From: an uncultured bacterium
GTDB taxonomy: Bacteria > Krumholzibacteriota > Krumholzibacteriia > JACNKJ01
Reading direction: 5' to 3'
Length of the DNA stretch: 64,000 bases
Assembly (NCBI GenBank): GCA_964344565.1
Contig: CAYFNT010000019.1
Location: forward strand, 6,196-70,195
The notes under the pieces are model-generated. The model had not been told where the DNA came from, searched no databases, and saw only the letters and a program-made list of their open reading frames with translations. Shown here one piece after another: positions 1-64,000 of this stretch (its first letter is position 1; each line of letters opens with the position of its first letter). The position numbers and the translations under genes were made by a program.

Positions 1-498
1 GGCGAAGCCGGGCTCGTACTGCACGCAAGGGGACCCGTCCAGGATGCCCGGATCCGGATAGCCGCCCACGGGAAAGATGAGCTCGGGCTCACCGCCCTCG
101 GGGATGACCTCCACATTGCCGCCCTGTCCGAAGCCCCACTCGTTGAGCAGCACGTACCAGTGGCAGATCTCGAGCTGATCGCATTCCGCGGTCACCTGCA
201 CCGGTGCGCCGAGTTCGATGCGGCTGCCTTCCTTAATGTGCTCCCAGAAGAAGTCGAGCCCCAGGACCTCGCCGACCGGATCGCCCTCGCAGTCGAGGAT
301 GGAGGGATCGTCGAACTCGAAGACCTCCCAGGGGTAGATTCCCCATGCGTCGTCGCACTGGAAGCTCGAGTACTGGAAGCTTCCGTCCCAGGTCCAACAG
401 ATATTGTCGACCTCGCAGGCCACGCGGGCGGACAGGCCCGCGGGCGAGGACAGGATCAGGGCGAGAATGAGAACGAGGGATATTCTGGGCTTCGGCAT
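1..498 (-). CDS. Partial gene running off the window start. Secreted acidic protein rich in Cys and Trp, with a signal peptide.
   Basis: Reverse-complement reading from an ATG at 496-498 gives MPKPRISLVLILALILSSPAGLSARVACEVDNICW... with no stop down to position 1. It has a hydrophobic signal peptide followed by a Cys-rich mature region. The overlapping plus ORF 160..639 has no recognisable features. Confidence 0.45.
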   Translation of the reverse strand, partial: MPKPRISLVLILALILSSPAGLSARVACEVDNICWTWDGSFQYSSFQCDDAWGIYPWEVFEFDDPSILDCEGDPVGEVLGLDFFWEHIKEGSRIELGAPVQVTAECDQLEICHWYVLLNEWGFGQGGNVEVIPEGGEPELIFPVGGYPDPGILDGSPCVQYEPGFA

Positions 499-721
499 GT
501 TTCCTCCCGGGTCAGGGTCCTTGAGCGGCCCGGGCGGAACGGATGGAAACAGCGATGGCGCCGGGCCGGTGGGCCGCTCGAATGCTGGTCCTCCCCACCT
601 CCCGAAATTCATGAAATCAGATTATGTTCATTATTTTGAATATGTCAAGCTTCTCATCGCCGTCTTGCTTCCCGGCCCGCTTCTCTGCACACTGTCCCGT
701 CCCGAGAGAAGAAGGAGCCCC

Positions 722-1753
722 ATGCGTTTCGTAGATCTTAGAAGCGACACCGTGACCGTAGCCGACGAGGCCATGCGCGAGGTCATCGCGCGGGCCGAGG
801 TGGGCGACGACGTCTTCCACGAAGATCCCACCGTGAACCGGTTGCAGGAGATGAGCGCCGAGATCACGGGCAAGGAAGCGGGTCTTTTCGTGCCAAGCGG
901 CAGCATGGGCAACCTGATCTGTCTGATGGTTCACACGGAGAAGGGCGACGAGATCTACCTGGGACGGCAGGACCACATCTTCATGTACGAGGCCGCCTCG
1001 GCCTCGGTGGTGGCGGGAGTGCAGCATCGCATCTTCGAGAACCGCGAGGACGGCACCCTCGATCTGGACGAGGTCGCCTTCGCCCAACGCACGGACGACG
1101 CGCATCAGCCGCGCAGTCGGCTCATCTCCATGGAGAACACCCACAACCGATGCGCGGGTTCGCCCCTGCCGCTCGAGTACATGGCATCCGTGCGCGAGTT
1201 CGCCGACGAGCGCGGCCTGCGCGTGCACCTGGACGGCGCCCGCGTCTTCAACGCGGCGCAGGCTCTCGGCACATCGGTGGCCGAGGTCTGCTCCCATGCC
1301 GACTCGGTGACCTTCTGCCTGTCCAAAGGGCTGGGCGCGCCGGTGGGTTCGGTGGTCTGCGGCTCGAAGGAGTTCATCTACCACGCCCATCGGGCGAGGA
1401 AGCTGCTGGGCGGCGGTATGCGCCAGGTGGGACATCTGGCCGCGGCGGGCATCTTCGCCCTGGAGAATCGGGTGGAGCGTCTTGCCGAGGATCACGCCAA
1501 CGCCAAGCGGCTAGCCGAGGGCCTGGCCGGGTTCGAAGCGATCGACATCGATCCCGCGCTCTACAAGTCTAACATCGTCTACTTCGAACTTGAGGGCGAT
1601 CGCGATCCGCGGGGTTTCGTGAAGGCCATGGCGAAGCGTGGCGTGCGCTTCTTCAACCTCTGGGCCAAGCGCTTCCGTCTGGTGACCCACTTCGGCGTGA
1701 CGGCCGATGATGTCGAATTCGCGTTGGGAGAGTTCGAGAAGGAGCTTGCCTAG
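722..1753 (+). CDS. ltaE: Low-specificity L-threonine aldolase
   Basis: MRFVDLRSDTVT start, SGSMGNL, a lysine in the SKGLGAPVGS context, typical length and PLP fold-type I threonine aldolase motifs. The upstream part of ORF 404..1753 is not conserved, so the start is set at MRF. Confidence 0.85.
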   Translation: MRFVDLRSDTVTVADEAMREVIARAEVGDDVFHEDPTVNRLQEMSAEITGKEAGLFVPSGSMGNLICLMVHTEKGDEIYLGRQDHIFMYEAASASVVAGVQHRIFENREDGTLDLDEVAFAQRTDDAHQPRSRLISMENTHNRCAGSPLPLEYMASVREFADERGLRVHLDGARVFNAAQALGTSVAEVCSHADSVTFCLSKGLGAPVGSVVCGSKEFIYHAHRARKLLGGGMRQVGHLAAAGIFALENRVERLAEDHANAKRLAEGLAGFEAIDIDPALYKSNIVYFELEGDRDPRGFVKAMAKRGVRFFNLWAKRFRLVTHFGVTADDVEFALGEFEKELA

Positions 1754-1780
1754 GTCGCCGTATTTCCTTATTCTCGTCCC

Positions 1781-2194
1781 ATGGCTGGGTCGATGAGGAA
1801 TGCTGTCAATACGAGCGGAATCCTGCTCGCGATGCTCTTGGTCTTCCTGACCGCCTGCGCACCCGACTACACAAGAAGCGTCGAGAGCTCCCGCCCTGAG
1901 GGAGGTGCCCATCCCTTCGTGGTTCCAGTCGAGTCTGGCGATCAGCTCGTACTGGAACTCAATGATGGCGACGTCATCTACGGCGATTTCGTCGGGTTCT
2001 CCGATACCGCGCTTTGTCTGAGCAATTGCTCGATAAGGAATCGCCTGCATTTCTATTCTCCAAGGGGTTTTGCCCAAATCCCATTCGATGACATCAAGGA
2101 AATCTGGATCAGCGATCGTACACATTCGCACACCTTGTCGACAGGAATCGCCGTGGGCCTGCTCCTGCCCCTCCTTTACTTGTGGGGGAGGTAG
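1781..2194 (+). CDS. Bitopic lipoprotein, paralog 1 of 4 (lipobox LTAC, C-terminal TM helix)
   Basis: Signal peptide plus lipobox LTAC, a soluble domain of about 90 aa carrying GDQLVLELNDGDVIYGDFVG, and a C-terminal hydrophobic helix. Similar to the next three ORFs. Confidence 0.55.
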   Translation: MAGSMRNAVNTSGILLAMLLVFLTACAPDYTRSVESSRPEGGAHPFVVPVESGDQLVLELNDGDVIYGDFVGFSDTALCLSNCSIRNRLHFYSPRGFAQIPFDDIKEIWISDRTHSHTLSTGIAVGLLLPLLYLWGR

Positions 2195-2207
2195 TCATTT
2201 GTCTTTC

Positions 2208-2669
2208 ATGAAACTCGCCCGCGGCCCGATTCTCGCCCCGATCAGCCTGTTGCTTGTCATCGCCCTGACAGCCTGCTCCACACGCAGGCCTGTACGTCTC
2301 GAGGTTCCGAATGCAGATTCGCCGAATCCTCGCCTTATGGCTTCGATACTGAAAGAAGGTGACAGGATTCGGGTGACGACTCTGGACGGGCACTACCTTG
2401 TAGGGAGCGTGGTCAGGTTCGATGATCGCTATCTGACCATGATCCTCCTGGCTTCGAATGACGAGCTTTCCGTGCGTGCTTCGAAGCGATACGCGATGCG
2501 CAACTCCCTTGTGGTTCCATGGGATGATCTGACTGAAATCGAATACGTGGATCGGTCCGGTGCCGGTGTGTCCATTGCGGGGTTCTCCGTTGGTATCGCC
2601 GTAGGCGCATTGATCATCTTGTATGCCATCGGACAGGCATTTGGCGACATGACCATCGGAGGGCGGTAG
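2208..2669 (+). CDS. Bitopic lipoprotein, paralog 2 of 4 (lipobox LTAC)
   Basis: MKLARGPILAPISLLLVIALTAC lipobox, EGDRIRVTTLDGHYLVGSVV core and a C-terminal TM. The track ORF 2070..2669 was trimmed to the ATG preceding the signal peptide. Confidence 0.6.
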   Translation: MKLARGPILAPISLLLVIALTACSTRRPVRLEVPNADSPNPRLMASILKEGDRIRVTTLDGHYLVGSVVRFDDRYLTMILLASNDELSVRASKRYAMRNSLVVPWDDLTEIEYVDRSGAGVSIAGFSVGIAVGALIILYAIGQAFGDMTIGGR

Positions 2670-2670
2670 T

Positions 2671-3087
2671 TTGCCGTTTGCGATTTCACTTTCCGCGCGT
2701 GGATCCCACTTCGCTCTATCGCTAGCTGTGTTGTTCTCCTCGATTCTGTGCGCTTGTGCTCCGAGCTACTCACCTATCCCGCTTTTCTCGATCGAGGATG
2801 GAAAACCCCTACCAATCTATAGAGAAGTCCAGGCTGGAGAGGAGCTATGGATATCCCTGAAAGATGGCTCGCAGATTCAGGGCAAATTCGTATCCAGCCG
2901 CAATGATTCGATCTATCTAACGGTTGTTCGTACTTCAGATTCGAGTCGCGGTTGGGCGATCGGTGATTCTATTGCAGTCCACCACTATGCAATCAGCGAT
3001 ATTTCGTTGAAGGGCGAGACCGGGCTGTCGAGTTTTGCGATGGGCTCATTGGCGAGCATCGTACTATTGGTGGTGCTGATTCTCTAG
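2671..3087 (+). CDS. Bitopic lipoprotein, paralog 3 of 4 (TTG start, lipobox LCAC)
   Basis: TTG start with a GGAGGG RBS, lipobox ILCAC, GEELWISLKDGSQIQGKFV core and a C-terminal TM helix. Confidence 0.55.
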   Translation: MPFAISLSARGSHFALSLAVLFSSILCACAPSYSPIPLFSIEDGKPLPIYREVQAGEELWISLKDGSQIQGKFVSSRNDSIYLTVVRTSDSSRGWAIGDSIAVHHYAISDISLKGETGLSSFAMGSLASIVLLVVLIL

Positions 3088-3099
3088 GAGGGCATTTCC

Positions 3100-3543
3100 T
3101 TGACATTTGAATCCGAGAGATCAAAGGGATTGGTTCTTTGGCTGCTGTTTGTACTGATCGTATCTCTCGCGCTTACTTCATGCTCTTCGAGGCGGCCTGT
3201 GATTGTCGAGTATCGGGAAAATGGTACATCTAAACTTCTAGCCATCACTATCAAGGAGGGAGATCAGATCAGAGTCGTGACCCATGATGGGAGTACTTAC
3301 CAGGGCATAGTCCGATCGATGGACCAGACCGAGATCACATTGGGAATCCGTTTAGGTGCAGGCACTCCCCGCTATGAGAGCATGGAGAGAATTGTTTGGG
3401 CAGATATCGCCAGAATAGGGCATCTTGCCCCTCCATCCAGGTGGGAGAAGACCCTGATGTTCTTCGCAGGGATGGCAGTAACGACCTTGGCGGTTGCCAC
3501 GGTTCTGTCTATTTGGCTTTCCTACGCTTTTGGTGGTTTGTAA
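3100..3543 (+). CDS. Bitopic lipoprotein, paralog 4 of 4 (TTG start, lipobox LTSC)
   Basis: TTG start after an AGGAGGG RBS, lipobox LALTSC, EGDQIRVVTHDGSTYQGIV core and a C-terminal TM. Confidence 0.6.
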   Translation: MTFESERSKGLVLWLLFVLIVSLALTSCSSRRPVIVEYRENGTSKLLAITIKEGDQIRVVTHDGSTYQGIVRSMDQTEITLGIRLGAGTPRYESMERIVWADIARIGHLAPPSRWEKTLMFFAGMAVTTLAVATVLSIWLSYAFGGL

Positions 3544-3554
3544 CAGGGGAAAAG

Positions 3555-4700
3555 TTAGACCTTCTCCAGCGCCTGTTCCAGGTCGGCGAGGATGTCCTCC
3601 GCGTCCTCGATGCCCACGGAAATCCGCACCAAACCGTCGGTGAGCCCGCGGGCCTCGCGTTCTTCGCGGGGCACCTCGGCGTGGGTCATGGTGGCCGGAT
3701 GGGTGATCATGGTCTCCACGGCGCCCAGGCTTTCGGCCAGCGCGCAGAGCTCCACCGAGTTCATGAGCGTGGTGCCCGCGGGAATGCCGCCCTTGAGCGT
3801 GAAGCTGATCATGCCGGAGAAGCCCTTCTCCATCTGAGCGGCCGCTACCGAATGCATTGGGTGGCTCTCCAGTCCCGGATAGGTCACCGACTCCACCTTG
3901 GGATGGGCCTCCAGGTACTTCGCCACGGCCAAGCCGTTCTCGGCATGGCGCGCCATGCGCAGGCTCAGGGTCTTGAGCCCCTCGATGGTGAGCCAGCAGT
4001 CGAAGGGGCTGGGAATCGCGCCCACCGACTTCTGGGTGTACTTCATGCGGGCCTGGATCTCCTCGTCGTTGGTGAGGATCATGCCGCCGATGATGAGGTT
4101 GTGCCCGCTCAGGTACTTGGTCGTCGAGTGCATGACGATGTCCGCGCCGTAGTCCACCGGCCGCAGGTGGTAGGGCGTGGCGAAGGTGGAATCCACGCCG
4201 AAGAGCAGGCCGGCCTGCTTCGCGATCTTGCCCACGGCCTCGAGGTCGGTGACCTTGAGCAGGGGATTGGTGGGCGTCTCCACCCAGATCATCTTCGTGT
4301 TGGGTTTGATCGCCGCTTCCACCTCAGCGGTGTCGCTGGAGTTCACGTAGGTGACCTCCAGGCCCCACTCGGCCAGGAAGTTGTTGAGCAGGCGGATCAC
4401 GCCGCCGTAGACGTCGTCGCTGCTCACGATGTGATCGCCGGGCTTGAACATGCGCATGACCGCGTCCACAGAACTCATGCCGCTGGTGAAGGCCGTGGCG
4501 TACTTCATGCCCTCGATCTCGGCCATGAGCTCTTCGAGGATCTGCCTCGTCGGATTGGAGGAGCGCGTGTAGTCGAAGCCCAGGTTGCGCCCAACCTCGG
4601 GCAGCACGTAGGTGGCCGACTGGTAGAGCGGCGTGATGATCGCGCCGGTGGTCGGGTCGGGCTTCTGCGCCGCGCGCACGCACTTGGTATCGAACTTCAT
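3555..4700 (-). CDS. Cystathionine gamma-lyase/gamma-synthase family PLP enzyme (Cys/Met metabolism)
   Basis: HSTTKYLSGH PLP-lysine motif, about 380 aa, a MetB/MetC/CGL family signature throughout, and a GGAGG RBS. Confidence 0.85.
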   Translation of the reverse strand: MKFDTKCVRAAQKPDPTTGAIITPLYQSATYVLPEVGRNLGFDYTRSSNPTRQILEELMAEIEGMKYATAFTSGMSSVDAVMRMFKPGDHIVSSDDVYGGVIRLLNNFLAEWGLEVTYVNSSDTAEVEAAIKPNTKMIWVETPTNPLLKVTDLEAVGKIAKQAGLLFGVDSTFATPYHLRPVDYGADIVMHSTTKYLSGHNLIIGGMILTNDEEIQARMKYTQKSVGAIPSPFDCWLTIEGLKTLSLRMARHAENGLAVAKYLEAHPKVESVTYPGLESHPMHSVAAAQMEKGFSGMISFTLKGGIPAGTTLMNSVELCALAESLGAVETMITHPATMTHAEVPREEREARGLTDGLVRISVGIEDAEDILADLEQALEKV

Positions 4701-4701
4701 G

Positions 4702-5658
4702 CTAGTCCTCCAGGAATCCGTGCTCGCGCATCCAGGCGTCGTTCACGAACTTGGTCATGTAGTTGCGGATGGAGTCGGGCAGGATGGTCAGGGCCCGCTT
4801 CACCCCCGGTTCCTGCTTCAGGATCTCGAGCATGGCCCAGACCGCCGCCCCCGAGCTTCCGCCCACGAGCAGGCCCTCTTCCTTGATGAGCCTGCGGGCC
4901 ATGTGGAAACTGTCCTTGTCGTTGCTGTAGATCCATCCGTCGATGTTGTCGTACTCGAGAACTTCGGGAATGAAATCGTAGCCGATGCCCTCCACCTGGT
5001 AGACGCCCACTTCCTCGCGGCCGCCCAGCACTGAACCCTCGGGATCCACGCCGATGATCTTGATCTTCGGGTTCTTCTCTTTCAGATACCTGGCCACGCC
5101 GGCGATGGTGCCGCCGGTGCCCGCGCCGATGACGCAGAGGTCGAGGCTCTCGCCGAAGTCCTCCCAGATCTCGGCGCCGGTGCCGTGGTAGTGGGCGTCG
5201 GGATTGTCCTGGTTCGTGTACTGGTCGGGGATCACCGAGCCCTCGATCTCTTCGTTGAGCCGCTTGGCCACGCCCAGCAGGCTCTCCGGATCGTCGTGGG
5301 CGGCCTCGGTGGGCGTGCGGATGATCTCGGCGCCCAGGGCCTCCATGACCACCTGCTTCTCCTGACTCATCTTCTCGGGCAGGGTGATCTTGAGCGGATA
5401 GCCCCTCACCGCGGCCGTCATGGCCAACCCCGCGCCGGTGTTGCCGCTGGTGGGTTCGATGAGCGTGCTGCCGGGAGAGATGCGACCGGCCTTCTCCAGG
5501 CCGTCCACCATGCGCACGGCGATGCGATCCTTTACGGATCCCGCCGGGTTCAGATACTCGCACTTGGCGTAGAGTTCGACGCCGGTGTCCGCGCCGATGC
5601 GGTTCAGCCTGACGACGGGCGTGTTACCCACGACCTTCAGGATGTTCTCGTAGATCAT
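4702..5658 (-). CDS. Cystathionine beta-synthase-like (CysK/CBS fold, PLP), paralog A, no Bateman domain
   Basis: MIYENIL start, GSVKDR PLP lysine, TSGNTG, GTGGT and a C-terminal IRNYMTKFVNDAWM motif typical of the CBS catalytic core. The track ORF was trimmed to the MIYENIL start shared with the paralog. Confidence 0.8.
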   Translation of the reverse strand: MIYENILKVVGNTPVVRLNRIGADTGVELYAKCEYLNPAGSVKDRIAVRMVDGLEKAGRISPGSTLIEPTSGNTGAGLAMTAAVRGYPLKITLPEKMSQEKQVVMEALGAEIIRTPTEAAHDDPESLLGVAKRLNEEIEGSVIPDQYTNQDNPDAHYHGTGAEIWEDFGESLDLCVIGAGTGGTIAGVARYLKEKNPKIKIIGVDPEGSVLGGREEVGVYQVEGIGYDFIPEVLEYDNIDGWIYSNDKDSFHMARRLIKEEGLLVGGSSGAAVWAMLEILKQEPGVKRALTILPDSIRNYMTKFVNDAWMREHGFLED

Positions 5659-5668
5659 CGATGCCTTT

Positions 5669-6682
5669 CTAGGATTTTGCGGAAGAGGCCGGAGTATAGC
5701 GGCGGGTTTCGGCCTTGGGAAGCTCATCTTCCTCGCCCAGGAAGCCGTTCTCGCGCATCCACTGGTCGGAGACGAACTTGGTCATGTAGTTGCGGATGCC
5801 GTCGGGCATCACGCCGAGGATCTTCGATCCGGCGGGCAGTTCGCGGCCGACCTCGAGCATGGCCAGGGCGATGGCGCCGGAGCTTCCGCCCACGAGCAGG
5901 CCCTCCTCCTTGATGAGCCGCCTCGCCATGTGGAAGGTTTCCCGGTCGCGGGTGGTCACCAGCCGGTCGATGATGTCGAAGTCGAAGATGTCGGGCATGA
6001 AGTCGTAGCCGATGCCCTCGGTCTTGAAGGGGCGCGCCTCCTGCTGGCCGCCGAGCATGGAATCTTCGGGCTCCACGCCCACCACGAGGATGTCCGGATT
6101 CATCTCCTTCAGGTAGCGCGCGATGCCCATGAGGGTGCCGCCGGTGCCCACGCCGATGACCACGGCGTCGAGCGAGTCGCCGAAGTCCTCCCAGATCTCC
6201 GCGCCCGTGCCGTAGTAGTGGGAGTCGGGATTGTCCTCGTTCTCGTACTGGTTGGGAAGCACGGCGCCGGTTTCCCGGGCGATCTCTACCGCCTTGCCGA
6301 ACTGGCTCTCGGGGCTTGTGTGGGGCACTCCGTCGGGGGTGCGCACGGCCCGCGCGCCCATGGCGTTGAGCAGGATCTCCTTCTCGAGGCTGATCTTCTG
6401 GCTCATGGTGCAGACCAGATCGTAGCCCTTCACGGCGGCGACCATGGCCAGTCCGATGCCCGTGTTGCCGCTGGTGGGCTCCACGATGGCACCGCCGGGC
6501 CTGAGCTCGCCCGATTCCTCGAGCTTCTCGACCATGCGCAGGGCCACGCGGTCCTTGAGCGATCCTCCCGGGTTGAGGAAGTCGCACTTGCCGTAGAACT
6601 CCACGGGCAGACCCGCGCCGATGCGGTTCAGACGAACCACGGGCGTCTTGCCGATGACTTGAAGGATGTTCTCGTAGATCAT
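5669..6682 (-). CDS. Cystathionine beta-synthase-like, paralog B (tandem duplicate)
   Basis: MIYENILQVIGKTPVVRLNRIG, GSLKDR, TSGNTG and IRNYMTKFVSDQWM. About 60% identical to paralog A. AGGAG RBS. Confidence 0.8.
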   Translation of the reverse strand: MIYENILQVIGKTPVVRLNRIGAGLPVEFYGKCDFLNPGGSLKDRVALRMVEKLEESGELRPGGAIVEPTSGNTGIGLAMVAAVKGYDLVCTMSQKISLEKEILLNAMGARAVRTPDGVPHTSPESQFGKAVEIARETGAVLPNQYENEDNPDSHYYGTGAEIWEDFGDSLDAVVIGVGTGGTLMGIARYLKEMNPDILVVGVEPEDSMLGGQQEARPFKTEGIGYDFMPDIFDFDIIDRLVTTRDRETFHMARRLIKEEGLLVGGSSGAIALAMLEVGRELPAGSKILGVMPDGIRNYMTKFVSDQWMRENGFLGEEDELPKAETRRYTPASSAKS

Positions 6683-6771
6683 GATACTCCTGGCGGCTCA
6701 CTATAAGGCAGATTCCGGCATCCTGCCAGACTCCATTGCGCAAACCCGGTAGCCGCCGCGGGTTCCACGGA

Positions 6772-6800
6772 AAAGGCGGGCCCGAGAGCCCGCCTTTCCC
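6772..6800 (-). terminator. Rho-independent terminator-like hairpin downstream of the fumarase operon
   Basis: aaaggcgggc-ccgaga-gcccgccttt stem-loop, followed on the minus transcript by UUUUCC. Confidence 0.5.
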
Positions 6801-6816
6801 GGTGAAACGTCGATAA

Positions 6817-7431
6817 CTAGGCCTTGAACATGTTCTCGTAGCGGCCGCGGCTCTCTTCGAGCACTTTCTTGTGCAGGCTGTTGCCATGGCTGTCCATGGT
6901 GACCACGCACTGGAAGTCCTCCACGCGGATGCGCCAGAAGGCCTCGGGCAGACCGAACTCGGTCTTGTAGACATCCTCCACCTCGACCACCCGTTGAGCG
7001 ATGAGGCTGGCCGCGCCCCCAACGGCGTGCAGATAGACCGCCCCGTGTTCCTGGCAGGCGTCCAGGGTGATCTGTCCCATGCCGCCCTTGCCGATGACGG
7101 CCCTCACGCCGAGCTCGCCGATGATCCGGTGCTGATACGGCTCCTCCCGGGCGCTGGTGGTGGGACCGGCGGCCACGAAATGCCATTTGCCGTCCTCGTC
7201 CTGCCGGACCACCGGACCGCAGTGGTAGATGACGCCGCCGTCGAGCAGGGGACCGAGAACGGCCTTCAGCTCGGCGTCCTCGCCGGTGGCCTCGATGTCG
7301 AGCCACTCGTCGATCATGTACTTGTGCGCCGCGTCCCGCGCCGTGACGAACACGCCGCTGAGGGACACCACGTCGCCTACCTTGAGTTCCCGGATCTGCT
7401 CTTCGCTGATGGGGGTCTTCAGGTCAATCAT
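6817..7431 (-). CDS. Fe-S hydro-lyase beta subunit (class I fumarate hydratase/tartrate dehydratase family, FumB/TtdB-like)
   Basis: About 200 aa with an HCGP motif and a beta-subunit fold signature. Overlaps the alpha subunit gene by 8 nt. Confidence 0.8.
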   Translation of the reverse strand: MIDLKTPISEEQIRELKVGDVVSLSGVFVTARDAAHKYMIDEWLDIEATGEDAELKAVLGPLLDGGVIYHCGPVVRQDEDGKWHFVAAGPTTSAREEPYQHRIIGELGVRAVIGKGGMGQITLDACQEHGAVYLHAVGGAASLIAQRVVEVEDVYKTEFGLPEAFWRIRVEDFQCVVTMDSHGNSLHKKVLEESRGRYENMFKA

Positions 7432-8305
7432 AGCTCACCTCCCCGCCGCGAATGGTCATGGCCTGTTTCCGGGCCGCCCAGCACATGTAGATGATGGACA
7501 CGAAGAAGCTCGCCGGCACCCGGTGAGCCTTGGTGATCTTGGTGCCGAGCACGGTGGTCATGCCCCCGAAGCCCATGGGGCCGATGCCCAGGTCGTTGGC
7601 CTTCTCCGTGATCTCGCTTTCGAGTCCGGCCAGCACGGAATCGGGATTCGCATCGCCCAGATCCCGAAGGATCTGCTTCTTGGCCATGGCGTAGCCGCTG
7701 CTGCGGTCGCCGCCGATGCAGACGCCCAGCACGGCGGGCCCGCAGCCCTTCCCCTGGGCATTCACCACGGCGTCCAGGATGACCTTGCGCACGCCGTCCA
7801 GGTCGCGTCCCGCGCCGAGTTCCGAGTGGGGCAGTGCGTACTGCGCGCCGGTGTTCTCGCTGCCGCCGCCCTTGAGCATGAGGTCCACACGGATCTCGTC
7901 CTCACGGTCCCACTGCTCGAAGTAGACGGCCGGGAAGTGGTCGCCGGTATTGTCGCCGCTGTTCTTCCCCGTGATCGAGTCCACCGCATTGGGGCGCAGG
8001 TAGTTTTTCGTGGTGGCCACCTTCACGGCCTCGGTGAAGGCCGCCTTGAACTGCGCGGCGGGATAGTCCCAGGGGTGCTTCACGTAGAAGACCGGCGTGC
8101 CGGTGTCCTGGCAGATGGGCGTGGAATGCTCCTCGGCCAGGTTGATGTTCTCGAGAATGGTACCGAGGGTGGCCGCGGCCGGCGAGTCGTCGGCCTCGCT
8201 GGCGTGACCCTCGGAAAGGGCGGTCCGGATGTCCGCGGGCAGGCGCGTCGACGCCAGGCGGATCAGCTCCAGGGCCCAGTCGGTCAATTCTGGAATGGTT
8301 TTCAT
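7424..8305 (-). CDS. Fe-S hydro-lyase alpha subunit (class I fumarase FumA/TtdA-like)
   Basis: CQDTGTPVFYV and GGGSENT alpha-subunit motifs. The start is trimmed to MKTIPELTDW. The long upstream extension of ORF 7424..8809 is not conserved. Confidence 0.8.
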   Translation of the reverse strand: MKTIPELTDWALELIRLASTRLPADIRTALSEGHASEADDSPAAATLGTILENINLAEEHSTPICQDTGTPVFYVKHPWDYPAAQFKAAFTEAVKVATTKNYLRPNAVDSITGKNSGDNTGDHFPAVYFEQWDREDEIRVDLMLKGGGSENTGAQYALPHSELGAGRDLDGVRKVILDAVVNAQGKGCGPAVLGVCIGGDRSSGYAMAKKQILRDLGDANPDSVLAGLESEITEKANDLGIGPMGFGGMTTVLGTKITKAHRVPASFFVSIIYMCWAARKQAMTIRGGEVSYD

Positions 8306-8468
8306 CGATCTCCGCCTTTCGCCCGTCTGGCGGGCCCAGACAATATAGCCAGGGGAGGCAGGCCCATCAATCGAAGCCTTTGCGATAAAATCGTTTCCCG
8401 GCCCCTTGGAAGTACCGATCCGGATTGCTACTATGCCCCGTCGAATCGGCATGGGTGAAGGAGGGGAT

Positions 8469-9905
8469 ATGCCGCCCAAGACTTCCACCGCGCTGCTCGC
8501 ATGGGCGAAAAAGAATCGCATCGAGGTCGTGGACCTCAAGTTCGTGGACCTTTTCGGCCGCTGGCACCACATTAGTCTGCCGGCCAGTCGCCTCGGACCC
8601 GACCTTTTCACGCGGGGCATCGCCTTCGACGGCTCCAGCGTGCCGGGCTTCAAGAAACTCGAGGCCGGCGACATGGTGCTCTTGCCCGATCCGAAGACCT
8701 CGAGCATCGATCCGTTCTGGGAAAAGAAGACCCTCTCGCTCATCTGCCAGCCCGCCGAGGCCGACACGCGAAAGGCCTTCTGGAAGGATCCCCGCGCCAT
8801 CATGTACAACGCCGAGGCCTGGATGCGCGAACTCGGAATCGCCGACCAGAGCGAGTGGGGTCCCGAGTTCGAGTTCTACATCGTCGACTCGGTGAGTTAT
8901 CGCAACGAGATCAACGAGGCCTTCTACCGCATCGACAGCGCCGAGGCCGACTGGAACTCCGCGGTGGAGGAGGGACAGAACCTCGGTTACAAGATTCCGC
9001 ACCAGGGCGGCTATCACGCCATTCCTCCCCACGACCAGCTCTTCGACCTGCGCGCCGAGATGGTGGCCGAGATCGAGAAGGCCGGCATCGACGTGCGCTA
9101 TCATCATCACGAGGTGGGTGGGCCCGGACAGAGCGAGATCGAGGTGGTCGAAGGCCCCCTCGAGCAGATGGGCGACAACGCCCTGCGCATCAAGTACATC
9201 ATCAAGATGGTGGCGGCCCGCGCGAACAAGACGGTGACCTTCATGCCCAAGCCCCTCTTCAACGAAGCGGGCAGCGGCATGCACTTCCATCAGCGCCTTC
9301 GCAAGGGCAAGAAGAACCTTTTCTGGGACGCCAAGGGATACGCCGGGCTCAGCAAGACCGCCCTGCACTACATCGGCGGGCTCCTGGCCCATGCGCCTGC
9401 GCTGCTGGCCTTCACGAACCCGAGCACCAACAGCTACAAGCGTCTGGTGCCCGGATTCGAAGCGCCCGTCCGCACCTTCTTCGGATTGGCCAACCGCAGC
9501 GCCGCGGTGCGCATTCCCAAGTATGCGAACAGCGCGGCGACCAAGCGCATCGAGTTCCGTCCGCCGGACGCCAGTTGCAATATCTACCTGGCCATGGCGG
9601 CCCAGCTCATGGCGGGCCTGGACGGAATCCGCCGCCAGCTGGATCCCACGGAACTGGGTTTCGGGCCCATCGACACGAACATCTACGAGCTGTCCGATAC
9701 GGAACTCGATCGCATCGGCGGATTGCCCACGAGTCTGCGCGAAGCCATGGTGGCCCTCAACGCCGACCGCGACTTCCTGCTGGAGGGCGGCGTCTTTCCC
9801 GAGGAGCTCATCGACTTCTGGATCGAAACGAAGATGGAAAAGGAGTACAACGAGGTGCGGAACCGTCCGCATCCCTATGAGTTGTCCCTGTACTTCGACG
9901 TGTAG
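8469..9905 (+). CDS. glnA: Glutamine synthetase type I
   Basis: HHEVGGPGQSEIE, KPLFNEAGSGMHFHQ and NRSAAVRIP motifs, about 478 aa, GGAGG RBS before MPPKTS. Confidence 0.85.
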   Translation: MPPKTSTALLAWAKKNRIEVVDLKFVDLFGRWHHISLPASRLGPDLFTRGIAFDGSSVPGFKKLEAGDMVLLPDPKTSSIDPFWEKKTLSLICQPAEADTRKAFWKDPRAIMYNAEAWMRELGIADQSEWGPEFEFYIVDSVSYRNEINEAFYRIDSAEADWNSAVEEGQNLGYKIPHQGGYHAIPPHDQLFDLRAEMVAEIEKAGIDVRYHHHEVGGPGQSEIEVVEGPLEQMGDNALRIKYIIKMVAARANKTVTFMPKPLFNEAGSGMHFHQRLRKGKKNLFWDAKGYAGLSKTALHYIGGLLAHAPALLAFTNPSTNSYKRLVPGFEAPVRTFFGLANRSAAVRIPKYANSAATKRIEFRPPDASCNIYLAMAAQLMAGLDGIRRQLDPTELGFGPIDTNIYELSDTELDRIGGLPTSLREAMVALNADRDFLLEGGVFPEELIDFWIETKMEKEYNEVRNRPHPYELSLYFDV

Positions 9906-9920
9906 CCGAGCGGAGGACGC

Positions 9921-11135
9921 ATGTTCATCAACGATCCCATTCATGGATTCATCGAGCTGAACGATCTGCAGTCCTCCCTGCTCGAACTGCCCGAACTGCA
10001 GCGCCTCCAGTGGATACGCCAGCTGGGCCTGAGCTTCCTCAGCTATCCCGGCGGCGTGCACACCCGGGCGAGCCACGTGGTCGGCGTGAGTCATGTGGCC
10101 GGCGAGATGGCCCGCATCTTCGATCTGCTGCCCGAGCAGAAGTGGCTGGCCCAGGCGGCGGGCTTGCTCCACGACCTCGGCCACACGCCCTTCAGCCACG
10201 CGCTGGAGACCCTGCTTCCCGACGATCACATGGAACTCACGAGCAATCTCATCACGGGGAAGATGCGATTCAGCTTCCCCGGCGCGGGATGGGTGCCGCG
10301 GGTGCTCGAGCGATTCGGTCTGGATCCCGAGGAGGTGGGCGATCTGGTGGTGGGGCGGCACGAGGATCCGATTCTGCAGAATATCATCCACGGGCCCATC
10401 GACGCCGATCAGCTCGACTACCTTCTACGCGACAGCTACTTCACCGGCATCAGCCACGGGCAGATCGATCTCTATCGGATCCTGCACACCCTGAAGCCCG
10501 ACGCCGAGGCGGGGCGCGTCTTCCTGCTCGAGAAGGGCCTGGACGCCATCGAGGAGATGCTCGTCGCACGCGATCACATGTATTCGGCGGTCTACGCGCA
10601 CAAGACCAGCCGCATCGCCGAGACCATGCTGCTGCGCGCCATGGAACTGGCGGTGAGCGAGATCGAGGGCTGGTACGAGATGACCGACGGCGAGCTGCTC
10701 ACGCGCATCCGCATGGCCGGCGGCGTGAGCGAATCGCTCATGGAGAAGATTCTCTACCGCAATCTCTACAAGACTGCCTTCAGCGTACCGAGCAAGGTGG
10801 CCGAAGGCGAGCGCAGCGCGCTGATGGAGCGCCTCGCCGGACGCGATCGCCAGACCCTGGAGACGGCACTCTGCGATCTCTGCGGCCTCGGTCCCGGCGA
10901 ACTGCTCGTGGACATGCCCCTGGACGTGCTCGCTTTCAGCGAGCCTCGACTCACGCGCTTGGAACTGCCCATCCTGCGCAAAACCGGCGAATGGGCCGAG
11001 CTCGACGAGATGAGCACCCTGGCCCGGGCCCTCATGGAGAAGGAGTCGGCGCACACGGTCTTCGCCGTGTTCACCGCCGACGAGAACGCGCTACGTGTTC
11101 GCGCGATTCTTCAGGATTGGTTGGAGGAAGGGTAG
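9921..11135 (+). CDS. HD-domain phosphohydrolase (dNTP triphosphohydrolase-like)
   Basis: HTRASHVVGVSHVAG then HDLGHTPFSH, the HD motif of the dGTPase/SAMHD1-like superfamily. Confidence 0.75.
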   Translation: MFINDPIHGFIELNDLQSSLLELPELQRLQWIRQLGLSFLSYPGGVHTRASHVVGVSHVAGEMARIFDLLPEQKWLAQAAGLLHDLGHTPFSHALETLLPDDHMELTSNLITGKMRFSFPGAGWVPRVLERFGLDPEEVGDLVVGRHEDPILQNIIHGPIDADQLDYLLRDSYFTGISHGQIDLYRILHTLKPDAEAGRVFLLEKGLDAIEEMLVARDHMYSAVYAHKTSRIAETMLLRAMELAVSEIEGWYEMTDGELLTRIRMAGGVSESLMEKILYRNLYKTAFSVPSKVAEGERSALMERLAGRDRQTLETALCDLCGLGPGELLVDMPLDVLAFSEPRLTRLELPILRKTGEWAELDEMSTLARALMEKESAHTVFAVFTADENALRVRAILQDWLEEG

Positions 11136-11136
11136 G

Positions 11137-14115
11137 CTAGCTACGACCGTCTCGAAGCGGGGCGAGCTCCTCGGATTCCGACTTCCTGCCGCTACCCCAG
11201 CTGAGTATCATGTCGCGGATGGCCTCCTGCTGCACCGGCTTGCTCAGGTAGTCGTCCATGCCGGCTTCCAGACATTTCTCGCGATCCCCTCTTAGCGCAT
11301 TGGCCGTCATGGCCACCACGGGTACTCTCGCCACCTCGCCGGCCATTTGCCGAATTCTCGAAGTGGCCTCGTAGCCGTCCATCACGGGCATCTGGCAATC
11401 CATGAAGACCATGTCGAAGCGCGCGTGCTCCAGGCGTTCCAGGGCCTCGCGACCGTTTCCGGCCACTTCGATCTGGCATCCCAGCTTTTCGAGCATGCAG
11501 GTGGCGAGCTTCTGGTTGATGGGATTGTCCTCCACCAGGAGGATGCGACGCCCCCTGACACTCGGCTTGGAGTCCGATTCCTCCTTCGCCGACTCAACCG
11601 TTTCGAAACCGAAGGCCGACAGGATTGCGACCTTGAGACGCTTCGGCGTGGGCGGAGGCGGCAGCACTTGGTCGGGTTCGAGAGCATTGGAGTTCTGGCG
11701 GTATTCGCGGCCCACATGGATCCAGGCCACCTTCTCGCGAATCTCTCTGAGCTGCAGGATCAGGTCGAGGTGCTCGGAGACAGAATCGCATCCGCAAGTC
11801 AACACCACGTCGATATGCGCGCTCGTGTTTTCGAGGATGCCGCATAGTTCTTCGTACTCGAGCTTTCCGGACTCGATGGGGCGCATACCGAGAAGGGTCA
11901 GCTGGCGAGCGAGAACTCCGCGCTGCCGACTCCGGCCTCCCAGGATGAGCACCTTGCGATTCTTCAGGTTCTTGCGCCATGGCGCGACAATCCTATGGCC
12001 GGCTGCCGGAACCGGCAGATCGAGGAACAGGTCGAAGCGAGTGCCCTGGCCGAGTTCGCTGCTCATTTCGAGTCGGCCCTTCATCAGGTCCACGAGTTGA
12101 CGGCTGATGGTCAATCCGAGCCCCGTGCCGCCGAAGCGGCGCGTGGTCGACGCGTCCGCCTGGGTGAACTTCTCGAAGATCTGTTGGCTCGTTTCCCTGG
12201 CGATGCCGATGCCCGTGTCCAACACTGAAAACTTGATGCCGGCCGAAGGGCCTGAGCCCTGCACCCTGGCGGATAGCTCGATGGATCCTTTCGAAGTGAA
12301 CTTGATCGCATTGGACAGCAGGTTCGAAAGTACCTGCCGGATTCTGACCGTGTCGCCCACCACTCGCTCGGGTAGATGGGGGTCGAGATCGAGGTGGAAT
12401 TCGAGGCCCTTGTTCTGGGCCGACTGACCGAAGACGTCGGTGAGGGATTCCAGCTGATCGACGAGGTCGAATTCAAGCGGTTCGATGATGAGCTTTCCAG
12501 CCTCGATCTTCGACAGATCCAGGATGTCATTGACGATGTTGAGCAGGATCTGCGCGGAGTCGCCTGCCGTTTTCGCGAAGTCCGCTTCGCGGTTTTCGAG
12601 CTTCGAATCCCTGAGCAATTGCAGCATGCCGATCACGCCGTTGAGCGGCGTGCGGATCTCATGGCTCATGTTCGCGAGGAACTCGCTCTTTGCCATGTTG
12701 GCGGCCTCGGCCTTGTCCGCGAGCTCCACCGCCTGCTTCCGGCTCTCTTCGAGTTGGGCCAGGTTTTCGCGGAGCAGTTCTTCCTGATTCTTTTGGGTGC
12801 TGATGTCCACGAAACTCTCGAGCAGGCAATCGCGGCCGTCGAGCACCACGGGAATCACCGTCTTGAGGATGGGCACTGGATCGCCCTCGGAATGCAGGAC
12901 CACCTTCTCGGCGCTCTCCACGGTCTTGCCCAGATCCGTGATAGGGCAGCTTCCCTTCTCGGCGGGGCAGACGTAGTTGTGGCAGATCTGCCCCAGCACT
13001 TCGCTTCGGCTTCTGCCCATCAGGTCGCAGGCGGCTTCGTTCACCTCGATGATCTGGTGGGTTTCCGCGTCCATGATCATCACGGAGGCCTGCAGGTTCT
13101 GAAGGATCGTCTCGATCTGCTTCTTGCTTCGCAGCAGTTTCCGTTCGGCTTCCTTCCTCTCAGAGATGTCTCGCATGGTTCCCTGGATCAGCGCCCGACC
13201 CTGAATCTTGACCAGGGACATGCTGATTTCAGCCGTGAAGGAATCGTCCAAGCCCCGTTTCAGCGGCATCTCGAACTGGACCGAACCCTTGCTGAAGAGT
13301 TCCTCGTCCACCTTGGCCCGGACCTCTTTCATATCCACTCCCGGCGCCGGGGTGTCGAAGCAGGAAGTACCGATGAGTTCCTTCCTCTTGCGGCCGAGCA
13401 TTTTCAAGAGGGATTGGTTCACGTCGATGATCGTGCCGTCGATCTCGTGCACGAAGACGCCGTCGCTGGACTGACGAAAGATGCTTCGGTAGCGCTGCTG
13501 GGCATGCCTGACCAGTAGCAACATCTTGTCCTTGAAGGCTTCGAGCAGGTAGGTCAGGGCGGAAACGAGTCCGAGCAGACCATAGAGCGAGATGATGTTG
13601 ATGAAACGTTGCTCGTTCGGATCCAAGGCGGTCATCAGCTCGATGCCGCTTGCCGCCAAGGCCACGTAGGCCGAGAGGAATGCGAGCACGATTCCGGTCC
13701 AGGCGAGTCCCCAGTTTTTACCCGCCATTCCCGTGGCCGCCACGGGCAGGAGCAGGTACCAGAAGATCGCCGGCGACTGGACGCCGCCGAGGAAGAAGCT
13801 CATGGTGGTCAGCACCGTGAACAGGATCCCCGTGAGCATGTTGCCGATGAAGGAGCATGCCCCCCTTCTCCGGAAGTCGAGAAGGAACAGGGGGACGAGG
13901 GAGATTCCCCCGAGAATGATGAGAGCCGGGATCGTGGCGCCGGCGAGGTGGTAGACGACGCTGTAGGGTGCGCCGAGCAGTGAGATCGTCATGGCGAAGG
14001 CCACGATCAGACGAGCGCGTCGGAAGACGTTCTCGTCCTCCGCGCGAATGGCCTCCGGGATGAACCAATCGACCCAAAGCAGCGGCCTTACTCCAATGCT
14101 CTTGAAGCTCATCAT
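11137..14115 (-). CDS. Hybrid sensor histidine kinase (polytopic N-terminal sensor, PAS domains, HisKA, HATPase, C-terminal receiver)
   Basis: H-box SHEIRTPLNGVIGM, G-box GGTGLGL and a receiver domain containing LLVEDNPINQ and FMDCQMPVMDG. Several N-terminal TM helices. Confidence 0.85.
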   Translation of the reverse strand: MMSFKSIGVRPLLWVDWFIPEAIRAEDENVFRRARLIVAFAMTISLLGAPYSVVYHLAGATIPALIILGGISLVPLFLLDFRRRGACSFIGNMLTGILFTVLTTMSFFLGGVQSPAIFWYLLLPVAATGMAGKNWGLAWTGIVLAFLSAYVALAASGIELMTALDPNEQRFINIISLYGLLGLVSALTYLLEAFKDKMLLLVRHAQQRYRSIFRQSSDGVFVHEIDGTIIDVNQSLLKMLGRKRKELIGTSCFDTPAPGVDMKEVRAKVDEELFSKGSVQFEMPLKRGLDDSFTAEISMSLVKIQGRALIQGTMRDISERKEAERKLLRSKKQIETILQNLQASVMIMDAETHQIIEVNEAACDLMGRSRSEVLGQICHNYVCPAEKGSCPITDLGKTVESAEKVVLHSEGDPVPILKTVIPVVLDGRDCLLESFVDISTQKNQEELLRENLAQLEESRKQAVELADKAEAANMAKSEFLANMSHEIRTPLNGVIGMLQLLRDSKLENREADFAKTAGDSAQILLNIVNDILDLSKIEAGKLIIEPLEFDLVDQLESLTDVFGQSAQNKGLEFHLDLDPHLPERVVGDTVRIRQVLSNLLSNAIKFTSKGSIELSARVQGSGPSAGIKFSVLDTGIGIARETSQQIFEKFTQADASTTRRFGGTGLGLTISRQLVDLMKGRLEMSSELGQGTRFDLFLDLPVPAAGHRIVAPWRKNLKNRKVLILGGRSRQRGVLARQLTLLGMRPIESGKLEYEELCGILENTSAHIDVVLTCGCDSVSEHLDLILQLREIREKVAWIHVGREYRQNSNALEPDQVLPPPPTPKRLKVAILSAFGFETVESAKEESDSKPSVRGRRILLVEDNPINQKLATCMLEKLGCQIEVAGNGREALERLEHARFDMVFMDCQMPVMDGYEATSRIRQMAGEVARVPVVAMTANALRGDREKCLEAGMDDYLSKPVQQEAIRDMILSWGSGRKSESEELAPLRDGRS

Positions 14116-14292
14116 TCCATAGAGATCGGCACTATTCAGGAGATCTGAATCCGCTTCACTGGATTTATTACCAAGATTGTAAGTAATTGGATGCCAGATG
14201 TTTAGCTATCTTGCGGTAAGGAAACGCTGTTCCTCTTCCGGAGTCGGGTTGAACCTCGGATCCGAATGATTCACAGAGCGTCGGGAGGCAGC

Positions 14293-15414
14293 TTAGCTAA
14301 GATGTTTCTCGAAGAGATCTGACAGGCTGGAATCGAGGTGTTCCTCGCGCACCAGCCAACTCCATACGCCCGGCGCAGGCGGCATCTTCTCGGCGCCTTC
14401 CAGGTCGGGCGCTTCACCGGCTTCCATGCGGCTGAGAATCACCGAAGCGGTGGCCCAGCCGTCCTCCATCTCGTAGTTGCCGAAGGCGGCGCGCAGCTTG
14501 GCGAGCCTCTCGGCGAGATAGACGTCGTTGAGCAGCAGGAAGCGGAAGCGGCCGACCTCGAGGAGTTCTGGCACGGTTCTGCGGGGATCCTGCTTGGAGC
14601 GGATCTCCATGAGCACCTGCTTCTCGCGATGGGCCAAAGCCACGGGACGCATCTCGCCCTCGATCTCGCGATGATGAATCAGGGTACCCGGAGCGTCGCT
14701 GAAGGTGTTCTTCGCGCGAATGGGCGTCTGGGTGGCCAGGCTCGCCTTCACCGCCCTCGGGTGGATGACCTTGCTGCCCTCCTCGGCCATGGCGAGAATC
14801 TGCGCGACGCCGATCTCGTCCATGAAGGCCGCCTCGGGCACGCGGCGCGGATCGGCGCAGGCGATGCCGTCAACGTCCGAGTAGATTTCGACCACCGAAG
14901 CCTCCAGCGCCGCGCCCAGGGCCACTGCGCTGGTGTCGCTGCCGCCGCGGCCTAGGGTGCGGATTTCGCCGTCGGCGTCGGCCCCCTGAAATCCCGCCAC
15001 CACGGCGATCTTCCTTTGCATGAGGGCCCGCCTCAGCAGAGAGGGGTCCACGTCGAGAATCTCCGCCTCGCCGGCCCGATCATCGGTGAGTACGCCTGCC
15101 TGCGGTCCCGTGAAAGCCTGGGCGGGCATCTTGCTCTTGCTGAGCAGGTGCGCGAAGAAGGAGGCCGAGATGGTCTCGCCGCAGCTCATCATGAGATCGA
15201 GCTCCCGCGGGGGGACAGGTTCGCCGACCCCCCGCAAGAGTCCGATGAGAGTGTCGGTGGCGTAGGGTTCGCCATGGCGGCCCATGGCGCTGACCACCAC
15301 GACGATGCGCTTGCCCGCCTTGTGATGGCGACGGACCTGCGCCAGGGCGGCGGCGCGGGACTCGTCGTCCCGCACACTTGTGCCGCCGAACTTCATGACC
15401 ACCAACTCAGGCAA
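14293..15414 (-). CDS. Aspartate kinase (non-canonical C-terminal region, TTG start)
   Basis: ELVVMKFGGTSV N-terminal motif and the amino-acid kinase fold. The C-terminal roughly 120 aa do not look like ACT domains. Overlaps asd by 8 nt. Confidence 0.75.
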   Translation of the reverse strand: MPELVVMKFGGTSVRDDESRAAALAQVRRHHKAGKRIVVVVSAMGRHGEPYATDTLIGLLRGVGEPVPPRELDLMMSCGETISASFFAHLLSKSKMPAQAFTGPQAGVLTDDRAGEAEILDVDPSLLRRALMQRKIAVVAGFQGADADGEIRTLGRGGSDTSAVALGAALEASVVEIYSDVDGIACADPRRVPEAAFMDEIGVAQILAMAEEGSKVIHPRAVKASLATQTPIRAKNTFSDAPGTLIHHREIEGEMRPVALAHREKQVLMEIRSKQDPRRTVPELLEVGRFRFLLLNDVYLAERLAKLRAAFGNYEMEDGWATASVILSRMEAGEAPDLEGAEKMPPAPGVWSWLVREEHLDSSLSDLFEKHLS

Positions 15415-16432
15415 CGGGCACCTTCACCAGCTTGCGCGCGATGAGTTCGCCGGCGATCTGAACGGTGTTGAGCGCGGCTCCCTTGAGCAGGTTGTCGCTC
15501 ACGCACCACATGTTCATGCAGTTCTCGATGCTCTCGTCGCGGCGCAGGCGCCCCACGTAGACCGGATCCTTCCCGCTGGCGTTGATGGCGAGCGGGTAGA
15601 CGTTGTTCGCGGGATCGTCCTCGATCTCGATGCCGGGAGCCTTCGCCAGCAGATCGCGTACCTCGTCGATGTCGAAGGGCTTCTCGGTCTCGATGTTCAG
15701 ACTTTCGCTGTGGCCGTTCACCACGGGCATGCGCACGGTGGTGGTGGTCACGCCGATGTTCGGATCCAGAATCTTGTGCGTCTCGTTGATCATCTTCATC
15801 TCTTCCTTCGTGTAGCCGTTGGGCTCGAACACGTCGATGTGGGGAAGAGCGTTGAAGGCGATCTGGTGGGGATAGACTTCGGCCTTCATGTCGCGGCCCT
15901 CGGCGAAGGCGCGGGTCTGCTCGTGGAGTTCGTCCACGGCGGCCTGTCCCGATCCGCTGACGGCCTGGTAGGTGCTCGCCACCACGCGCTTGATCTTGTA
16001 GGCGTCGTGGATGGGCTTGAGCACCACGAGCATCTGGATGGTCGAGCAGTTCGGATTGGCGATGATGCCGCGATGATTCTCGAGGGCTTCCGGATTCACC
16101 TCGGGCACGACCAGGGGATCCTCGTCGCTGCCCCGGAAGGCGGTGCTGTTGTCGACGCAGACGCAGCCGCGCCTCACGGCCTCCGGCGCGAGGGCCTGGG
16201 CCGCCGCTTCGCCGGCGCTGAAGAGGGCGATATCCACGCCCTCGAAGGCCCCGGGCTCGGCCGCGACCACGGTGATCCGCTGGCCCTTCCATTCGACGGT
16301 CTGACCGGCGTTCTCGGGCACGTCCATGAGTACCAGCTTTTCGATGGGAAGGTCGCTGCGCTCAAGGGTGCTCCGCATCTCGGTGCCCACGTTGCCCAGG
16401 GCTCCGACGACGGCGATGGTGTAGCTGCTCAC
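15407..16432 (-). CDS. asd: Aspartate-semialdehyde dehydrogenase
   Basis: AVVGALGNVG, NPNCSTI active-site Cys and about 340 aa. GTG start overlapping the hom stop. Confidence 0.9.
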   Translation of the reverse strand: MSSYTIAVVGALGNVGTEMRSTLERSDLPIEKLVLMDVPENAGQTVEWKGQRITVVAAEPGAFEGVDIALFSAGEAAAQALAPEAVRRGCVCVDNSTAFRGSDEDPLVVPEVNPEALENHRGIIANPNCSTIQMLVVLKPIHDAYKIKRVVASTYQAVSGSGQAAVDELHEQTRAFAEGRDMKAEVYPHQIAFNALPHIDVFEPNGYTKEEMKMINETHKILDPNIGVTTTTVRMPVVNGHSESLNIETEKPFDIDEVRDLLAKAPGIEIEDDPANNVYPLAINASGKDPVYVGRLRRDESIENCMNMWCVSDNLLKGAALNTVQIAGELIARKLVKVPVA

Positions 16433-17460
16433 GAGCGGCTCCTTTCGATGGCGAGTAGATCGGTGAGGATGGAGTAGCCGGTTTCGATGCGGCCGGCTCC
16501 CGGGCCGACCACGGTGACCTTGCCGAGCAGGTCGGTGTCGAAGGTGACGGCGTTGGTGGGACCCATGACGCCGGCCAGGGGGTCTTCGAGGGGAAGCATG
16601 ACGGGCTTCACCGAAGCGTCCACGCCGCCGTCCTTCTTCCGCTTCACCGTGCCGATGAGCTTCCAGCGCTTGCCGCCCTTCTTGGCCATCTCGATGTCGG
16701 CCGGCTTCAGGCGGGTGATGCCGCGGCGCTTAACGTCGGCGGGCGTGATCTTGGCGTCCATGAACATGTTCGCGAGGATGGTCACCTTGCCCGCGGCGTC
16801 GATGCCTTCCACGTCGCCGGTGGGATCGGCCTCGGCGTAGCCGAGTTCCTGGGCCTTGGCCAACACCGCGTCGTAGGTCATGCCCTTTTCCATCTCGCTG
16901 AGCATGTAGTTGGTGGTGCCGTTGAGAATGCCCGAGATGGAGCTGAACTCGTTACCGGCCAGATCATTCATGCCGAGATTCAGTACGGGGGTGCCGCTCA
17001 TGACGGTGCCCTCGATGAAGAAATGGGCCTTGTTCTTCTTGGCCAGACGGCTCAGCGCGGGATAGGCCAGCGCCGCCGGACCCTTGTTGCTCGTGACCAC
17101 GCTCTTGCCCAGCTTCAGGGCCTCGCGGCAGTGCCCTATGGCGGGCTGCCCGGTGGCCAGATCGGTGTAGGCCAGTTCGACGACCACGTCGGCCTTGCTC
17201 TTCTGGATGGTGGTCATGGCGTCCCAGCCGTGCTTGCCGCCCTTGTAGGCGTCGAGGCTGCCCCTCTTGCGCACCGCGTCCAGAGCGCGTTTCAGGTCGA
17301 TGCCCTTGGGGTCGTAGATCGATCCCAGCTTGAAATCGCTGATGGCGACCACCGCGAATTCGTACTTCTGCTTGCGCTTCAAGCTGGCCTTCTTCGTTCG
17401 GAGGATTTCCGCGAGACCCTGTCCCACGTTCCCGAAGCCGATGAGGGCGATCTTCTGCAT
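16429..17460 (-). CDS. hom: Homoserine dehydrogenase (short form without an ACT domain)
   Basis: GFGNVG, GILNGTTNY and LGYAEADPTGDVEGIDAAGK motifs. AGGAGG RBS immediately after the lrp stop. Confidence 0.85.
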   Translation of the reverse strand: MQKIALIGFGNVGQGLAEILRTKKASLKRKQKYEFAVVAISDFKLGSIYDPKGIDLKRALDAVRKRGSLDAYKGGKHGWDAMTTIQKSKADVVVELAYTDLATGQPAIGHCREALKLGKSVVTSNKGPAALAYPALSRLAKKNKAHFFIEGTVMSGTPVLNLGMNDLAGNEFSSISGILNGTTNYMLSEMEKGMTYDAVLAKAQELGYAEADPTGDVEGIDAAGKVTILANMFMDAKITPADVKRRGITRLKPADIEMAKKGGKRWKLIGTVKRKKDGGVDASVKPVMLPLEDPLAGVMGPTNAVTFDTDLLGKVTVVGPGAGRIETGYSILTDLLAIERSRS

Positions 17461-17479
17461 CCCTAACCTCCTGGGACGG

Positions 17480-17962
17480 CTAGCAGCCGTCAGGTAGCAG
17501 CGGCAGGCTGCCGCCGCGCTTGAGTTTCGAAAGCACGAAGGAGCTCTTCACCTTGTTGACTCCCTCGATGCGGGTGAGCTTGTCGAGCAGGAACGATTCG
17601 TAGGCGCCGATGTCCGGCAACACGACTTTCAGAAGGTAGTCGTCCTCGCCGGTCAGGTGATGCGCCTCGATGACTTCCGGCATGTCCATGATGGTCTGTT
17701 GGAAATTGTCGATGGCCTCCGCGTTGTGGAAGGAGAGCGTCACGCTCACGAAGACCGTGGCCTTCATGCCGAGCATGTCCTCTTCCACCTGGGCCGTGTA
17801 TCCCCGGATGACTCCGCGTTCCTCCAGCTTGCGCACGCGCTCTAGCACCGAGGGCGGGCTGAGACCCACGCGCTCGGCGAGCCGTGCGTTGGGCAGGCGG
17901 CCCTCCTTTTGAAGGATGCAGAGGATCTTCCGGTCCGTTTCGTCGATCTTGAGAGGCTTCAT
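17480..17962 (-). CDS. lrp: Lrp/AsnC family transcriptional regulator
   Basis: N-terminal HTH (DRKILCILQKEGRLPNARLAERVGLS) plus a C-terminal RAM domain. 160 aa. Confidence 0.85.
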   Translation of the reverse strand: MKPLKIDETDRKILCILQKEGRLPNARLAERVGLSPPSVLERVRKLEERGVIRGYTAQVEEDMLGMKATVFVSVTLSFHNAEAIDNFQQTIMDMPEVIEAHHLTGEDDYLLKVVLPDIGAYESFLLDKLTRIEGVNKVKSSFVLSKLKRGGSLPLLPDGC

Positions 17963-18050
17963 GGGCTTATGATAGGGAAAAGGCCGCCGAAATCAATCAT
18001 CATATGGTATAGCGCAGGGAAGTCCTAACTATTGGAAGGAAACCGACGAC

Positions 18051-18602
18051 TCAACCCGAATTCAGGGCGGCCAAGTGAGCTTCCGCGGCCAGGAGATCGG
18101 CCTCCGCGAAATAGACGAATCTAACTTCTTCGATTTCAAGGGGATGGGCCTCGCAGAATGCGCGGACCGCGCTCAGGGAGATGGGGCAGGCCAGATCGAA
18201 GGGGAAGCCGTAGACCCCCGTGCTGATGGCCGGAAAGGCGATGGAGCCGAACTCCGCAGCCGCGGCCAGTTCAAGACAGTTGCGATAACAGGCCGCGAGG
18301 ATCTCTTCCTCGTTTCTCGCGCCGCCTCCCCAGACCGGGCCCACCGTGTGAATCACCGCTCCGGCCGCCAGCCTTCCCGCCCTGGTCCTGACCGCTTTGC
18401 CCGGCGCTAGTTCCGTGCCCTCGGGCACCACGCGCCTGCAGTCCTCGAGGATCTCCCGGCCGCCCGCGGCATGGATGGCCCCGTCCACGCCGCCGCCTCC
18501 CCGCATGCGCGAGTTGGCGGCGTTCACGATGGCGGCGACCTTTTCCTTGGTGATGTCGCCGGCCTTCAGGACGAGAAGGGTCTCGCCGAAACGGGCTTTC
18601 AT
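18051..18602 (-). CDS. Macro domain protein (ADP-ribose/O-acetyl-ADP-ribose processing, YmdB-like)
   Basis: ITKEKVAAIVNAANSRMRGGGGVDGAIH and GVYGFP macro-domain motifs. Confidence 0.8.
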   Translation of the reverse strand: MKARFGETLLVLKAGDITKEKVAAIVNAANSRMRGGGGVDGAIHAAGGREILEDCRRVVPEGTELAPGKAVRTRAGRLAAGAVIHTVGPVWGGGARNEEEILAACYRNCLELAAAAEFGSIAFPAISTGVYGFPFDLACPISLSAVRAFCEAHPLEIEEVRFVYFAEADLLAAEAHLAALNSG

Positions 18603-18679
18603 GAGTCGCCAGTCTCCAGTCGCCAGTCGCCAGTCTCCAGTCGCCAGTCTCCAGTCGCCAGTCTCCAGTCGCGAGTCGC
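18603..18679. repeat. Heptanucleotide tandem repeat, 11 units (AGTCGCC/AGTCTCC)
   Basis: Direct tandem array (agtcgcc agtctcc)xN. It fills the whole intergenic space between the stop of the T9SS protein gene and the ATG of the macro-domain gene. Confidence 0.9.
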
Positions 18680-18682
18680 CGG

Positions 18683-20441
18683 TTACTTCAGTTTCACGAC
18701 CCTGCCCGACTCCACGCCCTTGGAAGTCTCGAGGCGATAGAGGTAGAGGCCCGCGGGCAGATCGCGGCCCTTCCAGACCAGTCGATGCTCGCCCGCCCCG
18801 CGTCGTCCCGCTTCCACGGTGTCCACGCGGCGTCCGGTGACGTCGAAGATGTCCAGTCGCAGGTTCTCTTCGGCGGACAGGTTGAAGCGGAACTCGGTTT
18901 CGGTCACGAAGGGATTGGCCGAAACACGGAAGCCGCCGAGGGTGCTCTCGGGCAGGTCCGTGCTCTCGTTCACATAGAGTTCGTAGTAGAAGCTGTCGTT
19001 GGCGCTGTTCTCGTCACCGGGCAGGACGGTCCATGCTTCCATGTGGTACCAACCCGCATACTCGATCACGGTCTCCGCGACGATCACCGTGTCGACCCGA
19101 GCGAAATCGATGTCGATCATCGTCATGCCGTTGCCCATGCCGCCGCCCGCGAAGTGCAATTCCACGCCGACGGCGTCCTGCACGCCATAGTTCGAGGCGA
19201 GCACCTTCCAGCGCAGGGTGTCGCCGATGACCCACATCTGATCGGCGCTTTCTCTCGGTTCGTGAAACCCCAGCACGCCCACGTCCAGGCCCGGCGGTTC
19301 GGTCGAGCCTGGTGCGCGCATCATGCGGTCGACGCCGAACTTGCAGAGGTAGCATGTGACCCAGCTCATGTCCTCGGTGACGGGATCGGTGCTCTCGGCC
19401 ACGATGCCGCCGTCGTCGTCGGTGTCGTAGGACAGCAGGGCGTCGGTGATGAGGGCCCCGAAGAAGGCATGGTTCGGGTTTCCCTCCACGTCGGAGACCG
19501 CGAACTGCGCGTTGGCGTAGGCCACGTTCCAGGCGCTGTCCCAGTCGTAGCCGGGCACGCTGTACCAGTCCTGCCAGGTCTGTAGATCATTTCCGTAAGC
19601 CGAGAGCCACTGGCGTCCATAGATGGGTTGATCGTCGAAGACGGTTTCACAGACACCCCAGAGCGCCGTACCGCTACTCATGGCCCAGTACTCGAGATTC
19701 AACCGGTTCGGCGGGTCCACGTTGAGATAGTCATGCACGTCCCAACCTTGGGCCAAGGCTTGGACCTGCATGGTCGGATCGGCCAGGGCCGTGGCGTATT
19801 GGCTCAGGTTGCCTGCGCACCATCCCTTGACGAAGAGATCCAGGCGCTGTTGCCAGACCGTGCCGTCCCAGATGTTCAGGGGGTTGTCCATGATGTACTG
19901 GGCGCAGGTCTCGGCGTACCAGTCATAGCTGTCGTCGCCCGTGGCATCCTTGTATTTGAGCACCGCCGTGAGTCCCCAGGCGCAGTTGTGGGCGCGGTAG
20001 TAGTTGTCGCCGGCCGAGCCCTCCTCTTCCCATGCGGGGAAGTTGGTGCAGTAGACCCAGGCCGCGTCGATGTTGTCGTCGTAGGTGTCTCGGCCGCTGA
20101 ACTCACGGTAGCGCGACCAGCACCATATGGCCTCCAGCGTGTTGTCGGTCTGGATGACGTCGCCGAGATAGCCGTCCTCCGCCTCGATCATGCCGCCGTA
20201 GTCGGTGGAGTCGGGATCGAGCAATTGCCAGGCGGCCAGGAACTCGACGATCTGGTCGAACTCGCGAACGTAGTTGAAGGGACCCAGGGGCGGAGGCATG
20301 TCGCGTTCGCCCTGGGGACCGCCCATGATCCAGGCGTCCCAGTCTGCGAAGGGATCGGTGTTTGGGTCCGGTGCGGGGGATTGGGCGAGTGCCGGAAGGG
20401 CGAAGAGGGCAAGGCAGATTGCGAGCAGTACTCGACGCATG
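18683..20441 (-). CDS. Secreted protein with a T9SS-type C-terminal sorting domain. The N-terminal domain is of unknown function.
   Basis: Signal peptide MRRVLLAICLALFALPALA after an AAGGAGG RBS. The C-terminus LRLDIFDVTGRRV...GLYLYRLETSKGVESGRVVKLK matches the Por_Secre_tail/FlgD-Ig-like CTD pattern. The Trp-rich N-terminal domain is unassigned. Confidence 0.75.
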
Positions 20442-20483
20442 GCAGGGCCTCCTTGGAGGAGGCAATTGTAGCACAAAGCGATC

Positions 20484-20518
20484 GAGAACTGAGAACTGAG
20501 AACTGAGAACCGCGAACC
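20484..20518. repeat. Heptanucleotide tandem repeat, 5 units (GAGAACT), plus a CTCAGTC doublet at 20531-20544
   Basis: gagaact x3, gagaacc, gcgaacc, lying 43-77 nt upstream of the start of the T9SS protein gene. Confidence 0.85.
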
Positions 20519-20528
20519 CTGTGGGATC

Positions 20529-21770
20529 TCAGTCCTCAGTCCGCAGATTTGAGTTCAATATCTCCGCCAGCTTGCGCGCGTTAGCGACCATGTCGTACTC
20601 GGATTCCACGGTCTTGCGGGCGGCACGCGCAGCGCTCTCTCTCGCTTCGGGATGGCTGAGCGCGAAGCTCATGGCCTCGGCGATGGCCTCGGGACTGGAG
20701 CTGTCCACCAGCCATCCGCTGCTGTTCTCGGCGACCAGCTCGGGCAGGCCCGTCACCCTGGGCGCGAGCACGGGCGTGCCGCCGGCCATGGCCTCCATGA
20801 CGGCCACGGGAATGCCCTCGCTGTGGCTGGTGAGTACGAAGAGATCGGCCTCGGCGATGAGCCCCGCGATTTCGCCGTGATCCAGAAGACCGAGGAAGTG
20901 CACGCGGTCGGCGATGCCGAGGTCCTTCGCCATCGTTTCGAGCATGGCGCGGCGGCCGTCCTGATCCTTGCCGACGAGGTCCAGGCGGAACCCGATGCCC
21001 CGCTCGGCGAGAATGCCGCAGGCCGCGAGCAGTCCTTCGTGATTCTTGATGGCGTAGAGGGAGGCCGTGCAGAGAAGCTTGAAGGGGCCCTCACGCCGGG
21101 CGACGCGCTCGCGGTAGGGGAAGTCGTCCAGCAGGATGCCCGTGCGATTCACGAAAATCTTCGAGCCGTCGACATCAGGGCGGAGCTCCATCATCACGCG
21201 CTTGTTGTAGTCGGACACGGCCACGATGAAGTCGGCCGCGCCCACCTTGCTCCGCAGGCTGAAGCGGCTGGGTTCGTGGACGGTGGCACTGCCGTGGGCG
21301 GTGAAGCTGAAGCTCTGGCCGTTGAGCTTCGCGGCGGCCAGGGCGGCCGTGGCCGCCTTGTAGGCGAAGTGGGCGTGCACGTGGGCGTCTTCACCTTTGA
21401 TCGCCCGCGCGAACGCGATGCCGTGGAGCATGTGCGCCACGCCCTTGATGCCCTTGCTCAGCCGCTGAGTTCTGTTGTCGAAGGGGACGCGCAGCAGAAG
21501 ATTCAGGAGGGCGAGGGGCCTTCGGACCAGATAGTGAAATGCGGCGCCGAGGAGTCGGCCGGGGGGCACGGGCCGCAGGGTGCGCGTGCGTTCGAGAAAG
21601 GGACGGGCCTCCTCGGGACAGTACTCGTGGGGCAGGAGGGACCAGATCTCGATCCGGAAGCCGGCTTCCTCGAGCACGCGGATCTCGTTGTAGACGAAGT
21701 TGAGGGTGTTGGCGGGAAAGCGCTCGATCACATAGATCAAACGTTTGCCACTGGACTTCTCGCCGGTCAT
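20529..21770 (-). CDS. Glycosyltransferase family 4 (GT-B)
   Basis: C-terminal EGIPVAVMEAMAGGTPVLAPRVTGLPELV motif typical of glycos_transf_1. Confidence 0.8.
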   Translation of the reverse strand: MTGEKSSGKRLIYVIERFPANTLNFVYNEIRVLEEAGFRIEIWSLLPHEYCPEEARPFLERTRTLRPVPPGRLLGAAFHYLVRRPLALLNLLLRVPFDNRTQRLSKGIKGVAHMLHGIAFARAIKGEDAHVHAHFAYKAATAALAAAKLNGQSFSFTAHGSATVHEPSRFSLRSKVGAADFIVAVSDYNKRVMMELRPDVDGSKIFVNRTGILLDDFPYRERVARREGPFKLLCTASLYAIKNHEGLLAACGILAERGIGFRLDLVGKDQDGRRAMLETMAKDLGIADRVHFLGLLDHGEIAGLIAEADLFVLTSHSEGIPVAVMEAMAGGTPVLAPRVTGLPELVAENSSGWLVDSSSPEAIAEAMSFALSHPEARESAARAARKTVESEYDMVANARKLAEILNSNLRTED

Positions 21771-21956
21771 GCCTAGTTTCCCCCCGCGCCGAGAACCTCA
21801 AGGATGGAAGGCGCGATTGTTGCATAGGCTTTCCGGGCTGGCAAGAAGGCAGCGAGACGGGCGCCGGAAGCCCTTGACCGGTTTTCAGAATCGCGCTTAC
21901 TATCGCGAAACGAAGGACTTAGCCCTCTGCCGCCGCCGGCCGAACGGGATGGGGAC

Positions 21957-22775
21957 ATGCCGATTTTCTTCTTTCGAAACGATGACGTGAACATCCTGGA
22001 CAGGGAACTGGTCGAGGTGACGGCCCGCTGCACCGAGCAGGGCGTTCCCATCAGCCATGCGGTGGAACCCGCCAACGTCACCGACGAGGCCGTCGCCTGG
22101 CTGAGGGAGGAGAAGGCCAAGGATCCTCGGCTCATCGAGATCACCCAGCACGGATACGACCACGAGCTGCGTGACCGTGGAGAGTTCGGCGGCGAGCGCG
22201 GCTTCGAGGACGCGCGAGACGACCTCGTCAAGGGCCGCGACATCCTCCTCGACAAGTTCGACGGCGATTTCCTCTCGGCCCTCAATTTCCCCTTCGGCAT
22301 CTACAACCAGAACGCCATGCGGGCCGCCGACGCGACGGGCTTCCGCATCATCTGCGCGCACTTCAACGCGCGGAAGTCGCGGCGGGCCATGTACACGGTG
22401 GGGCGCGCGCTGCGAATGGGGCAGATCCTCGGCAAGCACGTGTCGCATCACCTCGACTTCTATCCCAAGACGGGCATGTTCTCGGTGGACGTGTCCATCA
22501 GCTTCATCGATCGCTACATCGGCCCTCACGGAAGCAACACCTGCACATTCCACTCCCTGGACGAGATCAAGCGTCGCGTGCAGATGTGGATGCCCCACAC
22601 GCCGGTGATCGGACTGCTCCTGCATCACCGCTTCCATCACCAGGCCGAGCATCTCGATCTGATCAGCCGGGCCATCGAATGGCTGAAGACCATCGACGGC
22701 GCGGAATTCCGGAACATCGAGGAAATCTACGAGCGCTTCTGTCCCGAGCCGGGCAGCGGTTTTCGCAATGGCTGA
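21957..22775 (+). CDS. Polysaccharide deacetylase-like protein (CE4-like), tentative
   Basis: FFFRNDDVN start and an HGYDHE motif, seen in deacetylase-family proteins of EPS loci. Not well resolved without a search. Confidence 0.5.
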   Translation: MPIFFFRNDDVNILDRELVEVTARCTEQGVPISHAVEPANVTDEAVAWLREEKAKDPRLIEITQHGYDHELRDRGEFGGERGFEDARDDLVKGRDILLDKFDGDFLSALNFPFGIYNQNAMRAADATGFRIICAHFNARKSRRAMYTVGRALRMGQILGKHVSHHLDFYPKTGMFSVDVSISFIDRYIGPHGSNTCTFHSLDEIKRRVQMWMPHTPVIGLLLHHRFHHQAEHLDLISRAIEWLKTIDGAEFRNIEEIYERFCPEPGSGFRNG

Positions 22776-23940
22776 TCGCGCGCAGATCGTCTGCTTCGGC
22801 GGATACGACTACTGGTACAGCAACCCCGGCAGTCCCGTGCAGCTCATGGAGGCCGCGCATCGCGCCGGCCACAAGGTGCTCTGGGTGAACAGCATCGGCA
22901 TGAACATGCCGCGCATGCGCCGGAGCGGGTTCTGGCGTCGCGTGGGCCTGAAGCTGCGGAGCTGGTCGCGCTGGCTCAAGGCGGCCCACCCCGACTTCCA
23001 CGTGCTGTCGCCCATCATCCTGCCCCTATTCGGAATATCGGCGCTGGAGCGCATGAACGAGCGTTGGCTGGCCTTCCAGGTGAAGCTGGCCTATCGCATA
23101 CTCGGACTGAAGCAGCCCATGGTGATGGTCTGCCTGCCCTCCTTCGCCGAGGTGGCCACCTCGCTGCCCAACGACGGGCTCATCTACTACCTCACCGACA
23201 AGTTCGAATCCTATCGCGATCTGAAGGCGCGCGATTCCATGATGGCGCGTGACCACCTGCTCAAGGAAAGGAGCGACCTCTTGCTCTGCTCCTCCCGAAA
23301 GATCCAGGAGGATCTCGCGCAGTTCGACGGCAAGGTGAAGTACTTCCCCCACGCCGTGGATTCGTCGCGCTACGACGAGGCGCTGGCTTCCGGCGCCGAG
23401 GAACCCGCGGATCTGGTGGCCATACCCCATCCGCGCATCGGTTACTTCGGATCCCTGACCAACGCGAACAACCTGGACCTCATCGAGTACTGCGCCACCG
23501 AGGATACGAAGCTGCAGTTCGTGCTCATCGGCCGGGTGATGGGGGATTATTCGCAGGTGGAGAAGTTGCCCAACGTGCATCTGCTCGGCATGAAGGACTA
23601 CGAGGAGATTCCGCTCTACGGAAAGCACTTCGACGCGGGCATCATGACCTGGCGGCTCACCGAGTGGATCCGCTACTGCAGTCCCATCAAGACCAAGGAG
23701 TACCTGGCCCTCGGCCTGCCCGTGGTGTCGGTGCCCATCGCCGAGCACGACAAGGAGTTCAACGGATTCGTGGAAACGGCCGAGGACGGACCGCAGTTTC
23801 TGGCGGCCATCCAGAGAGCCTTGGCCGGCGATAGCGAAGAGAAGCGCGCCGCCCGTCGCGATCGGGTGAAGGGCGAGAGCTGGGATCGCAGTTTCGGCGA
23901 GATGATGAGCATGCTCGGGGAGCGTCGACGTGGCCATTGA
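22768..23940 (+). CDS. Glycosyltransferase family 4 (GT-B)
   Basis: KTKEYLALGLPVVS C-terminal GT1/GT4 motif. Overlaps its neighbours by a few nt, suggesting an operon. Confidence 0.75.
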   Translation: MADRAQIVCFGGYDYWYSNPGSPVQLMEAAHRAGHKVLWVNSIGMNMPRMRRSGFWRRVGLKLRSWSRWLKAAHPDFHVLSPIILPLFGISALERMNERWLAFQVKLAYRILGLKQPMVMVCLPSFAEVATSLPNDGLIYYLTDKFESYRDLKARDSMMARDHLLKERSDLLLCSSRKIQEDLAQFDGKVKYFPHAVDSSRYDEALASGAEEPADLVAIPHPRIGYFGSLTNANNLDLIEYCATEDTKLQFVLIGRVMGDYSQVEKLPNVHLLGMKDYEEIPLYGKHFDAGIMTWRLTEWIRYCSPIKTKEYLALGLPVVSVPIAEHDKEFNGFVETAEDGPQFLAAIQRALAGDSEEKRAARRDRVKGESWDRSFGEMMSMLGERRRGH

Positions 23941-25285
23941 GATTCCGCGCATCCTGAAACGCCCCGCCATGCGCCTGGTGGACTTCGCGCGCAAGACCGA
24001 CTCGCTCAAGCTGCTGCCCGAACTCATGGAGACCCAGTGGTGGAGCCTCGCCAGGCTCGAGGAGCTGCAGGCTCGGCGCATGTCCATGCTCGGACGCTTC
24101 GTACGCGCCGAGGTGCCCTACTGGCGCGAGGCCTTCGCGAAGGCCGGCATCGCGGAGACCGAGGATCTGACTCCAGAGAGCATCGCCCGCCTGCCCCTTC
24201 TGTCCAAGCACATGATCCGCGAGGCCGGCGACGCCCTCAGGTCCGCGAGCTTCGACAAGTGGCAGCCCCGACACAAGAACACCTCGGGTTCCACCGGCGT
24301 GCCATTGGACTACTACATCGACCGCCCGGCCCACAGCTGGCAGTGGGCGCACATGTGGCGGGGATGGGCCCAGACCGGCTATGTGCCCGGCGATCTCTAC
24401 GCATCGATCAGCGGCGGTTCGCTGGTGCCCGAGAAGGCGGCCATCAAGCAGTCGGCCTACATGGCGCTTTCCAGCGGCCTGCACTTCCCGACCTACCACA
24501 TGAACGACGAGATCATGGAGCGCTACGCCGTGCGGCTGGTGAGGAGCCCGGTGAAGTTCGTCTACGGGTATCCGTCGAGTCTGGAGATCTTCTCGGAGTA
24601 CATCACGGCCAGCCCGCGGGGGAAGATACCCATGCAGGCCGTGTTCACCACCAGCGAAGGGCTTTCGCCCAAGGCCCGTGCGGCCATCGAGGCGGCATTC
24701 GATTGCGAGGTCTTCGACACCTACGGTTGCAACGATGGCGGAATCTTCAGTTTCGAGTGCGAGCGGCACGAGGGCATGCACATCGGCATGGAGACCTGCT
24801 TCGTGGAGATCGTCGACGAGAAGGGCCGGCGCGTGCCCGACGGCGAGCCCGGCGAAGTCATCGCCACGAATCTGGTGATCAGGGCGATGCCGCTTCTGCG
24901 CTTCCGCACGGGGGACATCGCGATCCTCACCCGCGACAAGTGCGAGTGCGGGCGCGGATTGATCCGCGTGCAGGAACTGTCGGGGCGCGAGCGGGACGTC
25001 ATCCGCACCCCCGACGGGCGCAAGATCCACGGCGCCTTCTTCACGCATTTCGAGGCGCTTCACCACGCCGACTGGATCAACCGCTTCCAGATCCATCAGC
25101 CCGACCTGAACACCTTCATCCTGAGGGTGCAGCTCCGCCGCGAGCCCACGGAAGAGGACCGCCAGTCGGTCCTTCGCGACCTGCGTACCGCCTTGGGCGA
25201 CATGGACTTCCGCATCGAGGTCGCCGACGAGATGATGCTCACCCGCACCGGCAAGTTCAGGATCATCGTTTCCGACCTGAGCTGA
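23930..25285 (+). CDS. Phenylacetate-CoA ligase-like adenylate-forming enzyme (PaaK/CapK/F390 synthetase family)
   Basis: TSGSTGVP P-loop and a YGCNDGG motif, about 450 aa. This family recurs in capsule/EPS loci. GTG start. Confidence 0.75.
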   Translation: MAIEIPRILKRPAMRLVDFARKTDSLKLLPELMETQWWSLARLEELQARRMSMLGRFVRAEVPYWREAFAKAGIAETEDLTPESIARLPLLSKHMIREAGDALRSASFDKWQPRHKNTSGSTGVPLDYYIDRPAHSWQWAHMWRGWAQTGYVPGDLYASISGGSLVPEKAAIKQSAYMALSSGLHFPTYHMNDEIMERYAVRLVRSPVKFVYGYPSSLEIFSEYITASPRGKIPMQAVFTTSEGLSPKARAAIEAAFDCEVFDTYGCNDGGIFSFECERHEGMHIGMETCFVEIVDEKGRRVPDGEPGEVIATNLVIRAMPLLRFRTGDIAILTRDKCECGRGLIRVQELSGRERDVIRTPDGRKIHGAFFTHFEALHHADWINRFQIHQPDLNTFILRVQLRREPTEEDRQSVLRDLRTALGDMDFRIEVADEMMLTRTGKFRIIVSDLS

Positions 25286-25380
25286 GCGGATCCCCCGATT
25301 CCACTCTCCATCGCCGAAAGTAAATCGCGAGGCTCGTTCACCGAGTCCGTGCTAAAATGTCTGTGGATGGGAAAAGGGGG

Positions 25381-26829
25381 ATGATGATGACGTTGAGACT
25401 GTCCTTGCTCGCCATCGTAGCGCTCGTGATTTGCTTCTCCGGAACTCGCGCGGAAATCATCCACGTTCCAGGCACCTGGGACACCATCGCCGAAGCTCTC
25501 GCCGACGCCGTGGCCGGCGACGAGATCGTCATCGCCTGCGGTACCTACTACGAGAGGTCGCTGCAGATGAAGGACGGCGTCACGATCCGAAGCAGCACGG
25601 GCGATCCTTCCTGTGTGACCATCGACGCGGAGCAGGTTTCGGAAGTCTTCCTCGCGGACACTATCGGCGACACATCGGTGCTCGAGGGTCTGACCATTTC
25701 GGGAGGCTATGCGGCCGACGGGGCTGGCATCCATATCTCGGATGCGTCTCCCACGATCAGGGACTGTGTTTTCATCGACAACGATGCCGGTTGGGGCGGC
25801 GCCATGGCGGTCTATTATTCCTCCTTTCCCGAGATCACCGACTGCGTTTTCGACAGCAACGAGAGCTGGTTCGACGGTGGTGCCGTTCTTTGCATCGATG
25901 GGGCGCATCCCGTGTTCACGGATTGCGTCTTCGAATCCAACTACTCCTCCAGCGATGGCGGAGCTTTGAGTGCGAACAACTGCAGCGTCACGCTCTCGAG
26001 CTGCACCTTCGACGACAATGTGGCCGATGATCATGGGGGCGCGGTCTCGGTCTGGAACGACAGCAACGGCACGGTCACCGATTGCGATTTCAACGGGAAC
26101 GAGGCCGGCAAAGGCGGCGGTGGGTTGATCTGGAGCTTGTGCGTGAGCGGCCTGCTCGATGATTGCCGATTCTACGACAACACGGCGGACTACGGGGGTG
26201 GGCTCTACTGCTTCGTTGCCTCGCCCTCCGTGATCGGCTGCGAGTTTTCTTCGAACAATGCCGTTCCCGGCACTTGGGGGGATGGCGGAGGTTTCTACTG
26301 CGAGACCTTCGTGTCCTCGACCTTCGAGAATTGCACGTTCTTCGAGAACTCAGCGGTAGCGGGAGGCGGCGCCTACATCGATATCGACTGCGATCCCGAG
26401 TTCATCAACTGCACCTTCTACAGGAACACGGCGTCGGCCATCGGCGGCGGATTCTGCACTTGGGATACGGGCCATCCCATGCTCACCGGCTGCATCATCG
26501 CCTCCAGCCTCTCGGGCGGCTCGTTCTATTGCGGGAACGAAACGGTCGGGGCGACGCTGAACTGCTGCAATGTTTTCGGCAACGCAGGCGGCGATTGGAT
26601 CGGCTGCATCGCCAGCCAGCTGGGCGAGGACAATTTCTCGGCCGACCCGCTTTTCTGCCTCACGCCACCCTTCAGCATGTTCCCTCAGACGGGGTCGCCC
26701 TGTTTGCCTGGAAATCACCCCAATGGCGAAGACTGCAGATTGATCGGTGCCCTGGGCGAGGACGCAAACTGCGACGGGCAGCCCGTCCGCAGCGAAACGA
26801 CCTGGAGCAGCCTGAAGACGATGTACTGA
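25381..26829 (+). CDS. Secreted right-handed parallel beta-helix (PbH1-repeat) protein, paralog 1, with the C-terminal TWSSLKTMY tail
   Basis: Signal peptide MMMTLRLSLLAIVALVICFSGTRA. Many CxFxxNxAxxGGA(L/V) repeats and a conserved Cys-rich region SPCLPGNHPNGEDCRLIGALGEDANCDGQP. Ends in TTWSSLKTMY. Confidence 0.75.
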   Translation: MMMTLRLSLLAIVALVICFSGTRAEIIHVPGTWDTIAEALADAVAGDEIVIACGTYYERSLQMKDGVTIRSSTGDPSCVTIDAEQVSEVFLADTIGDTSVLEGLTISGGYAADGAGIHISDASPTIRDCVFIDNDAGWGGAMAVYYSSFPEITDCVFDSNESWFDGGAVLCIDGAHPVFTDCVFESNYSSSDGGALSANNCSVTLSSCTFDDNVADDHGGAVSVWNDSNGTVTDCDFNGNEAGKGGGGLIWSLCVSGLLDDCRFYDNTADYGGGLYCFVASPSVIGCEFSSNNAVPGTWGDGGGFYCETFVSSTFENCTFFENSAVAGGGAYIDIDCDPEFINCTFYRNTASAIGGGFCTWDTGHPMLTGCIIASSLSGGSFYCGNETVGATLNCCNVFGNAGGDWIGCIASQLGEDNFSADPLFCLTPPFSMFPQTGSPCLPGNHPNGEDCRLIGALGEDANCDGQPVRSETTWSSLKTMY

Positions 26830-26908
26830 TGATTGCTTGATCCTATTCCAGCCTGGGTCTAGTGTCTGATCCACCTCGTTGTGAAGACTCGCAATCCGGA
26901 GGATCAGG

Positions 26909-28267
26909 ATGAAGAGAATCGCCCTGCTCGCAGCAGGCTCCATCGCGCTCTCATTTCACCCCCTTCGCGCCGAGATCATCTCGGTTCCCGGCGACCATCC
27001 CACCATCGCGGAGGCCCTGACGGCCGCCGTCTACGGCGACGAGATCGTCATCGCTGCCGGCACCTATCCGGAGGGCGGCCTCTCGCTGAAAACGGGCGTC
27101 ATCATCCGCGGCGCGACGGGCAACTACACCCACGTGATCGTCGACGGCGAAGACGCCCAAACGGTCTTCTTCGCCGAGGGCGTCGACGGCTCCGCGGAAC
27201 TGCGAGATCTCACGGTGACCGGCGGGTCCGGAGCCAACGGCGGCGGACTGCGCTGCTGGGTCGCATCGCCGACCATCGCCAACTGTCGATTCCAGGGGAA
27301 CGCCGCCGACAACGGGGGCGCCATGGCCATCCAGCTGGGGTCCTCTCCGTCGATCACGAATTGCCGCTTCGAGAGCAATCAGGCCACATGCTGCGAGGGC
27401 GGGGCGCTCTATATCGAGAACAACAGCTCGGTCCAGATCTCCGGCTGCGACTTCGAGGGGAACATCGGCCGCAACGGAGGCGGTATCCACGTGCAGACCA
27501 CAGACCTCACCCTCGTGGATTGCCTCTTCGAAGTGAACACGGCGACCTTCAATGGGGGCGGCGTCAACGCCGGCACGGGCAGCAGCTGCGTTCTCATCGA
27601 CTGCGTGTTCCAAGAGAACGGGGCCGGCGTCGGCGGCGGGGCCGTGGCGAGGGCCGTGGCGACCCTGGGCGATATCACCGACTGCTTCTTCGAGGGAAAC
27701 ACGGCGGACTACGGCGGTGCGCTCTTCTGCCGGAACGTCGTGTTCAACGTGACCGGCTGCCAGTTCCTGGGGAACATCGCCGCGCCGGGCTACGACGGCT
27801 ATGGGGGCGCGGTCTTCTGCGAGTCCAATGCCGATCCCTTATTCGAGAACTGCACCTTCTACGCCAACTCGGCGGTGGAAGGAGGCGCGCTCTACGCGGA
27901 ATCCAACTGCAGCCCCGGATTCACGAACTGCATCATCGCCTTCGGCGCTGGAGGGGGAGCGGTGGCCTGCGAGAGCGGCCTGCGGACGATACTGCTGGAC
28001 TGCTGCGACCTCTTCGGCAACGTCGGTGGCGACTGGACCGGCTGCATCGCCGGACAAGACGGCGGCACGAACTTCTCGGCCGATCCGCTGTTCTGCCCGA
28101 CGCCGCCGTCCAGCCTGTGGCTGCAGACCGGGTCGCCCTGCCTGCCGGGGAATCATCCCAATGCGGAAGACTGCGGACTCATCGGCGCACTGGGCGAGGA
28201 CGCCGACTGCGACGGGCAGCCTGTCAGCGCCGTGGAGACCTGGAGCACCTTGAAGAGGATGTACTGA
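26909..28267 (+). CDS. Secreted right-handed parallel beta-helix protein, paralog 2, with the C-terminal TWSTLKRMY tail
   Basis: GGAGG RBS and signal peptide MKRIALLAAGSIALSFHPLRA. Repeats and C-terminal Cys-rich region like paralog 1. Ends in ETWSTLKRMY. Confidence 0.75.
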   Translation: MKRIALLAAGSIALSFHPLRAEIISVPGDHPTIAEALTAAVYGDEIVIAAGTYPEGGLSLKTGVIIRGATGNYTHVIVDGEDAQTVFFAEGVDGSAELRDLTVTGGSGANGGGLRCWVASPTIANCRFQGNAADNGGAMAIQLGSSPSITNCRFESNQATCCEGGALYIENNSSVQISGCDFEGNIGRNGGGIHVQTTDLTLVDCLFEVNTATFNGGGVNAGTGSSCVLIDCVFQENGAGVGGGAVARAVATLGDITDCFFEGNTADYGGALFCRNVVFNVTGCQFLGNIAAPGYDGYGGAVFCESNADPLFENCTFYANSAVEGGALYAESNCSPGFTNCIIAFGAGGGAVACESGLRTILLDCCDLFGNVGGDWTGCIAGQDGGTNFSADPLFCPTPPSSLWLQTGSPCLPGNHPNAEDCGLIGALGEDADCDGQPVSAVETWSTLKRMY

Positions 28268-30340
28268 TCAGAGGTTCTTGACCTTCGCCACGTTGGCCGG
28301 CGTGCCGAATAGCAGGAGGCGATCGCCGGCGCGCAGCACCGTTTCGCGCTCGGGCAGCTCGTAGCAGGCCTCTCCGCCTTCAGGCGAGGTGCAGACCAGC
28401 ACCACCTGGGTGTGGAAGCGGCTGCGGAAGTCCAGCTCGCGAAGGGTCTTCCCCTCCATCTCGTGGGGCACCACGCACTCGCTGAGCACGAAACCGCCGA
28501 GGGTTTCGCTCACGTGGCTCTTCACCGAACTCTGCACCCGGCTGGATACTCCGCCGGCGAGATCCTCCGAAAGCATTGCCCGGTTGTAGGCCTGGATGAC
28601 GTCGTGCCGAATCAGCGTGCCCAGGGGTCGGGTGGGATCCTCCGCGTCCACCACGGGCATCTCCTCGATGTTGCTCTTGCCGAACTGGCGCATGGCGAAG
28701 TCGAGGTCGTCGTCGAGGGTCACGGTGGGGAAGTCGGTGGTGGCAACGTCCAGGGCGATAAGCACCTGACCCAGCGCCTCAAGCTGGGGCAGCACGCGCT
28801 TCACCTCGTCCAGGGTCAGAATGCCCGTGATGTGCTCATGCTCGTTCACCACGAAGGCCTCGTGGTGGCTGGCCTCGGCCAGACGCGGCAGCACCTGGCG
28901 CAGGGGCATCTCCTGGGGGATCTGCTCCACGTGATCGCGGAAGATCTCGCGCACGCGCATCCTGCGCAGCACGTTGTGATCCTTGCCCTTGAGCAGGTCG
29001 ATACCCTGGCGCGCCAGTTTGAAGGTGTAGATCGAGTGGCGCTCGAGCTTCTGGCTCGTGAGCGTGGCGATGACCACGCTGATCATCAGCGGCAATATGA
29101 TTCCGTAGTCCCGCGTCATCTCGAAGATCATGATGATGGCCGTGATCGGCGCGTGGATCACCGCCGCCACCACCGCGCCCATGCCCACCAGCGCGTAGGC
29201 GCCGGATCCGGCCGTCCAGTCGGGGAACCAGATGTTGAAGAAGCGCCCGAGCAGGCCGCCGAACATCACGCCCATGAAGAGGCTCGGCGCGAAGATGCCG
29301 CCGGAGTTGCCGCTGCCCAGGGTGATGCTCGTGGCCACGATCTTCACGATGAGCAGCACCGCCAGCGCGCCGAAGATCACCTCGCCCTTCATGGCCGCCT
29401 CGATGGCCTCGTAGCCGTTGCCCAGGCTGCGCGGCGCCCAGAGACCCACCACGCCGATCAGGAGTCCGCCCGCCGCCGTCTTCAGCGGCGGCCAGGCCTT
29501 CACCGACTCGGCGAGGTCCTCGGCCTTGTGAAGGGCGCGCATGAAGGCCTGTCCCACGAAGGCGGCCAGGAGTCCGAGCAGCACGTAGAGGATGATCTCG
29601 CGCCCGTCCGTGAGAGTGAGTCCCTCGGGAATGATGAAGGCCGGGTCGTTGCCGATGTACGCGTGGCTGACGAGCGTGGCGATGACCGCGCTGATCACCA
29701 GGGGCGCGAAGTAGGCCACGCCGAAGTCGCCCAGGATCACCTCGGCGCTGAAGAAGGCGCCGGCGATGGGGGCGTTGAAGGTGGCCGCGATGCCCGCGGT
29801 GGCGCCGCATGCCACGACGGTCTTCATGCGGATGGAGTTCAGCTTCAACCACTGTCCGATGGCCGAACCCATGGCTGCGCCGATCTGCACGATGGGACCC
29901 TCTCGCCCCACGCTTCCGCCGGTGGCCAGGGTGAGTGCGCTGGCGAGGGTCTTGCCCACCACCGTGCGCTTGGGGATCACGCCGTCGTTGAGGGCAGTGG
30001 CCTTCATCACCTCGGGCACGCCGTGTCCCTTGGCCTCGGGCGCGACGAAGTAGATGACCAGGCCGCCCACGAGTCCACCGAGTGTGGGCACGCCGAGTTT
30101 GAGCCAGATGGGGGCCTCGCTGAAGCGGTGCACGAAGGCGTCGGGGCCGCCCCAGGCCAGCTTTCGGATCAGATCGATGAGGAACTGGAAGAACAGATTT
30201 CCCAGGCCGCCGAGCACGCCGATGAGCACGGCCAGCACCAGAAGATAGAGGTGCTCGCGGGATCGGAACTCGCGCAGTGAGTCGGCGATCCAATCTCGGC
30301 TTCGACGTTGTAGCTGCTGAAAAGACATGGAGATCAGCAC
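28268..30340 (-). CDS. ClC-family chloride channel/transporter with C-terminal CBS pair and RCK_C (TrkA-C) domain
   Basis: GSVGREGP and GIFAPSLF(M)G selectivity motifs, many TM helices, CBS-like region and the C-terminus AGDRLLLFGTPANVAKV. Confidence 0.85.
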   Translation of the reverse strand: MLISMSFQQLQRRSRDWIADSLREFRSREHLYLLVLAVLIGVLGGLGNLFFQFLIDLIRKLAWGGPDAFVHRFSEAPIWLKLGVPTLGGLVGGLVIYFVAPEAKGHGVPEVMKATALNDGVIPKRTVVGKTLASALTLATGGSVGREGPIVQIGAAMGSAIGQWLKLNSIRMKTVVACGATAGIAATFNAPIAGAFFSAEVILGDFGVAYFAPLVISAVIATLVSHAYIGNDPAFIIPEGLTLTDGREIILYVLLGLLAAFVGQAFMRALHKAEDLAESVKAWPPLKTAAGGLLIGVVGLWAPRSLGNGYEAIEAAMKGEVIFGALAVLLIVKIVATSITLGSGNSGGIFAPSLFMGVMFGGLLGRFFNIWFPDWTAGSGAYALVGMGAVVAAVIHAPITAIIMIFEMTRDYGIILPLMISVVIATLTSQKLERHSIYTFKLARQGIDLLKGKDHNVLRRMRVREIFRDHVEQIPQEMPLRQVLPRLAEASHHEAFVVNEHEHITGILTLDEVKRVLPQLEALGQVLIALDVATTDFPTVTLDDDLDFAMRQFGKSNIEEMPVVDAEDPTRPLGTLIRHDVIQAYNRAMLSEDLAGGVSSRVQSSVKSHVSETLGGFVLSECVVPHEMEGKTLRELDFRSRFHTQVVLVCTSPEGGEACYELPERETVLRAGDRLLLFGTPANVAKVKNL

Positions 30341-30431
30341 CAGTCGGGGTCTGGGGTCCGGGGCGCGGCCAAACTAGCAGTGCGGCTCCGAAAGCGCAAT
30401 CTCGGGCATGGCGCTTTTCTTGATATTCCTA

Positions 30432-30466
30432 CTTGACAATATTGTTGTAAAGGAATATTCTATCAT
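30432..30466 (+). promoter_or_regulatory. Sigma70-like promoter (TTGACA-17-TATTCT) overlapping 8-bp palindromes CAATATTG and GAATATTC. Candidate ArsR operator.
   Basis: cTTGACAatattgttgtaaaggaaTATTCTatcat in an AT-rich island of a GC-rich genome, about 90 nt upstream of the arsR-family gene. Confidence 0.45.
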
Positions 30467-30550
30467 CCTCGACTCCACCACACCGGGGTCGATACCGCAG
30501 GAGAAGGTGAGAGATCGGGGAGGAGCCTTGCTCCTCCCCACCTGCCAAAG

Positions 30551-30880
30551 ATGCCCAAATTGCCGCGGTCCGACGCCGCACTTCAGGCCCTGGCGCAGCG
30601 ATTCAAGCTGCTTGCCGAACCTGTCCGTCTGAGGATCCTCGAGATCCTGGCGGAGGGGGAGAAGTCCGTCCAGGAAGTCACCGCCGCCTCGGGCCTGCGC
30701 CAACCGCACATTTCCCGCCAACTTGCGATACTCGCCGAATCCGGCGTCCTCCTTCGACGTAAGGAGGGGACTCGCGTATACTACTCGCTCAGCGATTCCC
30801 ATATTTCCGCGCTTCTGGACGCTGCCGGCCGCTCGCTCCGCGAGCACCTCACCGGGCGTCTGGAGCAACTGGAGGAATGA
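30551..30880 (+). CDS. ArsR/SmtB family transcriptional regulator
   Basis: LLAEPVRLRILEILAEGEKSVQEV...SRQLAILAESGVL winged HTH, 109 aa. The stop overlaps the start of the M16 peptidase gene (ATGA). Confidence 0.85.
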   Translation: MPKLPRSDAALQALAQRFKLLAEPVRLRILEILAEGEKSVQEVTAASGLRQPHISRQLAILAESGVLLRRKEGTRVYYSLSDSHISALLDAAGRSLREHLTGRLEQLEE

Positions 30881-33800
30881 TGAAGAACCCTCTGATTCCC
30901 GTTATCGTCGTCCTGGTCGTCCTCGCCATGTTCATGTTGGTGTTCAAGTCCGGCGGGGATGGGCTGGAGAGCCTCGAGCATGGCCAGGTCATCCACGGTT
31001 TCGCCGTGGAGAATCTTTACGTGGACGGTGCCGATCGGGCCATGGGCGCGCGCTTCATCTCCGAGGAGAAGGGCTTCATCGTCGACCTGCTTCAGATCCA
31101 GTCGGTGCCCCAGGGATTCATCTGGGTGAAGAGTCCGCCGGATTCCGATCGCGGCGAACCCCACGCCTGCGAGCATCTGCTTCTGGGCAAGGGTCGTCAG
31201 GGACGCTACGTGGCGGCGCTGGAGGCCATGACCCTCGGCAACGCCAGCGCCTGGACCGCGCAGACCAACACGGTCTACCACTTCAACACCCTGGGCGGTG
31301 AGGAGAACTTCTTCGCCACCTTCGAGGCGCGGCTGAACGCCCTGGTGAATCCCGATTTCACCGACGAGGAGATTCGCCGCGAGATCGTCCATCTCAGCGT
31401 GGTGGAGGATGCCGGCGGCGAGTTGGGCCTCGAAGAGAAGGGTTCGGTCTACACCGAGATGGTGAGCAGTTTCGAGGGACCGGGCTATCCGCTCTGGGGC
31501 GGCGTGGGCGACATGCTCTTCGGCAAGGACCATCCCCTGGCCAACAGCTCCGGCGGACATCCCGACTCCATGCGCAGCATGACACCCGAGCACATGCGCG
31601 ACTTCGTGGCGGATACCTACCGGCTTCCGAACATGGGCATCATCGTGTCGGTGCCCAGAAGCTTCGAGATGGAGGATCTGCTCGAGGAGTTCGAAGGCAT
31701 CCTCGATCGCGTGCAGCCGGGCAAGCTCGAGAGCGATTTCGTAGGCATGAACGCCCTGAACCTTCCCCCGATCACCGACGCCGATCCCGAAGGCGCCGTG
31801 CGCATCGCCGCCTACCCCAGCGACAATCCCGAAGATCCCGGGGAGGTGCTCGTGGTCTGGCCGCCTCGGGATCCTCTGGCGAACTTCGACCGCTTCATGC
31901 TGGAGACCTTCCTGGACGGTTTCGCGGGCGGCCCCGGCACCGAGCTTTACGACCTCTTCATCAATTCCGAAACACGAAAGGTGGAGCTGGGAGCCAGCGC
32001 CGTATGGAGCTACGTGCCCGAGGAGCCCGGCTCGCCGGTCTTCTTCGGCCTGGACGGCCTGGACAACCGCAACATCGAGGGACGCAGCCTGCGGAGGGCG
32101 CGGGGGCTCATCGTGGAGGAACTGCACAAGCTCTACGAATTGGAATCGGGTTCGGAGGAGCTGGACGACTTCAACGATCGCGTGTCCAGCAATCTCGTGC
32201 AGACCCGCAAGTACCTCGAGCGCGCCTTGAATTCGCCGCCCCAGTTCGGCTTCCGCATGAGCGGCATGGCCAGACGCTGGCAGGACATCATGGCCTTCCT
32301 CGAGCTGGACGAGGGATTCCGCAAATCCCTGGTCATGGACTCGCATTTCGTCCGGGCCGAGGAACTCCTCGCCGGCGATGAGAACTTCTGGCAAGAGCTG
32401 CTGGATCGCTGGGGCCTGCTCGATGCGACGCCATACGTCATGGCGGTGCATCCGGATCCCGGCATGCTGTCGGCGGCCGAGGAGGCCAAGCGGGCCCGTC
32501 TGTCCGCGGCCATCGAGGGGATGAAGGACCGATTCGACGAGGATGAGGCCCAGGTTGCCCTGGCCAGGTTCCGCGATGAGTTCGATGCGAACACGGCCGA
32601 ACTCGAGGCCATCGCCGCCGAGGAGACCCTTCCCGGATTCATGGACGATCCGCCCATGGAGATTGACGAGCAGCTCCGGTACGAGACCGTGGCACTTCCG
32701 GGCGGGGCTGAGATGGTGGCCGCCACCTTCGAGAACATGAGCACTGCGACCCTGCAGGTCAGTTTCGGCCTTCAGGCCGTACCCAGCGACAAGCTCGTCT
32801 ACCTGCCCCTGCTGCCCTACCTCATGCGTGGCGTGGGCGTGGAACTGGACGGCGAGCGCATCGAGTACGACGACATGGAGAAGCGTCTGCGCGCGGAGCT
32901 CCTGTCCTACCGGGCCGACCTGACCACCAATCCCGAGACCGGCCGCGCCGAGTTGGTGTTCAGCTTCGGCGCCAGCAAGCCCGACGAGATCGATCGCGGT
33001 TTCGAGTGGATGCGCGCCTCGCTCACCGCGCCGCTGCTCGACGGGGACAACCTGTCCCGCATCGGCGACCTGCTCGACCAGCGCCTGCACCGCATGCGTA
33101 CGCGCATGCAGGGCAGCGAGGAATCCTGGGTGAGCGATCCGGCCGCGGCCTATCGCTACCAGGACGATCTCCTCTATCTCAGCGCGGGATCCTTCCTCAC
33201 CCAGACCCATCAGCTGCTTCGACTCAAGTGGCGCTTCACCGAGCCCGACGGCGAGGGCGAAGCGTATCTGGACGAGCTCGAGCGGCGCGGCCGCGACGCC
33301 TCGCGCGAAGAACTCTTGGCCCTGCTCGACGGAGCGCCGGAGGAAGGCATCCGGGCGGACCTCGCCTCCTCCCTTCGGTCGAGTCTCCCGGCTCTGCCCG
33401 ACGCCTCGATATCCGATGATTGGGCGCGGCTCTGCGCCACACTGCGCAGCGAGCTGGCCACGCCGCCGGATCAGGCCTTCACCGACCTGCGCGCTTTGCT
33501 GGACCTGTTGGCCCGCGCCGAGAATGCCCGCCTGTCCCTGGTGTCCAACTCCCGGGATCGCGGCGAGAAGCTCGGCGTCATCGAAGCCTTCCTGGCGGAC
33601 TTCTCCGGCAAGGGGGCGCCGGCCGCACAGAAACACCACCGTCGGGACTACGTGCTGGATCGCTATCGCGAGCGCAGCGGCATGACGGACAAGCCGATCT
33701 ACGCGGGACTCGTGAATGAGAACACGCGCAACGGCACCCTCATCTTCTCAGCCCGCATGGCCGAAGCCTGGCAGGCCGACCGCGAGTCGGCCCTCAACGC

Positions 33801-34377
33801 CCTGACCGGCCGGCTCTTCGGCGGCGGCGGCGGGCACGGTTTCTTCATGCGCACCTGGGCCGCCGGCCTGGCCTACAGCAACGGATTCGGCTATCGCGAA
33901 AACACGGGCATGACCACCTACTACGCGGAGCGTTGCCCGGACGTGGCCGAAACCATGCGCTTCGTGGTGGGGGTGCTCGAGGACACGGAGCTGGACGCCA
34001 GCTTCAAGGACTATTCCATCGCCGGCATGTTCGGACGCTCCCGCGCCGCCGCAGGCTACGAATCCCGCGGGCAGGCCATGGCCGCCGACCTCACGGACGG
34101 TTTCGGGCCGGAGCGCGTCCGAGACTTCCGCGGACAGGTCATGGATCTGCGCGGATGGGGCGAACTCCTGCCCGACATGCAGTCCCGCCTGGATGCAGTC
34201 TACGGCAGCGTGCTCATCGGCTACGGCGAACCATTGTCCGAGAGTCGCGACGGCGTCTTCTTCCTCATCGGTCCCGAGCCTCAATTCGAATCCTTGGAGA
34301 CCTACATCGCCACGGTTGAAGAGCCGCAGGCCGTGCATCGACTCTATCCCCGTGACTTCTGGCTCGTGGACCTGTAG
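30877..34377 (+). CDS. Large membrane-anchored M16-family (pitrilysin/insulinase-like) zinc metallopeptidase
   Basis: Inverted zincin motif HACEH (HxxEH) followed by NASAWTAQTNTVYHFN and downstream Glu residues. N-terminal signal-anchor MMKNPLIPVIVVLVVLAMFMLVF. 1166 aa. Confidence 0.75.
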   Translation: MMKNPLIPVIVVLVVLAMFMLVFKSGGDGLESLEHGQVIHGFAVENLYVDGADRAMGARFISEEKGFIVDLLQIQSVPQGFIWVKSPPDSDRGEPHACEHLLLGKGRQGRYVAALEAMTLGNASAWTAQTNTVYHFNTLGGEENFFATFEARLNALVNPDFTDEEIRREIVHLSVVEDAGGELGLEEKGSVYTEMVSSFEGPGYPLWGGVGDMLFGKDHPLANSSGGHPDSMRSMTPEHMRDFVADTYRLPNMGIIVSVPRSFEMEDLLEEFEGILDRVQPGKLESDFVGMNALNLPPITDADPEGAVRIAAYPSDNPEDPGEVLVVWPPRDPLANFDRFMLETFLDGFAGGPGTELYDLFINSETRKVELGASAVWSYVPEEPGSPVFFGLDGLDNRNIEGRSLRRARGLIVEELHKLYELESGSEELDDFNDRVSSNLVQTRKYLERALNSPPQFGFRMSGMARRWQDIMAFLELDEGFRKSLVMDSHFVRAEELLAGDENFWQELLDRWGLLDATPYVMAVHPDPGMLSAAEEAKRARLSAAIEGMKDRFDEDEAQVALARFRDEFDANTAELEAIAAEETLPGFMDDPPMEIDEQLRYETVALPGGAEMVAATFENMSTATLQVSFGLQAVPSDKLVYLPLLPYLMRGVGVELDGERIEYDDMEKRLRAELLSYRADLTTNPETGRAELVFSFGASKPDEIDRGFEWMRASLTAPLLDGDNLSRIGDLLDQRLHRMRTRMQGSEESWVSDPAAAYRYQDDLLYLSAGSFLTQTHQLLRLKWRFTEPDGEGEAYLDELERRGRDASREELLALLDGAPEEGIRADLASSLRSSLPALPDASISDDWARLCATLRSELATPPDQAFTDLRALLDLLARAENARLSLVSNSRDRGEKLGVIEAFLADFSGKGAPAAQKHHRRDYVLDRYRERSGMTDKPIYAGLVNENTRNGTLIFSARMAEAWQADRESALNALTGRLFGGGGGHGFFMRTWAAGLAYSNGFGYRENTGMTTYYAERCPDVAETMRFVVGVLEDTELDASFKDYSIAGMFGRSRAAAGYESRGQAMAADLTDGFGPERVRDFRGQVMDLRGWGELLPDMQSRLDAVYGSVLIGYGEPLSESRDGVFFLIGPEPQFESLETYIATVEEPQAVHRLYPRDFWLVDL

Positions 34378-34410
34378 CGAGATCGGCAAAGCGGATCGAT
34401 TTATCTGTTG

Positions 34411-34445
34411 ATGGGCGCCGTCTGAGCACGGCGCCCATTTTCTTG
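34411..34445 (+). terminator. Rho-independent terminator after the M16 peptidase gene
   Basis: atgggcgccg-tctgagca-cggcgcccat, a perfect 10-bp stem followed by TTTTCTT. Confidence 0.75.
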
Positions 34446-34510
34446 GAGGAAACTCTCGAAGGTCGAAGAGACTTGAGTCACAATCCGCTATCACGAGGAG
34501 GAGATTCTCC

Positions 34511-34969
34511 ATGATAACTCGGATTCTCGATGTTCTCGTTTCCCGACTCAACGAACACCTTCAATCCGAGTTGGGATTGCCTTCGAATCTTGTCGGCCTC
34601 GCACCGCCGCCGAAAGACGGTTTGATGGAAAAGTCGGATCGCGTTGATCTGACATTTCTGAGCATCGAACCGGATCCGCATTCAAGGAACTCGGGGAGTT
34701 CGCCTGCTGCCTTGAATCTGGATGTGCGAGTGGCTTTCAGTTTTCACGGCGAATCCTACGGCGCGGCCCTCGATCTGGTGTATGCGGTTCTGGATTTCTT
34801 CCATCGGAACGTCGTTTTCGAAATCGATGCGCAGGAGACTTCCAACGGTCTGAGGGTGCAGGTCGAACAGCAGAGCCCATCGACCGAGGAAGTCAACTAT
34901 CCATACAGGGTCGTTTACCCAACCCCGGCTCCGCGACTCGACTACCGCATTCGAATCCAGGAGATGTAA
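34511..34969 (+). CDS. DUF4255-like protein (Afp16/Pvc16 N-terminal-domain-like component of contractile injection systems), tentative
   Basis: 152 aa and a GAGGAGG RBS. The start MITRILDVLVSRLNEHL resembles DUF4255 family starts. Sits immediately upstream of the sheath gene. Confidence 0.5.
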   Translation: MITRILDVLVSRLNEHLQSELGLPSNLVGLAPPPKDGLMEKSDRVDLTFLSIEPDPHSRNSGSSPAALNLDVRVAFSFHGESYGAALDLVYAVLDFFHRNVVFEIDAQETSNGLRVQVEQQSPSTEEVNYPYRVVYPTPAPRLDYRIRIQEM

Positions 34970-34975
34970 TCGAAG

Positions 34976-36445
34976 ATGGCACCCAAGAAGAGAACTGCTA
35001 GATCGCGTCGCCTGAAGACTCCCGGCGTTTATGTGGAGGAAGTTTCGTTCTCGGTGCCATCGGTGGCCGAAGTGGAAACCGCCGTTCCGGCGATCATGGG
35101 ATACGTGGAGAGGGCCGACGTACTTTTCGAACCCGTAGCAGTCAAGTCCATGGTGGAGTTCCGGGAGTTGTTCGGTGGGGAGGCGCCGCTTCGCATCGAC
35201 GAGGTGCGGGTGGATCAGAACCATGCCTTCGAGTCGGCGCGCATTCGCGCAGGATCTCATCTGCACGACAGCATCCGTCTCTTCTACGAAAATGGCGGCG
35301 GGGGCTGCTACGTGGTTCCGGTGGGGACCTACTCGGATCGCCCCGAACTGGAGCACTTCGAGCGCGGCCTCGCCCGTCTTGCGAAGGAGGATCGCGTCAC
35401 ACTGCTCCTCTTTCCCGACGCCGTGCTTCTGAGCAAGGATCTCTACGCGGTGCAGAAACTCGCCCTGAAGCAATGCGGCAAGCTCCAGGATCGTTTCGCG
35501 ATCCTCGATCTCCATGATATCCGGGAGATGCCCAGTCCTCTGGTCTCGGGTTTCCGATCGGAAATCGGGATCGAAAACCTGAAGTATGGAGCCGCCTACC
35601 TTCCTCACCTCGAGTACCCGTCCGGACGATCCCTACGCTTCCGTGATTTGAAGGGAAAGCTGCGGCGAGGGGAAGAGTCGATGAGGATTGGCGATCTGAT
35701 CGAGGATCGCGAAGAGTTCCGCGAGCTTGCTCAGAAACTCGAAGGGCTCATCGATGAGTATCCAGACGGCTCACCCACGGCTGAGGAGAGCGAACTGGAG
35801 ACGGAACTGAGGGCCGTGTCGGCCAGGTTCGGGGCCCTGCTCGGCGAAATCGAGATGCTTCCGTCATTCGTTCCTCCGAGCGGAGCGGTGGCGGGCCTGT
35901 ACGCCTTGACGGACACCACGCAGGGCGTCTGGAAGGCCCCGGCGAATGTGGCCCTGGGAGGCATCACCGGAGTGGCATGTTCCATCGACAGTCACGATCA
36001 GGATAGCCTGAACGTGGATCCCGCATCCGGAAAGTCCATCAATGCGATCCGTCCCTTTATCGGAAAAGGTTGTCTGGTCTGGGGGGCGAGAACCCTGGCT
36101 GGAAACGACAACGAGTGGCGTTACGTGCCGGTTCGGCGCTTTGTCATCATGCTGGAGAAGTCCCTGAAGAAGTCGATCCAGTGGGCGGTCTTCGAGCCTA
36201 ACGATGCGAAGCTCTGGGTCAAGGTGAAGGGCATGATCGAGAACTTTCTCACCGTGAAATGGCGCGAGGGGGCCCTGATGGGCAGCATGCCGGAATATGC
36301 ATACTACGTCAAAGTCGGCCTGGGGCAGACCATGACCGAACTGGACATTCAAGAGGGCCGGCTGAACATCGAAGTGGGCTTCGCGCCGTTGAAGCCCGCC
36401 GAGTTCATCGTTCTGAAGTTCTCCCACAAGATGTTAGAGAGCTAG
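34976..36445 (+). CDS. Contractile phage-tail/eCIS sheath protein
   Basis: N-terminal KTPGVYVEEV. The C-terminal sheath domain shows GVWKAPANVALGGITGV, GCLVWGARTL, NEWRYVPVRRFVIMLEKSLKKSIQWAVFEPND and FLTVKWREGALMG, all hallmark Phage_sheath motifs. Confidence 0.85.
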   Translation: MAPKKRTARSRRLKTPGVYVEEVSFSVPSVAEVETAVPAIMGYVERADVLFEPVAVKSMVEFRELFGGEAPLRIDEVRVDQNHAFESARIRAGSHLHDSIRLFYENGGGGCYVVPVGTYSDRPELEHFERGLARLAKEDRVTLLLFPDAVLLSKDLYAVQKLALKQCGKLQDRFAILDLHDIREMPSPLVSGFRSEIGIENLKYGAAYLPHLEYPSGRSLRFRDLKGKLRRGEESMRIGDLIEDREEFRELAQKLEGLIDEYPDGSPTAEESELETELRAVSARFGALLGEIEMLPSFVPPSGAVAGLYALTDTTQGVWKAPANVALGGITGVACSIDSHDQDSLNVDPASGKSINAIRPFIGKGCLVWGARTLAGNDNEWRYVPVRRFVIMLEKSLKKSIQWAVFEPNDAKLWVKVKGMIENFLTVKWREGALMGSMPEYAYYVKVGLGQTMTELDIQEGRLNIEVGFAPLKPAEFIVLKFSHKMLES

Positions 36446-36453
36446 GGGGCGCC

Positions 36454-36882
36454 ATGGATCGCATGCCATTGCCGAAATTCCGTTTCCTGCTCAAGTGGGA
36501 GGAGTGTGCGATTTCCTTCAGCGAGGTGACGGGCCTCGACAGCGAAGTCGAAGCGGTCGAGTATCGGGGAGGCGGGGATCCCGAGTTTTCCCCGATCACG
36601 ATGCCTGGATTGCAGGAATTCTCGAACCTTACCCTGAAACGCGGATACGGTGAGGGTGGACCGCTCATAGACTGGATCAAGGAGATCCGAAGCAACGTGA
36701 TCAAGCGATATGCCATGACCATCCAGCTGCTGGACGAGGATTCCCGGCCCGCCATGACCTGGCAACTCACGAACGCCTTTCCGGTGAAGATCGAGGCCTC
36801 CGATTTGAACGCATCGGAAGGGGAATTCGCCATCGAAACGCTGGAGCTCGCTCACGAAGGAATCAGGATCAACACTCCCTGA
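36454..36882 (+). CDS. Contractile tail tube protein (T4 gp19/eCIS Cis1-like)
   Basis: KFRFLLKWEECAISFSEVTGLDSEVEAVEYRGGG...NLTLKRGY...IETLELAHEGIRIN matches the tail-tube family pattern. Start trimmed to MDRMPLP with an AGGGGG RBS. Confidence 0.8.
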   Translation: MDRMPLPKFRFLLKWEECAISFSEVTGLDSEVEAVEYRGGGDPEFSPITMPGLQEFSNLTLKRGYGEGGPLIDWIKEIRSNVIKRYAMTIQLLDEDSRPAMTWQLTNAFPVKIEASDLNASEGEFAIETLELAHEGIRINTP

Positions 36883-36935
36883 GCTCTCCCGGATGGGCGT
36901 TCCATCTCGCGGAGGCCGTACCGGTAAACGCTGCT

Positions 36936-36965
36936 GGCCCGCTCCCGCGGGCCTTGACTTTCGGC
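36936..36965 (+). terminator. Hairpin ggcccgc-tccc-gcgggcc followed by TTGACTTTC. Weak terminator after the tube gene, overlapping the next promoter.
   Basis: Perfect 7-bp GC stem followed by a modest T tract. Confidence 0.35.
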
Positions 36966-36982
36966 AATAAAGAGCATATGTT
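36954..36982 (+). promoter_or_regulatory. Sigma70-like promoter TTGACT-17-TATGTT upstream of the DUF134 gene
   Basis: ccTTGACTttcggcaataaagagcaTATGTTcataat, about 20 nt before the ATG at 37004. Confidence 0.45.
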
Positions 36983-37003
36983 CATAATCGAAAGCGAGGA
37001 GCC

Positions 37004-37387
37004 ATGCCCCGTCCCCCCGTCGAAAAGACCATTCCCGCCGATCTCTCCGAGCGCGTCTTCAAGCCCCGCGGATTGCCGGCGAGCCGGGCCGAGCGCGTGG
37101 AACTGTCCCTGGACGGACTCGAGGCCCTGCGCCTGGTGGACCTCGAAGGGCTCTACCAGGAGGCCGCCGCCGAGCGCATGGGCGTTTCGCGGGCCACCCT
37201 GTCACGGGTCCTGGAAAAGGCGCGACGGGCGGTGGCCCTGGCACTCGTGGAGGAACGGATGCTCGTGGTGGAGGGCGGAGACGTGCGCCGCAGCAGGCGC
37301 AAGCGCTGGCCCTGTCCGGTCCACGGGCAAGGGCAGCGTCGCGGCCGAGGCTGCCGCTGCGGAGGAAGACATGGAAAGGAGGCCTAG
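37004..37387 (+). CDS. DUF134/UPF0251 family DNA-binding protein (sigma-70 region-4-like HTH)
   Basis: LSLDGLEALRLVDLEGLYQEAAAERMGVSRATLSRVLEKARRAVALALVE, a classic DUF134 signature. This family is often found next to NifX/NifB-like Fe-Mo cofactor-domain genes. Confidence 0.75.
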   Translation: MPRPPVEKTIPADLSERVFKPRGLPASRAERVELSLDGLEALRLVDLEGLYQEAAAERMGVSRATLSRVLEKARRAVALALVEERMLVVEGGDVRRSRRKRWPCPVHGQGQRRGRGCRCGGRHGKEA

Positions 37388-37498
37388 ATGCCTGGACGTG
37401 ACCGAAGCGGTCCCCAGGGCAAGGGGGCCCGAACCGGCAGGAGCGAAGGCTCCTGCGGCAGCGAGAATCTCATCATCTGGAATCGGAAGGACAGGAAA

Positions 37499-37939
37499 GT
37501 GACATCGAAGAAGCGCACCATCGCATTGCCCTGCGCCGGCGAAGGAGGCCTCGAGGGCCGGCTTAGCGACCATTTCGGACGCTGCCGAAACTTCACCCTC
37601 GTGGATATCGAAGACGGCGCCATTTCCGGACACCGGGTGATCGCGAACCCCCTGGCCGCGAATCATCCCCATGGACAGGCTCCCCGATTCATCGCCGAGC
37701 AGGGGGCCCAGGGCGTACTGGTCCGGGGCATCGGACATCGCGCCTGCGAGATCTTCGAGGAACTCGGCATCGAAGCTCGCCTCACCGATGCGGACACCGT
37801 CTCCGCGGCGGTCGACGAGCTCCTGGCCGGCAATTCGAAGAAGGTCGAGCCCTGTACGGGCGGGCATCAGGGGCGCGGTCACGGCCATGGCCACGGACAC
37901 GGTCGCCATCGAAATGCGAGATCGGGGAAACCCGAGTAG
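37499..37939 (+). CDS. Dinitrogenase FeMo-cofactor-binding-domain protein (NifX/NafY-like, PF02579-like) with a His-rich C-terminal tail
   Basis: IALPCAGEGGLEGRLSDHFGRCRNFTLVDIEDG motif. C-terminal HQGRGHGHGHGHGRHRN. GTG start at 37499 with an upstream purine-rich stretch preferred over the non-conserved ATG at 37388, which is the track start. Confidence 0.65.
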   Translation: MTSKKRTIALPCAGEGGLEGRLSDHFGRCRNFTLVDIEDGAISGHRVIANPLAANHPHGQAPRFIAEQGAQGVLVRGIGHRACEIFEELGIEARLTDADTVSAAVDELLAGNSKKVEPCTGGHQGRGHGHGHGHGRHRNARSGKPE

Positions 37940-38136
37940 CTCAATGCCGTAAGCGAGGGGCAATCGCAGCGCCCCTCGTGCTGCCCCTGCCCGATCCCGG
38001 TTCACAGCGAAGCCCGGGGTCGGGCTTTTCGATGCAAATCAAACCGCTCGTTTCGGGGAAGTGCCGCGTCGTTCGACTCGGCTTTTCCGTTGAAGATCAG
38101 CCCCGCGAGCGTCTATACAGGTCGTGGAGGTCCTCC

Positions 38137-40149
38137 TTGCCCACCTACCTCACCGCCTGTCCTAGAAACTGCTATAGCACCTGCACGCTTCGCGTGGAGC
38201 TCGAGGACGGGCGCCTCCGTCGAGTTGAACCTTTCGAAGGCAATCGCGCCACGCCCGAAGGGGCCTGCCTCAAAGGCCTCAGCTACGTCGAACGGGTTCA
38301 TTCGCCCGATCGCATTCTCCATCCACTCCGCAAGACGCCGGGTGGCTTCGAGCGAATCAGCTGGGAAGAAGCGCTGGGAACCATCAGTGAGAATCTGAAA
38401 CGCCTCCGCGCCGATCACGGTCCGAAGTCGCTCTTCTACTACGCGGCCAGCGGCACCAAGGGCATGCTGAACGGCGCCGGCATGGAGTTCTGGCGACGCT
38501 TCGGCGGCTGCACGACGATCTACGGAGACCTCTGCTGGCCCAGCGGTCTGGAGGCCACGCGACTCACCCTCGGCGAGAACAAGCACAACGTTCCCTGGGA
38601 TCTGGAGAACGCGCGGCTCATCGTGCTCTGGGGGAAGAATCCGGCGGAGACCAATGTCCACCAGATGCCCTTTGTCGAGAGAGCGCTGTCGGCGGGCGCT
38701 GAACTGGTCGTCGTGGATCCGCGGCGGACCGAATCGGCCGAGCGGGCGGGCATGCTCGTCCAACCCCGGCCGGGCACGGACGGCGCGCTGGCTCTTGCCG
38801 TGGCGAACTTGATCATCGATAGGGGTGGCGTCGATGAGCCCTTCGTGGCCGATCATGTTCTCGGCTTCGACCGCTTCGCGGAGCAGGTTGCTTCCTTCAG
38901 CCCCGATCGGGCGGCCCGGATCTGCGGAGTTTCCGTGGGGGAGATCGAACGGCTCGCCGAGCTCTTCGCCACGATACGTCCCGCGAGCATCAGCGCCGGT
39001 TTCGGCATGCAGCGATACAGCAACAGCGGACAGACCATGCGCGCACTGCTGTCCCTGCTCGCCATCACGGGCAACATCGGCAAGCCCGGCGCGGGATGGA
39101 TCTACGCCAACCTTCAGAGCCACATCTTCGGCGAGAAGGATCCCGTGGCCTCCTATCCACCCGAAGGCGTGGAAGGTCCGGTGCGGGTTTCCGTCTCAAC
39201 GGCCCGCCTGGGCGCGGACATGTTGGCCCAGCGCGATCCTCCATTGAAGGCGGCATGGGTGGAACGCGGCAACCCCATGAATCAGAATCCCGAGAGCGGC
39301 ACGGTGGCGCGGGCCTTCGAGGCGCTCGACTTCGTGGTGGTGGTGGAGCAGTTCCTCACCGATACGGCGCGGGCCGCGGATATCGTGCTTCCCGCAAAGA
39401 CCTTCCTCGAGCAGACCGACGTGATCACGGCCTACTGGCATCCCTACATCCAGCTCAAGCCCAAGGCGATGGATCCGCCTGGCGAGGTGAGGCCCGAAAC
39501 GGAGATCTATCGCGGTCTGGCCCGCTTGCTCCAGGTGGATCTGGCCGGGGCGATCCCCGGCGCCGACGAGATCGAGGGCTTTCTCGACGAGCGCCTCTCG
39601 CCCCACGGCCTGAGTTTGGCGCGGCTGCGCGAGGGTCCCCAGCTTCCTCCCGGGCATCAGGACATCGCCTTCGCGGACCTCGAGTTCGAAACGCCCAGCG
39701 GCAAGATCGAATTGCTTTCCAGGGAAGCCATCGAGCGCTGGGGATTGAGCGAACTGCCCGACTTCGCCGAGGCCACGGAGTCGGCGGGCAGCGCGAAGTT
39801 CCCGCTGCAGATGCTGACCCCCAACACGAAGAACCGCATCCATTCGCAGTTCGGTGATCTGAAGCTGATGAGAGCCCTCGAGCCCGAACTGCTTCTCACC
39901 ATGAATCCCGTCGATGCCGAAGAGCGGAGCATCGAGGATGGGGACCGCATTCGCGTGTTCAACGATCGCGGGGCCTTCGAATCCAGAGCGCGCTTGGGCT
40001 TCGGCATTCGCCGGGGATGCGTCTCGGCGCCCAACGGATGGTGGCGCGCGGCGGGAACCGTCAACGACTGTTCTGCGGGACGCGAGACCGACATGGGCCA
40101 CGGCGCGGCATTCCACGACAACTTCGTCGAAGTGGAGCCGCTGACATGA
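38137..40149 (+). CDS. Molybdopterin (bis-PGD) oxidoreductase catalytic subunit of the DMSO-reductase superfamily, no Tat signal
   Basis: N-terminal 4Fe-4S motif CPRNCYSTC...GAC and MopB-type domains throughout. No RRxFLK motif. TTG start 6 nt after GGAGG is preferred; the track ORF begins at 37978. Confidence 0.75.
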   Translation: MPTYLTACPRNCYSTCTLRVELEDGRLRRVEPFEGNRATPEGACLKGLSYVERVHSPDRILHPLRKTPGGFERISWEEALGTISENLKRLRADHGPKSLFYYAASGTKGMLNGAGMEFWRRFGGCTTIYGDLCWPSGLEATRLTLGENKHNVPWDLENARLIVLWGKNPAETNVHQMPFVERALSAGAELVVVDPRRTESAERAGMLVQPRPGTDGALALAVANLIIDRGGVDEPFVADHVLGFDRFAEQVASFSPDRAARICGVSVGEIERLAELFATIRPASISAGFGMQRYSNSGQTMRALLSLLAITGNIGKPGAGWIYANLQSHIFGEKDPVASYPPEGVEGPVRVSVSTARLGADMLAQRDPPLKAAWVERGNPMNQNPESGTVARAFEALDFVVVVEQFLTDTARAADIVLPAKTFLEQTDVITAYWHPYIQLKPKAMDPPGEVRPETEIYRGLARLLQVDLAGAIPGADEIEGFLDERLSPHGLSLARLREGPQLPPGHQDIAFADLEFETPSGKIELLSREAIERWGLSELPDFAEATESAGSAKFPLQMLTPNTKNRIHSQFGDLKLMRALEPELLLTMNPVDAEERSIEDGDRIRVFNDRGAFESRARLGFGIRRGCVSAPNGWWRAAGTVNDCSAGRETDMGHGAAFHDNFVEVEPLT

Positions 40150-41492
40150 GCCGTCCGGCGTTTCGCTTCGACCTGAATCGCTGCACGGGATGCGCCGCCT
40201 GCCAGGTGGCCTGCATCGTCGAGAACCGGTTGCCCTTCGACCGCAGTTGGAGGCAGGTTGTCGATGGCAATGCCGCCGGAAGGCCCGACGCGCCGGCCTT
40301 TCACCTGTCCCTGGCCTGCAATCACTGCGAGGACGCGGTGTGCATGAAGGCCTGCCCCGCCTTGGCGTATTCGCGGGATCCGGACACGGGCGCCGTGCTC
40401 ATCGACGCGGAGAAGTGCATGGGCTGCGCCTATTGCTCCTGGGTCTGTCCCTACGACGCGCCGAGCTACGATGAGGACGCCGGTCTCATGGAGAAATGCA
40501 CCTTCTGCTCGCCGGGTCTGCGCGAGGGGCAGGAGCCCGCCTGCGTGGCCTGGTGTCCCACGGGAGCCCTGGACATGGGGGAAACGCGGGAGGGATCGGA
40601 CGGCCAGGGCATACCCGGTTTCGCCGAGGCTGGCCTGGGGCCGGCCATGGAAATCAGCGGTCTAGCGGAAGGACGAGTCCTTCCCGACATGCGGCCGGAC
40701 CCCGAAGCCCAGGCACTCATCGATGCCATGGGCCTGCCCGCAGCGGCCGGGCCGAGGGGCTTCAGCCTGAAGAAGGAGTGGAGCCTCCTCCTCTTCACCT
40801 GGCTGGCGCCCGCCCTGGCGGGCAGCCTGATGGTGGCGCCTCAACTCGGCGAGAGATTGAATCCCTACCTCTTCGCAGGCGTCGGCATCGCGCTGATGCT
40901 TCTGGCCGCCATGCACCTGGGGCGAAAGGGTCGAGCCTGGCGGGCGATTCTCGGTTGGCGGAGCTCATGGCTCAGCCGGGAGATCATCCTCTGGCCGGCC
41001 TTCGTCGCCGCCGCGTTCATCTGCCTGATCTTCGATCTTCCTGCGCCATGGATCCTGCCGGCCTTGGTTCTGGGCGCCGCCTCGCTCTTGTCCATGGACG
41101 CGCTCTATTCGGCCATCGACGCGGGGCGCGGCCCGAAGGTCCACAGTGCATCGGTGCTGCTCAGCGGACTTCTCTACGCCGGTCTTCTGTCGGGGAGCCG
41201 CGGCATGGCCGGCGGGGTGCTGCTGGTGAAGCTCGTTCTCTACCTTCTGAAGAAGATCAGGGCTGTCGGCGAGGGTCATGCTCTGCGCCCTGGCCTGGCG
41301 CTGACGCGAGCCTTCTTCGGCTTTCTGATTCCCATCCTGGCCTTCTCGGCCATGGGCGCCTCGCTCATGGCCATGGTCCTCCCGGCCCTGCTCCTGGCCG
41401 AACTCGTCGATCGCACGGAGTTCTACTTGGACCTCGAGCTGGGCTCGCCAAGACGACAGATGGACCTCGACCTCGGGGAGAAATCCAACTAG
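40147..41492 (+). CDS. Four-cluster 4Fe-4S ferredoxin subunit (DmsB/PsrB-like) fused to a polytopic membrane anchor (DmsC/NrfD-like)
   Basis: Four Cys clusters (CTGCAACQVAC, CNHCEDAVCMKACP, CMGCAYCSWVCP, CTFCSP...CVAWCP) followed by about 6-8 hydrophobic helices. ATGA overlap with the catalytic subunit gene. Confidence 0.8.
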
Positions 41493-41718
41493 GTAATCCG
41501 AAACACTAGTCTGCTCGGCCACTACAGCGAGAATCTCTTGAGCAGCCTGTTCCTCGTGCCATCGGCCGATGGGAACTACGTAGACGGCATGGTGCTGGAG
41601 CGCCGACACGGAGTTCCGCGGTTGGCGCTGCAGGATTCCCTATCCCGTACCCCTCACGGAGATGATCTGGAGACTCAAACTTCCCGGTAAGTAATCCTCC
41701 GATTGTTTGCACGGGAAA

Positions 41719-41750
41719 GGCCGACTCCCTCGGGAGCCGGCCTTTTTCTC
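41719..41750. terminator. Bidirectional rho-independent terminator between convergent operons
   Basis: ggccgactccc-tcg-ggagccggcc stem followed by TTTTTCTC on the plus strand, with an A run preceding it for the minus strand. Confidence 0.7.
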
Positions 41751-41761
41751 GCTGGATCGTA

Positions 41762-43771
41762 TCAGCAGCTGGCGTCGAGGATCTCGGCGATGTCGAGAGC
41801 CTTCATGTCCTCGCGGTCGATGTCCTTGAAGCCGTCGCTCATCATGGTCACGCAGAAGGGACAGGCCACGGCCACGGTTCCCGCTCCCGTCTCCACGGCC
41901 TCCTCGGCCCGGTTGATGTTGATGCGGCTGCCCAGGGTTTCCTCCATCCACATGCGACCACCGCCCGCGCCGCAGCAGAAGCCGTTCTCGCGGCTGCGCG
42001 GCATTTCCACGAGATCCACGCCGGGCACGGCCTTCAGAGCCTGGCGGGGCGTATCGTAGATGTCGTTGTGGCGACCCAGATAGCAGGAATCGTGGTAGGT
42101 GACCTGGCCGGGACCCTCGCCGCTGGGCTTGAGCTTCCCGTCGGCCAGCAGTTCGTTCAGGAAATCGGCGTGGTGAACGACCTCGTAGTCACCGCCGAAT
42201 CCCGGATACTCGTGGGCGATGCTGTTGAAGCAATGCGGGCAGGCGGTCACGATCTTCTTCACCTTGTAGCCGTTCATCACCGCCACGTTGGCCTCCACCT
42301 GCATGGCGCCCAGGTACTCGTTGCCGATGCGCCGGGCCGGATCGCCGCAGCACTTCTCTTCCTGTCCGAGGATCGCGAAATCCACGCCCGCCTTCTTCAT
42401 GAGACTGGCGAAGGCCTTGGTAATCTTCTGGCTGCGCTCGTCGAAACTGCCAAGGCACCCGACCCAGAAAAGCAGTTCGGCGTCGGGCTTCTCGGCGAGG
42501 GTGGGAATCTCGAGGCCCTCGGCCCACTTGGCCCGATCGGTGTAGGGGATCTGCCAGGGATTGTGATTGGTCTCGAGGTTCCGCAGGCTCACCTGCGCCT
42601 CCGTGGGGAAGCTGGACTGCATCATCACCAGGCTTCGACGCAGGTCCACGATCTTCTCGATGTGCTCGATGAACACGGGACAGGCCTGCTCGCAGGCGCC
42701 GCAGGTGGTGCAGGACCATAGGGCGTCGGTGCTGATCACGTCGCCGATGAGCGCGCGCTTCGCCTCGTCAGGCGCATCCTCTCCCAGTTCGCCGCCCGCC
42801 TCCAGGAGGGCCGAACCCTTTCCGATGGCGTGGGCCTTGGCGTGGTGGATGAGACCGTAAGGCGTCAGGGGCTTGTCGGTGGTGTAGGCCGGGCAGTGGG
42901 CCTGGCAGCGTCCGCACTCGGTGCAGGCGTAGTGGTCGAGGATCTGCTTCCAACTGAAGTCGGCCAGTTCGTCCTTGCCGAACTTGGTGGCCGTCTCATC
43001 GGCGAAGTCGATCTTGCTCAGAACGGCCCTCGGTCCGAAACGCCGGAAGAGGATGTTCGGCCCCGCCATGAGAATGTGCAGGTGCTTGCTCATGGGGATG
43101 AAGGCCATGAAGAACAGGATGGCCAGGGTGTGCACCCACCAGTAGATGAGCACATGGATCTCGCCGCCGCCGGAGAAGCTCTGGAAGAATCTCGAGATGG
43201 GCGACCACTTCATGCTTTCCACGTCGCCGGCGAGGTTCGCTTCGGCGCCGCGGGCCAGCCACATGAAGACCACCAGACCCAGGATGAGCGTGAGGATGAA
43301 GAGGGCTTCCTTCGGCGCGTGTTCATCGTCGGTCTCGAGACGTTTGGGCTTCTGCACCAGGCGGCGGTAGTAGCTCACGAAGATCGCGAGGACGACGGCG
43401 AGGCCGAAGAGATCCAGCAGGGCGCCGAAGGCGGCATAGCCGCCCATGCCGATGATCTGGGCGTAGGTGAAGTGGGGGGCGAAGCCTCGGATGAAGGTTT
43501 CAAGGGTGCCCAGACTCAGAATGATGAAGCCCCAGAAGATGAAGAAGTGGCCGATGCCGTCGCGCTCGGCGACCACGCGTCCCTGTCCGAAGAAGAACTT
43601 GAAGATGCCGCCGATGCGGGGGCCCCAGTCGGTGAACCGGTTCTGTTCCTCAACTCCCTTGCCGATCCGCAGGATGCGCACGAGCCGCCGCACCACCATG
43701 ACGAAATAGACCAGAGTGCCGGCGAGGACGAGGGCGAAGACGAGATTGCTCGGGAACTGACCGGGCAGCAT
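41762..43771 (-). CDS. Membrane-bound HdrD/GlpC-like CCG-domain Fe-S oxidoreductase fused to a NarI/HdrE/DsrM-like cytochrome b domain (HdrDE/DsrMK-type)
   Basis: N-terminal 5-6 TM helices with conserved His. Two 4Fe-4S motifs ([24 protein letters not shown]) and two Cys-rich CCG domains (CLGS...CCG and CGAGGG...CPFC). Confidence 0.8.
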
Positions 43772-43921
43772 GGGAGCTCCTTTCGTAAACAGGATCGCCA
43801 GGTCAAGTTAATCGGGATGGGTAAGTTGCTCAAGTAGGAAACATGGAATGGGTCTGTACTGGAATGGGATCTCCCCCTCCGAACGGAGGGGGAGCGTTTC
43901 ATTTCACCTGGATAGTCGCCG

Positions 43922-45409
43922 CTACTTGATGAGCACGAGCCGGATGATCTCCGATCCCTCCCCGGCCCGGATGCGGCAGAAGTAGACGCCGCTGCTCCGG
44001 TCCCGGCCGAGCTCGTCGCGGCCGTTCCAGTCGAGAGTGATTCTCCCCGGGCCGGCATGCTCATCCAGAAGAGTCGCGACCCTGCGTCCGGAGATATCGA
44101 AGATCTCCACGACCGCATGGGCGGGTTCTTCGAGACCGAATTCGATACGCGTGCTCGGATTGAAGGGGTTCGGGGCGGCGCTTGCGGCGAATTCCTCGCG
44201 GTTCATCGATCCGCAGGCTCCCCAGGCTCCCATTAGGCCGCAATCGTTGTTGTCGGGCAGGCAGGGGGAGTCGGGTTGGAGGAAGGGACGATAGTCGAAG
44301 GTCGTGCAGATGAGCGGATCCTCGCAGATATTGCCGTCCACGCCGAGGAGCTCGAGGATCACCGGCGTCCAATCTCCGGCTGGGTTTCCGAAGAAGTTCG
44401 AACAGGAGATCAGCGGCGGATCGTCGAGCCAATACTGGTAGATGGCCTGTCCCTGGATCGATCCAGCGATCAGACACTTGTCGATCTCGACATAGGCCTC
44501 TTCGGTGATGCCGATGTTGCCGCCTCCGGATACGACATTGCCGAAGAAACTGCAGCTCTCGACGCGGTGCACTCCCAGATCCAGCAGAACCGTGCTGCCG
44601 CTGTATCCGTCGTTTGCGACGAACGTGCATCCCAGGAGAGTTCCCCGGCACTTGTTCAGACTGATCGCGTGTCCGCCAGCCCAACCGTAGTTGTCGTAGA
44701 AGATGCAGTCCTCGATCAGGAGTCTGCCGGAATCGTGGGCGGCCACGCCGCCTGCGTTGATCGTCCGGTTTCTCTCGAAGAGCGAAGCGCCTATCCGACC
44801 TCGACTGCCGCTCGTCACCGCCACGGTTCCCCAGCAGCCCTGTTGGTGGTGGCCGTTTTCGATGAATCGACAGTTCTGAATGTCGACATGCGAGTCGTTG
44901 ACGAAGCAGATGGCAGATCCGCCGGTACCCGCCCCGGCGATGTTGTTCATGAAGAGGGTATCCTCGATGCGGGGACGCGATTCGCTGAAGAAGAGGCCGC
45001 CGCCGGGGCTTTCGCTGCGGTTGTCGAAGATGACGCAGTTTCGAATCGTCAGTGAGGATTCAGTGAATCGGCCGGCGCCTCCGTGGAACTCGTCCGCGTG
45101 CGTGAAGGTGATTCCCTCGATGAGGGTGCTTCCGTCCAGGCCGACGCCTCGAATGCAGTAGCCTTTATCCATGGCGTCGACGGTGACGCATTCGGGATCG
45201 CCGGAACCGCTCCGCAGCGTGACGCCGCTTTTCATCTCGAGGTGGAATTCCTCGTAGATGCCGCAGGCCACCTGGACGGTGTCCCCCCGCTCGGCCAGTT
45301 CGATGCCGGCCTGGATGCTCGGCGCATCCGTTGGAACGTGGATGATCAGGGAGTTCGCCGGAACGGCGCAGAGCATCAGGATCGATAAACGAGTCAGGGT
45401 CTTTCGCAT
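43922..45409 (-). CDS. Secreted right-handed beta-helix protein, paralog 3, carrying a T9SS-type C-terminal sorting domain
   Basis: Signal peptide MRKTLTRLSILMLCAVPANS. PbH1-like repeats and a Cys-rich region homologous to the 25381 and 26909 proteins (NFFGNPAGDW...DSPCLPDNNDCGLMGAWG). C-terminus EIFDISGRRVATLLDEHAGPGRITLDWNGRD...GVYFCRIRAGEGSEIIRLVLIK is a T9SS CTD. Confidence 0.75.
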   Translation of the reverse strand: MRKTLTRLSILMLCAVPANSLIIHVPTDAPSIQAGIELAERGDTVQVACGIYEEFHLEMKSGVTLRSGSGDPECVTVDAMDKGYCIRGVGLDGSTLIEGITFTHADEFHGGAGRFTESSLTIRNCVIFDNRSESPGGGLFFSESRPRIEDTLFMNNIAGAGTGGSAICFVNDSHVDIQNCRFIENGHHQQGCWGTVAVTSGSRGRIGASLFERNRTINAGGVAAHDSGRLLIEDCIFYDNYGWAGGHAISLNKCRGTLLGCTFVANDGYSGSTVLLDLGVHRVESCSFFGNVVSGGGNIGITEEAYVEIDKCLIAGSIQGQAIYQYWLDDPPLISCSNFFGNPAGDWTPVILELLGVDGNICEDPLICTTFDYRPFLQPDSPCLPDNNDCGLMGAWGACGSMNREEFAASAAPNPFNPSTRIEFGLEEPAHAVVEIFDISGRRVATLLDEHAGPGRITLDWNGRDELGRDRSSGVYFCRIRAGEGSEIIRLVLIK

Positions 45410-45494
45410 TTCAACCGCCCTTTCCCACATCAGTCTGATTATGTAGCTATTCTAGCAGCTTCCTCCCTTCGGGTAAACCGGCCCAGTATTCAAT

Positions 45495-45516
45495 GCGCCC
45501 CCGTTAGCGGGGGCGC
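45495..45516 (-). terminator. GC hairpin gcgccccc-gtta-gggggcgc downstream of the small membrane protein gene (weak U tract)
   Basis: Perfect 8-bp stem. Low confidence because the trailing U tract is poor. Confidence 0.3.
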
Positions 45517-45537
45517 AGCAGCTTGAGCGATCTGGGC

Positions 45538-45912
45538 TTAGGCGGATTTCGGCGGGTTGTAGATCATGCAGGCGGCCATGCCGTAGATGATGAATCCGAT
45601 GATCCCCGCCGCGGCATGCCAGAGCGTGACTCCGAATCCGTAGGAGGGCCAGTTCATGAAGAATCCGGGCAGGTACCAGAGCAGCCCGAGGTAGAGGCCG
45701 TAGCGGAATCCTTCCCCTTTCGCGCCGCTCATGCCCTTGGAGTAGATGAAAACGAACATGATCGAGAAGGCGAGCTGTCCGAGGTACCAGCTCCAGGCTC
45801 CGAACGCCGGCGCTTCGTATCCGCGAACGCCGATGCCGCTCAGAAGCCACATCCAAAGATGTACAAGTACAAACACGGCCAAGGATGCGATCCAGAATCT
45901 GGGACGGGTCAT
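45538..45912 (-). CDS. Small integral membrane protein (about 4 TM), function unknown
   Basis: 124 aa and strongly hydrophobic throughout, with no antisense competitor that makes sense. Confidence 0.5.
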   Translation of the reverse strand: MTRPRFWIASLAVFVLVHLWMWLLSGIGVRGYEAPAFGAWSWYLGQLAFSIMFVFIYSKGMSGAKGEGFRYGLYLGLLWYLPGFFMNWPSYGFGVTLWHAAAGIIGFIIYGMAACMIYNPPKSA

Positions 45913-46023
45913 GCGGGATCCTCCTTAGGAAAACTTCAATGTTGGGAGAAGCAGAGCCTAGATCGCGGGTTTTGGGAAGGGAAAACTCGGCCGAATCCGA
46001 AGCCATAGCCATGGCCATGGCAT

Positions 46024-46054
46024 GAAAAAACCCTCCCCCGGCTGTGGGGGAGGG
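46024..46054 (-). terminator. Rho-independent terminator of the 2-oxoacid:ferredoxin oxidoreductase operon
   Basis: On the minus strand ccctccccc-acagcc-gggggaggg is followed by TTTTTTCATG. Perfect 9-bp stem. Confidence 0.8.
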
Positions 46055-46080
46055 TTCAGTTGCTCCAGCTAAGGCTATGG

Positions 46081-47508
46081 TTATAGCTGCTCTACGTATT
46101 TCATTCCGGCGCTCAAGGCCTCGATATTCGCATCCACCATGTTCGCCCGCTTGATGGCCTTGGGGATGGTTTGCTCCATGCCCTCGCGGGTGAGGATGCC
46201 CGTCTTCGCCATGTAGGCGCCGGTCATCACCGTGTTGGCCATGCGCGTGTTGCCCAGATCGTTGGCGATCTGGGTGGCCGGCACGGCCACGACCTCGATG
46301 TCCTCGCGCTTGGGCTCCACGTCGATGATGGTGGAGTCGTACATGAGCAGTCCGCCGGCCTTCACGTCGGGCTCGAATTTCTCGAGGCTGGGGCGGTTGA
46401 AGGCCATGAGCACGTCGGGATGGCTCACCGTCGGGCTGCCGATCTCGTGCTCGCTGATGTTCACGAAGCAGTAGGCGGTGCCGCCGCGCATCTCCGGGCC
46501 GTAGCTCGGGATCCAGCTGCTGTGGTAGCCCTGCTCCATGGCCGCGTTGGCCAGCATGGCCCCGGCCGAGAGGATGCCCTGCCCGCCGAAGCCCGCGAGT
46601 TTGATGCTGGGATTCTTGTAGCTGTCCGACTTGTACTCGCCGGGAAAGAGCTTGGGATCGGGAACGTTGAGGTCCAGGGCCTCGATGACTTCCTCGTCGC
46701 TGGTCTCGCGCTTCTTGCGATGCCAGGCCTCCCGCTCGTCCCGAATGTCCTTCTTCACGCCGAGGGGGAAGAAGGGCTTCATGTGCTCGTGCATCCAGTC
46801 GTACTGGTCCTTGGGATCCACCTTCCAGCCCGAGGGACAGGCGCTGAGCATCTCGACCATGGAGAAGCCCTTGCCGTCCATCTGGCACTGCAGGGCCTTG
46901 CGGATGGCCATGCGCGTCTTGGCGATGCTCTTGTTGTCCCAGACCGCCGTGCGTTCCACGTAGCTGGGACCGTCGAGGGTGGCCATGAGTTCGCAGACCT
47001 TCATGGGCGGGCCCTCGTTGTCCTCGTCGCGGCCGTAGGGGGTGGTGGTCGTCCTCATACCCGGCAGGGTGGTCGGCGCCATCTGTCCACCGGTCATGCC
47101 GTAGATGGCATTGTTCACGAAGAACACGGTGATGTGCTCGCCGCGGTTGGCCGCCTGCAGGATGTTGTTGCCGCCGATGGCCGCCAGGTCGCCGTCGCCC
47201 TGATAGCTCACGACGATGGCGTTGGGATTGGCGCGCTTGAGGGCTGTGGCCACCGCGGGTGCGCGGCCGTGGGCCACCTGGATGTTGCCCGTCTTGAAGT
47301 AGTAGTAGACGAAGACCGAGCATCCCACCGGGCTCACCATGATCACGCGTTCCTGGATGCCCAGATCCTCGATGGCCTCGGCGATGAGCTTGTGGATGAC
47401 CCCGTGTCCGCATCCCGGACAGTAGTGCGTGTTGCTCTTGTCGCCCGGCTTGCGCTCGAACTTCTCGTAGAAGCCCTTGGGACGTTCCAGAACAAGCTTC
47501 TTGGGCAT
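46081..47508 (-). CDS. 2-oxoacid:ferredoxin oxidoreductase beta subunit (TPP-binding) fused to the gamma subunit
   Basis: HYCPGCGHG, GDGD...GGNN TPP motif and GMTGGQ, then a C-terminal gamma-like domain (GFGGQGILSAG). 475 aa. Confidence 0.9.
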   Translation of the reverse strand: MPKKLVLERPKGFYEKFERKPGDKSNTHYCPGCGHGVIHKLIAEAIEDLGIQERVIMVSPVGCSVFVYYYFKTGNIQVAHGRAPAVATALKRANPNAIVVSYQGDGDLAAIGGNNILQAANRGEHITVFFVNNAIYGMTGGQMAPTTLPGMRTTTTPYGRDEDNEGPPMKVCELMATLDGPSYVERTAVWDNKSIAKTRMAIRKALQCQMDGKGFSMVEMLSACPSGWKVDPKDQYDWMHEHMKPFFPLGVKKDIRDEREAWHRKKRETSDEEVIEALDLNVPDPKLFPGEYKSDSYKNPSIKLAGFGGQGILSAGAMLANAAMEQGYHSSWIPSYGPEMRGGTAYCFVNISEHEIGSPTVSHPDVLMAFNRPSLEKFEPDVKAGGLLMYDSTIIDVEPKREDIEVVAVPATQIANDLGNTRMANTVMTGAYMAKTGILTREGMEQTIPKAIKRANMVDANIEALSAGMKYVEQL

Positions 47509-47517
47509 GGCTTCCTC

Positions 47518-48585
47518 CTAAGCGCTTAGGTCGGCGGCGGTGCCGAGATGGGATTTGGCGACTTCGTAGACTTCCTCGACCGTGGGCACGTTGCCGCCCT
47601 GCCGTCCGTAGAAATCCACCGGGATGGCTCCGTTCACCACCAGCCTGACGTCGTTGACCATCTGTCCGAAATTCAGCTCCACCGCGAGAATCTTATCGGC
47701 CGTCTCGACCACGTCGGCGATGGCCTTCTTGGGGAAGGGCCAGAGAGTCTTCGGTCGCAGCAGGCCGATCTTCAGCCCTTCCTCGCGGGCGCGATCGACC
47801 ACCGAGCGCAGGATGCGGCTCACGATGCCGAAGCCCATGAGCACGAGCTCGGCGTCTTCGGTCCGGTAGGCCTCGTAGCGAACTTCCTCTTCCTCGATCT
47901 TGCGATACTTGGCCTGGAGCTTGGCGTTGTGCGCCTCGAGTTCGTCGGTGTCCAGGAAGATGGAACTCACGAGGCTGTCGTCCATGCGGAAGCCCTCCTC
48001 GAGGGCCCACTCCTTGCGGGGAAGGGGAGGCACGGGCTCGCCGAACTCCACGGGCTCCATCATCTGTCCGATGTAGCCGTCGGTGAGGAGCACCACCGGA
48101 TTGCGCCACTTGTCGGCCAGATCGAAGGCCAGGCGCGTGAAGTCGGCCATCTCCTGGGCGCCGTTGGGAGCCAATACGATGAGTTCGTAGCTGCCGTGTC
48201 CACCGCCCTTGACGATCTGGTTGTAGTCGCTCTGCTCAGGCGCGATGTTGCCCAGGCCCGGGCCGCCGCGCATGATGTCGACCAGCAGGCAGGGCAGTTC
48301 GGCGCCGGCCAGGTAGCTCAGGCCCTCCTGCTTCAGGCTGATGCCCGGCGAAGAGCTGGCGGTCATGGTGCGTTCGCCGGCCGCCGCCGCGCCGTAGACC
48401 ATGTTGATGGACGCGATCTCGCTCTCGGCCTGCAGGAAGGTGCGTCCCAGACGCGGGAAGAGCATGGCTCCCGCGTGGGCGATCTCGCTGGCCGGCGTGA
48501 TGGGGTATCCGTAGAAGGACTGGCAACCCGCGAGCAGGGCGGCCTTCACCACCGCTTCGTTGCCCTTGATCAATTCCTTGGCCAT
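47518..48585 (-). CDS. 2-oxoacid:ferredoxin oxidoreductase alpha subunit
   Basis: [36 protein letters not shown]-terminus typical of KorA/PorA. GAGGAG RBS. Start trimmed from the track ORF. Confidence 0.85.
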
Positions 48586-48593
48586 GGATCTCC

Positions 48594-48839
48594 TCAGGCG
48601 GCGTCGTACTCGGCGCCCTTCTTGTAGACAGTGATGGCGGCGGGCTCGGGACAGGCATAGAAGCACATGCCGCATCCGGTGCAGCCTTCACCCGTGTAGT
48701 CGGCGGGGTGGTATCCCTTGGAATTGAAGCCGTCGATCTGGAAGAGCACGTCCTGGGGGCAGGAAATGACGCAGAGGCCGCAGCCCTTGCAGTGCTCGGG
48801 GGAGACGACTGTGATGGCTTCTTCGAGAATCTTGCTCAT
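48594..48839 (-). CDS. Two-cluster 4Fe-4S ferredoxin (delta subunit of the 2-oxoacid:ferredoxin oxidoreductase)
   Basis: [12 protein letters not shown] and [12 protein letters not shown] motifs. 81 aa, GGAGG RBS. Confidence 0.8.
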
Positions 48840-48935
48840 GGGGCCTCCGTCAAAGATGGCTTTTCGGAAGGAATACGCCTCGGGGCCGGCGGGAAGCATT
48901 CAGGAGAAAGCGACCTGAATTCCGCATGTCCGTTC

Positions 48936-48964
48936 AAAGTATGGCAATCAACGCAAACTGTCAA
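48936..48964 (-). promoter_or_regulatory. Sigma70-like promoter (TTGACA-17-TACTTT on the minus strand) for the ferredoxin oxidoreductase operon
   Basis: The minus-strand sequence reads TTGACAgtttgcgttgattgccaTACTTT, about 95 nt upstream of the delta-subunit ATG. Confidence 0.45.
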
Positions 48965-49054
48965 GATAGCCAGGTTTAGCCGAGCTTCTCCGCTATTGGA
49001 CAAGCCAAGACGATTCAACCAGTTAACAAATAGCACAATTAAGGCGGGAATACA

Positions 49055-49152
49055 AGGAACTGTGGACTCAGAACTGTGGACTCAGAACTGTGAACTGAGA
49101 ACTGTGAACTCGGAACTGGGAACTCAGAACTAGGAACTCGGAACTCAGAACT
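49055..49152. repeat. Heptanucleotide tandem repeat, 14 units (NNGAACT)
   Basis: aggaact gtggact cagaact gtggact cagaact gtgaact gagaact gtgaact cggaact gggaact cagaact aggaact cggaact cagaact. Confidence 0.9.
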
Positions 49153-49160
49153 TATGAATT

Positions 49161-49200
49161 GGCCCTTCCCCGAGTGCGGGGAAGGGTTTCTCTTGTTCAC
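49161..49200. terminator. GC hairpin cccttccccg-agtg-cggggaaggg followed by TTTCTCTTGTT (terminator-like). Central element between the direct and inverted heptad arrays.
   Basis: Perfect 10-bp stem. T-rich tract on the plus strand. Confidence 0.5.
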
Positions 49201-49235
49201 AGTTCTCAGTTCTAAGTTCTAAGTTCTAAGTTCTA
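49201..49235. repeat. Inverted-orientation heptanucleotide repeat, 5 units (AGTTCTN), abutting the ParA stop codon
   Basis: agttctc agttcta x4. These are the reverse complement of the NNGAACT units at 49055-49152. Confidence 0.9.
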
Positions 49236-50285
49236 ATGCCATCCCTCTTCGACGCTGCCTTCGTACTCGTCGAGATTCGGACGGGTCACCTTGCAGGCGT
49301 CCGAGTCGCTCTCCTCGACCTCGTCCAGGGAGATGATGTCGTCCTCGGGGCTTCCGCTGTTGCCCTTGCCTCCGAGTTCGTCCTCATCCTGCAGCAGGAT
49401 CTCGCCGGTGGCCGTGAGCACGGGCGAAGGCTTGGTCACGGTGGAGATGGCCTCGGCCAGCACGCTCTCGCGTACTTCTTCGGCCGACGCAGCCGGACGC
49501 TGTTCCGCGCGCCGCTCTGTGACGATGCTCGCGAGCACCTCGTCGGCGAGGGATGCGAAGGCCTGCGCGGCCGCGCCCGCGCGATTGAAGAAGTTCACGG
49601 GCTTGCCGCGCTGGGCGACTTCGGCGAGGCGCACGCTGCGGGGCACCTGGGTCTCGAAGACCTTGCCGGGATAGGCTTCGCGCACGCGCGAGGTCACCGA
49701 ATTGGCCATGCGCGTACGCAGGTCGACCTGGTTGAGCACGATGCCGGCGAGTTCGGGCAGGGGCTGATCGCCCTCGCGCATCTCGTCCATGGCGTCGAAG
49801 AGACGCGGCAGGGCCTGGAAGGCGAGTTCCTCCACCTGCAGGGGCACGATGAGCGAGTCGGCCGCCATGAGCGCCGAGGTCGTCAGGGGGCCCAGGTTCG
49901 GAGGACAGTCGAGCATCACGAAGTCATAGTCCTTCTTCACCGGGGCCAGGCCTTCGGCGAGGCTCTCCGGCGAGATGGCCGCCCAGGTGAGGAGCTGTTC
50001 CTCCTCGTCGCGGCTCCAGACGTTGCTCGTGATGAAGTCGAGATTGTTGAGACCGGTCGGCTGGATGCTCCTGGCCGGACTGCCGTCAGGATCGAAGAAA
50101 TCAAGCAGTCCGAAATCCACCGAGAAGCGCTCCTGACCGAAGCTGCTGATCACACCACACTGAGGGTCCACGCCGACGACGAGGCAACTGAAGCCCTTGT
50201 CGGCGAGTGCGGCAGCGAGATTAACCGCCACCGTCGTTTTGCCCACCCCGCCTTTGGGGCAGACGACAGCCAACGAGCGTCCCAT
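49233..50285 (-). CDS. parA: ParA/MinD-family ATPase with an acidic C-terminal extension of about 100 aa
   Basis: Deviant Walker A CPKGGVGKTT. The C-terminal region is rich in E/D (DEDELGG...EEDDIISLDEVEESDSD). Confidence 0.8.
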   Translation of the reverse strand: MGRSLAVVCPKGGVGKTTVAVNLAAALADKGFSCLVVGVDPQCGVISSFGQERFSVDFGLLDFFDPDGSPARSIQPTGLNNLDFITSNVWSRDEEEQLLTWAAISPESLAEGLAPVKKDYDFVMLDCPPNLGPLTTSALMAADSLIVPLQVEELAFQALPRLFDAMDEMREGDQPLPELAGIVLNQVDLRTRMANSVTSRVREAYPGKVFETQVPRSVRLAEVAQRGKPVNFFNRAGAAAQAFASLADEVLASIVTERRAEQRPAASAEEVRESVLAEAISTVTKPSPVLTATGEILLQDEDELGGKGNSGSPEDDIISLDEVEESDSDACKVTRPNLDEYEGSVEEGWH

Positions 50286-50294
50286 GTAACTCCT

Positions 50295-50309
50295 TGAATT
50301 GTATTCAAT
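50295..50309. promoter_or_regulatory. Palindrome TTGAAT-tgt-ATTCAA in the parA/P-type-ATPase divergent region. Candidate operator.
   Basis: Perfect 6-bp inverted repeat 10 nt upstream of the parA ATG. A second palindrome CCCTCgGAGGG follows. Confidence 0.35.
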
Positions 50310-50438
50310 TGCATGTATGCCTGAGATGTCCCTCGGAGGGAGCGCAGATATTATCCCGTCACCTTTTCATTGGCAAGCAGTTTCCCCTCATGCAGCATGT
50401 GCATCGTGCGAATTATCGCGCCGAGCCGAGAAGGGACC

Positions 50439-52301
50439 ATGGCCGAGATCCGACTCACGGTGAAGGGGCTGGCGGGATGGGAGGACCCTCCCCGCGTGGC
50501 TCGCATTCTGCGCGGGGTTCCGGCCGTGGAGGACGTGTCGGTGGACGCCGCCAGCGGGCAGGCCTGGGCGCGCGGTCGCGGGCACCTGCCGCTTCTCGGC
50601 ATGCTGGAAGCGCTTCACCGCGAGGGTTACGAGGCGGAACCCGCCACCGAGGACACGCTCTTCCCATCCATCTTCCGCGACGAGCAGACGGTGCTCCGCA
50701 GGATGCGCGGCGCGCTTCTGTGGACCCTCGCCCTGCTGCTTGTGGATCTCCTGATGCCCGCCGGGCGCATCGCCCTGACCGCGGGGATGCTTCTGGTGCT
50801 GGGCTTTCTGTCCACCACCGGGCGAGCCCTCTGGCGGACCGCCGTGCCAATGCTGCGTCGTGGACGTTGGGGCGAGACGCCCCGCGCCGCCATCGCGCTT
50901 CTGCTGCTCAGCGTTTCGCTGCCCCTCGCCTGGATGAACGGCGAACAGGTCTTCTTCTCCCTGCCGGCCCTGGTCGGCACCCTGCTCCTGCTCTCGCGAT
51001 GGCTGGAGCTTCGCTGGAGGCGCGTCCTGCGCAACGATCTGAAGGACGGCGACTCGCGCGCTTCCATCTTGCAGGAAGCCTTCGGCGGCGCCGACGCCCC
51101 CGAGGGGGCCAACAAACGGGTGGGGGACGCGCTGGCCATGGCCCTGCCCATCCTGCTGCTGCTCTGGCTGGCGATGTCGCTCGTCCTGCACTTGGGAAGC
51201 GCGGCGATTCTGCGCGGCCTGGCCGCCGTCCTTCTGGCGGGAGGCAGCCGCGGGCTGACCCTGTCCTATCCCTCGGTGATGGTGGCCGGACTGACGCGGG
51301 CGTTCTCCTTCGGACTGGTTTTTCGCCGGGCCCGCATCCTGCGGAACTTCCATCGCGCCGACATCCTGGCCACCGATCGGGTGGGCGTACTCACCCGAGC
51401 TCAGGCCGAGGTGGAGTCGGTGAAGGTGCTGGGCAGTTCTTCCACCGATCGAATCTACTCGGAGGCGGCGGGGGCCCTGGCCGAGGCGGCCCATCCCCTG
51501 CTTCAGGCTCTTCATCGTTTCCTTTCGGATCGGGCCGAGACCGAGAGCCATCCGCTCTCGGTGATCAGACGGCCGGGCGGCGGCCTCGAGGCGGAGACCG
51601 CCGGACGTAATCTGCTCATCGGACATCCCTGGTTCCTGCAGCGGGAAGGGGTGGACCTCGAGGAGGTGCGCGAAGTCCTGGAGCACTTCGGCGAACAGGG
51701 ATTGTCCATCGTGACCCTCGCGGTGGACGGAAAGATGCGCGCGGTTTTCGGCCTTCGCGTTGACGCGCGCCCCGAAGCGCCGAGCCTCATACGGCGCATC
51801 GCCGAGTTCGGTCTCGCGCCCGTCCTGCTCACCGGCGAGAGCGAGGGCCTCGCCCGCCGGGTGGCCGAGAGCAACGGCATGAGCGAGTTCCACGGCGGAC
51901 TGGGAAGCGACGAACGCGCCCGGGTGCTGCGGGAGAAGACCCAGGCCGGAGCGAAGGTGGCTGCCGTGGGCATCGGCAGTCACGACGCGCCCGTGCTGGC
52001 GGCGGCCGACTTCCCCGTGTCCCTCGGCCCTGAGGCTCCCGCGGAGAAGCCCGGGCTCATCCTTCCCTCGGGACGGCCGGCCGATCTCCTGGACGCCCTG
52101 GCCTTCTCGCGCCATGTGGACGCACTTCGCCGGCAGAACTTCTGGCTCGCCGGCGGACTGCTTCTGCTCGCCCTCATCCTGGCCTTCTCCGGACTCCTCG
52201 GCCCTCTCGGATCCACGGCCATGCGCGTCGTCGCCGTGCAGGCCCCCCTTGCCAACAGTCTGCGCACCCACTCCTTCCGCTTCGAATCCTCCTCTCAGTA
52301 G
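50439..52301 (+). CDS. P1B-type (heavy-metal) ATPase homolog with degenerate catalytic motifs (probable pseudo-ATPase)
   Basis: HMA-like N-terminal domain without CxxC (GLAGWED). TM6 reads GSRGLTLSYP where CPC is expected. DRVGVLT replaces DKTGTLT. GIGSHDAPVLAAAD replaces GDGxNDAPALAAAD. LLTGES replaces MLTGDN. The actuator domain is largely missing. Confidence 0.7.
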   Translation: MAEIRLTVKGLAGWEDPPRVARILRGVPAVEDVSVDAASGQAWARGRGHLPLLGMLEALHREGYEAEPATEDTLFPSIFRDEQTVLRRMRGALLWTLALLLVDLLMPAGRIALTAGMLLVLGFLSTTGRALWRTAVPMLRRGRWGETPRAAIALLLLSVSLPLAWMNGEQVFFSLPALVGTLLLLSRWLELRWRRVLRNDLKDGDSRASILQEAFGGADAPEGANKRVGDALAMALPILLLLWLAMSLVLHLGSAAILRGLAAVLLAGGSRGLTLSYPSVMVAGLTRAFSFGLVFRRARILRNFHRADILATDRVGVLTRAQAEVESVKVLGSSSTDRIYSEAAGALAEAAHPLLQALHRFLSDRAETESHPLSVIRRPGGGLEAETAGRNLLIGHPWFLQREGVDLEEVREVLEHFGEQGLSIVTLAVDGKMRAVFGLRVDARPEAPSLIRRIAEFGLAPVLLTGESEGLARRVAESNGMSEFHGGLGSDERARVLREKTQAGAKVAAVGIGSHDAPVLAAADFPVSLGPEAPAEKPGLILPSGRPADLLDALAFSRHVDALRRQNFWLAGGLLLLALILAFSGLLGPLGSTAMRVVAVQAPLANSLRTHSFRFESSSQ

Positions 52302-52394
52302 GTTCTTTTTACCGATTGCTCACGGCCTTCGCGTTGACGGCGAGGCCTCCTCTGTGCTTTTTCATGGGAGCTAACTCGCTACAAGGACGGACCT

Positions 52395-52637
52395 ATGTCT
52401 CAGGATCATAAAGTCGGAATCGAATACTGCGTGGTCTGAAACTACGAACCGCGCGCCGCCGGTCTGGCGGCTGCCATCCAGAAACGCTTCGGCATAAGCA
52501 CCGAGTTGATCAAGTCCGGGGGCGGTGTCTTCGAGGTGGAATTGGACGGGAACGTGATCTTCTCCAAGAATGCCACGGGCCGATTCCCGGACGAGCCTGA
52601 AGTCTTCGAGGCCATCGAGGCCCGACTCGGGATCTGA
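52395..52637 (+). CDS. SelW/Rdx-family selenoprotein (CxxU) with an in-frame UGA at 52437-52439 read as selenocysteine
   Basis: ATG at 52395 gives MSQDHKVGIEYCVV-U-NYEPRAAGLAAAIQKRFGISTELIKSGGGVFEVELDGNVIFSKNATGRFPDEPEVFEAIEARLGI. This matches the bacterial SelW-like pattern IEYCxxUxYxPRA...SGGVFEV...GRFP. The reading frame continues after the TGA to a TGA at 52635, which overlaps the next ATG. Confidence 0.7.
52455..52471 (+). other. SECIS-like hairpin GCCGCC-GGUCU-GGCGGC downstream of the in-frame UGA
   Basis: The stem-loop begins 16 nt after the UGA. Its apical loop GGUCU is identical to the E. coli fdhF SECIS loop, and the spacing of about 24 nt from UGA to loop is typical. Confidence 0.6.
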
Positions 52638-53845
52638 TGTTTCACAGCAAAGACTACTACAGAAAGCTCGACGAGATCCTCGACCAGATCGAGGACGTCC
52701 GCGACGCGCATCGTCATCTCGCCGGCATGGTGGACCGCATCGTCGAGACCTTCAGCGACGATCTGGGCATCACCAGCGGACGCCTCTACCTGCGCGACGG
52801 GGGCGACTACAAGCTGGAGCACTGCATCGGACGGGATCCCTCGACCTTGAAGGGTCTGCGAATTCCCCTGCAGTACCCGCCCGTGCGCGCGGCCCACGAA
52901 AGCCGCATCGTGGTCATGGACGACGAGTTCCCCGGCCGCGATCCTGTCATCGAGAGCCGACTTCAGATCTCGCACTACGCGGCCTTCACCCTGCACAGCG
53001 GGGCATATCTGGTCAGCTTCGGCCTGAACTCCGAACTGGACCAGGACGATCAGGTCTTCGCCCTCAGCGCCATCCGCCACGCCCTTTCCCTGCGCTTGCG
53101 CGAGGCCAGCATGGCGGAGGAACTCGACCAGGCCGAGGCCATCCAGCTCAGCCTTCTTCCCTCCCGGAGCCCCCAGTTCGAGGGATACGAGATCGCCGCC
53201 CGCACGGAAGCGGCCGAGGCCGCGGAGGTGGGCGGGGACATCCATGACTTCATCGAGCTGGGGCCGGATATCCTCGGCATCGCGGTGGGGGACGCCAGCG
53301 GCCACGGTTTGCCCGCGGCCTTGCAGGCCCGCGACGTGGTCACGGGACTGCGCATGGGCGTGGAAAGGGAGCTGAAGATCACGGCAGTGATCCGTCGGCT
53401 CAATCGCGTGATCCACGCCAGCAATCTCTCCACGCGTTTCGTGAGCCTCTTCTACGGGGAGCTCGAGAGCAACGGGAACCTGGTCTTCGTGAACGCCGGG
53501 CATTGCGAGCCCCTCCTCCTCCTGCCGGGTGGCGAGGTGGACAGGCTCAGCTCGGGAGGCGTGATTCTCGGGCCCACGCCCGATGCCGAGTACCACCGCG
53601 GGCATGTGCTCATGGAGCCCGGAGCCCGGTTGCTGCTCTTCAGCGACGGTCTGACCGAAAGATGGGGCGGCCAGGAGGAATTCGGAGAATTGCGACTTCT
53701 GGAACTTTTCCGCGCCTGCGAGGGAATGGGCGCCGAAGAGACGATCGAACGTATCTTTAAGGAAATCAGAGACTTCGGAAAGACCGCGCCCTGGGAGGAC
53801 GACGTGACGGCCGTGGTGGTACACCGAAAGTTACCTAGAGATTAA
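52637..53845 (+). CDS. PP2C-type serine phosphatase (SpoIIE/RsbU family) with an N-terminal GAF-like sensor domain
   Basis: GDIHDF, GDASGHG and FSDGLTE PP2C motifs. Start overlaps the selenoprotein stop (TGATG). Confidence 0.8.
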   Translation: MFHSKDYYRKLDEILDQIEDVRDAHRHLAGMVDRIVETFSDDLGITSGRLYLRDGGDYKLEHCIGRDPSTLKGLRIPLQYPPVRAAHESRIVVMDDEFPGRDPVIESRLQISHYAAFTLHSGAYLVSFGLNSELDQDDQVFALSAIRHALSLRLREASMAEELDQAEAIQLSLLPSRSPQFEGYEIAARTEAAEAAEVGGDIHDFIELGPDILGIAVGDASGHGLPAALQARDVVTGLRMGVERELKITAVIRRLNRVIHASNLSTRFVSLFYGELESNGNLVFVNAGHCEPLLLLPGGEVDRLSSGGVILGPTPDAEYHRGHVLMEPGARLLLFSDGLTERWGGQEEFGELRLLELFRACEGMGAEETIERIFKEIRDFGKTAPWEDDVTAVVVHRKLPRD

Positions 53846-53935
53846 AGAAAAAAGCTCTGGTTAATAGTATTGACATCGCCCCGAACGGCTGCAAATTTCA
53901 CGATTCCAGACTTTCTTCGCTTTTTTGGAGGATAT

Positions 53936-54388
53936 GTGCTCTACTCAAAAGCCAGCGAATACGCGATCCGCGCCATGGTTTTCCTCGCCGAACAGCCCGA
54001 AGGCGAGCTGATCCAGCTCAAGGAGGTCGCGGCCAGGGAAGACATTCCCTTCCATTTCCTGGCCAAGACCATGCAGATCCTGTCTCGGCGCGGCCTGGTG
54101 CGAAGCCATCGCGGGCCCCGCGGAGGATTCTGCCTGGCCCGAGACGCTGGAGAGATCACGCTCTACGACATCGTCGATCCCATCGACCACATCACCAACT
54201 ACGACGAGACCTGCATTCTCGGCATCCATCCCTGCAATGACGAGGCGGCCTGCCCGCTCCACGACGAGTGGAAGAAGATCCGTCGATCCATCCGTTTGAC
54301 CTTGGAAGGCAAGAGCTTGCGGGACATGGTGGGGCGCCTCGAGGAGAAGCGGGCCATCCTGTCCGAGATGGGCTTGACCGGCGAATAA
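53936..54388 (+). CDS. Rrf2-family transcriptional regulator (IscR-like, with Cys ligands for an Fe-S cluster)
   Basis: SKASEYAIRAMVFLA wHTH, RGPRGGF and a C-x6-C-x5-C-x2-H cluster (CILGIHPCNDEAACPLH). GTG start after GGAGG. Confidence 0.8.
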   Translation: MLYSKASEYAIRAMVFLAEQPEGELIQLKEVAAREDIPFHFLAKTMQILSRRGLVRSHRGPRGGFCLARDAGEITLYDIVDPIDHITNYDETCILGIHPCNDEAACPLHDEWKKIRRSIRLTLEGKSLRDMVGRLEEKRAILSEMGLTGE

Positions 54389-54399
54389 GCCTTTGGTAT

Positions 54400-54425
54400 A
54401 TTCTGGAGTGATTAGTCCAGAATAT
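54400..54425. other. Perfect inverted repeat TATTCTGGA-n8-TCCAGAATA immediately downstream of rrf2
   Basis: 9-bp arms, AT-rich. Hairpin or dimeric-protein binding site. Confidence 0.5.
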
Positions 54426-54579
54426 GCCGTTTCCCGGGCGGGGAAGCTGACGGACTGAGAGATCTTCGAAGACGGTTGAGGACTGGTGATGCTGTTCGCC
54501 GTGGTGAGCAGTGAGGGGTAAGCAGGAAGTCCGGTCTTCGAAGCGGTGAGGGGGTTCAGGTTTTTCCGCCCGGCTACTT

Positions 54580-54608
54580 CCGAGGGGAGCGCTCCCCTCG
54601 GATTTTTC
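54580..54608 (+). terminator. Palindromic rho-independent terminator CCGAGGGGAGCGCTCCCCTCGG plus ATTTTTC
   Basis: Fully self-complementary 22-mer followed by a T tract on the plus strand. Overlaps the stop of the convergent moaB-like gene. Confidence 0.7.
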
Positions 54609-55128
54609 ATGCCCTCCGGCGCGCTTCCCTGAGAATGTGACCGATTTCGGTAAGCACGAGTTTCTCCATGGCCAGCTTGACGCCGCCGGGGGATCCGGGC
54701 ATGGCCACGATGGCCTGCTCTCCCCGGATGCCCGCCAGCGCGCCGCTGAGCATGGCCGCCGCGCCGATCTCCTCGTAGCTGAGCATGCGGAAGAGTTCGC
54801 CGAAGCCGGGCACGACCCGGTCGCAGAGTTCCTCGACCACCTCCGAGGTGCGGTCCCGCAGGCCCACACCCGTGCCGCCGCTGAGCAGCACTCCGTCGCA
54901 GCCCGCGCGATCCAGGCCGTCCAGGATGGCCTCCTCGATGGCCCGGGGCTCGTCGGGAACGATGCGCCGATCCAGGCCCTGGTGCCCCGCTTCCTCGAGC
55001 ATCGCCGCCATGAGGGCGCCGGAGCGGTCGTCCTCCAGGGTTCGGGTGTCGCTCACCGTGATCAGCACCAGGCGCAGCTCGCCCGGCGCTTCCCGGCGAT
55101 GGCTCACATGGCTGGGGGTTTCGTTCAT
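54607..55128 (-). CDS. Molybdenum cofactor biosynthesis protein MoaB/MogA family
   Basis: LRLVLITVSDTRT and LLSGGTGVGLRDRT motifs. 173 aa. AAAGGAGGAG RBS. The long upstream part of the track ORF was rejected. Confidence 0.8.
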   Translation of the reverse strand: MNETPSHVSHRREAPGELRLVLITVSDTRTLEDDRSGALMAAMLEEAGHQGLDRRIVPDEPRAIEEAILDGLDRAGCDGVLLSGGTGVGLRDRTSEVVEELCDRVVPGFGELFRMLSYEEIGAAAMLSGALAGIRGEQAIVAMPGSPGGVKLAMEKLVLTEIGHILREARRRA

Positions 55129-55185
55129 GGCTCCTCCTTTCGGAATCCATAGCACAAGGAGCCGCGCTGCGCTATCCTCCGGGCC

Positions 55186-56265
55186 ATGGACAACTCCGGC
55201 ACCGACAGCCTCCGCGCGAAACTCCTCGACTGGTTCGACCGACATCGGCGCCCCATGCCCTGGCGCGCCGATCCCAGCCCCTACAAGGTTTGGATCTCCG
55301 AGATCATGCTGCAGCAGACGCAGGTGAGCACGGTGATTCCCTACTTCGAAAGATTCGTCGAACGCTTTCCCTCGCCGAGGCATCTCGCCGAATCGGACGA
55401 GGAAGAGGTGCTCGCTCACTGGAGCGGCCTGGGCTACTACCGTCGCGCGCGCAATCTGCGCAGGGCGGCGCAGGTTCTGCTCGACGATCACGATGGACAG
55501 CTCCCCCGCGACCTGAAGGCCCTGCAGAAGCTGCCGGGAGTGGGGCGCTACACGGCGGGCGCGATCGCGTCCATCGCCTTCGGCATTCCCGCCCCCGCGG
55601 TGGACGGCAACCAGATCCGCGTGCTCACGAGGCTCGAGGCCCTCGATGGCGACCCCTCGCGCAATCCCCTCAAGGCCACCCTCTGGCGAAGGGCCGGGGA
55701 GTTGGTCGAAGGCGAACGTCCCGGCGATCTGAATCAGGCCCTCATGGAGATGGGCGCCCGCGTCTGCAAGCCGACTTCGCCGAACTGCGGGGAGTGCCCG
55801 GCGGCCGAGTCCTGCCTGGCTTTCCGGGACGGCCGGGCCGAGGAGTTTCCCCGCAAGGATCCGGCCGAGGCGCCGCGTCCCGTGCGAGTGGAAGTTGGGG
55901 TCTTTCAGCGTGGAGAGCGTGTGCTGCTCAGCCGGGGCCAGCGCCCCTTCCTGGGCGATCTCTGGAACCTGCCCTACCGCGTGCGCGACGGCGGGGGCTT
56001 CCGCGCCGAGGATTGGCGACAGCTGGGCCTGGACGCGCCCGAACTGCGCCACCTGGGCGAACATCGCATGAGCATCACGCGCTACCGCATCAGCCAGGAG
56101 ACGGTCACCGGCGATGTGGAATTGCTGGTGGGCGAGAATTTGCCCGAGTACCGATGGTTCTCCCGCCACGAACTCGGCGACCTGGGTCTGCCCGCCTTTT
56201 CCCGCAAGCTCCTTGACCGCTACTTCGAAGGCGAAGACGCGAAAAAGCCCCGCTCCAAATCCTGA
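55186..56265 (+). CDS. mutY: A/G-specific adenine DNA glycosylase
   Basis: PWR..DPYKVWISEIMLQQTQV, LPGVGRYTAG and the Cys cluster CKPTSPNCGECP, plus a C-terminal NUDIX-like domain. Confidence 0.9.
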   Translation: MDNSGTDSLRAKLLDWFDRHRRPMPWRADPSPYKVWISEIMLQQTQVSTVIPYFERFVERFPSPRHLAESDEEEVLAHWSGLGYYRRARNLRRAAQVLLDDHDGQLPRDLKALQKLPGVGRYTAGAIASIAFGIPAPAVDGNQIRVLTRLEALDGDPSRNPLKATLWRRAGELVEGERPGDLNQALMEMGARVCKPTSPNCGECPAAESCLAFRDGRAEEFPRKDPAEAPRPVRVEVGVFQRGERVLLSRGQRPFLGDLWNLPYRVRDGGGFRAEDWRQLGLDAPELRHLGEHRMSITRYRISQETVTGDVELLVGENLPEYRWFSRHELGDLGLPAFSRKLLDRYFEGEDAKKPRSKS

Positions 56266-56281
56266 GCGGGGCCCATTCCGA

Positions 56282-56866
56282 CTAGTACAATGTCTTCAGA
56301 TGCTCCCAGGTCGTGCTCTCCGTGCTCGTCCATCCGCTGAGCAGGATGATGTTGCAGGGCTCGTAGCCGCAGGCGAAGGCCATGAGGTCCGGGGCCGGCT
56401 CCTGGCAGACGTCGTGGTCGATGTCCCAGGCCTGGAAGGTGTGCAGGAAGATGCGCTCCTCCAGCAGGAATCCGTCGCCCGCCGCATCGGCGTAGAGAAG
56501 GCAGTGGAAGCCCGGATTGCCGCAGCAATCGATGCAGAGGGCCCAGTCCGCCCAGTTCTCGCCGAATAGCGGATGATCCAGCCAGGGATCCGGCCAGTAG
56601 GTGTCATAGATGCTCGTGTCGGTCCCGTACATGTGGAAGTAGGTCTCGTAGCAGAACCAGCAGGTTCCGCCGAGGCCGAAGTGGAGTTCGGTGATCCATT
56701 CGGATCCCGAATCGGGAACGAGCACCATGCGCACCGTGGCTTCGGACTCCTCGGTGAACTCGTTGATGGTGTAGGGATCGTCGTCGGTGTCGATGTCCAG
56801 CAGGATCTGGTAGGCGCCCGCGGGAATCGAGACCAAGAGTAGCAGAATCGCGATAGTCAGTTTCAT
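56282..56866 (-). CDS. Small secreted Cys-rich protein, tandem paralog 1, with the C-terminal TWEHLKTLY tail
   Basis: Signal peptide MKLTIAILLLLVSIPAGA, then GGTCWFC, CIDCCGNPGFHC, AFACG and PCNII motifs. Confidence 0.6.
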   Translation of the reverse strand: MKLTIAILLLLVSIPAGAYQILLDIDTDDDPYTINEFTEESEATVRMVLVPDSGSEWITELHFGLGGTCWFCYETYFHMYGTDTSIYDTYWPDPWLDHPLFGENWADWALCIDCCGNPGFHCLLYADAAGDGFLLEERIFLHTFQAWDIDHDVCQEPAPDLMAFACGYEPCNIILLSGWTSTESTTWEHLKTLY

Positions 56867-56885
56867 GCCGACTCCTTTCCGCGTG

Positions 56886-57485
56886 TCAGTAAAGTGCCTT
56901 GACCAGTTCCCAACTGGTCTCCATGGATGCCTGTCCCGGTACGGATGAAAGGGGCGAGCTCAGGTTGATCACGTTGCAGGGCCCCCCGCAGGCGAAGGCC
57001 ATGAGGTCGGGGGGCGGTTCCTGGCAGATGTCATGGTCGATGTCCCAGGCCATGAAGTCGCGAAGGAAGATCCGCTCCTCCAGATAGAATCCTCCGCCCA
57101 CGGCCTCGGCCGAGAAGAAGATGTGGTAGCCCGGATTTCCGCAGCAGTCGATGCAGGTGGCGCCGCCCATTTCCGCATTCTCGAATAGAGGATGCTCGAG
57201 CCATGGCTCGATGAAGGCGAAGAGCTCGCAGTCGGTGCCGTACATGTGGAAGTAGTCCTCGAAACAGAACCAACAGGTTCCTCCCAGACCGAAGTGGATG
57301 ATGGATATCCATTCTCCATCTCCCTCCGGAGCCAGGATGAGGCGAACGAGGGCCTCTGCTTCGGGGGTGGATTCGTTGAGGGTGTAGGGATCGTCGTCCA
57401 GATCGATGTCGAGCAAGATCTGAAAAGCAGCGACCGGGACGGCGGTGAAGATCAGGCATATGAGCAAGACGAACAGTTTTTTCAT
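56886..57485 (-). CDS. Small secreted Cys-rich protein, tandem paralog 2, with the C-terminal SWELVKALY tail
   Basis: Signal peptide MKKLFVLLICLIFTAVPVAA. Cys pattern as paralog 1 (GGTCWFC, CIDCCGNPGYH, AFACGGPCNVI). Confidence 0.6.
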   Translation of the reverse strand: MKKLFVLLICLIFTAVPVAAFQILLDIDLDDDPYTLNESTPEAEALVRLILAPEGDGEWISIIHFGLGGTCWFCFEDYFHMYGTDCELFAFIEPWLEHPLFENAEMGGATCIDCCGNPGYHIFFSAEAVGGGFYLEERIFLRDFMAWDIDHDICQEPPPDLMAFACGGPCNVINLSSPLSSVPGQASMETSWELVKALY

Positions 57486-57858
57486 GCTTGCCTCCTGATG
57501 CCGCTATGGGGCGGTCGCGGGTCTGTCGCGTGGATCCCGGCCGGGCGACCCGAGTGGGGATGCGCTCCCCGGCCGACCGGAATCAGTGGGGAGCCCCGCT
57601 GAGATCCCCGCGGGCATGCCGATGCGCTCTTCCCGATGCGTGGGCATCGAAGGTCGTCCTGGATTCACCTTTTGGAAGGATTCGGATCGACGCAGGCGGC
57701 GCGTGCCGCCTCGAGAGGCAGGCTGTCGGCAGGGGTGTCCTCATCACGGGTCCTCTTCCCAATTTCAAAGGAAAGCTTCCCTTTGACCTTCTAATTATAT
57801 ACTTTTCAGGCTTCCCTGACTAGCAGTACGACCGTTCGAGCGTCGACGAGGTGCCCTC

Positions 57859-60276
57859 ATGCCCTACGATCCTTCGAAGATCGAGCCCAAGTGGCAGCAG
57901 TATTGGAGCGAAAACAAGACCTTCCGCGCCGAGGACGGCGGGAGCAAGCCCAAGTACTACGTGCTGGACATGTTCCCCTATCCCTCCGGCGACGGGCTGC
58001 ACGTCGGTCATCCCGAGGGCTACACCGCCACCGACATCGTCTCGCGCTACAAGCGCATGCGCGGCTTCAACGTGCTGCATCCCATGGGATGGGACGCCTT
58101 CGGCCTGCCCGCCGAGAACTACGCCGTGAAAACGGGCACCCATCCGCGGCTGACCACCGAGAGGAACATCGAGACCTTCCGCCGCCAGCTGCAGATGTTC
58201 GGCTTCAGCTACGACTGGGATCGCGAGGTGGCCACCACCGATCCGGACTACTACAAGTGGACCCAGTGGATCTTCACCCTGCTCTATGGCAAGGGCCTGG
58301 CCTACGAGGCCGAGGTGGCGGTGAACTGGTGCCCGGCCCTGGGCACGGTGCTCGCCAACGAGGAAGTCGTCGACGGCATGAGCGAGATCGGCGGGCATCC
58401 GGTGGTGCGCCGACCCATGCGCCAGTGGATGCTGAGGATCACCGACTACGCCGAGCGGCTGCTGGAGGATCTGGAGGAACTGGACTGGCCCGAGTACATC
58501 AAGGATCTGCAGCGCAACTGGATCGGCCGCAGCGAAGGCGCCGAGGTGGACTTCGTGGTGGAGGGCCGCGAGGAGAAACTGCGCATCTTCACCACCCGTC
58601 CGGACACGCTCTTCGGCGCGACCTACATGGTGCTTAGCCCCGAGCATCCCTGGGTGAGCGATCTCTGCGATTCGGACTGTCGCGACACTGTGAAGGGCTA
58701 CTGCGAGGAAGCCTCGCGCAAGAGCGACATGGACCGCCAGATGTCCAGGGAGAAGACCGGCGTCTTCACGGGCAGCTACGCGGTCAATCCGGTGAACGAT
58801 GAACGCATACCCATCTGGATCGCCGACTACGTGATGATGGGGTACGGCACCGGCGCCATCATGGCCGTGCCCGGACAGGACGAGCGCGACTGGGAGTTCG
58901 CCGAGAAGTTCGACCTGCCCATCATCCGCACGGTCGAGCCGCCGGAGGACTGGGACGGCAAGGCCTACGCGGGCGAGGGCCTGGCCATCAACAGCCAGTT
59001 CCTCGACGGGCTCGGCGTGGCCGATGCCATCGCCAGGATGAACGCCTGGCTCGAGGAGAAGGGCCTGGGCAAGGCCACGGTGCAGTACAAGCTGCGCGAC
59101 TGGCTCTTCAGCCGCCAGCGCTACTGGGGCGAGCCCTATCCCCTGCACCGGCTCGAGGACGGCAGCATCCGCGCCCTCGAAGTGGACGAGCTTCCCCTCA
59201 CCCTGCCCGAGGTGGACAAGTACGAGCCCGCCGGCACCGGCGAGGGTCCCCTGGCGGCCATCGGCGAGTGGATCAACATCACCGATCCGAAGACCGGGCG
59301 GAAGGCCATGCGCGAGAGCAACACCATGCCCCAGTGGGCGGGCAGCTGCTGGTACTACCTGCGCTTCATCGATCCCCGCAATCCCGACGAGGCCTGGAAC
59401 GCCGATCTCGAAAACTACTGGATGCCGGTGGATCTCTACCTGGGCGGCACCGAGCATGCGGTGCTGCATCTGCTCTACGCCCGTTTCTGGCACAAGGTGC
59501 TCTTCGACCTGGGCCTCGTGTCCACCAAGGAGCCCTTCCAGAAACTGCGCAACCAGGGAATGATCCTGGGCGAGAACGGCGAGAAGATGAGCAAGAGCCG
59601 CGGCAACGTGGTCAATCCCGACGACGTGATCCGCGACCACGGCAGCGACTCCCTGCGCCTCTTCCTCATGTTCCTGGGGCCCCTGGAACGCGACAAGCCC
59701 TGGAGCACCACGGGTATCGAGGGCATCCACCGATTCCTGGACAGGGTCTGGCGCCTCTTCCACGACGATGAGGACGCGCCCCATCCGGCCGTGCAGGATG
59801 TGGCACCCGACGAGGACACGCTCCGCCTGCTGCACAAGACCATCGCCGAGGTCACCCGCATGACCGAGGACCTGCGCTTCAACACGGCCATCAGCCAGAT
59901 GATGATCTTCGTCAACGAGATGATGCCGCGGGAAGTTCGCAGCCGCGAGGCCCTGGAGAAGTTCATCCGCCTGCTCGCGCCTTACGCCCCGCACCTGGCC
60001 GAAGAAGTCTGGAGCCGCCTGGGCCATGAGGAGTGCATCGCCTACCAGCCCTGGCCGGCGTACGACGAGAAGTGGCTGGCCGAGGACACGGTGACGGTGG
60101 TGGTGCAGGTGAACGGCAAGCTGCGCGACAGCTTCGAGCTGCCGGCCGACGCCGACGAGGAGGCCGTGCAGGCCAAGGTCGCCGAAAGCGAGAAGCTGGC
60201 TCCCTGGCTTGCGGGCAAGAACATCGTCAAGACCATCTACGTGCCGGGCAAGCTGGTGAACCTGGTGGTGAAGTAG
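57859..60276 (+). CDS. leuS: Leucyl-tRNA synthetase
   Basis: HVGHPEGY (HIGH) and KMSKSRGN (KMSKS) motifs plus an editing domain. 805 aa. Confidence 0.95.
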
Positions 60277-60280
60277 AACC

Positions 60281-60934
60281 GTGCCGACGAAACTCGCCAT
60301 CTTCGATCTGGATGGAACCCTCGCGGACACCCTCGCCGACATCGCCCACACTATGAACGCCGTGCTGGCGGCGCGGGGCTATCCCGAGCATTCCCTCGAT
60401 GACTATCGCCGCTTCGTGGGCAACGGCGTGGCCACGCTTTCATCCCGCGTGATTCCAAGCTCGGACATCGATCTGGCGCCGAAGCTGGTCGAGGATTTCC
60501 GCGAACTATACCCTTCGCGCATGTACGACAACACCGTGCCCTTCGAGGGGCTCGCCGCATGCCTCGACGATCTGGTCGAGGGGGGAGTCGGCCTGGCCGT
60601 CCTGAGCAACAAACCACATTTCCTCACGGTGCCCATGTGCGAACGGCTCTTCGCCGATTGGCCCTTCGATCCGATCTGGGGGAAGATGGACGAGTGGCCG
60701 CTCAAGCCCGATCCGGCTTCCGCCCTGGAGATCGCGAAGCTGCGCGCCGTGGATCCTGCGGATTGCGCCTTCGTGGGGGACAGCGGCGTGGACATGGCCA
60801 CCGGCAAGGCCGCCGGCATGCGTTCGGTGGGGGTGCTCTGGGGATTCCGCGGGCGGGAGGAGCTGCTCGAGTTCGGCGCCGACGACATCGCGGGACATGT
60901 GGCCGAGCTGGCCGGACTCATCCTCGATGAGTAG
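60281..60934 (+). CDS. HAD-superfamily hydrolase (phosphoglycolate phosphatase-like)
   Basis: IFDLDGTLADT motif I and GDSGVD motif IV. GTG start. Confidence 0.75.
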   Translation: MPTKLAIFDLDGTLADTLADIAHTMNAVLAARGYPEHSLDDYRRFVGNGVATLSSRVIPSSDIDLAPKLVEDFRELYPSRMYDNTVPFEGLAACLDDLVEGGVGLAVLSNKPHFLTVPMCERLFADWPFDPIWGKMDEWPLKPDPASALEIAKLRAVDPADCAFVGDSGVDMATGKAAGMRSVGVLWGFRGREELLEFGADDIAGHVAELAGLILDE

Positions 60935-61489
60935 TCAGGCTTCGAACTCTCTCTTCAGCAGTCCGTAAAGGTAGTGGTCGCGCTCCCTGCCAGCCGGATC
61001 CACCAGCATGGACTTCACGCGGCCCTCCCGCCGCATGCCCAGCTTCTCGGCCACGCGCCGGCTGGCCAGGTTCTTCACGTCGCAGTTGAGCCAGATGCGA
61101 CCTGCGCCGAGATCCTCGAAGGCGTAGCGCGCGATGCGACGGCAGGCTTCGGTGCAGAGTCCTCGGCCTTGCCTGTCGGAGCGGATCCAGTAGCCGATCT
61201 CGTAGCCCATCACGGGATCGCCCAGGCGCATGAGCCCCATCATTCCCAGGAACCTGTCGTCCTTCTTGTCGAACACGCCGAGGTGCAACTCGCGATCCCG
61301 CTCGCGGCCCTCTCGTGTGAAACGCACGAAGGCCCGGGCCATCTCCAGGTCGTAGTTCGCTTCGGCCCAGAACAGGTAGGGCTGCAGCTCGTGGGAGCTG
61401 GCCTGTACGGCCTGTGTCAGGGCACGCGCATCCTGCATGCGTAGGGAGCGAAGCAGCAGGCGCCGCGACTCAATCTTGACCGGCTTCAT
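60935..61489 (-). CDS. GNAT family N-acetyltransferase (RimJ/RimL-like)
   Basis: RQGRGLCTEACRRIARYAF acetyl-CoA binding motif. 184 aa. Confidence 0.8.
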   Translation of the reverse strand: MKPVKIESRRLLLRSLRMQDARALTQAVQASSHELQPYLFWAEANYDLEMARAFVRFTREGRERDRELHLGVFDKKDDRFLGMMGLMRLGDPVMGYEIGYWIRSDRQGRGLCTEACRRIARYAFEDLGAGRIWLNCDVKNLASRRVAEKLGMRREGRVKSMLVDPAGRERDHYLYGLLKREFEA

Positions 61490-62690
61490 GGGGCTCCTTC
61501 GGCGGCGCGAGTGACAGTCCCGTGAGGGCCCAGAAGAGCAGGATCACTTCGGCGTCGCCGAAGTACCATTCGAAAAGCCCCGCGACCATGAAGGCCGTCC
61601 ACACGGAGATGCCGGCCAGGATCCAGGCAAGCTGTTCGGGCGGCGCGCGTTCGCCGAGCCTTCGAAGTTCGCGAAGACGCCGCCACTGCAGCCAGGGGAT
61701 CGATCCCAGGAAGACAAGGGCCAGAGCCAGACCGGGAATGCCCCAGAGCACGGCGAACATCACCGGATTGCTGTGGAAGTGTCCGTAGACGATCACGTGT
61801 TCGCGGTCTTCTGCGGGCGTGTAGATCTCGTAGTAGCTACGCAGGTCGCGATCGCCAAGGCCCGTGATGGGATGGTCCTTCAGGATGCGCCAGCCCGTCT
61901 TCCACATGTAGAGTCGCTGCCAGTTGCTGGCGTACTCCTTGCCGGGGCGGAAGACCGAGGTGAATCGTTCGCGATATCGTGGCGGCGCCAGGAGCAGCGC
62001 GACGATGAGAAGCACCGGCAGGATCAAGGCGAGTCGGGGGCGTTTCAGGAGCATCAACACGAAGAGTCCTGCCAGGAATCCCATCCAGCAGGAGCGACAC
62101 TGGATGAGGATGAGCACCCAGAAGCCGAGCCCGAAGGCGATGGATAGAAACAAGCCCCGCGGTCCACGGGGGAAACTCATCAGGAAGGCGAAGAGGGTCA
62201 GGGTGCCCATCATCAGGATGGCGCCGGCGGTCATGGGATTGGTGGTGAGGGGCAGCTTGCCCATGCGTTTGAAGTTCTCGGCGATCTCGACAACTTCGAA
62301 GGCTTGCAGCAGTCCGTAGACCGCGGCTCCTGCGAGCCCGAGGGCGAGGGCCGGAAGGAAGAGGCGACGCCATCGCGAGTCCAGGATCGTTTCGGCGAAG
62401 AGCCAGACGGCTGGAACGAGCCACCAGCGTTTCAGGTGGTGAAGGCTTTCCACGGGATCGGTGGCCGCGGGAAGGGTGACGAGGATCCATCCCAGCCAGA
62501 GCAGCAGCGGCGCTTCGAGACCGGTGAGGCCGGGCTTGCGCCCTCCGAAGAGCAGGGCCAGTCGCAGCAGGATCGCCGTGCCCAGGGCGGTCTGGCTGAT
62601 GGCGACGGAAAAGGGCGCGGCCAGCATCACGACGACGAGCAGTCCTCCGAGGATGCCGTCCGTGATCCCGCCGCGCCCTTTCGAAGTCAT
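61470..62690 (-). CDS. O-antigen ligase/Wzy-like polytopic membrane protein
   Basis: At least 10 predicted TM helices with a periplasmic-loop region (Wzy_C-like) after TM8. Confidence 0.65.
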   Translation of the reverse strand: MTSKGRGGITDGILGGLLVVVMLAAPFSVAISQTALGTAILLRLALLFGGRKPGLTGLEAPLLLWLGWILVTLPAATDPVESLHHLKRWWLVPAVWLFAETILDSRWRRLFLPALALGLAGAAVYGLLQAFEVVEIAENFKRMGKLPLTTNPMTAGAILMMGTLTLFAFLMSFPRGPRGLFLSIAFGLGFWVLILIQCRSCWMGFLAGLFVLMLLKRPRLALILPVLLIVALLLAPPRYRERFTSVFRPGKEYASNWQRLYMWKTGWRILKDHPITGLGDRDLRSYYEIYTPAEDREHVIVYGHFHSNPVMFAVLWGIPGLALALVFLGSIPWLQWRRLRELRRLGERAPPEQLAWILAGISVWTAFMVAGLFEWYFGDAEVILLFWALTGLSLAPPKEPHEAGQD

Positions 62691-62696
62691 GGGCGG

Positions 62697-63887
62697 CTAG
62701 CCCGCGGCCTCGACGATGAGGGTGGCCGCTTCTCCTCCGCCGATGCAGAGGCTGGCCAGTCCGCGTTTCTTGCCTTCCTGCTTCATGATGTGCAGGAGCG
62801 TCACGAGGATGCGGGCGCCACTGGCGCCGATGGGGTGCCCGAGGGCCACCGCGCCGCCGCGCAGGTTGACCTTGGAGCCGTCCAGGTCGAGCAGCTCGTT
62901 GTTGGCCAGGGACACCACCGCGAAGGCCTCGTTGATCTCGTAGACGTCGATGTCTTCGGTGGACAGTCCTGCCTTGTCCAGCGCCTTCTTCACCGACTTG
63001 GCCGGGGCCGTGGTGAACCACTCGGGCTCCTGGGCCGCGCTGGCCTGGGCCACGATCTTCGCCAGGGGCCTGAGGCCGCGCTTCTCGGCCTCCTCCGCGC
63101 TCATCAGCACAAGCGCCGCCGCGCCGTCGTTGATGCTGCTGGCGTTGGCTGCGGTCACGCTGCCCTCCTTGTCGAAGGCGGGGCGAAGCGCGGGAATCTT
63201 GTCGAAGCGCACCCGGCCGGGTTCCTCGTCCTTGTCGACGATGACCGGATCGCCCTTGCGCTGGGGGATGGCCACGGGCACGATCTCTTCCTCGAAGACG
63301 CCGTCCTCGATGGCCTTCTGGGCGCGCTGATAGCTCTCGGTGGCGAAGGCGTCCTGGGCCTCGCGGTCGAATCCCTTCTCGCGGGCGCAGAGCTCGGCGG
63401 CGTTGCCCATGTGGTAGTTGTGGTAGGGGTCCCAGAGCCCGTCCATGACCATGCCGTCCTTCATCTTCCAGTCGCCCATCTTGGCGCCTTCACGGCTGCC
63501 GAGCAGGTAGTGGGGGGCGGAGCTCATGTTCTCCATGCCGCCGGCTACGATGATGTCAGCATCGCCCAGGGCGATGGCTTGCGCGGCGAGCATCACCGAC
63601 TTGAGTCCGGAGCCGCAGACCTTGTTGATGGTCAGGCACTCGACGCCAACGGGAAGTCCGGCTCCCAGGGCGGCCTGGCGGGCGGGAGCCTGGCCCACGC
63701 CGGCGGGAAGCACGCATCCCATGATGCACTCGCTCACATCGGCGCCGTCCACGCCCGCGCGTTCGAGGGCCGACTTGATGGCGGCGGCGCCGAGCTGGGG
63801 AGCCGGCACTCCGGAGAGGCTGCCGAGGAAGGATCCGATGGGAGTCCGCGCGGCGGACACGATGACGACGTCTCGAATTGCGGCCAT
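62697..63887 (-). CDS. Acetyl-CoA C-acetyltransferase (thiolase II)
   Basis: VCGSGLKS active Cys, the NEAFA motif, and GHPIGASGARI/CIGGGEA C-terminal thiolase signatures. AAGGAG RBS. Confidence 0.9.
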   Translation of the reverse strand: MAAIRDVVIVSAARTPIGSFLGSLSGVPAPQLGAAAIKSALERAGVDGADVSECIMGCVLPAGVGQAPARQAALGAGLPVGVECLTINKVCGSGLKSVMLAAQAIALGDADIIVAGGMENMSSAPHYLLGSREGAKMGDWKMKDGMVMDGLWDPYHNYHMGNAAELCAREKGFDREAQDAFATESYQRAQKAIEDGVFEEEIVPVAIPQRKGDPVIVDKDEEPGRVRFDKIPALRPAFDKEGSVTAANASSINDGAAALVLMSAEEAEKRGLRPLAKIVAQASAAQEPEWFTTAPAKSVKKALDKAGLSTEDIDVYEINEAFAVVSLANNELLDLDGSKVNLRGGAVALGHPIGASGARILVTLLHIMKQEGKKRGLASLCIGGGEAATLIVEAAG

Positions 63888-64000
63888 GAGAGCACTCCTT
63901 ATGGGGATATCCGAATCGTGGCTGCGAGGGATAAGCGGGAGCATCCTAGCTCAAGGCCATCGGCGGCGCAAGGTCGCCCTTGATTCAATGAGTGAGAGCC

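Follow-up and report, generated by a model that had tools for sequence, protein, structure and literature searches.

[quoted passage not shown] The signals of the LPXTG/sortase, PEP-CTERM/exosortase, GlyGly-CTERM/rhombosortase, and MYXO-CTERM/myxosortase systems are short, are located near the C-terminus, occur in several copies per genome, and contain at least three near-invariant residues. Their carriers possess signal peptides, represent unrelated passengers, and have homologs with other anchors. Eight attributes have been listed by Haft for small C-terminal sorting signals, including a hydrophobic transmembrane segment (attribute 4), a terminal cluster of two to five basic residues (5), signal peptides (6), carriers that are otherwise unrelated (7), and homologs with another anchor (8) (bioRxiv 10.1101/2023.06.07.544157). 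The T9SS type A CTD (TIGR04183/PF18962), which is FlgD_ig-like and found in FCB bacteria, is also attached to the C-terminus of diverse Sec-exported passengers, but it is a domain in its own right, 43 to about 100 aa long, which folds into a beta-sandwich and contains motifs B, D, and E. Its 'short' class comprises 43-55 aa in three strands, and a segment of 22 residues is sufficient as the minimal T9SS signal of Hbp35 (PMC11969387).

The window, i.e. the whole stretch of 64,000 nucleotides analysed here, contains two adjacent genes on the minus strand whose products end in a short motif comparable to these signals. Gene 1 (56886..57485) specifies a precursor of 199 aa in which a signal peptide is followed by an acidic beta-sandwich domain, with a linker connecting the latter to the tail; gene 2 (56282..56866) specifies a paralog of 194 aa. 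Both ORFs lie precisely where a sequence-only reading had placed them, as tandem paralogs with about 60% identity; the value obtained by BLASTP was 58% (E = 6e-76), and the identical two products are present in public gene calls from other assemblies or contigs. Gene 1 is preceded by the Shine-Dalgarno sequence AGGAGG (57491..57496, minus strand), as seen by direct sequence reading, and gene 2 by AAGGAG. Since the latter is located inside the gap of 19 nt between the genes, the pair reads as a two-gene operon. Downstream of gene 2, an intrinsic terminator (56242..56274, minus strand) with a GC stem of 11 bp, a loop of 8 nt, and a U-run was predicted (-28.4 kcal/mol). A candidate sigma-70-like promoter, TAGTCA-17-TATAAT (57794..57822, minus strand), was identified solely as a match to a consensus that may not be that of this lineage; it lies in a block invariant across four relatives and implies a leader of about 300 nt. 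Scanning the locus against Rfam yielded only a sub-threshold miRNA match. The spacer to leuS has about the predicted length (373 nt versus 370 nt), whereas its presumed GC richness was not confirmed, the GC content of 63.3% being the window average. The neighbours of the pair are housekeeping genes in the order leuS, pair, mutY, mog, and Rrf2, with SpoIIE also nearby, and this order is kept in eight related loci (L001-L008) down to 44-47% protein identity.

Signal peptides were predicted for gene 1 (57423..57485, minus strand; aa 1-21, MKKLFVLLICLIFTAVPVAA followed by FQ) and gene 2 (56810..56866, minus strand; aa 1-19, MKLTIAILLLLVSIPAGA followed by YQ) by a heuristic test for n-, h-, and c-regions, which also scores 30% of controls. 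Both N-termini show an n-region, a hydrophobic core, and a small-x-small site (PVAA before FQ and PAGA before YQ). The cleavage position is conserved in family alignments, as is the mature N-terminus [YF]-x-[IV]-L-L-D-I-D. The secreted nature of the proteins suggested earlier is thus in line with these features, and the acidity of the mature regions also held (pI 4.05, with 31-32 Asp and Glu versus 3-4 Lys and Arg).

The pair belongs to a small family of 11 clusters at 90% identity, with 27 representatives among 1.84 billion; a second protein search with a wide alignment added at least four further members. All come from uncultured FCB-type bacteria, from metagenome-assembled genomes labelled Krumholzibacteriia, Gemmatimonadetes, or 'Fibrobacteraceae'. 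Genomes carrying the family include GCA_964410395.1 and the NIOZ-UU57 MAG. No match was obtained with the pair in Pfam and NCBIfam scans or with all 25 aligned family members in Pfam, and a sequence-profile search of the PDB with the family gave nothing below E = 0.2. A described domain with a C-terminal strand explaining the motif, which had been named as the finding that would speak against a tag, was therefore not detected by sequence in Pfam, NCBIfam, or the PDB.

The cysteine framework described before is present in the close clade, but when the wider family is considered, conservation is limited to C71, C74, C114, and C154. Minimal members contain four cysteines in total, the CxxCC and CxxxC motifs being additional features of particular clades. 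Nor was the disulfide-knotted fold proposed on this basis recovered. The AlphaFold2 model of the gene 1 product built from 25 sequences (pLDDT 85.3, pTM 0.76), which supersedes an earlier one from 13 close sequences (pLDDT 58.6), predicts a beta-sandwich from residues 21 to 174, a disordered stretch from 181 to 186, and a helix from 192 to 198. The best Foldseek matches were CBM3, cohesin, macroglobulin receptor-binding, and YcnI-type sandwiches. These domains are likewise all-beta and of similar size, but the similarity is weak and generic (E >= 7e-3, query-normalised TM <= 0.38, 5-12% identity) and is not accompanied by a relationship at the sequence level. The mature proteins are accordingly modelled as beta-sandwiches of about 175 aa, probably stabilised by disulfides. 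They are most likely binding or structural modules, which would be displayed on the surface. The motif LDxDxDxxPxT is invariant in the family and could perhaps bind calcium.

The two proteins end in SWELVKALY (gene 1; 56889..56915, minus strand) and TWEHLKTLY (gene 2; 56285..56311, minus strand), each directly followed by the stop codon. Three residues of this tail, W192, K196, and Y199 in gene 1, are invariant in the close family. In the wide family their conservation is 90% or higher and exceeds that of most of the domain, the lysine being present in 24 of 25 members. In the model, the gene 1 tail forms a short helix behind the disordered linker. The same ending, W-x-x-[LV]-K-x-x-Y, was detected at a distance of 28-31 kb in two proteins with a different architecture, as had been noticed before: a beta-helix protein of 490 aa with a signal peptide (25357..26829, plus strand; Pfam Beta_helix and Chlam_PMP), which ends in CDGQPVRSETTWSSLKTMY, and its paralog of 452 aa (26909..28267, plus strand; Pfam scan and alignment), which ends in CDGQPVSAVETWSTLKRMY. 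Thus, four ORFs of the window carry the tail, compared to about 1.5e-4 expected from composition; this corresponds to four of about 50 genes. Two other loci, L007 (18.7 kb) and L008 (20.6 kb), contain three each. Conservation of the 3' end for reasons at the nucleotide level was ruled out, because the tails of the two window genes code the same residues by different codons.

The tail is not restricted to these families. While W-x-x-[ILV]-K-x-x-Y is the form in the lineage of the window, distant members of the pair's family and proteins elsewhere end in [ST]-W-G-x-[ILV]-K-x-x-Y-R. A scan of metagenome DNA for this pattern followed by a stop codon revealed at least 120 loci, the whole viral collection only six matches, and 135 ORFs ended in the motif. 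Position at the ORF end was required by the search in the 120 loci picked by pattern; among 13 occurrences outside this selection, 12 were terminal, one was followed by a single extra residue, and none was internal. Signal-peptide-like N-termini were predicted by the heuristic test for 88 of 103 carriers, compared to 77 of 261 control ORFs. Outside the tail, carriers are unrelated (mean column identity 6%) and fall into 19 different Pfam families, with LTD, beta-helix, phosphoesterase, CBM, fn3, and NHL domains among the passengers; most have no Pfam match at all. With NCBIfam models, domains of the choice-of-anchor V, P, and J types were detected, together with families whose anchor is otherwise MYXO-CTERM or PEP-CTERM. 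The tail is not part of the fold of the pair, but a modular C-terminal tag on many unrelated exported proteins. It is absent from current domain libraries, with no model in Pfam or NCBIfam, although it is short, sharply conserved, and common. Full-text literature searches with several motif notations retrieved no description of the motif, or of sorting signals like it in these phyla. Adhesin-like beta-helices, carbohydrate-binding modules, and phosphoesterases are found among the carriers.

Two observations restrict what the tag can be. Some carriers, among them beta-helix homologs, have one to seven residues beyond the motif, and a free carboxylate is therefore not a universal determinant. 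Periplasmic-looking passengers also occur (cupredoxin-like, NosD-like, and PQQ-dehydrogenase-like), so that the destination of tagged proteins may not be the cell surface. A third observation concerns the variation of the tail: in the clade of the window, all 11 tails lack both the glycine and the terminal arginine, irrespective of the passenger. Such concerted variation across unrelated proteins suggests a shared reader. A candidate for a sorting enzyme did not emerge from the gene neighbourhoods, since an all-against-all BLAST comparison of 799 ORFs from 120 tail loci revealed no non-tail neighbour that is linked to the tail in general. The recurrent partners were proteins with a T9SS CTD, one upstream gene specific to a single family, and the housekeeping group Peptidase_S11, TauE, ABC ATPase, and Lon, which is unrelated to the tail.

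Compared with the attributes compiled by Haft, the tail exhibits numbers 1, 2, 3, 6, 7, and 8, six of the eight, the presence of multiple copies being judged on stretches of 18.7 to 64 kb, i.e. the window and loci L007 and L008. Attribute 8 is based on the CTD replacements described below and on the choice-of-anchor V, P, and J domains among the carriers. Lacking are attributes 4 and 5: the tryptophan is followed by only eight to nine residues including the lysine, and terminal arginines number at most one, and zero in the window. In this respect the tail differs from the LPXTG, PEP-CTERM, GlyGly-CTERM, and MYXO-CTERM signals, and without a transmembrane segment or an Arg cluster, cleavage by an intramembrane or membrane-bound enzyme of the sortase type appears unlikely. 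The beta-signal of outer membrane beta-barrels, recognised by BAM, is likewise found at the extreme C-terminus and has an aromatic residue at or beside the end. The tail, on the contrary, is attached to soluble beta-sandwich and beta-helix passengers, has a spacing of W, K, and Y without an alternating hydrophobic pattern, and terminates mostly in arginine. The non-barrel passengers and the wrong residue spacing rule out a beta-signal.

The relationship to the T9SS CTD is closer. Both elements share lineages and even the window, and in two families the CTD is found at precisely the junction where relatives have the tail. In the pair's family, protein P0016 combines the family domain with matches to TIGR04183 (27.2 bits, cut-off 23) and FlgD_ig (41.9 bits). 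Among the beta-helix proteins, a third paralog of 502 aa (43922..45430, minus strand; Pfam Beta_helix) can be aligned with the other two through DCGLMGAWG and continues with a FlgD_ig/T9SS-type CTD instead of the tail, the FlgD_ig match of 25.5 bits being just below the cut-off of 27 bits. Another exported protein of the window (18683..20476, minus strand; 597 aa) also ends in a FlgD_ig/T9SS-type CTD, indicating that tails and CTDs are used side by side in this genome. Among the 120 tail loci listed, clusters of homologs mixing tail-bearing and CTD-bearing members occur in 17.

Considering these data, we propose, with a probability of roughly 0.6, that the tail serves as a modular tag for protein localisation, which is read by a machinery of the envelope with a possible link to T9SS. 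The sorting route dependent on the tail that the sequence-only reading put forward has gained strong comparative support from the extreme C-terminal position, the unrelated passengers with signal peptides, the exchange with T9SS CTDs, and the choice-of-anchor domains. The pair would leave the cytoplasm through the Sec pathway, lose the signal peptides to signal peptidase I, and fold, with the tail of 9-10 residues following a flexible linker. A conserved component of the envelope would then recognise the tag and direct the protein to the cell surface or retain it there. The tag would thereby do for its carriers what the T9SS CTD of about 80 aa does for their homologs, and the T9SS shuttle may even accept it as a minimal signal. 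To a more far-reaching version we would give somewhat less than an even chance: [ST]WGx[ILV]KxxY(R) would be the address label of an undescribed route for sorting or surface attachment, either a new machinery or a T9SS branch with a minimal signal, used by a substantial fraction of the exported proteome in Eisenbacteria-, Krumholzibacteria-, Gemmatimonadota-, and Fibrobacterota-like bacteria. If the tail is a sorting tag, it would delimit a large group of secreted or surface proteins that have so far escaped annotation, in phyla with high abundance in soil and sediment. Phylogenetic profiling, in which tail counts are compared with the presence of genes, would offer a direct approach to the cognate machinery, and a tag of ten residues for protein display in these organisms would be available. 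On the more far-reaching reading, it would be the first short C-terminal sorting signal of diderms to work without either a transmembrane helix or a folded domain.

Of the other explanations, a minimal type IX secretion signal has to be weighed first. Tail proteins would then simply be T9SS cargo, and the tail would bind a PorV-like shuttle or the SprA translocon in the way the last CTD strands do. The interchange at the same junction in two families fits this explanation, as do the CTD proteins of FlgD_ig type in tail organisms, two of them in the window and others at the 17 mixed loci mentioned above. The labelled carriers all belong to FCB-type lineages, in which T9SS occurs. Shortened signals are also on record, namely the CTDs of 43-55 aa and the 22-residue segment of Hbp35 (PMC11969387). 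On the other hand, neither TIGR04183 nor PF18962 matched the pair even at E values up to 10. With nine or ten residues, or about 20 including an upstream [TV]-P motif, the tail is far shorter than any documented T9SS signal. Where a type A CTD has at least 43 aa folded into a beta-sandwich, the pair has nine residues after a disordered linker, in which none of the CTD motifs B (PxP/Y), D (GxY), and E can be discerned, and a helix-prone peptide of ten residues cannot form the beta-sheet that binds PorV. Genes for T9SS components were not detected within the 64-kb window. Moreover, if both elements were equivalent, the maintenance of two of them in one genome would be unexplained. A minimal T9SS signal is consequently considered possible but rather unlikely.

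Alternatively, the tail could act on its own, as an amphipathic helix tethering its carriers peripherally to a membrane leaflet or to LPS without dedicated machinery. Analogues are the C-terminal helices of PBP5/6 and the membrane-targeting sequences of MinD and FtsA. The helix predicted at 192-198 is compatible with such a function; a helical wheel places W, [ILV], [LIM], and Y on one face with K and R flanking, and the hydrophobic moment of the window tails is 0.34-0.60 as a helix versus 0.03-0.19 as a strand. The tolerance for short extensions beyond the motif and the periplasmic-type passengers could be accommodated as well. Yet for the YR-type tails a helix offers no advantage in moment over a strand, nine residues provide very little length for stable binding, and lipid-binding helices conserve a pattern rather than identity, whereas W, K, and Y are near-invariant across unrelated passengers. 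The replacement by the T9SS domain would also be left unexplained, which makes a self-sufficient helix doubtful.

The tail lysine could also be a covalent attachment point, linked to peptidoglycan or by an isopeptide bond to a partner protein. Braun's lipoprotein, whose C-terminal YRK is joined to peptidoglycan through L,D-transpeptidases, provides an example, and the K-x-x-Y-R ending may be seen as resembling its terminus K-Y-R-K, a resemblance that serves as a lead only. Not only is the tail lysine near-invariant, but each mature protein of the pair has no lysine besides it, and the same is true of 11 of 25 family members. The extreme acidity and the high GC content account for lysine depletion as well, and lysine is scarce in tail proteins generally (1.2% versus 1.65% in other ORFs). 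Arginine occupies the position in a family fragment (P0035) and in two beta-helix homologs (P0043 and P0052), and the neighbourhoods of the 120 tail loci link no transpeptidase to the tail. A covalent role of the lysine is therefore regarded as improbable.

The proposal that the pair represents disulfide-knotted toxins, bacteriocins, or signalling peptides, accompanied by functions in immunity or processing, takes account of small, secreted, Cys-rich, and duplicated proteins, but is very hard to reconcile with a predicted beta-sandwich of 175 aa, only four cysteines conserved family-wide, the absence of any toxin family match in Pfam or NCBIfam, and a location between leuS and mutY in which no immunity, processing or maturation-protease, or transporter/export gene was found near the pair. 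A function as toxins is thus unlikely, and with the tag reading the annotation of the pair changes to 'tagged beta-sandwich surface module of an unnamed family'. The synteny with leuS and mutY, which persists to about 45% identity, is what one would expect for a core gene rather than a mobile toxin cassette.

The two open reading frames of the tandem pair were found exactly as described in the sequence-only reading, gene 1 at 56886-57485 (199 aa) and gene 2 at 56282-56866 (194 aa), both on the minus strand, and independent gene calls on further public assemblies from this organism give both products. They end in SWELVKALY and TWEHLKTLY, respectively. The terminal W..[LV]K..Y is shared with two beta-helix proteins encoded on the plus strand at 25357-26829 and 26909-28267, and the earlier claim of a common tail proved well founded: amino-acid composition predicts 1.5e-4 such ORFs in the window, and four were observed. 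W, K, and Y of the tail are conserved beyond almost all positions of the domain when the family is aligned, and the tail of distant members reads T-W-G-x-[IL]-K-x-x-Y-R. Among homologs of the C-terminal module of the beta-helix proteins, which include one from a Candidatus Eisenbacteria MAG, most carry the same tail at their end; in a minority, 1-7 further residues follow it.

A scan of metagenomes for DNA specifying [ST]-W-G-x-[ILV]-K-x-x-Y-R with a stop codon directly after it revealed at least 120 loci. The 120 loci listed contain 135 ORFs ending in the motif. Among 13 occurrences of WGx[LIVM]KxxYR outside the search selection, 12 are exactly terminal, one stops a single residue short of the end, and internal occurrences are absent. 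By a crude heuristic, 88 of 103 complete carriers start with a signal-peptide-like sequence, versus 77 of 261 further ORFs from these loci. The carriers are otherwise unrelated (mean column identity 6%). Most have no Pfam match; the remainder include LTD (seven carriers), NosD/Beta_helix, phosphoesterase, CBM_4_9, fn3, and NHL domains, among others. NCBIfam models detected choice-of-anchor V (four carriers), P, and J domains and families anchored elsewhere by MYXO-CTERM or PEP-CTERM. Choice-of-anchor passengers are defined by their occurrence with different C-terminal anchors.

The same DNA pattern occurs six times in the whole viral collection, each time at the end of an ORF (...WGxVKxxYR; IMG/VR contigs L137-L142). 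These few viral-classed contigs carry tail proteins either as prophage cargo or because they are misclassified cellular DNA. A two-gene cassette recurs in six soil and sediment metagenome loci (L014, L028, L034, L056, L068, L075), in which the gene directly 5' of a tail-bearing family (about 15 members, N-terminus MKKTLLL...LNLSWNxC) encodes an exported protein of roughly 220-280 aa whose C-terminus is often ...C-P or ...C-A-P. Neither cassette protein matches any Pfam family.

The core consensus of the 135 tails is W-G-x-[VIL]-K-[AS]-[LI]-Y-R; its W, G, K, Y, and R were prescribed by the search pattern. Upstream, C is found at -18 to -20, [AP] at -17, [TV] at -16 (85%), P at -15 (62%), [ATV] at -14, and [ST][TS] at -11/-10. 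In the metagenome loci (L014-L133) the tag extends N-terminally beyond the core, with a Cys followed by [AP]-[TV]-P-[ATV] five residues before the Trp, a possible site of cleavage or modification. The equivalent stretch in the beta-helix proteins of the window is C-D-G-Q-P-V. A lineage variant was also detected. In the window and its close relatives (L005-L007), all 11 tails are without the Gly after Trp and without the final Arg, on passengers of unrelated families, and both tail forms are present in the deeper relative L008. That unrelated proteins within one genome share a change is an argument for a common reader which changed along with these proteins.

Comparison with the eight attributes listed by Haft for small C-terminal sorting signals (bioRxiv 10.1101/2023.06.07.544157) showed that the tail is located near the C-terminus, occurs several times per genome, has at least three near-invariant residues (attributes 1-3), and is found with signal peptides (heuristic call), on unrelated carriers, and on proteins whose homologs bear other anchors (attributes 6-8). 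A transmembrane helix and an Arg cluster (attributes 4 and 5) are absent. The tail thus behaves like a sorting signal, yet not one of the tripartite sortase, exosortase, or myxosortase type. No model for the C-terminal domain (CTD) of type IX secretion (T9SS) matches it, and even the shortest T9SS signals on record, three-strand 'short' CTDs (43-55 aa) and a minimal 22-residue segment of Hbp35 (PMC11969387), exceed it in length. An outer-membrane beta-signal is ruled out by the passengers being soluble folds. In the carriers scanned, no Pfam or NCBIfam model covers the tail, and full-text searches for motif notations and for sorting signals in these phyla, which covered few subscription-journal papers so that an earlier description is possible, found no account of it.

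In two proteins a T9SS-type domain takes the place of the tail. The family member P0016 has the family domain without the tail and, at the same junction, a T9SS type A sorting domain (TIGR04183, 27.2 bits, cut-off 23; FlgD_ig, 41.9 bits). A third beta-helix paralog, at 43922-45430 on the minus strand, aligns with the two tailed ones up to ...DCGLMGAWG and continues into a FlgD_ig-type C-terminal domain (25.5 bits, just below the 27-bit Pfam cut-off). A fourth exported protein (18683-20476, minus strand) contains a FlgD_ig domain above cut-off. In P0030, a diverged family domain is followed by FG-GAP/ASPIC repeats and a FlgD_ig domain.

The sorting route proposed for the tail in the sequence-only reading is substantially strengthened by these data, still on comparative grounds. 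With a probability of about 60%, the tail is a tag read after export by a conserved envelope protein. The pair proteins would be exported by Sec, cleaved, and oxidized; a flexible linker would hold the tail away from the domain, and its recognition would determine localisation, most likely surface display. The neighbourhoods of the 120 loci listed revealed no sorting enzyme, as expected for a one-to-many system. A T9SS shuttle or translocon as the reader is a tentative refinement, suggested by the swaps between tail and CTD, by CTD proteins co-occurring with tails in 17 of the 120 loci listed, and by the FCB-type taxonomy, but the tail contains no CTD motif. It appears rather unlikely that the tail anchors itself as an amphipathic helix. 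A terminal helix is predicted and the window tails have a helical moment, but W/K/Y identity is conserved across unrelated passengers and phyla, which speaks for recognition by a protein rather than for generic lipid binding, as does the concerted variant that runs through the lineage. Covalent tethering via the invariant tail lysine is quite improbable. Neither mature window protein (tails at 56285-56311 and 56889-56915) has a lysine besides this one, and 11 of 25 family members have no other in the mature body, but acidic, high-GC composition explains much of this scarcity.

Apart from the tag, in which the value of the finding lies, the pair is ordinary-looking cargo of an unnamed family. 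Over their full length the paralogs share 58% identity (E = 6e-76), close to the 60% estimated before, and the signal peptides and acidic mature regions noted then were likewise found: by heuristic, both N-termini have a basic start followed by a hydrophobic core free of charges and a small-x-small site (putative cleavage at PVAA|FQ in gene 1 and PAGA|YQ in gene 2), and the mature pI is 4.05. The motif [YF]-x-[IV]-L-L-D-I-D after the cleavage site is conserved in all relatives. Invariant in the wide alignment of 25 members are L-D-x-D-x-D-x-x-P-x-T after cleavage, P53, E58, G69, C71, and C154; C74 and C114 are nearly so. Minimal members have only four cysteines, and C111/C115 and C166/C170 are gained or lost together, in the close clade alone. 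Judged from these sequences, the framework probably consists of two core disulfides plus lineage-specific extras, and the disulfide knot predicted earlier is not upheld. Of the structure prediction and fold search proposed as a check, AlphaFold2 failed with 13 close sequences (pLDDT 58.6), while 25 diverse ones gave an all-beta sandwich (21-174), a disordered linker (181-186), and a short terminal helix (192-198) at pLDDT 85.3 and pTM 0.76. Foldseek against PDB and BFVD returned nothing below E = 1e-3; the best matches, to sandwiches of a generic kind (CBM3, cohesin, macroglobulin receptor-binding domain, YcnI), reach a query-normalised TM of at most 0.38. Sequence and model suggest that the passenger is a small and very acidic module for binding or structure, stabilised by disulfides, whose DxDxD loop may contain a calcium site.

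Neither pair protein matches a Pfam or NCBIfam model, no Pfam model matches the passenger domain in any of the 25 members, and no solved structure is related by sequence. The family is very small: at 90% identity it forms 11 clusters in a set of 5.8 billion proteins, and at 50% it has 27 representatives in a set of 1.84 billion. The genome records containing it are MAGs labelled 'uncultured bacterium', Candidatus Krumholzibacteriia, Gemmatimonadetes, or 'Fibrobacteraceae'. In the metagenomic P0030 (734 aa), the family domain is the N-terminal module of a larger CRTAC1-like protein, and can thus belong to bigger, probable T9SS cargo.

Each gene has its own Shine-Dalgarno sequence (AGGAGG, gene 1; AAGGAG, gene 2), the gap is 19 nt, and a strong hairpin with a U-run (56242-56274, -28.4 kcal/mol) follows gene 2, which indicates a two-gene operon. 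It is convergent with mutY in the order Wzy_C, acetyltransferase, HAD, leuS / pair / mutY, mog, Rrf2, SpoIIE, identical in the nearest relative (89% identity). L008, with proteins only 44-47% identical, keeps the core of acetyltransferase, leuS / pair / mutY, mog, Rrf2, SpoIIE. Conserved tandem and neighbourhood are the signature of a stable core gene, not a mobile toxin cassette, and with no immunity, protease, or exporter gene adjacent, the toxin function once considered is rejected as highly implausible.

The O-antigen-ligase-like Wzy_C gene (61470-62690), 4 kb from the pair, is syntenic in relatives. A 520-aa ORF at 54607-56169 (minus strand) is an over-extension running antisense through mutY (55186-56265, plus strand); public gene calls there place just one gene, MoCF_biosynth (mog-like, 173 aa), at the 3' end of the ORF. 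The spacer between leuS and the pair (57486-57858, 373 nt) is not GC-rich as described, its 63.3% GC equalling the window average. The blocks invariant in four relatives with tail proteins 77-89% identical (L001, L006, and L007 compared) comprise one that contains TATAAT, a hairpin (57765-57786), and some 50 nt immediately 5' of the ribosome-binding site. RNAalifold pairs the far spacer ends, including CCUC with GAGG of the ribosome-binding site; these pairs never vary and are thus without covariation support. No Rfam family matched the spacer.

In the region 18683-28267, a polysaccharide-type cluster lies immediately upstream of the two tailed beta-helix genes. It contains a GT4 glycosyltransferase (20529-21770), another glycosyltransferase (22768-23940), and an AMP-binding match that is weak (23930-25285; 28.4 bits, slightly short of the 29.9-bit cut-off); the FlgD_ig protein at 18683-20476 adjoins the cluster. 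On the plus strand at 34511-36882, a Pvc16_N-like gene (34511-34969) precedes a contractile sheath gene (34976-36445) and then a T4 gp19-type tail-tube-like ORF inside 36259-36882 (by eye only). After it come no baseplate, spike, or ATPase genes, and next downstream are a DUF134-like regulator-type ORF (by eye) and a molybdopterin oxidoreductase (Pfam); the arrangement may be a minimal or remnant contractile-injection cluster.
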